A DNA stretch of 35,703 nt from an uncultured bacterium (GTDB lineage: Bacteria > Patescibacteriota > Patescibacteriia > UBA1558 > GWA2-36-10), in NCBI GenBank assembly GCA_903876815.1, contig CAIRBL010000055.1:1-35703 (forward strand), in the 5' to 3' direction. The position numbers and the translations under genes are program-made. This document shows positions 1 through 35,703 of the stretch, piece after piece; within the stretch, counting starts at the first letter, position 1, and each line of letters opens with the position of its first letter. Below the pieces are notes generated by a model. The model saw only the letters and a program-made list of their open reading frames with translations. It was not told the DNA's origin and did not search any database.

Positions 1-1057
1 AGAATGGTCCAAAAGATAAAATCAAAATTACCAAGTAGGCCGCTAAGAAAACAAGGAAGATTTTTTTATCTTGCCAAAAGGTTTTTTTGTAAAATTTAGT
101 GATTAAAAAAAGCAGTAAGACAAAAATAAAAGTAAACCCAATAAAAGAGTTGCCATTTTGTAGGGAAAAATTGCCAAACCAAGTGGACCATGAGCCCCAA
201 AGTATATGCCATTGTACAGGACGAAGTAAATTGACGGGATCGGCAAAATATAAACTATCAATGTCTTGTATGGTGGGCGTAGGCATTTGTTGGATAAAGT
301 CTTTTTGTTGCCAGAGTAAAAATATTTTCCAGCTAGCAAGGCTCAAAAAGCCCACTAAGCCCCAAAGTATAAGTTTGAAGTAATGTTTGCCTAAGCTCAA
401 AATTTTTTTAAAATTTATGAAGAGTGAATAAATGACTAGTCCGAAGCTTGCAAAAACAAAAGGATAAAAGTCATTGATAGAAGCACAAGCAAGTACAAGG
501 CCAAGCAAAAGAGCGTGACTAGACTTGTTGCTTTGGCGGAATTTTTCATAAAAATATAAAGTAGCCGGCACAAACCACATTTGCAAAAAATTTTGTGTGC
601 CAAACAGGGCATAGATGCTCCACAGGGGTTGAAAAGCAAAAAGTATACCAGCTAGAAAGGCGATGGATTTTTGAAAATTAAGTAACTGAAAAAATTTATA
701 AGTAAAAAAGGCGCAAACACTGACAGATAATAAATAAACGAGATTAAAACTGAAGACTATGTTATGAGCTAATAGATTTATAATAAAAGTTACAACAGAT
801 GTAAACTGAGAATAGGTATGTAAGCCTAAAGGTGTGTGGTGAGGATAAAAAAGGTAATCAGTGTATAAGGAAAAATTGCCAGCCAGAATATTTTTTTCTA
901 AATGCCAAGCATTCCATAAAAAAATTGGTCCATCACTATCATAGGGGGCGATGATGCTAGTGCTAAAATTTAAAAGTAAAGGAAAAGTTAGTACTAAAAA
1001 AATGATAGCGTAAAGTATAAAAATTAACAGTTCATTTTGTATTTTTTTGTTTAGCAT
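1..1057 (-). CDS. Partial polytopic membrane protein, probable GT-C fold glycosyltransferase (YfhO/ArnT-like); runs off the window start
   Basis: Absent from the ORF track, probably because its stop lies outside the window. Manual translation from ATG 1057: MLNKKIQNELLIFILYAIIFLVLTFPLLLNFSTSIIAPYDSDGPIFLWNAWHLEKNILAGNFSLYTDYLFYPHHTPLGLHTYSQF..., i.e. a TM helix then a DG-x4-WNxW...LFYP loop typical of GT-C enzymes. Confidence 0.7.
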   Translation of the reverse strand, partial: MLNKKIQNELLIFILYAIIFLVLTFPLLLNFSTSIIAPYDSDGPIFLWNAWHLEKNILAGNFSLYTDYLFYPHHTPLGLHTYSQFTSVVTFIINLLAHNIVFSFNLVYLLSVSVCAFFTYKFFQLLNFQKSIAFLAGILFAFQPLWSIYALFGTQNFLQMWFVPATLYFYEKFRQSNKSSHALLLGLVLACASINDFYPFVFASFGLVIYSLFINFKKILSLGKHYFKLILWGLVGFLSLASWKIFLLWQQKDFIQQMPTPTIQDIDSLYFADPVNLLRPVQWHILWGSWSTWFGNFSLQNGNSFIGFTFIFVLLLFLITKFYKKTFWQDKKIFLVFLAAYLVILILSFGPF

Positions 1058-1173
1058 TTGCTTGATTTTTTGAAACCCTCTTCATTATATCAAAAATTAA
1101 TTTTTTCAGCGATTAAAAAATTTCTTGACTTTTTAGGTCGATCCAAGCTAGTCTTTAAAGTAGATAAAATAAT

Positions 1174-1662
1174 ATGCAGGTACCAATTCGAAAAGCAGGT
1201 GAATATTCAGATTTGAGCTTAGATCCAAAAATGACTGAAGCAAAATTTTTGGAATTAAAAACAGATTTACAAAAATTAACAGAAGTCCATAGACCCAAAT
1301 GGATCAAGGAGATGCGTATTGCTGCAAGTGATGGAGATTTTTCTGAAAATGCAAGTTATCAAATCGCCAAAGCAAAACTCAGGGGAGTTAATCAAAAAAT
1401 TACTGATTTAGAAAAGCTCTTGGCTAAAGTAGAGATTATACATTTGGATACAAACAAGTCAGTGGTACAAGTCGGTAGTGTTGTGACGATAGAAAATGGA
1501 GGTAAGCAAAGCACCTATCAAATTTTAGGCTCAGTAGAAACTAATCCAGCGCAAGGTATCATTTCTTTACATTCGCCTTTGGGGCAGGCTTTGCTCGGGC
1601 AAAACTTAGGTGCAGTGGTTTTGGTGAATGATAGAGAATATCAGATTGTAAAAATTGCTTAA
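1174..1662 (+). CDS. greA: Transcription elongation factor GreA/GreB family
   Basis: GDFSENASYQIAK motif and C-terminal ISLHSPLGQALLG motif. Confidence 0.92.
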   Translation: MQVPIRKAGEYSDLSLDPKMTEAKFLELKTDLQKLTEVHRPKWIKEMRIAASDGDFSENASYQIAKAKLRGVNQKITDLEKLLAKVEIIHLDTNKSVVQVGSVVTIENGGKQSTYQILGSVETNPAQGIISLHSPLGQALLGQNLGAVVLVNDREYQIVKIA

Positions 1663-1665
1663 AAA

Positions 1666-1694
1666 CAAAAAACGCCAATAGTTGGCGTTTTTTG
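1666..1694. terminator. Bidirectional intrinsic terminator
   Basis: CAAAAAACGCCAA-TAG-TTGGCGTTTTTTG between convergent greA and the 1705-1827 ORF. Confidence 0.85.
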
Positions 1695-1704
1695 AGGAAA
1701 TAAT

Positions 1705-1827
1705 TTATTTACTGTGTTTCTTTTTAGCTTTTGCTTCGAGCATAGCTTTTTTGATTTCTAGTCTTTTTTTGGTTTTTTTAGAACTAGATTTTTGTGGTCT
1801 ACCGACTGCGTGTAATCTTTTTGCCAT
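1705..1827 (-). CDS. 40-aa highly basic small protein
   Basis: Manual translation MAKRLHAVGRPQKSSSKKTKKRLEIKKAMLEAKAKKKHSK*; fills the gap and ends at the bidirectional terminator. Confidence 0.65.
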   Translation of the reverse strand: MAKRLHAVGRPQKSSSKKTKKRLEIKKAMLEAKAKKKHSK

Positions 1828-1943
1828 AAAAATTTTATATTAATTATAAGCTATTTTAGCTGAATTTATGAATAAAAGCAAGAGATTGATATTTTCAGTC
1901 TTTTGGAGTGGCATTTTTTTAGTCTTTTTGATATCATAATGGC

Positions 1944-3089
1944 ATGAAAAAGCTGTGGTTAATTTTGGTATATGCTTTTGCCATTTTTGGCTTTGTGATG
2001 CTGACTGGTTTTTTAGCAGTGATGTTTGGTTTGACTGATGTAGCCGGCAAGACAGATGAGCATAGCGCAGCTTATAATGATTTTGCTGCCCAAACAAAAG
2101 ATTTATTGGAGCCAGCAGAAGCTGCAAACACTACTAGTACAGATGGCTTGATAGGCAAAATTGATGAGCAAATAGATATTTTGGAAGAAATAAAAACTCG
2201 AGAAAAAGAAAATTTGTGTAAGATATTTGTTGCCTCTCAAACAGCAGATTATAATGCTAAAAATATTTTTGACGCTTACAAAAAATATTCTTCTAGAGAG
2301 TTGTTGGATAAAATGCTTTTTGCGTTGCAACTGAAAAAAGACATGCCAAGCTTTGAGCAACAAACCAAAGAATGTATGGATAAGGGTATTGATGAAAATA
2401 TGCTGTTGGCTCAATTTGTTGAAACGAAAGATGCAAATGTTTTTGTCTGGCAAGACAGTGAGCATTGGCGTATTATCAAAGAAGGTTTAACCCGAGATAA
2501 GGATAAAATAAATGAAGCTGCTAAAATTGCTGGCACAGATCCTAGAGAAATAGCAGCAATAACCATTGTAGAGCAGCTTAGACTTTATTATACTCAACGG
2601 GAATTATTTGAAAAAATATTTAAGCCTTTAAAAATTTTAGCTAGCGCCAATAAAATGGCTTGGGGAATCATGGCCATAAAAGAAAAGACAGCTGTGCAAA
2701 TAGAGGCTAATTTGCAAGATGAAAAATCGCCATATTATTTAGGCAAAGAGCTAGAAAACATTTTGAAGTTTAAAAGCTCTAATACTAGCAATGAAAGATA
2801 TGCGCGTTTGACAAATGAGAAAGATCATTTTTATTCTTATCTCTATGGCGCTTTGTATATCAAACAAATAGAAACTCAGTGGCAATTACAAGGTTTTGAT
2901 ATCAGCGATAGGCCAGAAATTATCGCTACGATTTTTAATATTGGTTTTAAAAATTCTGTACCAAAAGCCAATCCTTTAGTTGGCGGCTCTACGATGAATA
3001 TTTTGGGCCAAACTTATAGTTTTGGAGGATTAGCACATGAGTTTTATTATTCTGGAGAAATGGCAGATGTCTTTCCTTTTGAAAAATAA
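1944..3089 (+). CDS. Membrane-anchored protein with a putative lysozyme-like C-terminal domain
   Basis: N-terminal TM helix; IAAITIVE...WGIMAIK...YGALYIK...ATIFNIG pattern resembles lysozyme/SLT-like folds. Confidence 0.55.
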   Translation: MKKLWLILVYAFAIFGFVMLTGFLAVMFGLTDVAGKTDEHSAAYNDFAAQTKDLLEPAEAANTTSTDGLIGKIDEQIDILEEIKTREKENLCKIFVASQTADYNAKNIFDAYKKYSSRELLDKMLFALQLKKDMPSFEQQTKECMDKGIDENMLLAQFVETKDANVFVWQDSEHWRIIKEGLTRDKDKINEAAKIAGTDPREIAAITIVEQLRLYYTQRELFEKIFKPLKILASANKMAWGIMAIKEKTAVQIEANLQDEKSPYYLGKELENILKFKSSNTSNERYARLTNEKDHFYSYLYGALYIKQIETQWQLQGFDISDRPEIIATIFNIGFKNSVPKANPLVGGSTMNILGQTYSFGGLAHEFYYSGEMADVFPFEK

Positions 3090-3129
3090 AAAAACAACTT
3101 TTTCTTTAAATATCTAAGCAAGCTTTATA

Positions 3130-3158
3130 TTGACTTATATAGTCTTTATTGTTATACT
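3130..3158 (+). promoter_or_regulatory. sigma70 promoter of the tRNA operon
   Basis: TTGACT-17 nt-TATACT with extended TG, 20 nt before tRNA-Arg. Confidence 0.8.
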
Positions 3159-3178
3159 AGGGCTTGTTTTAATGTCCG

Positions 3179-3253
3179 GTCCCTATAGTTCAACGGATAG
3201 AACAGCAGCCTTCTAAGCTGTCAATGTAGGTTCGATTCCTACTGGGGACACCA
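3179..3253 (+). tRNA. tRNA-Arg(TCT)
   Basis: Cloverleaf with GTCCCTA/TGGGGAC acceptor, anticodon loop CT-TCT-AA, TTCGATT T-loop, encoded CCA. Confidence 0.96.
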
Positions 3254-3258
3254 TTTTT

Positions 3259-3306
3259 GCCCTTATAGCTCAGTTGGTACCTGCCTGCCGGCAGGCAGGG
3301 AGCAGT
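3259..3306 (+). pseudogene. Duplicated 5' fragment (nt 1-28) of tRNA-Lys, interrupted by a 20-bp palindrome
   Basis: GCCCTTATAGCTCAGTTGGTA (3259-3279) + GAGCAGT (3300-3306) equals 3561-3588 exactly once 3280-3299 is removed. Confidence 0.9.
3280..3299. repeat. 20-bp perfect palindrome CCTGCCTGCCGGCAGGCAGG (REP-like mini-insertion)
   Basis: Self-complementary; inserted between TA and GA of the tRNA D-loop copy with no target duplication. Confidence 0.9.
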
Positions 3307-3312
3307 AAGTAT

Positions 3313-3570
3313 ATGAAAAACGATTATTATGTGTATGCTATTTATAGCATAAAAAATAGTTCTATTTATGTTGGATTATCTGCTAGTCCTGAAAAAAGAT
3401 TACAAGGGCACAATTATGGGATGACTAAATCAACCAAACCACATCGCCCTTGGGCAATGTTTTACAAAGAAAAAATTGGTGATAGAGTAAACGCTAGAAA
3501 AAAAGAGAAATATTTAAAATCAGGTATAGGTAAAGAATTTTTAAAATCATTATTGCATAAGCCCTTATAG
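3313..3570 (+). CDS. Small GIY-YIG nuclease (UPF0213/YazA-like); stop codon lies inside tRNA-Lys
   Basis: YYVYAIYS...IYVGLS...RLQGHN...TKPHRPW...ARKKEKYLKSGIG; ATG 3313 preferred over the track start at 3274. Confidence 0.9.
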   Translation: MKNDYYVYAIYSIKNSSIYVGLSASPEKRLQGHNYGMTKSTKPHRPWAMFYKEKIGDRVNARKKEKYLKSGIGKEFLKSLLHKPL

Positions 3571-3636
3571 CTCAGTTGGTAGAGCAGTTGCCTCTTAAGC
3601 AAACGGTCGCAGGTTCAAGTCCTGCTGGGGGCACCA
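3561..3636 (+). tRNA. tRNA-Lys(CTT)
   Basis: GCCCTTA/TGGGGGC acceptor, CT-CTT-AA loop, TTCAAGT T-loop, CCA. Confidence 0.95.
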
Positions 3637-3648
3637 TTTGATTTTCAT

Positions 3649-3723
3649 GGTGGCTATAGTTTAGCGGTAGAACAGCGGGTTGTGGTCCCGTTAGTCAGGG
3701 TTCGACTCCCTGTAGCCACCCCA
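3649..3723 (+). tRNA. tRNA-His(GTG) with G-1
   Basis: G-GTGGCTA/TAGCCAC-C acceptor, TT-GTG-GT loop, TTCGACT T-loop, CCA. Confidence 0.96.
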
Positions 3724-5238
3724 TACCATAGGTTTTATAAATTTATGATACCCAACAAATTCCCCTTTTATAAGGGGTTTTTGTATTTCTTGTAAAAGTT
3801 TATAAGGTTCAGTTGGTATGGCTTCGACAATTTCCTGATTTTCAACAATAAACTTTTCCCAAAAGAAATTTAGATAATTTCTCTTGCCCTCAGGCTCACT
3901 CTGTTTATAGCTAGTATAAACATTTTTACTAAACTCAACAAGATCTTCAAACTTACCAATATCAAATTTACTATTAGAGCTTAGACGATTAATTTCAGCC
4001 TCTATTAACTCTAGATCAATGCTAATTTTTTCCGATTGTCTTTTATAGGTCGCTTCTGTAATTTGGCTATTAATTAATAAATCTTCAATACGATTTCTTT
4101 TTTTGGTCAACTCTGCTTTATGATAATTTAATTCAGTAATATGTTTATCATTAGCTTTATGGTAATTATCATAGTAGTATTTTAAACCAATGATCAATTT
4201 ATTAAAAAATTCTTCACTAAAAGTTACTTCTCGAAATTTTTCAGCTACTTGTGCTTCTAAGTCTGCCATTGGCACATTGCGACTTGAGTGGCACTTTTTA
4301 CCTCTGGTGCAGTGATAATAGGCGTAAGTTTTTTTTGATGGTTTGAAATGATACTCAGCCGTAAACCTACGACCACAACTACAAAAAATAAAACCATTAA
4401 GCAAAAAATTGTGTTTTCTCTCGTAGCTTTTTCTGGCAACTCTGACACCTAAAATACTTTGTGCCATTACAAAGGTTTCTTTACTAATGATTGGCTCATG
4501 TTTACCTTTCCAGATTTTTTGATCCCATCGGAAATCGCCATAATAGAAAGGATTTTTTAGCAAATAATAAAATTTACTTAATGCCAATTTACCACCTCGT
4601 TTTCCCCTTAAACCTTTACGGTAAAGTATCTCATTGATATTTTCCGCACCATGGTTACCAGTGACATACATGTCAAAAGCCATTTTAATTAAAGGTACTA
4701 TATTTTTATCAGGGACTATAATTCTGTCGCCATTGTTATTAACAACGTTAGAGTAGCCAAGTGGTGCTAAGCGTGGGTACCAACCACTCAATGCTTTTTC
4801 TTCAAGACCTTTTTTGGTTTTACGACCAGTAAGCCCAGACTGGAAAGCATTAAATCCGGCTAGTATCGTATCTACCATTATGCCCTCTGGCGAGTCATCT
4901 ATAAAAGGTTGCGAGATGGAAATTATTTTGCAATTTAATTTTTTGAAGAAGGCTCTAATCGTAAGATGGTCAAGGGTATTTCTCGCTAAACGATCTGTGT
5001 CTTGGACTAAAACTGCATAAATATTTTTATTATCTTCAATATACTCTTGCATAGCCCGTAAGGCTGGGCGATTGGTGTTAGTGGCAGACTTTCCGGGGTC
5101 TTCAAAGATTTTAATAACTTTTAAATCTTCTCTTTTAGCGTATTCTTGGCAAATTCTCTTTTGCACACTTAAAGAATAGCGATCATCTTGCGCCTGCTCT
5201 TCTGTCGACACTCTTGAATATATTACTGCTTGCTTCAT
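3691..5238 (-). CDS. Large serine recombinase (resolvase + recombinase + zinc-ribbon/coiled-coil domains)
   Basis: YSRVS catalytic motif, DRLARN, APLGY, NPFYYG...GKHEPII, CSCG...YYHC...C; last residues encoded antisense to tRNA-His. Confidence 0.95.
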   Translation of the reverse strand: MKQAVIYSRVSTEEQAQDDRYSLSVQKRICQEYAKREDLKVIKIFEDPGKSATNTNRPALRAMQEYIEDNKNIYAVLVQDTDRLARNTLDHLTIRAFFKKLNCKIISISQPFIDDSPEGIMVDTILAGFNAFQSGLTGRKTKKGLEEKALSGWYPRLAPLGYSNVVNNNGDRIIVPDKNIVPLIKMAFDMYVTGNHGAENINEILYRKGLRGKRGGKLALSKFYYLLKNPFYYGDFRWDQKIWKGKHEPIISKETFVMAQSILGVRVARKSYERKHNFLLNGFIFCSCGRRFTAEYHFKPSKKTYAYYHCTRGKKCHSSRNVPMADLEAQVAEKFREVTFSEEFFNKLIIGLKYYYDNYHKANDKHITELNYHKAELTKKRNRIEDLLINSQITEATYKRQSEKISIDLELIEAEINRLSSNSKFDIGKFEDLVEFSKNVYTSYKQSEPEGKRNYLNFFWEKFIVENQEIVEAIPTEPYKLLQEIQKPLIKGEFVGYHKFIKPMVWGGYRESNPD

Positions 5239-5446
5239 TTTGAGGTATTTTTTGTCTGAAAGGTTATTTATTACCTACAGGCCCACAAACCACGCTTAGA
5301 ACTGCTACAAATGGCTAAGGCGACAAGTTAAAGGAATGGCTGGCTGGTAGGCTAAATTATTATTTTTATAATATAATCCTCTTGAGTTTTAATCTACTAA
5401 AAAATGGTCAATATTGTTTTTGTCCTACTCGGGGGAAACAGAATCC

Positions 5447-5710
5447 GATTTCAAAAAGCGAGTACGGGGGGGATATTTATATAATACCCACCCCGTAAAG
5501 CAGACAGGAGCTTCTGGTAAATCTTTGGGAACGCCTCTAGATTTCAAAAACCTTACTGAAATTATTTTTTGACTCCGGCTTAAAATAAATAGCTTAAATG
5601 CTTAACTATATATTAATTAATATTTATTTAAATAGCATATTAATCTTTAAAAGCAATAACATATGTATTTAAATGCATATAATGTAACTATATATAGTTA
5701 ATATATAAGA
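5447..5710. other. Non-coding origin-like region (replication or transfer)
   Basis: GATTTCAAAAA direct repeats (5447, 5540), 15-bp inverted repeat 5463-5497, very AT-rich 5580-5710 with 16-bp palindrome TAACTATATATAGTTA (5685-5700). Confidence 0.4.
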
Positions 5711-5711
5711 G

Positions 5712-6113
5712 CTAGAATTTTATATCGTCGACATTGACTTCTGGTTCAACGTCAGACTCCTGAGTCATTGACACCGCTGGAGTTGGTGCTTGCTCGCCAA
5801 GTTTTTGTCTATAATACTTATCATTGGCAATCTGATACTCTTTAAAAATTTTGACTTTGACTTGTTGCCAGATCTCTTTGTCATTGATTCTTACCAGCTC
5901 TATCCATTTACCGCCAGCGTTGACAGCAGGTGCTTGGATCCAGACATAATCAGAGGTGTCTCGGTCAAGTTTGTCGGATCTTGTTACCCTAAACCCTTTG
6001 ATTATAAAGCCAAGATACTCAAGTTCTACTGTGGCAAGCAGGATGCCCTCATTTTTTACCTGAAGTCTGTGAACCTTAATGTTCTCGATGTTTATTACTT
6101 TTTCTTCTCTCAT
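5712..6113 (-). CDS. SpoVG-like nucleic-acid-binding protein with an SSB-like acidic tail
   Basis: LLATVELEY.GFIIKGFRV...WIQAPA...WIELV...IFKEY resembles SpoVG; ends EPEVNVDDIKF. Confidence 0.65.
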   Translation of the reverse strand: MREEKVINIENIKVHRLQVKNEGILLATVELEYLGFIIKGFRVTRSDKLDRDTSDYVWIQAPAVNAGGKWIELVRINDKEIWQQVKVKIFKEYQIANDKYYRQKLGEQAPTPAVSMTQESDVEPEVNVDDIKF

Positions 6114-6219
6114 ACTTGTTATTTTTTAAATTGATTAAATGATTTTTAAATAATAAACTAGCCAACCAGTTGATTAGCTCTTCCTCGGGTATTTTTTGTG
6201 GGGTTACTTTTTTAGGCAT
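6076..6219 (-). CDS. 47-aa hypothetical protein
   Basis: MPKKVTPQKIPEEELINWLASLLFK...; overlaps the start of the SpoVG-like gene; ATG 6219 preferred. Confidence 0.4.
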   Translation of the reverse strand: MPKKVTPQKIPEEELINWLASLLFKNHLINLKNNKYERRKSNKHREH

Positions 6220-6323
6220 ATTTTTGTTGGCCTCTACTATATATGGTGAATAATCGTTATAAAACAAAAAAGCCCTTATTTTAAAAGGCTTTAAGCTGTA
6301 TAGAACCGCTAGTGAATTCACCG

Positions 6324-7145
6324 CTATTCAGGAATTAGTTGTATTTTTATTTCATAGCATTTGTTTTGCCTATAAGGGTAGAACGGATCATTAGTTATTC
6401 CGAAGGCATTCCGTAAAGTTTGAGCTAGTAATTGTTTAGATTTTTTAAGCATAGGTGAGGCTAAAGAATCGGACCATGATGTTTTGCCATCGTTTGAAGA
6501 AAGACCCTTAAGGAGCACCCATTGTAAATTTGGCTTTCTTTTTCTTTTGTCCATAAAACCTAGTTGCGCATAGTTAACCTTAATTGTTTTATTTATGCCG
6601 TTTTTATCTATAATAACGTTAACATCATGACCATCAATAAATTTTATTGTGATATTTTCCCAGCTAATATTTTCGGGCAGATCTAATAATTTAACTATTT
6701 CTTCAACTTTCTTTTTTGGTGCGGGAGTTGTTTTTTGAAGAATGTTATCAATTTTTTTGCAATTCAGGTCATTAAAATTAAGGACTAGTAAAAAATATTT
6801 TTCTCCAACATAATCAGTTGCGTGTTCTTTGTGATGTTCCATGGCCTGATAATAATTATCAAGAACTACTGGGTCATATGCTATTTCTAGCTCACTGGGT
6901 TTCTGGGGTTCATTTATATTAGGCTCAGTAACCCTAATAGTTTTGACAGTGAAATTATTTAAAGCGCCACTTTGTGTCAATTTATTTAATATCTCCATGT
7001 AAGCATCGTATATTGCTGATTCATCAATATTGCACAAGACAATCTCAATAATAGGAGCATCGCTGGACGCTGCTTTCTTAATATTGTTCAATAAATTTAA
7101 GACTAGTCGCCTTTTTATATTATTTACATTACTCATGCTAGACAA
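6324..7145 (-). CDS. Hypothetical protein, possible C-terminal DNA-binding domain
   Basis: 273-aa ORF; basic C-terminal half (KRKRKPNLQW...KKSKQLLAQTLR...DPFYPY). Confidence 0.7.
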   Translation of the reverse strand: MSSMSNVNNIKRRLVLNLLNNIKKAASSDAPIIEIVLCNIDESAIYDAYMEILNKLTQSGALNNFTVKTIRVTEPNINEPQKPSELEIAYDPVVLDNYYQAMEHHKEHATDYVGEKYFLLVLNFNDLNCKKIDNILQKTTPAPKKKVEEIVKLLDLPENISWENITIKFIDGHDVNVIIDKNGINKTIKVNYAQLGFMDKRKRKPNLQWVLLKGLSSNDGKTSWSDSLASPMLKKSKQLLAQTLRNAFGITNDPFYPYRQNKCYEIKIQLIPE

Positions 7146-7294
7146 ATTATTTTGTTTGATAGCTAATTATACATTGTACTAAGGTTTTGTATGTTGCCCA
7201 AGGTAAACTAATGAATCTGAAGGTTTTGCGGGCTTGTACGGGTATGTTTAAACCCGAGAAGTATCAAGTTTATAGGTAAACACCTGACCACAGG

Positions 7295-7345
7295 CACCCC
7301 AGCTTATTTTACAACCAAAAAACCACCCTTACAAGGTGGTTTATT
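7295..7345 (+). repeat. att-like site 1: CACCCCA followed by a terminator hairpin
   Basis: CACCCCA equals the tRNA-His 3' end; hairpin AAACCACC-CTTACAA-GGTGGTTT. Confidence 0.6.
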
Positions 7346-7366
7346 AAAATAGTTTTGATATTTGTA

Positions 7367-7555
7367 TTACTGACCATTTCTTAAATATTCACCAGCCATA
7401 GCCCCTACAAGGCAAAATAATAAAAAAACTGTGATTCCTAGAATGATTTTTAACCATTCTGGCGTTTTGATTTCATCTAAAAACTCCGCACTTTTGTTAA
7501 TAGTATGCACAAAACCTATAAAGCATAAAATCATTAGTAGGTAAACATAAAACAT
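7367..7555 (-). CDS. 62-aa two-TM small membrane protein
   Basis: Two hydrophobic stretches in the translation. Confidence 0.6.
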   Translation of the reverse strand: MFYVYLLMILCFIGFVHTINKSAEFLDEIKTPEWLKIILGITVFLLFCLVGAMAGEYLRNGQ

Positions 7556-7601
7556 ATTGTTTTTTTATCAAGTACTTAAGTAGTACTTATTATATTTTAT
7601 T

Positions 7602-7730
7602 AAAACAAAAAGGGCCTTCCGTCGGCGGTAACCATTTCTAGCTACCCTACACCTTTTCAGGCATAGACCACTCACATAGTACCGATCAGAAGACCGTCTT
7701 TATATGTGAGTGGAATTTGTAGCCATGCCT
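7602..7730 (-). ncRNA. Candidate structured RNA with pseudoknot or alternative pairing
   Basis: Helices 7668-7678/7703-7713 (11 bp), 7659-7664/7725-7730, 7627-7633/7640-7646 and 7613-7626/7681-7695; mismatches become G-U only on the minus strand; ends in a U-tract. Confidence 0.55.
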
Positions 7731-7890
7731 CAATAAATTGAAGTTTAGGCCTTAATTTCAGTATTAAATTGTATTTATATTTTAGGTTATTTGGCTAAAA
7801 AAGTCTAGGGTGAATTCTGGTGTGACCATAATGGATACAGTCTTTACTTTTTTGATAGAAAGTTAGATAATTACCTTATAAAATTTAATT

Positions 7891-9273
7891 ATGCAAAAAG
7901 AAATTACCAACTATCAAGATAAATGGCCATTGGCAAAAGTGAAAATAACCGAGCTTATTTTAGATATTAAAAATGTTAGACTTGATACCGAATACGAATC
8001 ACAAGATGAGATTATTAACGACCTGTTCCTTAATGAAGAAGCAATGGGCATTTTAGAAAGCATACATCAAAATGGATATTTTCCAGACGAACCGCCAGTT
8101 GTTGTAAAAGAAAATGGAAAATTTGTAGTCTTAGACGGCAATAGAAGAGTAGTGTCTCTAAAGGCTATGTTATCTCCAAATATAGCCCCCTCTAAATATG
8201 CCGCCAAAATAGAGAAATTAATGAGCGGTCGTAAGGCGATTGAAAATATTGATGTCCACGTAGCTAAATCTCGTGATGAGGCAATGGAATATTTAGCTGC
8301 TAAACATACAAAAACTACCAGAAAAGCCTGGAGTGCATTAAGGAGGGCGTATTTTTATTATGCACAAAAAGAAAACGGGCAGTCTGTAGAAAAACTCATT
8401 GAGAGATACAGGGGCGTTGATATTCCTTCCTACATAAAGATGTACGAAATGCATAATGTGGCACTATCTCTAAAGGGCACTTCTGAAGAAATAAAAAACA
8501 AAATAGCAAATAAAAGAACTTTCCCAATATCTACACTCGAAAGATTTTATTCCGATAAATATATTCAGGAAGAACTCGGAATAAACTTCGATAAAATAAC
8601 AGGGGAGGCTACCGTACCATCTGGTGATGATTTTGATAAAGTTTATTCCAGAGTAATCACTGACATTGTTTCTGGAATAGCAACGTCTCGTAAAGAACTA
8701 TCTAAAGAATCCGACAGAAAAAAATATTTAGACTCTATTATTAATGAGGTCTTAGATAAAACTAAAATAGAAAAGAAAAAAACCAAACCCGCCTTTTCTT
8801 TTAAACGACAAAAAAAAGCTTACCGAGAAAAAAATACTTTAGTTTCAAAAAAAATTGAAAATCCTTTTGACTGCCCTGGTATTACTCGTATTTTGTGGGA
8901 ATTACAGGCAATAGATTATCTTAAATTTCCTAATGCGACCGCTGATTTGTTAAGAACTTTTTTAGAAATCATTATAAAAAAATATTTGGAAGAAATAAAA
9001 TCTCTTCCTGCACCAAAAAGAAATGGTGGCTATATTTATTTAGATGATGTGCTTAAAAAAATTAAATCAGATCTACAAACAGCTACTAATCATAAACTAG
9101 TTCAAGTGATAAGTGAAATAGAAAAAAACAAATGGTATCTTGATAGTATTAATCACAACCCAGAAGTTTTTGCTGTTGACTATAGAGTTAAAGAAGCTTG
9201 GGATCAAATATACCCACTTGTGAAATATATATTTGAAACGTATAATAAAAATAAAATAACTGACCAAGCTTAA
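7891..9273 (+). CDS. ParB/Srx-like N-terminal domain protein with a putative HEPN-like C-terminal domain
   Basis: LILDIKNVRL...VVLDGNRRVVSLK (ParB-like); C-terminal LLRTFLE...LDSINHNP. Confidence 0.75.
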   Translation: MQKEITNYQDKWPLAKVKITELILDIKNVRLDTEYESQDEIINDLFLNEEAMGILESIHQNGYFPDEPPVVVKENGKFVVLDGNRRVVSLKAMLSPNIAPSKYAAKIEKLMSGRKAIENIDVHVAKSRDEAMEYLAAKHTKTTRKAWSALRRAYFYYAQKENGQSVEKLIERYRGVDIPSYIKMYEMHNVALSLKGTSEEIKNKIANKRTFPISTLERFYSDKYIQEELGINFDKITGEATVPSGDDFDKVYSRVITDIVSGIATSRKELSKESDRKKYLDSIINEVLDKTKIEKKKTKPAFSFKRQKKAYREKNTLVSKKIENPFDCPGITRILWELQAIDYLKFPNATADLLRTFLEIIIKKYLEEIKSLPAPKRNGGYIYLDDVLKKIKSDLQTATNHKLVQVISEIEKNKWYLDSINHNPEVFAVDYRVKEAWDQIYPLVKYIFETYNKNKITDQA

Positions 9274-9277
9274 AAAT

Positions 9278-10126
9278 ATGAAATTTTATTCACCTTTAAG
9301 GTACCCCGGCGGAAAGAATAAATTATCAAAATTTATTGCTTCTATTTGCAAAGAAAATGCAATAGATGGCAATTACGTTGAGCCATACGCTGGTGGCGCC
9401 TCAGTGGCTCTATACCTTCTTTTTAATGGGTATGTAAAATCCATCACTATAAATGATTATGATAAGGCTATATATGCATTTTGGCATTCCGTATTAAATG
9501 ATACAGAAAGACTGTGCAAAAAAATAAGAAACGCGGATGTTTCAATTAATAATTGGCGCGAACAGAAAAAAATACAAACTAGTAAAGCAACGGAACATAA
9601 TTTATTAAAATTGGGATTTTCGACCTTTTTTTTAAATCGAACTAATTACTCTGGCATTATTGATGGCGGTATGATTGGCGGTGCTTTACAAAAAGGAAAA
9701 TATAAAATTAATTGTCGTTTTAATAAGGAAGAATTGATTGATAGAATAAAATTTATTGCCATACATAAAAAAAATATCCGTTTATTAAATATGGACGCAT
9801 TAGATTTAGTAGACGCAATTGAAAAAGATAATAAAACTATTTTTTATTTTGATCCGCCATATTATTTAAAAGGCCCTTCATTATATATGAACCATTATAA
9901 ACATAGCGATCATAAAAAAGTGAGTGATAAAATAAAAAAAATAGAAAATGCAAAATGGATAGTTTCTTATGATAACACACGAGAAATAAATAAAATGTAT
10001 ATCTCTTGCCCCAAAAAAAAGTATACTTTTTTTCACACGGCTTATAACGCAAGAGAGGGTAAGGAGGTTTTATTTTTTAGTAAAAATATCATATTGCCAA
10101 AAATTATCATCCCAATTATGCACTAA
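9278..10126 (+). CDS. DNA adenine methyltransferase (Dam/D12 class)
   Basis: SPLRYPGGK, YVEPYAGGASV, FFLNRTNYSG, DPPY catalytic motif. Confidence 0.95.
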   Translation: MKFYSPLRYPGGKNKLSKFIASICKENAIDGNYVEPYAGGASVALYLLFNGYVKSITINDYDKAIYAFWHSVLNDTERLCKKIRNADVSINNWREQKKIQTSKATEHNLLKLGFSTFFLNRTNYSGIIDGGMIGGALQKGKYKINCRFNKEELIDRIKFIAIHKKNIRLLNMDALDLVDAIEKDNKTIFYFDPPYYLKGPSLYMNHYKHSDHKKVSDKIKKIENAKWIVSYDNTREINKMYISCPKKKYTFFHTAYNAREGKEVLFFSKNIILPKIIIPIMH

Positions 10127-10160
10127 CTATACCTGTATTTATATTCAAGGTTTGAATAGG

Positions 10161-10203
10161 ACCCCACAAGAACTTCTCTTCCTCAAAAGAGGTGTTTTTG
10201 TTT
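10161..10203 (+). repeat. att-like site 2: 43-bp direct repeat copy A (ACCCCA + terminator)
   Basis: 39/43 identical to 11540-11582 by manual alignment. Confidence 0.85.
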
Positions 10204-10221
10204 TGTAAAATTTAAACAATG

Positions 10222-10253
10222 AAAAAAGGGCCGCAGACTCGTGTCTTTGGCCC
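10222..10253 (-). terminator. Terminator of the GC-rich gene pair
   Basis: Minus strand GGGCCAAAGAC-ACGA-GTCTGCGGCCC-TTTTTT. Confidence 0.7.
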
Positions 10254-10282
10254 CCGTTGATCAGGAGTTGTCTCCCGTACGA

Positions 10283-10732
10283 TTATTCGGACTCGCCATA
10301 GTCGCGAACAATCGTGATGAATGGGTAGGATTTTAGCCCGTAGGCATAACCGCGGAGAATGTCCTTCATGCCGCGATGTTCGTCCTCGTACCCAAAGTTG
10401 ATGGAAATTCGATTTGACAACCAGTAGTAGCGCGTGCCTTCCACAGCCACGAACTCTCGATAAGCCTCAGGATTGAACTGAACGAGCTTCTTGTTGAAGC
10501 TCCGGCTTGCCGAGGCGATCGATACGCGTACTGGACGAGTGTCAATCTTGGCCGCAAAGACCCACGGTGGTGAAGCATGGAAGCCTGCCTGTTTCTCCAA
10601 CCAGAATTTGCCGGAGAACTTGTTCCAGACAATCGCCACCTCGTTCGGCTCTTGGTAGTGCACGAAAGCGAGATAGAAAATCATCAGAACACCGGCGATG
10701 CAAGCTCCTAGGCGTAGGTGCTTACGTTGCAT
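10283..10732 (-). CDS. Membrane-anchored protein with an SPFH/band-7-like N-terminus (paralog 2)
   Basis: TM helix then EPNEVAIVWNKFSG...GFHASPPW...IDTRP; GC-rich. Confidence 0.7.
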   Translation of the reverse strand: MQRKHLRLGACIAGVLMIFYLAFVHYQEPNEVAIVWNKFSGKFWLEKQAGFHASPPWVFAAKIDTRPVRVSIASASRSFNKKLVQFNPEAYREFVAVEGTRYYWLSNRISINFGYEDEHRGMKDILRGYAYGLKSYPFITIVRDYGESE

Positions 10733-10735
10733 GGT

Positions 10736-11314
10736 TTACTTCTCCGTCTGTGGAGGCGTGGCTTTTTCGACGTGTACTTCCTGTGCATTGCCGTCCAATG
10801 GCTTGGAGCCCTCCGTTGTCCCTAGCTCGCGCAAGATCTTCAAGAAGGGGTAGGTATTGCCGTCGTAGGCATAGCTACGTAGGATTTCGCTGAAAGGTGT
10901 AGTGGAACCAACAGCGGAACCAGTACCCGGACCTTCGTAATCGTTTCGACCATGCCAGGACAAGAACAGTTCGAGACCCTTGGGGTCGAATTGAACAAGC
11001 TTGGCATTCAGCACGCGCGAGTTGGCATTCATCTGCAACTGCATCGGCCGCAGGTCCATGGTGTGGACCTTATGGACGATCGGTAACGTGACGATCCAAC
11101 CACGCCTGTAGGTGCCGTCGCTGTTTTCCTGCACGACGATCTCTCCACGGTGTTGGCCGATCAGGTCATACCTGAAAGCCACCTGGTAGTTGTCGACATC
11201 GGTAACAAAGAGCACCTTGAACATGCCCAGTCCGATCCAGAACGAGACAAAGAGCACGACGAACACGACGCCGGTCTTTGCCCAAAAGTTCAAACCATCC
11301 CACAAGTCTTTCAT
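10736..11314 (-). CDS. Membrane-anchored protein with an SPFH/band-7-like N-terminus (paralog 1)
   Basis: AAGGAG SD before ATG 11314; VDNYQVAFRYD...GWIVTLPIV...MDLRP; shares KLVQF.P and YAY...YPF motifs with paralog 2. Confidence 0.75.
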   Translation of the reverse strand: MKDLWDGLNFWAKTGVVFVVLFVSFWIGLGMFKVLFVTDVDNYQVAFRYDLIGQHRGEIVVQENSDGTYRRGWIVTLPIVHKVHTMDLRPMQLQMNANSRVLNAKLVQFDPKGLELFLSWHGRNDYEGPGTGSAVGSTTPFSEILRSYAYDGNTYPFLKILRELGTTEGSKPLDGNAQEVHVEKATPPQTEK

Positions 11315-11364
11315 CTCTGACTCCTTTTCTGTGTTGGCGGAACCAAACCTATGGTTCATTGGGC

Positions 11365-11409
11365 TTTTCAATGACTTGTTATTGTAGCATTTATAATATA
11401 TTTTGTCAA
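11365..11409 (-). promoter_or_regulatory. sigma70 promoter plus boxA-like motif
   Basis: TTGACA-17 nt-TACAAT (extended TG), then GTCATTGAAAA. Confidence 0.7.
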
Positions 11410-11539
11410 TAGCTGGTTCTAACCTACTTAAAATAGACCTTGAGCTTACAAAATTATTAAACTAGCCAATCTTTATTTCCGGTATATAAACATTAACTAA
11501 CTCACGGCTTAATATATTTCCGATTGATTTTATCAGGTT

Positions 11540-11582
11540 ACCCCACAACAGCATCTCTTCTTCAAAAGAGGTGTTTTTGTTT
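11540..11582 (+). repeat. att-like site 3: 43-bp direct repeat copy B
   Basis: ACCCCACAACAGCATCTCTTCTTCAAAAGAGGTGTTTTTGTTT; hairpin plus U-tract. Confidence 0.85.
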
Positions 11583-11636
11583 GACCAATAAATAAAACAA
11601 ACATATACTATAAATAATTAATATTAATTTTCTATA

Positions 11637-12908
11637 ATGAAATTATTTGAAAATCTCAAAAAACATCAATGGATTATTACAGAGGCTATTATGGTTGGTA
11701 TCCTAGGTTCAGTTTTTATAGCCAGCTTTTTTGTATGGGGAGAAATTAAATCATTTAATAATAAATTAGCCAACACTTTAGAATTACCTGGCACCGCTAT
11801 AGATATGATGAATGGTGACAATGACCAAGTTGATATTAATGCTTGTGATAAAAATACTATTAAGGATTTTGGTGAAGTAAAAGAAGGGACTGATATTTTT
11901 GTATATACAACTAGATGTTTTTTAGATGTCACACCTTTAAATGCGTCGACTATATTTTATCAATTTTATGCGCGAGATTTTGGGGGTACTTTCAATAAAG
12001 AAATTTATAATGTTTTGAATACACCGGATTTCGATGGTGGTTCAGGCGTAGTAATCAGCGATCCCCATAAAAATTTTATTGGAATATATAGGATTAATGA
12101 AAATGGCGAGACAATAGTGATAGATAGTTTTGGTAATAAAATTTCAGAAGAAGCACCAGACTATCGAAAAAATGTCTATGAGTCCCCAGATAAAAACATA
12201 ACTGTAAGTATCGATTATCCAGAGCTTAGGGGTAATACTTCTTTAACAATTGTTAATAATGAGAGTGGCGCTAAATATTTCTTTGATGATTTTAAACAAA
12301 GTTTACATGGTATTCGTCATGGAGCTTGGTCCGTTGATGGTAAGACTTTATATATAACAGGAGGTATCTATGAGTTTTCTGCGCCAGCAAGATTGTGGAG
12401 TATTGATGTTGATTCTGGTAAGATTAGTGAATATGATAATTTAGATGGATATTTTTATCCGGTGTATATTTTTCCAGAAGAGAATATCGCATATTTTACA
12501 GATGCTGAAGCAAATTTTGAATCGGAAAATAGAGAAATTAGTCTCTATAAAATGGATCTTGCTTCAAGGAAGATAGAAAAAGTTTATACAGATAAAGCCA
12601 CATGGACATTTAATAACCTTAAAGTAATTGACGGCAGTTTATATTACAGGGCTTTTTATGAAGATAAAGGTCAAGTTATTGTGAAGCTTAGCGGTAAGCA
12701 AAAAGAAATTTTTCTAGAGAATGTTACTGATCTTAAAGTGGGCACAGGCCCTCGCTTTGTTGCTACTGTTGATAATGGTTATTTTGTTTTTGATCTAGAA
12801 AAAGGCATTAGTCAGCTAATTGAGGTGCCAACTAGATACGATGGCTTACCAATAATAGATAAAACCGAATATTTTCAAAATATCGATGGGATTATTGAAA
12901 CTTATTAA
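11637..12908 (+). CDS. Membrane-anchored surface protein, probable beta-propeller
   Basis: N-terminal TM; ESPDK, AWSVDGKTLYIT, LWSIDVDSG and LYKMDLASR blade-like motifs. Confidence 0.7.
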   Translation: MKLFENLKKHQWIITEAIMVGILGSVFIASFFVWGEIKSFNNKLANTLELPGTAIDMMNGDNDQVDINACDKNTIKDFGEVKEGTDIFVYTTRCFLDVTPLNASTIFYQFYARDFGGTFNKEIYNVLNTPDFDGGSGVVISDPHKNFIGIYRINENGETIVIDSFGNKISEEAPDYRKNVYESPDKNITVSIDYPELRGNTSLTIVNNESGAKYFFDDFKQSLHGIRHGAWSVDGKTLYITGGIYEFSAPARLWSIDVDSGKISEYDNLDGYFYPVYIFPEENIAYFTDAEANFESENREISLYKMDLASRKIEKVYTDKATWTFNNLKVIDGSLYYRAFYEDKGQVIVKLSGKQKEIFLENVTDLKVGTGPRFVATVDNGYFVFDLEKGISQLIEVPTRYDGLPIIDKTEYFQNIDGIIETY

Positions 12909-12912
12909 ACTT

Positions 12913-13176
12913 ATGAATTTTTTTAAAACATTATTTATTAGTGGCACAGGAAATTTTGCTGAAATTAACTCGGAGTTTTTAGAAAAGAAAAAACTTAGTT
13001 ATCCGCCAGATGGCTCATATTTAATCTGGCTCAAAAATACATATGGTAAACTTCAGGCGGCGATGATAGTGGCTAAAGAAAAAGGCGAAATTGTGCTAGT
13101 GGAGTGGGCTGCCAAAATTCAATTAGTAGAAGAGGAGATAGAGAAAGAAAAAAATTTAAGACCACAGGTTAATTAG
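12913..13176 (+). CDS. Hypothetical protein (87 aa)
   Basis: Co-oriented ORF filling the gap between neighbours; ATG 12913. Confidence 0.6.
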   Translation: MNFFKTLFISGTGNFAEINSEFLEKKKLSYPPDGSYLIWLKNTYGKLQAAMIVAKEKGEIVLVEWAAKIQLVEEEIEKEKNLRPQVN

Positions 13177-13184
13177 AAAAAAAT

Positions 13185-14321
13185 ATGAAGTTACTCAAAG
13201 GCCTAAAAAAATCCGAGAATATTGTTTTTATAGCCATAATAGTTGGTATTCTAGGTGTGTTTATTATAACTAGCTTTTTTATATGGGGAGAAATGAAATC
13301 ATTCCATAAAAACAAAGAGATTGTCGATAATCCAAGTGATAATAGTTGGCAAACTTATACAAATAATGATTATTTTTATAGTATCAAATACCCATCGGAT
13401 TGGAGTGTAAATAATTGGTCTAATATAATTCAAATATTACCACCCGGCGAAAAATCTATAGGACAATATAGCTCTGGACCAGCTATTTCTATTATGCACG
13501 TTGATCAAATTGATTCACTCAATAGTGATGAAACAAATAAAATTTATATAAATAACATGGCCGTTACAAAATGGGAATTTGCGAACGATGTTGATACTTA
13601 TGTGAATTTATGTTTTCCTCGTCCCGAAGGAGGTTGTATTAAAATTTATTGGTTAAAATCTTTAGAAAATAAACACGAAAATTTTTGGGAAATAATAGAG
13701 TCAATTACCATTTTAAATGATGATAGCCCGGAATGGGAACTATACACTGACTATGAGCTTGGTATTTCATTTCGTTATCCAAAATTAAAATGGGGTAAAA
13801 TAAATGTTTTATCCATGAAAGAAAGTGATCACAACGATAATGTTTTTAAATCAGGTAAAGCAAAAATAATAAAATTTAACAAATACTACGGTGCTTCGTT
13901 ATCGGCTTTTTCAAATAATTTTTCTCATATGTATTACCAAGATCCATACTTAGGAGGTCAGGATTTGAGTAAGACTTGTACCAATGAAAAAATATTGACT
14001 GATAAAGGAATATGTAAAAATATCAATGTAGATAACCAATCAACTTACGAAAACATAACTGATTTTGGATATGAATGTTCGTTTGTTGATTCTCGTAGAA
14101 TTAGTTTAAACTTAGATCAAAATGGATACTCTGGCATGCTTATCAGTCAAACACTACCATCTAGCCAAAACTGCGGCTCTCTTGAGATAGAAAATATGAA
14201 CGAAATTAATAGGGCAAAAGATTTAACAAGCCAATACAACAGAGAAAATCTACCAAAATCATATTTAACCAATTTAGAGTTAATGGATCAGGTTTTATCT
14301 TCATTTAAATTTTTGAATTAA
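13185..14321 (+). CDS. Membrane-anchored surface protein with two PsbP-like repeats
   Basis: WQTYTNNDYFYSIKYPSDW and WELYTDYELGISFRYP; ends DQVLSSFKF. Confidence 0.75.
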   Translation: MKLLKGLKKSENIVFIAIIVGILGVFIITSFFIWGEMKSFHKNKEIVDNPSDNSWQTYTNNDYFYSIKYPSDWSVNNWSNIIQILPPGEKSIGQYSSGPAISIMHVDQIDSLNSDETNKIYINNMAVTKWEFANDVDTYVNLCFPRPEGGCIKIYWLKSLENKHENFWEIIESITILNDDSPEWELYTDYELGISFRYPKLKWGKINVLSMKESDHNDNVFKSGKAKIIKFNKYYGASLSAFSNNFSHMYYQDPYLGGQDLSKTCTNEKILTDKGICKNINVDNQSTYENITDFGYECSFVDSRRISLNLDQNGYSGMLISQTLPSSQNCGSLEIENMNEINRAKDLTSQYNRENLPKSYLTNLELMDQVLSSFKFLN

Positions 14322-14329
14322 AATTTAAC

Positions 14330-14373
14330 TACAACCAAAAAACACTGAGTGAAATCGAAAGGTGTTTTGTTGT
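14330..14373 (+). terminator. Terminator related to att-like site 1; possible distal island boundary
   Basis: TACAACCAAAAAAC identical to 7310-7323; 3' arm AGGTGTTTTG as in sites 2 and 3. Confidence 0.55.
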
Positions 14374-14450
14374 TATTCTGTCAAGGTAAAATTATTTTGA
14401 TACATAGTCTTTTTTATGAGCATTTGTTATAATATGATTAAATTAAATTT

Positions 14451-15539
14451 ATGAAAAAACTTTTTATTATTATATTATTAGCTTTATTTTTACCACTTGG
14501 TGTTTTGGCGCAACAAGAGGAAATGTTTAAGGCCAGAGTTTTGCAAGTACTTGATCAAAAAGAGAATATAGATGAAGCTGGTGTTTTGTTGCTGCAACAA
14601 AATTTAAAACTCAAAGCTTTGGACGGTAGTTTTGCTGGGCAAGAAATAACTTTTTATGGCATTGATGATTTTCAGGTCGTATCTGGTCAAGTATATGAAG
14701 CTGGAGATAGAGTAGTGGTTAACCACAGACAAGACGAAGCTGGCAAAGATGTTTTTTTTGTATTAGATTATGACAGAACAAATCCTATCATTTGGTTAGC
14801 TTGCATTTTTATTTTGAGTGTTATTTTTATTGGTCGCTGGAAAGGCTTACGCTCTTTGATTGGTTTAGTAGCTAGTTTTGTAGTAATTTTGAAGTTCATT
14901 ATTCCTCAGATTGTCGCTGGCTCAAATCCTATTTTGATTTCTGTTACAGGTAGTATTGTGATTTTATTTTTTGCTATTTATCTGACACAAGGTTTTGGCA
15001 GAAAATCTCATTTAGCTAATCTAGCCTTGGTGACATCTTTATTATTCACAGCCGTTCTGTCTGTTTTCTTTACCCATTTAGCACAATTGAGTGGCTATTT
15101 AGGTGAAGAAACTATTTTTTTGTTAGAGTCTAGCCAAGGTAGTATAAATTTACAAGGTTTATTATTGGCTGGCATTATGCTTGGTACTTTAGGGGTTTTG
15201 GATGATGTGATTATCAGTCAGATTTCGACAGTGGAGCAGATCAAACTTGCTAATCCTAACTTAAGTAAAAAACAAGTTTATAAAATGAGCTTAAAAGTTG
15301 GCGTTGATCACATCACCTCCATGATCAATACTTTATTTTTTGCTTATGCTGGCGTAGCTTTGCCGATGTTGATTCTATTTAGCCAAAGTGATGTTTTGGG
15401 CTTGAATCTGACCCAAGTGATCAATAACGAGATGATTGCTACTGAGATTATTCGTACTTTGCTAGGTAGTATTGGCTTAGTTTTTTCTATTCCGATAGCT
15501 AATTTTTTGGCTAGCTATTTTCTGTCAGTCAAAAAATAA
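14451..15539 (+). CDS. YibE/F family membrane protein
   Basis: IGRWKGLRSL, GTLGVLDDV, MINTLFFAYAG, EIIRTLLGSIGL motifs. Confidence 0.9.
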   Translation: MKKLFIIILLALFLPLGVLAQQEEMFKARVLQVLDQKENIDEAGVLLLQQNLKLKALDGSFAGQEITFYGIDDFQVVSGQVYEAGDRVVVNHRQDEAGKDVFFVLDYDRTNPIIWLACIFILSVIFIGRWKGLRSLIGLVASFVVILKFIIPQIVAGSNPILISVTGSIVILFFAIYLTQGFGRKSHLANLALVTSLLFTAVLSVFFTHLAQLSGYLGEETIFLLESSQGSINLQGLLLAGIMLGTLGVLDDVIISQISTVEQIKLANPNLSKKQVYKMSLKVGVDHITSMINTLFFAYAGVALPMLILFSQSDVLGLNLTQVINNEMIATEIIRTLLGSIGLVFSIPIANFLASYFLSVKK

Positions 15540-15609
15540 TACAAAGCTAAAATATTTTTTTAAAAAAAGTCTCTTTGTCAAAAAGAGGCTTTTTGATTAT
15601 AATAGCCTT

Positions 15610-17271
15610 ATGTTAAGTCTGACTACTATTTCTATTTTAGCTTGGGCCAAAATCATTGGTTTTTCTTTTGTTTTTCTAGGGCTTTATTTGATTTGGACTA
15701 AAAAATCAGTAAATTATTGGCTTTATAGTACGGCTTTGGCTGTAGTTTTGTTTTATTTGGTTTTAGCTAAGGATTTGCAAACCATGTTTGGTTCTAATGT
15801 CGGTGATGAGTTATTTATTTTGGCTTATTTGTCTAAAACTTTAGTCGGAAACTTGGGACATGATTTTTATTATGATCATTTACCTCAATTTTATCCACCA
15901 TTATATTTTTGGCTCACGGGTATTTTGGCCAAGCCATTGGTTACTAACGCCATTGGAGCCGCTAAGCTTGGTGTCTTGGCTACACTGATGATGTGGCTAT
16001 TAGGTGCTTATTATTATCAGAAATTTTATTGGCAAAAAATTTATCAAGAAAAATTTGCCAGCAAAAAAATTATAGAAAATAAATGGTTTTGGTTTTTATA
16101 TCCAGTTTTGTATTTTTTAAGTTTAGATTTTTCAGCCATTATTTTTAAACCATACGAAGCAATCTCCGCTTTGTTTGGTATTTTATTGTTAGTTTATTTG
16201 GCTCGTGCTCTTTGGCAAAAAGTTTGGCCAAAAAAATATTATGTCTTTTTTGGTATTAGTGCTGGTTTGGTTTTTTTGACTTTTTATTTTTGGTTTGTGA
16301 TTTTTATTCCGGTTATTTTAGTTTTGATTTTTGTGACGAAAAATATCAAGCTAAATTTAAGTAGATTATTAAAAATATTTTTAGTTTTTTTGCCCTTGGC
16401 CTTAGTTTTTGTCGGCCCGTTAGTCTGGTCGTATATTAAATACGGAGTCGAAAATGCTCAGGCTACACATTTTGTGGCCGAAGATTTTTTTAGTTTCTTA
16501 CCTTGGCAAAATTTAAATCTACAAAGCCTATTATTTTTCCTAGGCTTAATTAGCTTATTTATATTTTACAAAAAATCAGCCGTTAAAAGCATGGCTTGGG
16601 CAGTGATTTTTAGCTTTGGCTATCAAATTTTTAATTTATTTTTATTTGTTAGTGGCTTAAAACCTATTCAGGCTTCAAAACCATTTTATTTTTTAGCTAC
16701 CGCTGCTTTGATTTTTGCTGCTAGTTATTTATTAGTTTATCTTTACCAAAAATATCCAGCTAAAAAATATAATAAAGTTATTTTAAGTATAATATTTATT
16801 TTATTGGTTGGTTTATTACCGCATTTTAGCTTTATAGAAAAACCAGAAGTTTTAGCACGGCTTGAAAAGGATTTGGTGAAACCAGAAATTGCTAGTTTAG
16901 CACAAGACATAAAAAATATAGTACCGGATTATCAAGCATACACTTGGCTTTCTTCTGGCTCTTCAGAGCTTAATGCTTATTTACCGCTTTCTTATTATCT
17001 AGCTAACTCGGTGCATTTTTCTCATCACGCAGCTTTGTTTAGCGAGCGTTTAAATAAATTAAAAAATCAAGAATTAAGTTCAGAAATTGATGCTTTGTTA
17101 TTATATGATGACGGTGCAGATCAAAATAATTATATTTTGAATTTTTGGGTAGATAATTATCCAAATGGTGGTAGAGATGAAATTATTTATTTGTCAAAAA
17201 GTTTAATTAAGACAGAGGACTGGCAAGAAGTTTATCATAAAAATAAGTGGTTAATTTTTTTAAAGAAATAG
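15610..17271 (+). CDS. AftA-like (arabinofuranosyltransferase) GT-C membrane glycosyltransferase
   Basis: GDELF...DFYYDHLPQFYPPLYFWLTG, KPYE and HFSHHAALFSER resemble AftA motifs. Confidence 0.7.
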   Translation: MLSLTTISILAWAKIIGFSFVFLGLYLIWTKKSVNYWLYSTALAVVLFYLVLAKDLQTMFGSNVGDELFILAYLSKTLVGNLGHDFYYDHLPQFYPPLYFWLTGILAKPLVTNAIGAAKLGVLATLMMWLLGAYYYQKFYWQKIYQEKFASKKIIENKWFWFLYPVLYFLSLDFSAIIFKPYEAISALFGILLLVYLARALWQKVWPKKYYVFFGISAGLVFLTFYFWFVIFIPVILVLIFVTKNIKLNLSRLLKIFLVFLPLALVFVGPLVWSYIKYGVENAQATHFVAEDFFSFLPWQNLNLQSLLFFLGLISLFIFYKKSAVKSMAWAVIFSFGYQIFNLFLFVSGLKPIQASKPFYFLATAALIFAASYLLVYLYQKYPAKKYNKVILSIIFILLVGLLPHFSFIEKPEVLARLEKDLVKPEIASLAQDIKNIVPDYQAYTWLSSGSSELNAYLPLSYYLANSVHFSHHAALFSERLNKLKNQELSSEIDALLLYDDGADQNNYILNFWVDNYPNGGRDEIIYLSKSLIKTEDWQEVYHKNKWLIFLKK

Positions 17272-17272
17272 C

Positions 17273-17965
17273 ATGTCATTTTTTACAGAGTATAAACAAG
17301 TTTTGAGTGCTTATTCTAGTAAGTCAGACGCTAATATGAGTTTGATACTAGAAAATATAGAGGCTTTGGAAAACAGAAAAAATTTTTTACAGACCCACCA
17401 AGTTTCTTTGGAAAATTTAGTTTCTACTGGCTTAGTACATGGAGATACAATAGCACTTGTATCAGCACGAGATAGGGGCAAATTAATATCTCAAACAGAC
17501 GCTCTCATTACACAAGATAAAAATGTTTTTTTAAGCGTCACTTTTGCTGACTGTCTGCCGATATTTTATTTTGTGCCTCAGTATAATATCGTTGGTTTAG
17601 CGCATGCAGGTTGGCGAGGGGTGGCTAAAAATTTAGCTGCTAAAATGATACAAACTTTGAGTCAAGAGTTTCAAGTCAAAGCATCTGACATTTTGGTTGG
17701 TATTGGTCCACATATTTGTCCGAAGCATTATCAGGTTGGCGCTGAGGTGACGCGGGTCTTTGTTCGATATCCGGAAGCCTTAGATAGCGATTATTTAGAT
17801 TTAGAAAAAGTAGTCAAAATACAGCTGAGTGATGCTGGTGTTTTGGCGACTAATATTAGTAGTAGCAACTTATGTACTTTTGAAAGAGATGATTTATTTT
17901 TTTCTTATCGTCGTGATCGGCCGAAAGACTTGCAGACCATGTTGGCAATAATTGGTTTGAGATAG
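17273..17965 (+). CDS. pgeF: PgeF/YfiH family (laccase-domain / purine nucleoside phosphorylase)
   Basis: DALIT, ADCLPI, AHAGWRG, IGPHI, FFSYRR. Confidence 0.92.
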   Translation: MSFFTEYKQVLSAYSSKSDANMSLILENIEALENRKNFLQTHQVSLENLVSTGLVHGDTIALVSARDRGKLISQTDALITQDKNVFLSVTFADCLPIFYFVPQYNIVGLAHAGWRGVAKNLAAKMIQTLSQEFQVKASDILVGIGPHICPKHYQVGAEVTRVFVRYPEALDSDYLDLEKVVKIQLSDAGVLATNISSSNLCTFERDDLFFSYRRDRPKDLQTMLAIIGLR

Positions 17966-18021
17966 ACAAACTAAGGCAATAAGTCTTATAATAATAAAAG
18001 AATGATTATTAACTAAAAAAT

Positions 18022-19077
18022 ATGAACATGGAACAAAATCTAGAACAAAATTCACAAGCACCAATGGTCAATGCGGGCGTTGTAAACACCATGGCAGCTC
18101 CAGTAGTTGATCAAAGGCTCATAAAAGGACCTAAGGCTTTATTTTGGTATTTGACTTTATTTTTTTCTTTAAGTATTACAGCTTTTGCTATTGGCGGTTT
18201 ATGGTTTCAATTTATTAATAAATTTTTACCAAAAGCTATTAATAATAGCTACAGCATGTCTTTTGATCGTATTAGCCAAACAGCTGTCAAAATGGAGATT
18301 GCCTCTTTGATTATCGCTGTACCAGTTTTTTTCCTGTTGAGTTTTTTTATTCGTAAGGCTTTAGCAGCTGGTTATTTGGCAGTTGAAAGCAAAATTAGGC
18401 TTTGGATTTCTTATATTATTTTATTTTTTGTGGTGGCTATTGCAGTGGGTGATTTGATTGCTATTTTATTTTCTTTTTTGGATGGCGATTTTACTAATAG
18501 ATTTTTACTGAAAGCTTTTGCTATTTTATTTATAGTAGCGTGGATTTTTAGCTATTATTTTTTAGAGCTAAAATCTCATGTCGCTTTAGTCGGCTCTAAT
18601 TTGCCAAAAATAATAGGCATTTTGTCATTAGTGATCATCGTGATTTCTATTATTGGTTCATTCTTTATTATTGATTCACCGATGCAAACTAGAAAGAAGG
18701 CCTTTGATCAAAAAAGGGTCAATAACATTTCATCGATAAAGAGTAGCGTGCAGTCATATTATACGCAAAAAGGTTCTTTGCCTGCTAGTTTAGCTGACTT
18801 GCAAGCAAATTATAGCTACGGTCAAATAAATGATCCAGAAACAGGCCTGCCATTAGAGTATAAAATAATAAGCGCCACAAGCTATAAGTTATGTGCAGAT
18901 TTTGATACCAATAGCGAGGATCAAGTAAATAATGGTTATAGTTATGATTATTATGGTAATAATAGTCTGAAGCATCCATCTGGTCATTATTGTTTTGATG
19001 TGACTGTTTCAGTGCCGGCTAATAAACAATTAAATAACTTGGATACAAATACAGTGAATCTCGGCACTCGTCAATAA
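18022..19077 (+). CDS. DUF5671-like membrane protein with a pilin-like C-terminal domain
   Basis: Multiple TMs; SP...RKKAFDQKRV...LPASL...DPETGLPLEY...YKLCADF. Confidence 0.75.
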   Translation: MNMEQNLEQNSQAPMVNAGVVNTMAAPVVDQRLIKGPKALFWYLTLFFSLSITAFAIGGLWFQFINKFLPKAINNSYSMSFDRISQTAVKMEIASLIIAVPVFFLLSFFIRKALAAGYLAVESKIRLWISYIILFFVVAIAVGDLIAILFSFLDGDFTNRFLLKAFAILFIVAWIFSYYFLELKSHVALVGSNLPKIIGILSLVIIVISIIGSFFIIDSPMQTRKKAFDQKRVNNISSIKSSVQSYYTQKGSLPASLADLQANYSYGQINDPETGLPLEYKIISATSYKLCADFDTNSEDQVNNGYSYDYYGNNSLKHPSGHYCFDVTVSVPANKQLNNLDTNTVNLGTRQ

Positions 19078-19098
19078 TTAGATATTATTTTAGGGATG

Positions 19099-19146
19099 AA
19101 AAATAATTGCAACTGACTTGCAATTATTTTTTGTTTGTGCTAAGCT
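19099..19146 (+). promoter_or_regulatory. Zur/Fur-type operator overlapping the promoter
   Basis: Perfect inverted repeat AAAAATAATTGCAA-CTGAC-TTGCAATTATTTTT; -35 TTGCAA-17 nt-TAAGCT. Confidence 0.75.
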
Positions 19147-19153
19147 CTTTTTT

Positions 19154-19528
19154 ATGAAAGAGGATTTATTAAAACAAGCAGGTTTAAGCAAAACCCAAGC
19201 AAGAACAGTTATTTTAGCTTTTTTAAAGAAACACAAAACTTTAGTTTCGGCAGGGGATATTTTTAAAGGCTTATCTGGAAGCTTGGACAGAGTGACTGTT
19301 TATCGTAATCTAGAAGCGCTAGAAAAAGCGGGTTTAGTTTTTAAAGAGTTAGCTGAAAAAGAAGCTTTGTATTATTTAGCTGATAAACAGCATCATCATA
19401 TCACTTGCCAAAAATGTGGCTTTACTCAATGCTTGCCTTGTGATCATATTTTTCAAAAGATAAAAAATTTTAGCCAAGTAAAACATCAGCTGGTTTTAAG
19501 TGGTTTATGTAATAAGTGTAATAAATAA
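19154..19528 (+). CDS. Fur-family repressor, probably Zur
   Basis: TVYRNL, HHHITCQKCG, C-terminal CNKC; lies upstream of a ZIP transporter; ATG 19154. Confidence 0.88.
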   Translation: MKEDLLKQAGLSKTQARTVILAFLKKHKTLVSAGDIFKGLSGSLDRVTVYRNLEALEKAGLVFKELAEKEALYYLADKQHHHITCQKCGFTQCLPCDHIFQKIKNFSQVKHQLVLSGLCNKCNK

Positions 19529-19532
19529 TTTT

Positions 19533-20300
19533 ATGTTATTAAGTATTATCATAGCGACAATTTTAGTGAGCCTTATTTCTTTGCTTGGTATTTTGTTTAT
19601 TTTTAATCGGCCAGTTAAAGAAAATTTTTTGCGCATCTTGATTAGTTTATCGGCCGGTGGTTTATTGAGTGTAGTTTTTTTAGATTTATTGCCAGAGGCC
19701 ATAGAAGCAGATTTGTATGAGCCACATTTGATTTTTGGTGTGGTGTTAGCCAGTATTATTTTTTTCTTTTTGTTTGAAAAAGTCTTACATTGGCATCATT
19801 GTCGTTGTGATTATCATGCAGAGCATGAACAGCACGATGATAAAAAACATTTGATTTATATCAATCTTATTGGCGACGCAGTTCACAATATAGTAGATGG
19901 TTTTTTGATTGCGGCTTCATTCATGTTGGATTTTCATGCTGGTTTGATTGTAACCATAGCTGTAATTTTGCATGAGATTCCCCAAGAGGTTTCTGACTTT
20001 GGCGTTTTGCTTTATGCTGGACTTTCTAAAGCCAAAGCCTTGCTAGCTAATTTATTGGTCGCTTTGACAGCAGTTTTGGGAGCAATAATTTTTTATTTTT
20101 TTGGGCAGAGTTTTGAGAGTGTGATACCTTTGATGGTCGCTTTTGCTGCTGGTAATTTTATTTATCTTTCTATGTCAGATCTTATTCCTGAACTTCACCA
20201 TGAAAAAGATGCTAAGCAGATTTTAAAAAATTCTCTTTGGTTATTAATAGGAGTTTTGATTATTTATTTGCTGATCACGATATTGCCACACGAACATTAA
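19533..20300 (+). CDS. ZIP family zinc transporter
   Basis: DLLPEA, His-rich loop, GDAVHNIVDG, HEIPQE, SDLIPELH. Confidence 0.93.
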   Translation: MLLSIIIATILVSLISLLGILFIFNRPVKENFLRILISLSAGGLLSVVFLDLLPEAIEADLYEPHLIFGVVLASIIFFFLFEKVLHWHHCRCDYHAEHEQHDDKKHLIYINLIGDAVHNIVDGFLIAASFMLDFHAGLIVTIAVILHEIPQEVSDFGVLLYAGLSKAKALLANLLVALTAVLGAIIFYFFGQSFESVIPLMVAFAAGNFIYLSMSDLIPELHHEKDAKQILKNSLWLLIGVLIIYLLITILPHEH

Positions 20301-20308
20301 TAGGTTTG

Positions 20309-20333
20309 AAAAATCGCCAAATAGGCGATTTTT
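20309..20333 (+). terminator. Intrinsic terminator
   Basis: AAAAATCGCC-AAATA-GGCGATTTTT. Confidence 0.7.
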
Positions 20334-20391
20334 TGTTATAATGAAGTTGTTAAAAAATAAAATATCCGGCATCCGCCGGACAAGAAAATTT

Positions 20392-20874
20392 ATGAAATGT
20401 AAAATTAAATCTTGGCCAAAACTATTATTTAGTTTATTTATTACCCAAGCCGCTGGTGGTATTGGCTCTATTTTTACCATGCCAAAAATTGATACTTGGT
20501 ATGAAACTTTAAATAAGCCTTTTTTTCAGCCGCCAAATTGGCTTTTTGGTCCAGTATGGACAATATTATTTTTGTTGATGGGTATTAGTTTGTATTTAGT
20601 CTGGACTGGCAGCTGGCATCACAAATTAAAAGAAGAGGCAATGCTGATTTTTATTGCGCAGTTAGTGTTAAATGTTTTTTGGTCTATTGCCTTTTTTGGT
20701 TTCCAAAATACAGCTCTAGCTTTTTTAGAAATTTTGGTTTTATGGACTAGCATTTTGTTTACTATTTTATATTTTGCCAAGCTTAATAAAACGGCGGCTT
20801 ATTTATTGGTGCCTTATATTTTTTGGGTGTCATTTGCTAGCGTCTTAAATTTTGCCATTTGGTATCTAAATTAA
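20392..20874 (+). CDS. tspO: TspO/MBR tryptophan-rich sensory protein
   Basis: WYETLNKPFFQPPNWLFGPVW, LNVFWS, LVPYIFWVSFA; ATG 20392 preferred. Confidence 0.93.
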   Translation: MKCKIKSWPKLLFSLFITQAAGGIGSIFTMPKIDTWYETLNKPFFQPPNWLFGPVWTILFLLMGISLYLVWTGSWHHKLKEEAMLIFIAQLVLNVFWSIAFFGFQNTALAFLEILVLWTSILFTILYFAKLNKTAAYLLVPYIFWVSFASVLNFAIWYLN

Positions 20875-20984
20875 AGATTTTTTTGTTCTCCGCCTGACGG
20901 CGGAGGACGATATTAAAACGGCTATTATAAATCCCCGCCGTAGGCGGGGATTTAAGCAGATAAATATTAGTAAAATATAAGTTT

Positions 20985-21293
20985 ATGAAATTTACAAAAT
21001 TGCCTTTACCACTGGTAGCCTTTGGGCAAGCTTTTTTGATGGCGCTATATTGTTTTTTGGTGGTCAATTTTATTAATTGGGTAGATAAATCACATTTTGG
21101 AGAAAATCTTTATGGTCCAGCCGTAATGCTTTGTTTGTTAGTTTTTTCAGCTGGCTTATCGGCTTTTTTGATTTTTGCTTATGCAATTTATTTAGCGTTA
21201 GATAAGCGATTTAAAGAAGCTTTGATTCTTGTGGGTTACACTTTTTTGTTTTTACTATTATTAATGATATTGTTATTTTTGCTAGTTGTATAA
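20985..21293 (+). CDS. Small three-TM membrane protein
   Basis: Hydrophobic 102-aa ORF. Confidence 0.7.
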   Translation: MKFTKLPLPLVAFGQAFLMALYCFLVVNFINWVDKSHFGENLYGPAVMLCLLVFSAGLSAFLIFAYAIYLALDKRFKEALILVGYTFLFLLLLMILLFLLVV

Positions 21294-21411
21294 AAAATAT
21301 AAGATAAGCAAGCCCCGCGACGCGGGGCTTAATATAACATTAAAAATAAAACCTCCGCCGATGGCGGGGGTTTTAAAATCATAAATAAGACACGGATAAT
21401 AGAGGTGGGGT

Positions 21412-21464
21412 TTGCAAGACAAATAAATCTATGCTATGCTATACCTATACCCCAGGTATAGGTA
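21412..21464 (+). promoter_or_regulatory. Promoter and CsoR-type operator
   Basis: TTGCAA-17 nt-TATGCT (extended TG), then inverted repeat TACCTATACC-CCA-GGTATAGGTA. Confidence 0.75.
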
Positions 21465-21549
21465 ATTTATCATAATCAAAATATAAGCAAAGATGCCCCC
21501 GCGAAGCGGGGGTACTTAAAGGATATAATTAATAATTTAGAGGTGATTT

Positions 21550-21831
21550 ATGAACAAAGAAACAAAAAATCAAAGTAAAAGTTTAAGTGCTTTAAAAAAA
21601 GCTCAGAGCCTGCTCGCTAAAATTATTGAAATGAAAGAGGATAACAGATATTGTGTAGATATTATGCAACAAAACCTAGCAGTCATTGGCCTTTTAAAAT
21701 CAGCCAACCAAGAATTATTAGCTGATCATTTGAATAGCTGCTTTAAAGCGGTGATGAATTCTAATAATACTGCCAAACAAAAAGTTATGATTGAAGAAAT
21801 TTTGCAATTAAATAAATTATCTTTAAAATAA
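21550..21831 (+). CDS. csoR: CsoR/RcnR metal-sensing repressor
   Basis: YCVDIMQQ...HLNSC copper-ligand pattern; heads the copper operon. Confidence 0.88.
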   Translation: MNKETKNQSKSLSALKKAQSLLAKIIEMKEDNRYCVDIMQQNLAVIGLLKSANQELLADHLNSCFKAVMNSNNTAKQKVMIEEILQLNKLSLK

Positions 21832-21832
21832 T

Positions 21833-23170
21833 ATGGCGGAAATTAAAAATAAAAAAATATATTTATCAGGCTTGACTTGTGTGTCATGCGAAAATATTAT
21901 CAAGGAAGAAGCGCAAAGTATTAGTGGCATAGTGACTGTTAAAGCTTCGGTAAAAACTCAAAGTGCTGACATTGAATATGTCGGCAATTTGCCGTGGGAG
22001 CTTTTAAAACAAAGAATTGAAAAATTAGGTTACCGAGCAGCTTTGGAGCCAGGGGTTTTGGAAAAAGTTTCTCATAAAAAAGCCACACTTGAACAATGGT
22101 TTTATGCTTTTTTATTGGTTTTAAGTTTTTATGCAGTTTATAAATATTTGGCCTGGATTGGTTTATTAGATTGGTTAAATTTTCAGCCTAAAGATATTAA
22201 TTTTGGTGCCGCGTTTATGATCGGCATTATCGCTTCTTTATCTACTTGCTTGGCAGTTGTTGGTGGGGTAGTGCTTTCTTTTGCGGCTAAATATCAAAGT
22301 CGCGGCAATGCTTGGCAACGCAATGTAGAGCCACATTTATTATTTCACTTAGGTCGTCTGGTGTCATTTTTTGTCTTAGGCGGTTTGTTGGGGTGGCTGG
22401 GCAGCAAAATTAGTTTGTCAACGACATTTTTTTCTTGGCTGACTATACTAGTAGCCTTAATTTTGGTCTGGTTGGCTTTGAATATTTTGGGTTTATTACC
22501 GAGTTTAAGTAAATTTGGTTTTAGTATGCCGAAAAGTAGTTTTAAAGTTTGGCAAAAGTTAAAAAACTCTGAACATCAAGCAGCGCCTTTAGTGTTGGGA
22601 GCTTTTACTTTTTTCTTGCCCTGTGGCTTTACTCAAAGTATGCAGCTATTTGCGATTAGTTCTGGGCATTTTTGGACAGGTGCGATGACTTTATTTTTAT
22701 TTGCTTTGGGCACAGCGCCAGTTTTATTTCTAGTCGGCTCCACCACTTCTCGTTTTCAAAATTTAAAAAGTGTCGTTTTTGAAAAAGCTTTAGGCTTATT
22801 GATTTTGCTTTTTGCCCTTTATACTTTGTCAGCTGGACTAGCCACCAAAGGTGTGGTTTTTGATCTCAAGCCAGCAGGTCAACAAAATTTTGTTTTAAAT
22901 CAAGGCGAGCAACAGATAGTCAAGATGGCCATCGGCTACAGTGGTTATGAGCCCAGTGAATTTGTATTGCAAAAAGATGTGCCAGTCAAATGGATTATCG
23001 ATGCTACTGATATGACAGGCTGTACTAGCCAAATTATTGTACCGGATTTAAAAATAAGAAAAAACCTAAGTCGGGGTGAAAATATCATTGAATTTACCCC
23101 AAATCAAGCAGGTAAAATTAGTTTTAGTTGTGGTATGGGCATGGTCAGGGGTAAATTTATTGTGAAATAA
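21833..23170 (+). CDS. HMA + TauE/SafE(DsbD_2)-like membrane domain + cupredoxin domain protein
   Basis: GLTCVSC; STCLAVVGG, FHLGR, FFLPCG; C-terminal GC...FSCGMGM. Confidence 0.88.
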   Translation: MAEIKNKKIYLSGLTCVSCENIIKEEAQSISGIVTVKASVKTQSADIEYVGNLPWELLKQRIEKLGYRAALEPGVLEKVSHKKATLEQWFYAFLLVLSFYAVYKYLAWIGLLDWLNFQPKDINFGAAFMIGIIASLSTCLAVVGGVVLSFAAKYQSRGNAWQRNVEPHLLFHLGRLVSFFVLGGLLGWLGSKISLSTTFFSWLTILVALILVWLALNILGLLPSLSKFGFSMPKSSFKVWQKLKNSEHQAAPLVLGAFTFFLPCGFTQSMQLFAISSGHFWTGAMTLFLFALGTAPVLFLVGSTTSRFQNLKSVVFEKALGLLILLFALYTLSAGLATKGVVFDLKPAGQQNFVLNQGEQQIVKMAIGYSGYEPSEFVLQKDVPVKWIIDATDMTGCTSQIIVPDLKIRKNLSRGENIIEFTPNQAGKISFSCGMGMVRGKFIVK

Positions 23171-23175
23171 ATAAT

Positions 23176-23382
23176 ATGTCAGTAATTAATTTTAAACTCA
23201 AGGGCTTAACTTGTGAGGCTTGTGTAAAGCTTTGCGCTAAACGCATCAAAACATTACCAGGCGTACAAACAGTAGAGATCGATCTCGCGACAGGAGCTGC
23301 TCAAGTCAGTGGCGCGTCAGAGCTTGATCTGGAGACAATTAAACAAAGCTTAGTAGATATTAAATACGAAGTGCTTAATTAA
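23176..23382 (+). CDS. copZ: CopZ-like copper chaperone
   Basis: 68-aa HMA domain with GLTCEAC. Confidence 0.85.
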
Positions 23383-23389
23383 AAATTTT

Positions 23390-26300
23390 ATGAAAAAAAA
23401 GATAGAGCTTAATATAAGTGGCACACATTGTGATGCTTGTGAAAAAATTATTAAAGCAGAATTAAGTGAGCTAGCTGGCGTTAGCGATTTTAGTCTGGAC
23501 GTAAAGACTGGAGCAGCGACACTCGAGCTCGAGACAGAACAAAATACTGAAACTGAAGTATTAGCATCTATTCAGCGAGCCGGCTATCAAGCTACAGTCA
23601 TCGCAAGTGCATTATTGGCAGCAAATGAAGCAGACAAACAAATAATTACTGTTAAATCACAAGCTGCTACCCACGATCAACCTTTTAAAGTCAAGCTTGA
23701 ATCTCAGATTGAGGCTGATGGTCAGGTTCATGGGGATTTGTTGGGCAAACATTATTTTGAGGGTAAAATAAAAAATAATAAAACAGCCGAATTCAGTATT
23801 CCAGAAAATAAACCAGAGCTGCAACAATTCGCAGCTAAGCTAGCGGATGTCAAAAATTTGAGTAGTTTATTTGACGCAGTTTTGGCTAATAAAAAAGAAG
23901 ATAAAATCATAAGTTCCAGTGAAAAAGAGACAGCGGCTGATACTAGTATGAGTCACAGCGCTACAACACAAGAGAGATTAAATCTATCTTTGTTTGGCAT
24001 GCATTGTTCATCTTGTGCAAATATTATTGAACGAGCACTCAAAAAAGTACCCGGTGTCAAACAAGCCAATGTCAATTTTGCCGCAGAAAAAGCAGCGGTT
24101 GTTTTTGATGACAGTCAAGTGACCAGTAGCACTTTGATAGCGGCCGTGGCTCAAGCTGGCTATAAGGCGGAATTAATCGATGCTAAAGATACAGATTACG
24201 AGCGTCGTAAACGAGCCAAAGAGATTTCAGCTTATTTTAAAAAGTTTTGGTTTAGTTTTGCTTTAAGTTTGCCGATGCTATATTTTATGCTGCTAGATTT
24301 TATTACTTTGCCAGGCAAAACAGCTGTTTTGCCTTATGTCGGCATTATCTCTTTGATTTTTACCATTCCTATTCAGGTGGTTATTGGCGCTGGTTTTTAT
24401 AAGGGCTTTTGGTCAGCTTTGAAGATGAAGACTTTTAATATGGATAGCTTGATTGCTATCGGCACTTCTACGGCTTTTTTGTATAGTGTGGTTAATTTTA
24501 TCAGCTATTTTGTGCAAACCGGTTCGATTATTGGTATTAATGGTAAAATCCCTGAACTTTATTTTGAAACAGCAGCTTTTTTGATTACGTTTGTAATTTT
24601 GGGTAAGTGGCTAGAGATTCGCACTAAAGGTAAAACCGGTGAGGCTATCAAAAAACTTATGGGGCTACAAGCCAAAACAGCTAGGGTGATACGTCAGGGC
24701 GTAACACAAGACATTGCCATTGAAGAAGTTGTCCATGGTGATTTTATTTTGGTACGTCCCGGAGAAAAAATTCCAGTTGATGGACAGATCACCAAGGGTT
24801 CATCGGCAATTGACGAATCCATGATTACAGGTGAGAGTTTGCCAGTTGAGAAAAAAATTGGTGATATAGTTATAGGTAGTACGGTCAACAAAACTGGCAG
24901 CTTTGAATTTCAAGCTACTCGCATTGGTTCAGAGACTGCCTTAGCTCAAATCATTCGTCTGATTGAAGATGCTCAAGGCTCAAAAGCTCCTATTCAAGGT
25001 TTTGCTGACCGTATTTCCGCTGTTTTTGTGCCGATTGTGATTGGTTTAGCCATTTTGACTTTTTTAATTTGGTATTTTTTCTTAGGAGCAAGTTTATCTT
25101 TTGCTCTTATGGCTTTTACTGCTGTTATCGTCATTGCTTGCCCTTGTGCTTTAGGTTTAGCTACACCAACATCTCTGATGGTTGGCACTGGTAAAGGTGC
25201 TGAATATGGCATTTTGATTAAAGGTGGAGAGCCATTGGAAGCAGCTTGTAATATCAAAGCTGTGATTTTTGATAAAACTGGTACTTTGACCAAAGGGAAA
25301 CCAGAGGTGACTGACACTTTGTCTTTTGGTGGGCTTACAGAAGATGAGGTTTTGGAAATTTCAGCTAGCTTAGAAAAATTATCCGAGCATCCTTTAGCCG
25401 AAGCGATTTATACTTATGCCAATGAAGAAGCTTTGAATTTAGTGGAAGTAAAAAGTTTTGCGGCAATTCCTGGTCACGGTGTCAAAGGTACTATTGAGAG
25501 CACTGAATATTATTTTGGTAATCGTCGCTTGATAACAGAAGTGTTGAGGCATGACATTGCCAAAATCAATCGTAAGCTTAATAAGCTAGAAGAACAAGGC
25601 AAGACAGCGATGATTTTGGCTACCAAGATAGAAATTTTAGGAGCTATCGCTGTAGCTGATACAGTCAAGCCTAGTTCAGCTGAAGCTGTTGCTAAACTTA
25701 TAAAGATGGGTATTAGTGTGTGGATGATCACTGGCGATAACGAGAGAACAGCCCAAGCAATAGCCCGGCAAGTTGGCATTAGTAAGGTATTAGCAGAGGT
25801 TTTGCCTGAAGACAAGGCGCATGAAGTCAAAAAACTGCAGGCTGGTGGCATCAAGGTAGCAATGGTTGGCGATGGTATCAATGACGCACCAGCTTTGGCA
25901 CAAGCTGATCTAGGAATTGCCATGGGCTCTGGTACTGATGTGGCTATGGAGGCTGGTGGTATTGTGATTATGAAAAATGATCTCAATGATGTAGTGAGTG
26001 CCTTTCAGCTTTCACGAGAAACGATGAGTAAAATCAAACAAAATATGTTTTTTGCTTTGTTTTATAATGTCATCGGCATTCCCATCGCTGCTCGTGTATT
26101 TATGAGTTTTGGGCTGGTTTTAAAACCGGAGCTTGCTGGACTAGCTATGGCCTTAAGCTCTATTTCGGTAGTCGGTAATGCTTTATTATTGCGGTATTTT
26201 AAACCAAACAAACGCAATTATATTTCTACCATTGTACCTCTTGTGATGATTCTTTTCTTTGGTTGGGCTTTTTTCCAGTTTGCTAAATTGAGTTCTAGTA

Positions 26301-26995
26301 TGGAAAGCAAAGGCATGTCAACAGTGGTCTCAGTCCAAACAGCTTCGACATTAAATAGTTTTATTGCCAATGGACAAACAAAGATTAATTTCGTTGAAGG
26401 TGATCCTAAATTATTTTTAGGAGCTAATAGTTTGCCAGGAGTGCTTAAGGCTAATGAGGGTACTTTGAATATCGGAGAAAACGAAATAGTTATCGGCTAT
26501 GATGAAGCCATGATGATGAAAAAAGAAAATCTCATCAATGGAGTCGGAGACACCATTAATAACTTTTTTGGTCTTTCAAGCGTGAAGGTGGTGGGCATTA
26601 TTGAACAGACTGGTACAGTGCTGGATAAGTACCATTTTGTCAATAATTCTACGCTCAATAGTATAACAAATTTTGCTGATTTGAAGTTCGTAGCTGAAAA
26701 AGAGATTATCAAGGGATTTTATTTTATCGCCACACCCGCTAATATTCCGGATAAATTGAATGGTTCAATTCAAGGATTTGATCCAGTAAACCTGGGCGGC
26801 AAAAGGTATTTACCGGTATATATTGGTAGTGACGAAGCTAAAATGATGATTGATAAAAAACTCATTGCTAAGACCGGAGATACTATTGACAACTTTTTTG
26901 GCAATAATGTGATAGTCGCAAGCATTTTACCAGAAACAAAAACTGTATTGGATTCCTTACATTATGTCGGCCAGGGATTTGAACTAAAAAAATAA
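23390..26995 (+). CDS. copA: Cu(I)-translocating P1B ATPase with a C-terminal extension
   Basis: Two CxxC HMA domains, TGES, CPC, DKTGT, SEHP, GDGIND, YN and MALSS motifs. Confidence 0.95.
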
Positions 26996-27019
26996 AAAAT
27001 ATTTTCTTTAATTAATCAC

Positions 27020-27062
27020 AAAAGCCCCCGCCCCTTCGACTATGCTCAGGGCGGGGGCTTTT
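27020..27062. terminator. Bidirectional terminator containing a CTTCGAC-N3-GCTCAG mini-repeat
   Basis: AAAAGCCCCCGCCC-CTTCGACTATGCTCA-GGGCGGGGGCTTTT between convergent genes. Confidence 0.85.
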
Positions 27063-27072
27063 AAAAAAAACT

Positions 27073-27798
27073 TTATTGCTCCAGTGCAAATTTAAATAAA
27101 TCTTCTGCTGGCCTATGCGGTAAGTGCCCAATGTTATTGATATAATTTATTTTTACGTAGCCATTTTTATCTATCACTATTTTAGAAATAGAGGATTGAT
27201 AAAGCTCAATTGAGAGAAAGCCGATAATATCAGTATTTAAAATACTGGTGAGCATAGAGCGAATGACATTACCATGACAAAAAATCATCACATTTTTGCC
27301 TTTATTTTTTTGCCAGACATCAGCCAGAATTTTTCTAAATTTAGCTTGTAAAATATTTAGACGTTTATCCATTTCTTGGTAGGCTTTGACTTTTTTGATA
27401 CGAGTTTTTTCAGACATATTGAAGTATTTCATTTTGTACCATTCAGTCCAATCAACCTCATTAAATCTTTTGTCAATAATCGGCTCAAGCTTTCTTTTTT
27501 TCAAAAAAATTTCGGCTGTTTGTTGAGCACGCAATAGCTCGCTAGTGTAAACTATTTGAATGTCTTTTAAAGAGAGGAGTTTTTTATTCAAAAGCTTTCT
27601 TTGTTTTAAACCGATTTTATCAAGTGGCATATTATGATCGCCAACTAAGTGTTGCTGGTCATAATCTGGCTTGCAGTGTCTAACTAAATAAATTTGTGTA
27701 TATGGTCCGGAGCTTTCTGGGCGTGATCGGCCATAAGCAGTTTGTTGCATTAATTTGCCGTAATCTATACGAGGTATAGCTTTTTGTTTTTTTATCAT
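27073..27798 (-). CDS. Histidine phosphatase (PGM-like) family protein
   Basis: LVRHC, TSELLRAQQTA, NEVDW, CHGNVIR. Confidence 0.9.
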   Translation of the reverse strand: MIKKQKAIPRIDYGKLMQQTAYGRSRPESSGPYTQIYLVRHCKPDYDQQHLVGDHNMPLDKIGLKQRKLLNKKLLSLKDIQIVYTSELLRAQQTAEIFLKKRKLEPIIDKRFNEVDWTEWYKMKYFNMSEKTRIKKVKAYQEMDKRLNILQAKFRKILADVWQKNKGKNVMIFCHGNVIRSMLTSILNTDIIGFLSIELYQSSISKIVIDKNGYVKINYINNIGHLPHRPAEDLFKFALEQ

Positions 27799-27928
27799 TT
27801 TTTTATTTTTTATAGATACATTTTACATTTTTTGTTTTATTTTAGCAAACTATTTGTCAAATTCTTAAATTATGATATCATATAGCTACCTTCAGAGAAG
27901 GTTTTTTATAAGATAAAAGATAAAAAAT

Positions 27929-28357
27929 ATGCAAAAGAAATTTTTAATTTTAGTTTTCGTCTTTGCTTTTGTCTTGACTGCCTGTGGTCAAACAAAGACT
28001 AATGAGGTGACTGATAATCTTGATTCAGGTACACTAGGTGAAGCTTTGGATGAAGCAAAGCCAGAGATAGATGAGGCAGCTGAACAGCCAAATGCTGAGG
28101 CAGAGGCTTTTAATTGGATTTCTGCTGATGAAGTAGCCAAGCATAATACCGCTCAAGATTGTTGGACTATTATTCATGATCAAGTTTTTGATATCACTAA
28201 GGCTATTGGTTCTCATCCTGGTGGAGAAACTATCATTGCTGGCTGTGGTAAAAATGCAACAGAGATGTTTGAGTCTAAACCAGTTACGGGTAAACCACAT
28301 TCACAAATGGCTCAAGAAAATTTGGATAATTTTTATTTAGGTGATTTAGCGCGATAG
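27929..28357 (+). CDS. Lipoprotein with a cytochrome b5-like heme/steroid-binding domain
   Basis: Lipobox LTAC; EVAKHN...DCW...HPGG...HS. Confidence 0.9.
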   Translation: MQKKFLILVFVFAFVLTACGQTKTNEVTDNLDSGTLGEALDEAKPEIDEAAEQPNAEAEAFNWISADEVAKHNTAQDCWTIIHDQVFDITKAIGSHPGGETIIAGCGKNATEMFESKPVTGKPHSQMAQENLDNFYLGDLAR

Positions 28358-28424
28358 AATCATTTAAGTAATTTTTTATATTTTAAAACAAGCTGATAAA
28401 GGCTTGTTTTAAAATTTTTTAATT

Positions 28425-28478
28425 TTGACAATTTTTAGCTATTCAGCTAGATTGAACACAATAAGAAGTTCGTTGACA
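28425..28478 (+). promoter_or_regulatory. sigma70 promoter plus boxA-like motif
   Basis: TTGACA-17 nt-TAGATT, then GTTCGTTGACA (28468-28478); GAGGAG SD downstream. Confidence 0.6.
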
Positions 28479-28510
28479 GTCGAATCACAAGCAGCAGAGG
28501 AGACACGATC

Positions 28511-29563
28511 ATGTCACAGTTCAAACAACTCATCACCCTTGCTGGTAAAGGCAATTATCCTTTGGCCAGAAATGTCATCTCATATTTGGGGGACAATGGA
28601 ATCATTTGTGTCAAATCACACATTAATCCCAGGCGTTATATTGATGGTGAGCCAAATGATGAAATAGTTTTGCGCCGAGAAATCCCAGGCTCAGATGTGC
28701 TGGTTTTTCAAAGCATGGAATCTTTGCTCCATGAAGCGCAATTTATGGATCTGGCTGGTTCAGCCATGTTTCAGTACGGAGCTCGTTCAGTCACCGCTAT
28801 TTTGCCTTTTATGCGTTACAGAAGGCAAGATCATCCCAATGAAGTGAAGGGAGAGATGAATCGTAATTTGTTATTGATCAAACGTATCGCTGCCATGGGC
28901 GTAAAGCGCGTCGTGCTTTGCGATATACATTCTGACATCACGATTCGTAATTTCCGAAATGAGGGCATCAAGGTTTGGAACATTGAGCAGGTTGACACCT
29001 TCGCGCCTTTCTTGGCGGACTACATCGTTGAAGCTAAGGCAGACGGTCGACCGATCTATGCTTTGGCGCTAGACAAGGGTTCGGTTCCTAGAGCAATTCA
29101 AATGGCAAGATACTTCGGTATTAAAATGGGTATTAAAGTGGCAGTTTGTTTTAAGGAAAGACTATCTGCCACTGAAACTAGAATTATCAAAAATCCAGCA
29201 GAGATTGCTCGCCTGAAAGCTGAATATGGTGATGATTTCATTTTTGATGACAGCGTCTTGGCTGACGCTGTGGTCATTATCACTGAGGATGAGGTGAGTA
29301 CCGCTGGTTCATCTGAGCAGATGGGTAATCACTTAAGGTCTTTGGGGGTACATCAATCAATTCTCTGCTTCACTCATGCTGTTTGTGTTGGTGAATGGAG
29401 GGCGCATCTTTTGGTTACCAGACGATTTGATGTTATCTGTTCTGCCAACACAATGGAAATCACCTATGATAAAATGACAGGAGGAGAAATTTTACGAGTG
29501 GATGTGGCATCGATGATTGGCGCTACCTTGCTCGAAGTCATCGAAGACATCAAGCGAGGATGA
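28511..29563 (+). CDS. Divergent ribose-phosphate pyrophosphokinase (PRPP synthetase)-like protein
   Basis: DGE...GSDVLVFQS, PFMRYRRQD, CDIHS, KER, EDEVSTAGS, THAV. Confidence 0.8.
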   Translation: MSQFKQLITLAGKGNYPLARNVISYLGDNGIICVKSHINPRRYIDGEPNDEIVLRREIPGSDVLVFQSMESLLHEAQFMDLAGSAMFQYGARSVTAILPFMRYRRQDHPNEVKGEMNRNLLLIKRIAAMGVKRVVLCDIHSDITIRNFRNEGIKVWNIEQVDTFAPFLADYIVEAKADGRPIYALALDKGSVPRAIQMARYFGIKMGIKVAVCFKERLSATETRIIKNPAEIARLKAEYGDDFIFDDSVLADAVVIITEDEVSTAGSSEQMGNHLRSLGVHQSILCFTHAVCVGEWRAHLLVTRRFDVICSANTMEITYDKMTGGEILRVDVASMIGATLLEVIEDIKRG

Positions 29564-29586
29564 TTGCTTGTCTGTGATTCGTTCCT

Positions 29587-29617
29587 AGCTCACCCCACTC
29601 GGCGGGTGAGCTTTTTA
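29587..29617 (+). terminator. Intrinsic terminator
   Basis: AGCTCACCC-CACTCGGC-GGGTGAGCT-TTTT. Confidence 0.8.
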
Positions 29618-29647
29618 CTTTAGCTAAATTTTGTTATACTAAAGTTA

Positions 29648-30361
29648 ATGAAAAAAATAAATACAAAAAATTTTGTTCATCATCAAGATTCTAAGTTATC
29701 AAATAACATTCGAGAGATTATTTTTGGTGCAGAGGACGGTATGGTCTCTACTTTGGGGGCTATCACTGGCATTGCTGCTGGTACAGCCAATAGCAAAATG
29801 GTTTTATTATCTGGTCTAGTGATTATTGCGGTAGAAAGTATCTCGATGGGTATTGGCTCATATCTTTCTAATAAGTCAGTAATTGATTTGAGTAAAAGAA
29901 AGTTATACGAAGAAAAATTAGAAATAGAGCATTTTCCTAAAACCGAACAAAAAGAGCTACTGAGTATTTATTTGCGTAATGGTTGGCCAAAAAAATTAGC
30001 CAGTCAAATGGTTTTGGCAGCTAGTAAAAACAAGAAACTGATGTTAGAAGAAATGGCTTATCGGGAATTATCTTTAGCACCAAAAATTGAAGACAATTCT
30101 TTGACTGGTGGTTTATTTATGTTTGCTTTTTATATCATTGGTGGTGCCATACCATTGTTAAGTTATGTTTTTTTATCTATTCCGCAAGCTATTTATTTTT
30201 CTATTGTCAGCACTTTATTTAGTTTGTTTATTTTGGGGGTTTTTAGCACCAAATTTACTAGATTAATTTGGTGGAAAGCTGGTTTACAGATGTTTGTACT
30301 AGCTTCAATTGCAGCTTTAGTAGGTTTTATTGTCGGTAAAATAGCAGAGAATATTTTTTAA
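29648..30361 (+). CDS. VIT1/CCC1 family Fe/Mn transporter
   Basis: REIIFGAEDGMVS, SMGIGSYLS, GGAIPLLSY. Confidence 0.92.
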   Translation: MKKINTKNFVHHQDSKLSNNIREIIFGAEDGMVSTLGAITGIAAGTANSKMVLLSGLVIIAVESISMGIGSYLSNKSVIDLSKRKLYEEKLEIEHFPKTEQKELLSIYLRNGWPKKLASQMVLAASKNKKLMLEEMAYRELSLAPKIEDNSLTGGLFMFAFYIIGGAIPLLSYVFLSIPQAIYFSIVSTLFSLFILGVFSTKFTRLIWWKAGLQMFVLASIAALVGFIVGKIAENIF

Positions 30362-30370
30362 ATTTATATT

Positions 30371-31294
30371 ATGATTAAAAGCTATAAAAATTCAGTCCAA
30401 CAAAAGAAATTACGTCAGACAGCGGAATTTTCTGATCACTCTTGGCTTTCTGTGGTAGAGCCAAGCAAAGAGGAAATAAAAAAATTAAGCCAGAGTTTAA
30501 ATTTGGACGAAGATATTTTGGCAGACAGCTTAGATAAATATGAGTTGCCTCGTATTGAGATAGAGGGAGAAAATATTTTGGTCATCTTGCGTGCGATTGT
30601 TGAAGAAAAAGGCTCTTATACTACTTACCCTTTGACGATTATTTTCAGACCAAAGCTGTTAGTGACCATTAGTCCGGTTAAAAATATTGTACTGGATGAT
30701 TTTGTCAATCAAAAAGTAAATTTTTTAACAACCCAACATTCTAATTTGTTGATCAATGTTTGTTTGCGAGTGATTTATTATTATCAGAAGTATATCGTCA
30801 TTTTGAATCGTAAGGTGCAAAAAGAAAAATCTCAAATTCATGGTATTAGTAAAAAAGATGTGTATGATTTAGTGGAGATTGAGGAAAGTTTAAATAAAGT
30901 AATAGCCGCTTTGACGCCAACTATTAGTACTATCAAAAAATTATTGCAGTATAACTATATTCATTTATATAAAGAAGACAAAGATTTAATCGATGATGTC
31001 TCAGTTGATGGGGAGCAGGTTTTGGAACTAGCAATTACCAATTTGAAAACAGTCAAAAATATTAGGGACGCCTATACTACTGTGATGTCGATTGAGCTAA
31101 ATCAAACTATGAGACTTTTGACTTACATCACAGCCTTATTTACCATACCGATGTTGATTTCTAGTATGTATGGTATGAATATAAAATTGCCTTTGGCTGA
31201 TTGGCCGCATGCTTTTTTGGTGGTTTCTGGTCTAGCTTTGTCTTTAGTATTGGTAGCGGTAATAATCTTTATCTCTTTTAAGAAAAAAATCTAA
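30371..31294 (+). CDS. corA: CorA family Mg2+ transporter
   Basis: LNQTMRLLT...YGMN followed by a second TM helix. Confidence 0.9.
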   Translation: MIKSYKNSVQQKKLRQTAEFSDHSWLSVVEPSKEEIKKLSQSLNLDEDILADSLDKYELPRIEIEGENILVILRAIVEEKGSYTTYPLTIIFRPKLLVTISPVKNIVLDDFVNQKVNFLTTQHSNLLINVCLRVIYYYQKYIVILNRKVQKEKSQIHGISKKDVYDLVEIEESLNKVIAALTPTISTIKKLLQYNYIHLYKEDKDLIDDVSVDGEQVLELAITNLKTVKNIRDAYTTVMSIELNQTMRLLTYITALFTIPMLISSMYGMNIKLPLADWPHAFLVVSGLALSLVLVAVIIFISFKKKI

Positions 31295-31347
31295 TATTTA
31301 TTAAAAAAGTAGCTTTTCTTTCGGGGCTATTTTTTTATTTGCCTTTA

Positions 31348-31402
31348 TTGACAAAATTGGTTATTTTTAGTATGGTAAGATGTTAAATGGGCTCTTTGTC
31401 AA
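31348..31402 (+). promoter_or_regulatory. sigma70 promoter plus boxA-like motif
   Basis: TTGACA-17 nt-TATGGT, then GCTCTTTGTCAA (31391-31402). Confidence 0.65.
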
Positions 31403-31599
31403 ATCAATGTCCTTGGCTGTATGGCCTTTGACATTTGTATATCGATTTTGACCAACAACCATTGAGCGCTGTTTTGCCGATTGCCAAAATCGTTGAGACA
31501 CCTTGATGTCCATATAAATCAGATTTGAACACGTTGACGAGCTCCCCCTTGTGTTTGGTTGGTGAGGAATCAGAAAACCATCGAAAGGATGAGAGACTC

Positions 31600-34500
31600 A
31601 TGAAGACAAGAACGTGGATTGGCATCATCGCCTGCGGCTTGTGGGCGAGTTTTGCGCTGGCGGCTCCCAAGCCGTCCGTGCATTTCGAAGTCAGCGGTGT
31701 GCCCGTGGTCACTGATGTCGACGAGTTCGGCAGCAGGACCAGGGATCACCAGGGTCGTTTTCTCATCGAAGAAGGCGGTCAGTGGTACTACGCTACGACC
31801 GAATCCTCGGGAGATGACGCACATCTGGTGAAGTACGACACGGTGGAGCGTTCCATCCCCGACAACCTGGCGGCCTACAGTGATCCGGCAATCGATCGGC
31901 AGGTGCGGGAGTTCAACTCCAATGCCACGGACATCGTGCCGGTGCTGGGCGATATCGCTGTCACCTTCATCGAGGTTTGCACCAGCTGGCCTGGACGGCC
32001 GGCTGATCCGGAACATTTCTGGCAATGGGAGGGCCAGGTACTGGATCCCCAGCAATTCCATGACATGGTTTTCCTGGAGAACTACGAGCAGAGCTATCCG
32101 GGATACGTGAACCAGGGTGGTTATGCGATTCCTGGCTCAGCCAATGACTGGTGGTTGTGGTCCAGTCGTGGCCGTTCTCGGCTGGTACCAGACGAGTCGC
32201 GGTATCCGGCTGGCTATGTGCCGCCACGTCCCGGCTGGATTGTGAATCCGGCCACTGGCCTGCCTTTCGTGCTGAACATGTCTTTCATTCATAACTCGGC
32301 AAGTGTTTGGGAGATGCTGACTGAGGCCGGCATCGACATCAGCCTGGACCCACGTCGACCGATCGTCTTTTTGGCCCATGGCCAAAGCAGCTCCCGTGCC
32401 CATTACAATGGCTATACCATTTTGGACATGGAGCAATTCGATGATTCGCCCTTGACCATCGGCCCGCTGGTACACGAGTTCGGGCACTGCGTCTTGCAGC
32501 TTCCCGACCTCTACTTCGATACGCCGAACAACGCCTTTCAGTTGATGAACCAAGGTGGAAACGGTTACTATGATCCGGAAACCCATCGCAATTATTTGGG
32601 GTATCCTTCGGATCTGGAGACCTCCAGCAAGGAGCTCATCGGCTGGGAAGAGCCGATCTACGTCAATGCGCCCGGCGACTACCTGTTTGATTCGGACTAC
32701 GTGCCTTACTGCCTGGTGAATCCGAATCGTCCCGACGAGAAGATCTACATCAACTCCTGGAACCAGGAAGATGGCTTCATGTCGCGGCACAATCCGGTGG
32801 GCGAGGGACGATTGGTCATCCAGCACGCCTCGCTCAACAAGCCGGGTTGGAAGTTCCAAGACAAGCCCTGCGCCGAGCTCATCTGGTCCAGTCATTCCAC
32901 GGGAGATTGGAACGAGGCTTGGCCCTATGGTGCGGAGCACGTCGTCCTGGATGTGGAAACCTGGGAGACTGGCATCTGGTTCGGCTGGACAGTCAACACC
33001 ACCAATGGAGGTGAAGAGCGAGAAATGCTCTCCTTCCGAGTGGATGAACGGCCGATGGCCACAGCCTATGTGGTCATGACCTATGATCCGCTGATGGAGG
33101 AGGTGCCCTTGGATGGAGCGGAAGCGAATTTCCACTTCATCAACTTGGGCCCCACCTTCAGTGGTTGGGAGATGAGCCTGGGTGGGGAGACGGTTTCGGG
33201 TCAGGATACGGTGAGCTTCAACCAGACCTTTGAGGTCAGCTTTTCCAGCAACGTCTGGAGTGCAACGACCTTGGGTCAGGTTTTGAACCTGCCTCTGACC
33301 CTGCACTTGCAGTCACCGGACACCACCATCATCGTCGAGCGTCTGCGGCCCTTTGTCGGTTTGCGTCCAAGCAACTGGGCCATACCGACCACTGATGTGA
33401 CGGTCATCGAGACTTTTCGTGAGCACGTGCTCAAAGCGGAAGGCTCCAATCTGACCGTGTACACCAATGGGCAACAGGGAGCGAGCCTGGGGTTCTTGTC
33501 GGAAATCAAGGATCTCTGTTTCGCCGGAGACGACACCGATCACTTCGCGGTGATCGGCGAGGACTGGGCGGCTCTGTGTCGGGTACAAAACAACAACTTC
33601 GTGCTGATCAGTCAGCCGGTCATCAATCAGCCGGTCGATGCTTACGCCTTGTCAGACACGCCGGAGTTCGGTTGGTGTCTGACGATTGCTAGCAACAATC
33701 GGCTTTTCGCCGATCGGTTGACCAACGGTGCGGAAGTGTTCGAGTTCAATCTGCCTGAGTACGTTGTGCCGGCCAAAGACTTGGCCTATGCAGGTCATGA
33801 TCCTATCGGTGACACCGAGCTCGGCAGTCGCTTCTGCTTGATTGGCGGTAGTGGCAACAACTGGGTACACGTGACCAACGTCGCGGGTGACTCGTTGTAT
33901 GCCCGGACAGCCGGTGACTGCGGCCTGATCAAGAATCCTTTGAGTCTGGATCTCCTAGGTAACGGCTACTATGGATTCGTGGTCAGCGTACTGACCTGTG
34001 TCAATAACTTCGGTGGCTATGATGAAGAGCTGTGGCACATCAGCTACAGCCACGATCAAGGTCACCACGGAGTTGGTATCATCGACCTCGGGAACTACAA
34101 CCCGGGCTACGAGAGTGGAATCGAAGCCCTTGTGCCTTACCACAACACCGACTTCCCGTCGCGGGAAGCCTTGGTGGCCAATGACTACTTTCCGTACTCC
34201 AACACCGGCACGGACATCAAGCTCTTCGATCTGGGTCACAATGATCCGGAGATTCGTGTGTTGGAGAGTGTTCCGCCCAGACGTCGTGAGTTCAAGGTCG
34301 GCAACTTCAATGCCGATCAGATTCATGACTTGCTGGTAGTGGATCGTGGCGAAGGTGTGCGTTTCTGGCGTGGTTCAGGTGACTTGAACTTCCAAGATCA
34401 AGGCCTGATACATCGCTACAGCAACGCGAATCGCTCGCCGGTTTTCTGCCAGCGCTTCGGCAGTCTGCAGCTCGGCTTCTACGAAGCCGGACAGCTCAAG

Positions 34501-34875
34501 TTCTACGACTTGCCCTCGACAGAGTGGCCGTTCTGGGCGCGTTTGAACGGTGTAGGCAATCAACGTCACATGCCCAACGAAAATTGGGTTGCGCCCAGTG
34601 GACCGTTGAATCCGCCCGACATCAGCATCACGCGCTTGGGCAACGGCGATATGCGTCTGAACATCGAGTCCATCTCCTACGGTCAGCAGTGCAACACTTT
34701 CCAAGTGTGGTTTTCCATCAACCAGGCAAACTGGACACGTCTGGCCACGGTTCTGTGGGATGGACAAAGTGCGACCAACTGGACGCATCATCGGGCCTTG
34801 GTTGGCAACCAGATCGGTTTCTATCGAGTGGTGGTCACCACCAATCTCGATGGCGGCGCCATCTGGAGCGAATAA
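31600..34875 (+). CDS. Secreted M6 (immune inhibitor A)-like zinc metalloprotease with beta-rich C-terminal domains
   Basis: Signal peptide from ATG 31600; HEFGHCVLQLPDLY, LMNQG, SKELIGW; FG-GAP-like GNFNADQIHDLLV; GC-rich. Confidence 0.8.
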   Translation: MKTRTWIGIIACGLWASFALAAPKPSVHFEVSGVPVVTDVDEFGSRTRDHQGRFLIEEGGQWYYATTESSGDDAHLVKYDTVERSIPDNLAAYSDPAIDRQVREFNSNATDIVPVLGDIAVTFIEVCTSWPGRPADPEHFWQWEGQVLDPQQFHDMVFLENYEQSYPGYVNQGGYAIPGSANDWWLWSSRGRSRLVPDESRYPAGYVPPRPGWIVNPATGLPFVLNMSFIHNSASVWEMLTEAGIDISLDPRRPIVFLAHGQSSSRAHYNGYTILDMEQFDDSPLTIGPLVHEFGHCVLQLPDLYFDTPNNAFQLMNQGGNGYYDPETHRNYLGYPSDLETSSKELIGWEEPIYVNAPGDYLFDSDYVPYCLVNPNRPDEKIYINSWNQEDGFMSRHNPVGEGRLVIQHASLNKPGWKFQDKPCAELIWSSHSTGDWNEAWPYGAEHVVLDVETWETGIWFGWTVNTTNGGEEREMLSFRVDERPMATAYVVMTYDPLMEEVPLDGAEANFHFINLGPTFSGWEMSLGGETVSGQDTVSFNQTFEVSFSSNVWSATTLGQVLNLPLTLHLQSPDTTIIVERLRPFVGLRPSNWAIPTTDVTVIETFREHVLKAEGSNLTVYTNGQQGASLGFLSEIKDLCFAGDDTDHFAVIGEDWAALCRVQNNNFVLISQPVINQPVDAYALSDTPEFGWCLTIASNNRLFADRLTNGAEVFEFNLPEYVVPAKDLAYAGHDPIGDTELGSRFCLIGGSGNNWVHVTNVAGDSLYARTAGDCGLIKNPLSLDLLGNGYYGFVVSVLTCVNNFGGYDEELWHISYSHDQGHHGVGIIDLGNYNPGYESGIEALVPYHNTDFPSREALVANDYFPYSNTGTDIKLFDLGHNDPEIRVLESVPPRRREFKVGNFNADQIHDLLVVDRGEGVRFWRGSGDLNFQDQGLIHRYSNANRSPVFCQRFGSLQLGFYEAGQLKFYDLPSTEWPFWARLNGVGNQRHMPNENWVAPSGPLNPPDISITRLGNGDMRLNIESISYGQQCNTFQVWFSINQANWTRLATVLWDGQSATNWTHHRALVGNQIGFYRVVVTTNLDGGAIWSE

Positions 34876-34888
34876 GGAGGAAGGAAGT

Positions 34889-35581
34889 ATGCAGCGTTTT
34901 TTCCTGTGGGCTTGGCTTGTGCTGAGTCTGACGCAAGGCGCGTCAGCTTTGTACATCTCGGCTCACTCTGAAGACTGGCCTGAAGGCTCTTGCTATCCCG
35001 ACAGTGTCTTTGTGCACTGGCTCGACAGTCAGAACAACGAAGGCTGGTCCTACGGTCGAGTGCGTGGACCCGAAGGTTCACCGCAGGTGTTCAGCTTCAG
35101 CTGGTGTAGCAACATTCCGGAGAGTCAGTACATCCCGGTGTACAGTTTCGTCTCCGAGTTGCGCATCAAGCTCAACACGGGAGTCGAGCAGTACTGGCCC
35201 CTGTCAGCACTGTACATGGACTGTGATCCGGCACCGTTTCCCATCCTCTTGCCCTTCGGCACCTTCAATGGTTGCGAGGCAATGGAAACGGGGATGGCCG
35301 ATCCGGTCTTGCCCCAGAGCTTGCAGCTGGAGCAGAACTATCCCAACCCCTTCAACCCCAACACCACGATCAAGTTCGGCTTGCAGTCGGCCAAGCACGT
35401 TAGCCTCAAGGTCTACGACCTGAAAGGCGAGTTGGTGGCCACGCTTGCTGACGAGCAGATGTCCGCCGGCGAACATCAGCTGGACTTCAGCGCCGGCAAC
35501 TTGAGCAGCGGCATTTACTTCTATCGCCTGACAACGTCGAACGGATTGAGCCAGACGAAGAAGATGACCCTGATCAAGTAG
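34889..35581 (+). CDS. Secreted protein with a T9SS type-A C-terminal sorting domain
   Basis: AAGGAGG SD, signal peptide; LEQNYPNPFNPNTTIKF...VYDLKGELVATL...LSSGIYFYRL...TKKMTLIK. Confidence 0.9.
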   Translation: MQRFFLWAWLVLSLTQGASALYISAHSEDWPEGSCYPDSVFVHWLDSQNNEGWSYGRVRGPEGSPQVFSFSWCSNIPESQYIPVYSFVSELRIKLNTGVEQYWPLSALYMDCDPAPFPILLPFGTFNGCEAMETGMADPVLPQSLQLEQNYPNPFNPNTTIKFGLQSAKHVSLKVYDLKGELVATLADEQMSAGEHQLDFSAGNLSSGIYFYRLTTSNGLSQTKKMTLIK

Positions 35582-35600
35582 AATCGATATGCAATCAACC

Positions 35601-35637
35601 AGGCCCGACTTCATCAGAAGTCGGGCCTCTTATTTTT
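35601..35637 (+). terminator. Intrinsic terminator ending the GC-rich operon
   Basis: AGGCCCGACTTC-ATCA-GAAGTCGGGCCT followed by a T-rich tract. Confidence 0.85.
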
Positions 35638-35703
35638 AAATATATAAAATTAAAATCAGACTAAATTTTTTAGCAAATTTAAAAACAGCCAAATAAATTT
35701 TAT

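Follow-up and report, generated by a model that had tools for sequence, protein, structure and literature searches.

Two mobile units probably make up the DNA that follows tRNA-His in a tiny, uncultured bacterium of Patescibacteria type, stacked by site-specific integration into the 3′ terminus of the tRNA gene, at a sequence ACCCCA that includes the encoded CCA. The window, that is, the whole 35,703-nucleotide stretch that was analysed, belongs to a genome of 922 kb in 105 contigs with an assembly completeness of 94.5%. The evidence comes from repeats, junction homologies, collinearity and gene identities. It bears out a first-pass annotation in part, favouring a stack made of an intact 6.4-kb element, carrying a large serine recombinase (LSR) and an anti-phage system, and of a 1.4-kb two-gene unit without a recombinase, rather than the four-cassette array which that annotation suggested.

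Table 1. Features of the tRNA-His locus (coordinates of the window).
Feature	Position	Strand	Basis
tRNA-His (GTG)	3650..3723	+	ARAGORN, Rfam; 3′ flanks in relatives
Unit 1, integrated 6.4-kb family I LSR element, P′ arm to P arm	3724..10161		Five DNA blocks collinear with island 1 of G003
Large serine recombinase, 515 aa	3691..5238	-	Pfam PF00239, PF07508, PF13408; phrog_95 integrase E 2.9e-94
Three small ORFs (133, 81, 273 aa)	5712..7145	-	Translations; 81-aa region compared with G003
Conserved non-coding backbone block with the 7295 site	7177..7340		165-nt match (79.4%) in G003 island 1
62-aa ORF	7367..7555	-	Translation
LOOT RNA (RF03000), part of the element backbone	7627..7751	-	Rfam
PD-Lambda-5-type defence pair, cargo	7891..10126	+	PADLOC, Pfam
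ParB-like protein, 460 aa	7891-9273	+	PADLOC PD-Lambda-5_A E 2.9e-49
Dam-family N6-adenine methyltransferase, 282 aa	9278-10126	+	PADLOC PD-Lambda-5_B E 9.8e-116; Pfam PF02086
Family I P arm, left half of right junction (attR)	10127..10161	+	Alignment with G003 arm
Attachment-site block copy 1, ACCCCA plus terminator hairpin, left end of unit 2	10161..10203	+	Comparison with L087/L088
Unit 2, without recombinase	10162..11540		Bounded by attachment-site repeats
GC-rich paralogous gene pair with own terminator at low-coordinate end	10228..11371	-	Composition, translations
Pair member, 149 aa	10283-10732	-	Translation
Pair member, 211 aa	10736-11371	-	Translation
Unit 2 right flank: promoter-like site and P arm ending ...CAGGTTA-CCCCA	11375..11540		Promoter scan, G005 alignment
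Promoter-like site TTGACA-17-TACAAT	11409-11381	-	Promoter scan
Attachment-site block copy 2	11540..11582	+	43/44 to tRNA-His-contiguous block in L087 and L088
Genes for three proteins with N-terminal anchors (423, 96, 378 aa)	11637..14321	+	Paralogous N-termini

The LSR element and its target

The tRNA-His gene terminates in ...GCCACCCCA, its final bases being ACCCCA at 3718-3723, and the data support this 3′ end as an insertion site for a large serine recombinase. The tRNA end supplied the left arm of attB and today forms the attL (left) junction of the LSR element, and we infer that the six bases hold the crossover. Among the tRNA-His 3′ flanks that were read, an LSR gene converges on the tRNA-His end in five related genomes, among them G003, G008 and G033, and in the contigs L087 and L088; in another genome (G012) it lies within about 210 nt of that end. 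In eight other genomes of this set, including G005, G018 and G022, a terminator hairpin stands directly after the CCCCA of tRNA-His.

As the first-pass annotation had noted, ACCCCA recurs on the plus strand behind the tRNA, at 7296, 10161 and 11540. Genome-wide there are 224 copies of ACCCCA and 54 of CACCCCA, the latter count giving an expectation of about 0.2 on one strand of the 6.4-kb element. The pattern CCCCA-N15-45-GGTGKTTT, devised after the sites were seen and so not an unbiased test, has three matches in the window against 0.06 expected, and four in the whole genome.

Within 3717-14373, Pfam finds one recombinase, as had been claimed; two further LSR genes lie on other contigs, and all three of the genome adjoin tRNA 3′ ends (His, Ser and Trp). 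The best NCBIfam match of the resident LSR is CcrB, with 131 bits against a cut-off of 900, and it is therefore not a Ccr orthologue. Its final eight codons are supplied by the tRNA-His 3′ end, and the nearest four relatives in the protein collection (P0121-P0124; 71-93% identity) have a C-terminus consisting of WG plus residues read from a tRNA-His acceptor end. In the excised form, the reading frame would run on into the P arm (WGPIQTLNINTGIVSA*); a tail of this kind was found neither among 11 homologues read nor in viral contigs. Unit 1 would have been inserted at the ACCCCA by its own LSR and, with the gene spanning its own attachment site, insertion would swap the final recombinase codons.

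Comparison with island 1 of G003 indicates that 3724-10161 is one element, since five DNA blocks keep their order, namely tRNA plus LSR (72.6% over 1866 nt), the region of the 81-aa ORF, the 165-nt block with the 7295 site, LOOT (91% over 228 nt) and the P arm (87% over 31 nt). The earlier division into an LSR module and a module of RNA, ParB/HEPN and Dam is thus not sustained. Besides the LSR, unit 1 holds three small ORFs, LOOT RNA, the PD-Lambda-5 defence pair and the conserved right arm; recombinase, small ORFs, non-coding block and LOOT RNA would form its backbone, and the defence pair its cargo. The LOOT RNA scores 79.8 bits (gathering score 46.4) and is 91% identical, flanks included, to the G003 copy. 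Among 86 genomes of the order, two have the PD-Lambda-5 A protein. Judging from its translation, the 62-aa ORF probably encodes a small membrane protein; it has no family match over threshold. The P arm agrees with that of G003 at 21 of 27 positions (hand count), with unrelated genes adjoining; both arms code WGPIQTL(N/V)IN, and two of the four differences there are synonymous.

The unit without a recombinase

That 10162-11540 is a separate unit, bounded by attachment-site repeats and devoid of a recombinase, is supported by its two end blocks. These are identical at 39 of 43 positions (91%), exactly as first reported, and the 43-nt repeat is found at these two places alone in all 105 contigs with up to 10 substitutions allowed, so it is not a generic genome-wide terminator. 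Since the same block directly follows tRNA-His in the two metagenome contigs L087 and L088 (40/43 for copy 1), the repeat can be identified as an attachment-site block. In these contigs it encodes the last 14 residues of the LSR of another lineage, family II, which is about 30% identical to the resident LSR and likewise targets tRNA-His. The left repeat of unit 2 thus corresponds to the 3′ coding end of an LSR from outside the resident lineage, and this speaks against the GC-rich unit being handled by the resident enzyme, as had been proposed. No family II LSR with at least 45% identity to that of L087 was found in the 94.5%-complete assembly. Both copies part from L087 at one base, just after GTTTTTGTTT; this would be a coincidence if two independent deletions had occurred, and a defined site edge fits better.

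Copy 2 occupies the expected place of the native tRNA-His trailer and terminator, holds a plus-strand terminator (11550-11575) and is built like the trailers at unoccupied tRNA-His sites. It is 98% identical to L087, as compared to about 83% for tRNA-Lys plus tRNA-His and 77-80% for core genes, and may for that reason be mobile DNA too. It may be either the native trailer or the relic of a further element, and the true end of the stack depends on which.

The GC content is 0.42-0.54 across 10001-11500 and about 0.26-0.37 around it. Of the 86 genomes of the order, five carry the gene pair; it has 195 unnamed homologues, from Patescibacteria where the source is named. The homologues are GC-elevated in other genomes as well, so GC-richness by itself is no proof of recent import. 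As a lead only, the proteins are predicted to be membrane-anchored and SPFH/Band-7-like, an Atlas structure giving a TM of 0.55 to a Band_7 cluster. The right flank aligns with a G005 junction at 74% column identity, and the P arms of both contain a 27-28-codon frame, WG..(I/V)KSIG.I.... No relic of an LSR gene was found inside unit 2, its non-coding spacers being just about 80 and 168 nt long. Unit 2 would have been present before unit 1, as a stripped-down derivative of a family II element of the L087 type, aimed at the same tRNA end, that lost its recombinase; in that case it would resemble a cis-mobilisable element or a pseudo-SCC unit.

The junction ahead of the surface-protein genes has a homologue in G005, downstream of which lies a homologue of their N-terminus. 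As no distal attachment site was found for them, 11637..14321 is placed outside the demonstrable stack.

Related genomes contain stacks of the same kind. In G022, of the same genus as G003, the tRNA-His site is unoccupied, and in G003 about 21.3 kb separate the tRNA from the displaced native trailer. A CCCCA site divides the G003 insert into two islands, one of family I, whose LSR is 73% identical to that of the window, and one of family II. In G033, a 44-nt arm+CCCCA repeat is present six times (86-93% identity) and, with further CCCCA+hairpin sites counted, at least nine junctions lie behind a single LSR; the 20 locus ORFs scanned gave no recombinase domain, save a tyrosine-integrase-like ORF upstream of the tRNA. 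There are two extra junctions in G005, two in G008 and one in G018, and G005 has no LSR match anywhere in its genome.

Alternative readings of the locus

The first-pass annotation took 3717, 7295, 10161 and 14330, together with 11540, to delimit four modules that the resident LSR captures or excises. Every listed motif occurs in its place, and composition and gene orientation do vary between the modules. More than one unit is indeed present, one of them lacking a recombinase, but the four-site, four-module layout is very improbable. At 7295, CAGGCA before the CCCCA resembles the tRNA-His acceptor end, but the flanks are unlike either arm of the resident element, and we rejected it as an attachment site: it lies within the collinear backbone block, G003 reads CACCCGC there, and a terminator is predicted from the hairpin at 7320-7342 for the minus strand alone (7342-7320), the plus strand falling short of the T-run criterion. 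Terminator hairpins follow ACCCCA at 10161 and 11540, as proposed. Folding energies give no sign of structure in the block around 7295 (7177..7340; z -0.65 and -0.14). The boundary at 14330 was rejected as well. The 14-mer TACAACCAAAAAAC is common to 7310 and 14330, as noticed, but 3000-16000 contains four exact A-rich repeats of 14-15 nt, this one included, besides the 43-nt repeat and a tRNA-Lys duplication, and the sharing is at chance level; 14330 has no CCCCA and aligns just with the A-rich stem of 7295, not with the 43-nt block. The common 3′ arms AGGTG(G)TTT are present (AGGTGGTTT at 7334; AGGTGTTTT at 10190, 11569 and 14360), but these words occur 12 and 23 times genome-wide on both strands. 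The abundance of ACCCCA in the genome would fit a locus with nothing but generic terminators and chance recurrence of a short C-rich word, and for 7295 and 14330 chance suffices. For the locus as a whole this is hardly credible, given that the 43-nt repeat is confined to two places and contiguous with tRNA-His in a relative, and that in several genomes tRNA-His is followed by homologous junctions.

For unit 2, we have also considered active gene capture, in which it would be, like the short units of G033, a mobile mini-cassette that becomes circular and relies on an LSR acting in trans for its insertion; its P′ arm would mimic the native trailer, such that each insertion rebuilds a usable attB and terminator. 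If true, this would be a serine-recombinase analogue of the integron platform. The similarity of the end blocks means that tRNA-His plus the left block would resemble an intact attB, the homology of all three block copies stops at one base, a G005 unit lies between identical trailers of at least 46 nt, and in G033, with its one LSR, the six near-identical arms part units of 0.45-1.9 kb with one or two genes each. We nevertheless consider it unlikely. In translation the arms read as remnants of LSR 3′ ends, fitting leftovers of whole elements, no family II LSR at the 45% threshold is in the assembly, and G005, keeping its junctions without an LSR, demonstrates that junctions can persist as fossils. 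Contigs from four runs (2-6x depth) span 7295, 10161 and 11540 unaltered, and excision, circles or empty sites were not seen in them, at a depth too low to show absence. Less probable still is that the GC-rich pair arrived by homologous recombination between two conserved flanks, with the 43-nt block as the left one and the 165-nt promoter/arm region as the right one, the junctions being old fossils and no recombinase taking part in that step. The region 11375-11540 is homologous to G005, where the gene to the left differs (a 665-aa ORF instead of the GC-rich pair), and GC-richness does not extend beyond the coding sequence and its terminator: like the host, the promoter region and the flanks on either side are AT-rich. 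The left homology, however, is just 43 nt, the 9% divergence of the blocks is expected of a P′/B′ pair with different origins, and the exchange is without direct evidence. Decayed tandem islands are at least as likely an origin of the GC-rich unit as active capture, and two stacked units remain our preferred reading.

Relation to known systems

Integrons (IntI, attI, attC, Pc) consist of small promoter-poor gene units in rows, with a repeated recombination site and one recombinase gene. Such rows beside one recombinase are clearest in G033 and less so in the window, where the term integron-like is an analogy only: there is neither a tyrosine recombinase nor an attC-type site. The recombinase here is a serine enzyme, the sites are double-stranded att-type junctions mimicking a tRNA 3′ end instead of folded attC hairpins, and the units bring their own promoter and terminator.

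Among known systems, the Dehalococcoides ssrA islands and the SCC composite islands come closest. The former, in the part of the account of McMurdie et al. (2011, PMC3146451) used here, are likewise tandem islands behind one small-RNA gene, bordered by direct repeats of the gene 3′ end, with a CcrB-like serine recombinase (DsiB) of roughly 540 aa on the reverse strand beside attL, as in our case. A ParB-domain gene, a gene for DNA modification and a conserved tRNA-like RNA are found in them too, and islands without an integration module are common to both; the authors discuss these as possible cis-mobilisable elements. The target there is the ssrA T-loop rather than the tRNA-His CCA end, and a second small recombinase (DsiA) is described that was not found here. 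Our units are much smaller, the host is of Patescibacteria type, and the repeat comprises just 6 nt of the RNA gene, followed by 37 nt of trailer.

SCC/SCCmec islands, according to the portion of Hossain et al. (2024, PMC11470126) consulted, similarly arise by LSR cassette insertion at the 3′ end of one housekeeping gene, and form tandem cassettes, some enriched in anti-phage defence and including ccr-less SCC-like ones. One cassette's recombinases mobilise neighbours, which has been demonstrated for SCC, whereas our case is based on sequence; the target is rlmH rather than a tRNA, and the LSR of the window, as noted, is not a Ccr orthologue. Finally, the tycheposons of Prochlorococcus, as far as described in the section of Hackl et al. 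(bioRxiv 10.1101/2020.12.28.424599) drawn on, are also small cargo-bearing integrative elements at tRNA genes of a streamlined genome. Many of them carry replication genes, of which none were found in our locus, and tandem junctions have been observed among them.

The tRNA-His locus and its serine recombinase

The stack behind the tRNA-His gene is real but smaller than the first-pass annotation had proposed. That annotation described an integron-like array in which four sites (7295, 10161, 11540 and 14330) delimit modules behind one recombinase; we find two units at a hotspot of large serine recombinases (LSRs), and two of the four sites are rejected. The window is contig C55 of an assembly that comprises 921,978 bp in 105 contigs, with a completeness rating of 94.5% and a GC content of about 35%. 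Judged by its genes it is of the Patescibacteria type, with a DUF5671 protein, and the source-named homologues of the window's genes are from Patescibacteria.

Features of the tRNA-His region, with the segments collinear with the first island of genome G003
Feature	Position	Strand	Remark
tRNA-Arg, tRNA-Lys, tRNA-His cluster	3179-3723	+	
Predicted LSR gene, 515 aa	5238-3691	-	final codons read from tRNA-His 3' end
Unit 1	3724-10161		LSR element
tRNA + LSR	3641-5489		72.6% over 1866 nt vs G003
81-aa ORF region	6131-6220		72% over 94 nt vs G003
Non-coding block	7177-7340		79% over 165 nt vs G003
LOOT RNA + flanks	7593-7820		91% over 228 nt vs G003
LOOT RNA (RF03000)	7627-7751		
Bases preceding CCCCA (right arm)	10137-10167		87% over 31 nt vs G003
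43-nt block, first copy	10161-10203		
Unit 2	10162-11540		GC-rich gene pair
43-nt block, second copy	11540-11582		

The 515-aa ORF matches PF00239 (E 9.4e-31), PF07508 (E 1.9e-12) and PF13408 (E 6e-09) in Pfam, and phrog_95 'integrase' (E 2.9e-94) in PHROGs. The three hallmarks of an LSR, taken here as resolvase catalytic, recombinase and zinc-ribbon domains in one protein of about 450-700 aa, are all present, and the ORF is predicted to encode such an enzyme.

The target site can be read from related genomes of the order. At tRNA-His loci without an insertion (G005, G017, G018, G022, G032, G028, G014 and G027), a terminator hairpin built like the window's 43-nt block follows directly after CCCCA. 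In G003, whose LSR is 73% identical to that of the window and placed in the same way relative to tRNA-His, comparison with the unoccupied locus of the congener G022 locates the native hairpin at the far end of the insertion. The crossover should therefore lie at or adjoining CCCCA, and the hairpin next to the recombinase gene should be part of the element. Junction pairs, for example G003 and the empty site in G022, have only ACCCCA in common.

A T-loop-like word is found 19 nt from CCCCA in 8/8 tRNA-His arms. In 16 of the 21 junction arms the first- or second-ranked such word lies 23-25 nt away; seven of the 16 are copies from one genome, and several of the matches are loose. The attP and attB half-sites of serine integrases have a known 5-bp offset. 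The spacing recalls the longer attP half-sites, which we take only as a hint because of these loose matches and the seven arms from a single genome.

Some further observations concern tRNA genes of this and related genomes. The other two LSR genes of the genome also converge on tRNA 3' ends, namely tRNA-Ser (C94:1-2200) and tRNA-Trp (C35:14100-15800); close to where contig C94 begins, some 100 nt from the 3' end of the LSR gene occur a second time in inverted orientation, followed by a partial second copy of tRNA-Ser. In the window, a GIY-YIG ORF of 98 aa (3274-3570) is flanked on one side by 21 nt identical to the 5' end of tRNA-Lys (3259-3279) and on the other by the complete tRNA-Lys (3561-3636). 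Unlike the window at 3254-3581, G005 has no insert between tRNA-Arg and tRNA-Lys, and this segment looks like a small endonuclease-gene insertion with a duplicated tRNA start. In G001, of the same genus, the contigs break near the locus and the tRNA matches are a different tRNA-Lys (TTT), without bearing on occupancy.

Unit 1 and its cargo

In G003, about 21.3 kb separate tRNA-His from the displaced trailer, and a CCCCA site cuts this insertion into a 12.7-kb island with an LSR of the window's lineage (family I) and an 8.6-kb island with an LSR of a second lineage (family II). Positions 3600-11700 of the window share five collinear DNA blocks with the first of these islands. The right arm, i.e. 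the element-side half of the attachment site, is kept in G003 despite unrelated adjoining genes. On the recombinase strand it extends the LSR frame (WGPIQTLNIN... in the window, WGPIQTLVIN-stop in G003), and two of the four base differences in this frame are synonymous. The LSR gene thus appears to span its own attachment site, such that the C-terminus would change on insertion. In the protein collection, the four LSRs most similar to that of the window (71-93% identity) all end in WG plus residues read from a tRNA-His acceptor end, so that this lineage is consistently seen inserted at tRNA-His. An excised form, with the tail running on into the P arm, is not among the 11 homologues inspected, and no relatives were found in viral contigs with each LSR as query, a single-protein search that reaches close relatives only.

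The first-pass annotation had assigned an RNA and 'ParB/HEPN + Dam' genes to a module of their own. Both components stand, but the five-block collinearity places them in the same element as the LSR. The RNA is LOOT (79.8 bits against a gathering threshold of 46.4, model positions 1-121, Rfam). The genes are a predicted PD-Lambda-5 defence pair (PADLOC), in which A, ParB-like, matches 22 models (best E 2.9e-49) and B, a methyltransferase, matches with E 9.8e-116; they lie on the same strand, 4 nt apart, and the A protein is rare in the order (2/86 genomes). LOOT itself is accessory and often multi-copy, with 36 matches in 22/86 genomes of the order and none in 14 control genomes. By hand count, 15 of the 36 have an LSR gene match within 10 kb on the same contig, a lower bound because the LSR lists used score thresholds; both tRNA-His islands of G003 and the island of G020 contribute one match each to the 15. 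The main text of Weinberg et al. 2017 holds no description of LOOT, which is presumably in the supplement.

The three small ORFs at 5712-7145 have no family match above threshold in Pfam, NCBIfam, PHROGs or PADLOC. The 165-nt non-coding block corresponds to 8025-8189 of the G003 locus and is kept at 79% between two LSR elements with differing neighbour genes. It stands between a minus-strand terminator and the start of a 273-aa ORF, and may serve the element's operon as promoter or operator; as a structured RNA it was rejected, the folding z of -0.65 (minus) and -0.14 (plus) giving no energy signal. In the spacer upstream of the LSR gene (5328-5380), contig depth is raised in two sequencing runs (X2 and X4), with loose ends to either side, and this sequence of about 50 nt seems to be common to other, more abundant organisms.

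It is within the 165-nt block that the proposed site at 7295 falls. Every motif listed in the first-pass annotation is present at its place, but here the collinear bases of G003 read CACCCGC. The site lies in a block kept in G003 and is thus an internal feature of the element, not a junction. CACCCCA occurs 54 times genome-wide, and the hairpin after 7295 scores as a terminator on the minus strand only. We have also considered a relic of a tRNA end, since CAGGCA-CCCCA resembles acceptor ends, but in G003 the block is backbone. The site at 14330 has no CCCCA, and its 14-mer in common with 7310 belongs to a set of four A-rich 14-15-mers whose recurrence within 3000-16000 is put down to chance; aligned as a decayed block copy, it is similar only to the A-rich stem of 7295.

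The 43-nt block, unit 2 and their origin

The repeat proposed at 10161 and 11540, on the other hand, is borne out. The two copies form a direct repeat, 39/43 identical, and with up to 10 substitutions there is no third place in all 105 contigs; the block is thus not a generic terminator, as had been the possible objection. In a whole-genome scan for a hairpin behind each CCCCA, 12 of the 731 sites pass, among them 10162 and 11541, while 7297 fails. A pattern scan of genome contigs with the block pattern gave 0 matches. A metagenome scan with part of the block led to two contigs of a relative (L087 and L088; core genes at 77-80% DNA identity), in which the block stands directly 3' of tRNA-His (43/44 against the 11540 copy, 40/43 against the 10161 copy). 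There it is also the 3' end of another LSR gene, that of family II (531 aa, about 30% identical to the window LSR). In G003, G008, G020 and G033 alike, the family II LSR ends ...WG at the CCCCA of tRNA-His, and that of G038 adjoins a different tRNA in the same arrangement; in these five the last ~15 residues are encoded by the terminator hairpin. No family II LSR at least 45% identical to that of L087 is present in this 94.5%-complete assembly.

Unit 2 consists, in order, of a minus-strand terminator, two GC-rich paralogous ORFs (149 and 211 aa), an AT-rich promoter region and the arm ...CAGGTTA-CCCCA. Neither ORF belongs to a recombinase family in Pfam, NCBIfam, PHROGs or PADLOC. The unit fits tandem accretion by a recombinase-less (CIME- or pseudo-SCC-like) unit, because it has att-derived repeats and no recombinase, and an LSR element lies directly upstream. 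The GC-rich pair recurs as a pair, at about 40% identity, in 5/86 genomes of the order, this one included. The 211-aa protein has 195 homologues, the named ones all 'hypothetical' and the organism-named ones from Patescibacteria. Its earlier label, 'SPFH-like', keeps a lead in an Atlas model (pLDDT 0.68) that aligns to a Band_7 cluster with TM 0.55, but the pair has no Pfam match, PF01145 included, and no PDB sequence match with a 28-sequence profile. In G017, a homologue of the pair lies about 230 nt behind tRNA-Gln, whose last 12 nt are repeated 56 nt downstream (L071, from contig C7, 1247-1325), possibly the scar of a small insertion at a further tRNA end.

The right flank of the unit (11375-11540) is homologous to a junction in G005, 2.4 kb behind tRNA-His. 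Both arms hold a frame of equal length, WG..(I/V)KSIG.I..., which has the appearance of a remnant LSR 3' end. Since in either genome the junction is followed by genes for N-terminally anchored proteins, we do not count the surface-protein genes as a demonstrable cassette, contrary to the first-pass annotation; no distal attachment site was found for them. When 1100-15600 of the window is compared with the G005 locus, the stretch that begins with the tRNA cluster and ends with the surface-protein genes proves to be inverted with respect to GreA and YibE/F. In L088, YibE/F-side genes lie upstream of the tRNAs, and one inversion breakpoint is near 14330-14450.

Insertions would occur at the tRNA-proximal CCCCA, and so unit 2 would have come first and unit 1 later. 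We consider this two-unit model fairly likely, with unit 2 as a stripped-down derivative of a family II element, as it has the att block of that family and no recombinase. Active capture of unit 2 appears unlikely to us. It would have the P' arm of a cassette copy the tRNA trailer, by which an attB-like site is rebuilt at each insertion, and several observations speak for it: all three block copies depart from similarity at one common base, the two blocks of the window, at 91% identity, are in line with such copying, and the G005 unit is enclosed by identical trailers of at least 46 nt. Arrays in relatives are also hard to explain by repeated decay alone. In the one-contig genome G033, one family II LSR at tRNA-His is followed by six 44-nt copies of arm plus CCCCA, 86-93% identical, and with further CCCCA-hairpin sites there are at least 9 junctions (L101, G033:C1:269500-289499, 1238-16300). 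Each interval of 0.45-1.9 kb holds one or two genes, whose products are surface-type proteins, an ABC-type ATPase and a cold-shock protein as well as unknowns; the arrangement is of the integron-like kind that the first-pass annotation pictured. Gene replacement by homologous recombination within the conserved flanks is, in our view, quite improbable.

Parts of the stretch are present in six sequencing runs; the Logan contigs of four of these, from two studies, cover the region in pieces at 2-6x depth. They bridge 7269-8714, 9635-10451 and 11312-11752 without differences, so that 7295, 10161 and 11540 are all unchanged. The sole joint reported, 11071 to 11176 in one run with a 22-letter side, is at none of the sites; the lack of joints at the sites, at 2-6x depth and in contigs, which cannot show rare forms, speaks neither for nor against excision.

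A broader reading, which we regard as rather doubtful, is that the tRNA-His CCA end in Patescibacteria is a platform for gene capture by LSRs. The P' arms of elements and mini-cassettes would copy the tRNA trailer and terminator, and each insertion would restore tRNA termination and rebuild a usable attB, permitting open-ended stacking as in G033. The recombinase gene would span attP, so that insertion rewrites its C-terminus and could switch between free and inserted states, and the LOOT RNA would be conserved in these elements and take part in their life cycle.

Two other parts of the window may be mentioned here. The metal-homeostasis run at 19118-31294 (Fur-like, ZIP, TspO, CsoR-like, DsbD-cupredoxin, a 1201-aa P-type ATPase with HMA domains, VIT1 and CorA) consists of ordinary core genes. 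The last 4.2 kb (31500-35703) have a GC content of 0.55-0.58 against about 0.35 elsewhere, long overlapping ORFs on both strands and no Rfam match. The ORF at 34760-35581 carries a type IX secretion C-terminal sorting domain (PF18962, E 1.9e-12). This domain is typical of Bacteroidota, and the segment may therefore be a chimeric contig end or foreign DNA.

Relation to known systems

LSRs that habitually target tRNA ends are scarcely reported, and the Islander abstract ascribes islands at tRNA and tmRNA genes to tyrosine integrases. Our literature searches brought up neither LSR stacks at tRNA-His in Patescibacteria nor a serine integrase at tRNA-His. The ultra-small genomes of Patescibacteria, of about 1 Mb, are commonly regarded as static; in this case a tRNA end would act as a landing pad that stacks predicted defence genes and membrane-protein genes. 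The window itself is more modest, with one intact element and one relic-like unit. The candidate natural attB/attP pairs and compact recombinases are open to ordinary plasmid assays. The LSR neighbourhood gives a context for the orphan LOOT RNA, and this link and the large G033 array are two by-products worth following up.

The stack is not an integron. Integrons have an IntI-type tyrosine recombinase, attI and attC cassettes; 3691-14321 holds no tyrosine recombinase domain in Pfam, and the junctions of the stack are tRNA-end mimics and terminator hairpins. Tycheposons are a further analogue, but, as far as the available account goes, they mostly use tyrosine recombinases. The best-studied analogue, going by the available part of PMC11470126, is the SCC composite islands with their defence-rich tandem cassettes; the window LSR is not a Ccr orthologue by NCBIfam (CcrB 131 bits against a cut-off of 900, CcrC 79.9 against 900). 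The closest described system is that of the Dehalococcoides ssrA islands. In the available part of PMC3146451, these are tandem and delimited by repeats of the RNA gene's 3' end, have a CcrB-like LSR on the reverse strand beside attL, and contain a ParB-domain gene and a conserved tRNA-like RNA; those without an integration module are discussed there as possible cis-mobilisable elements.
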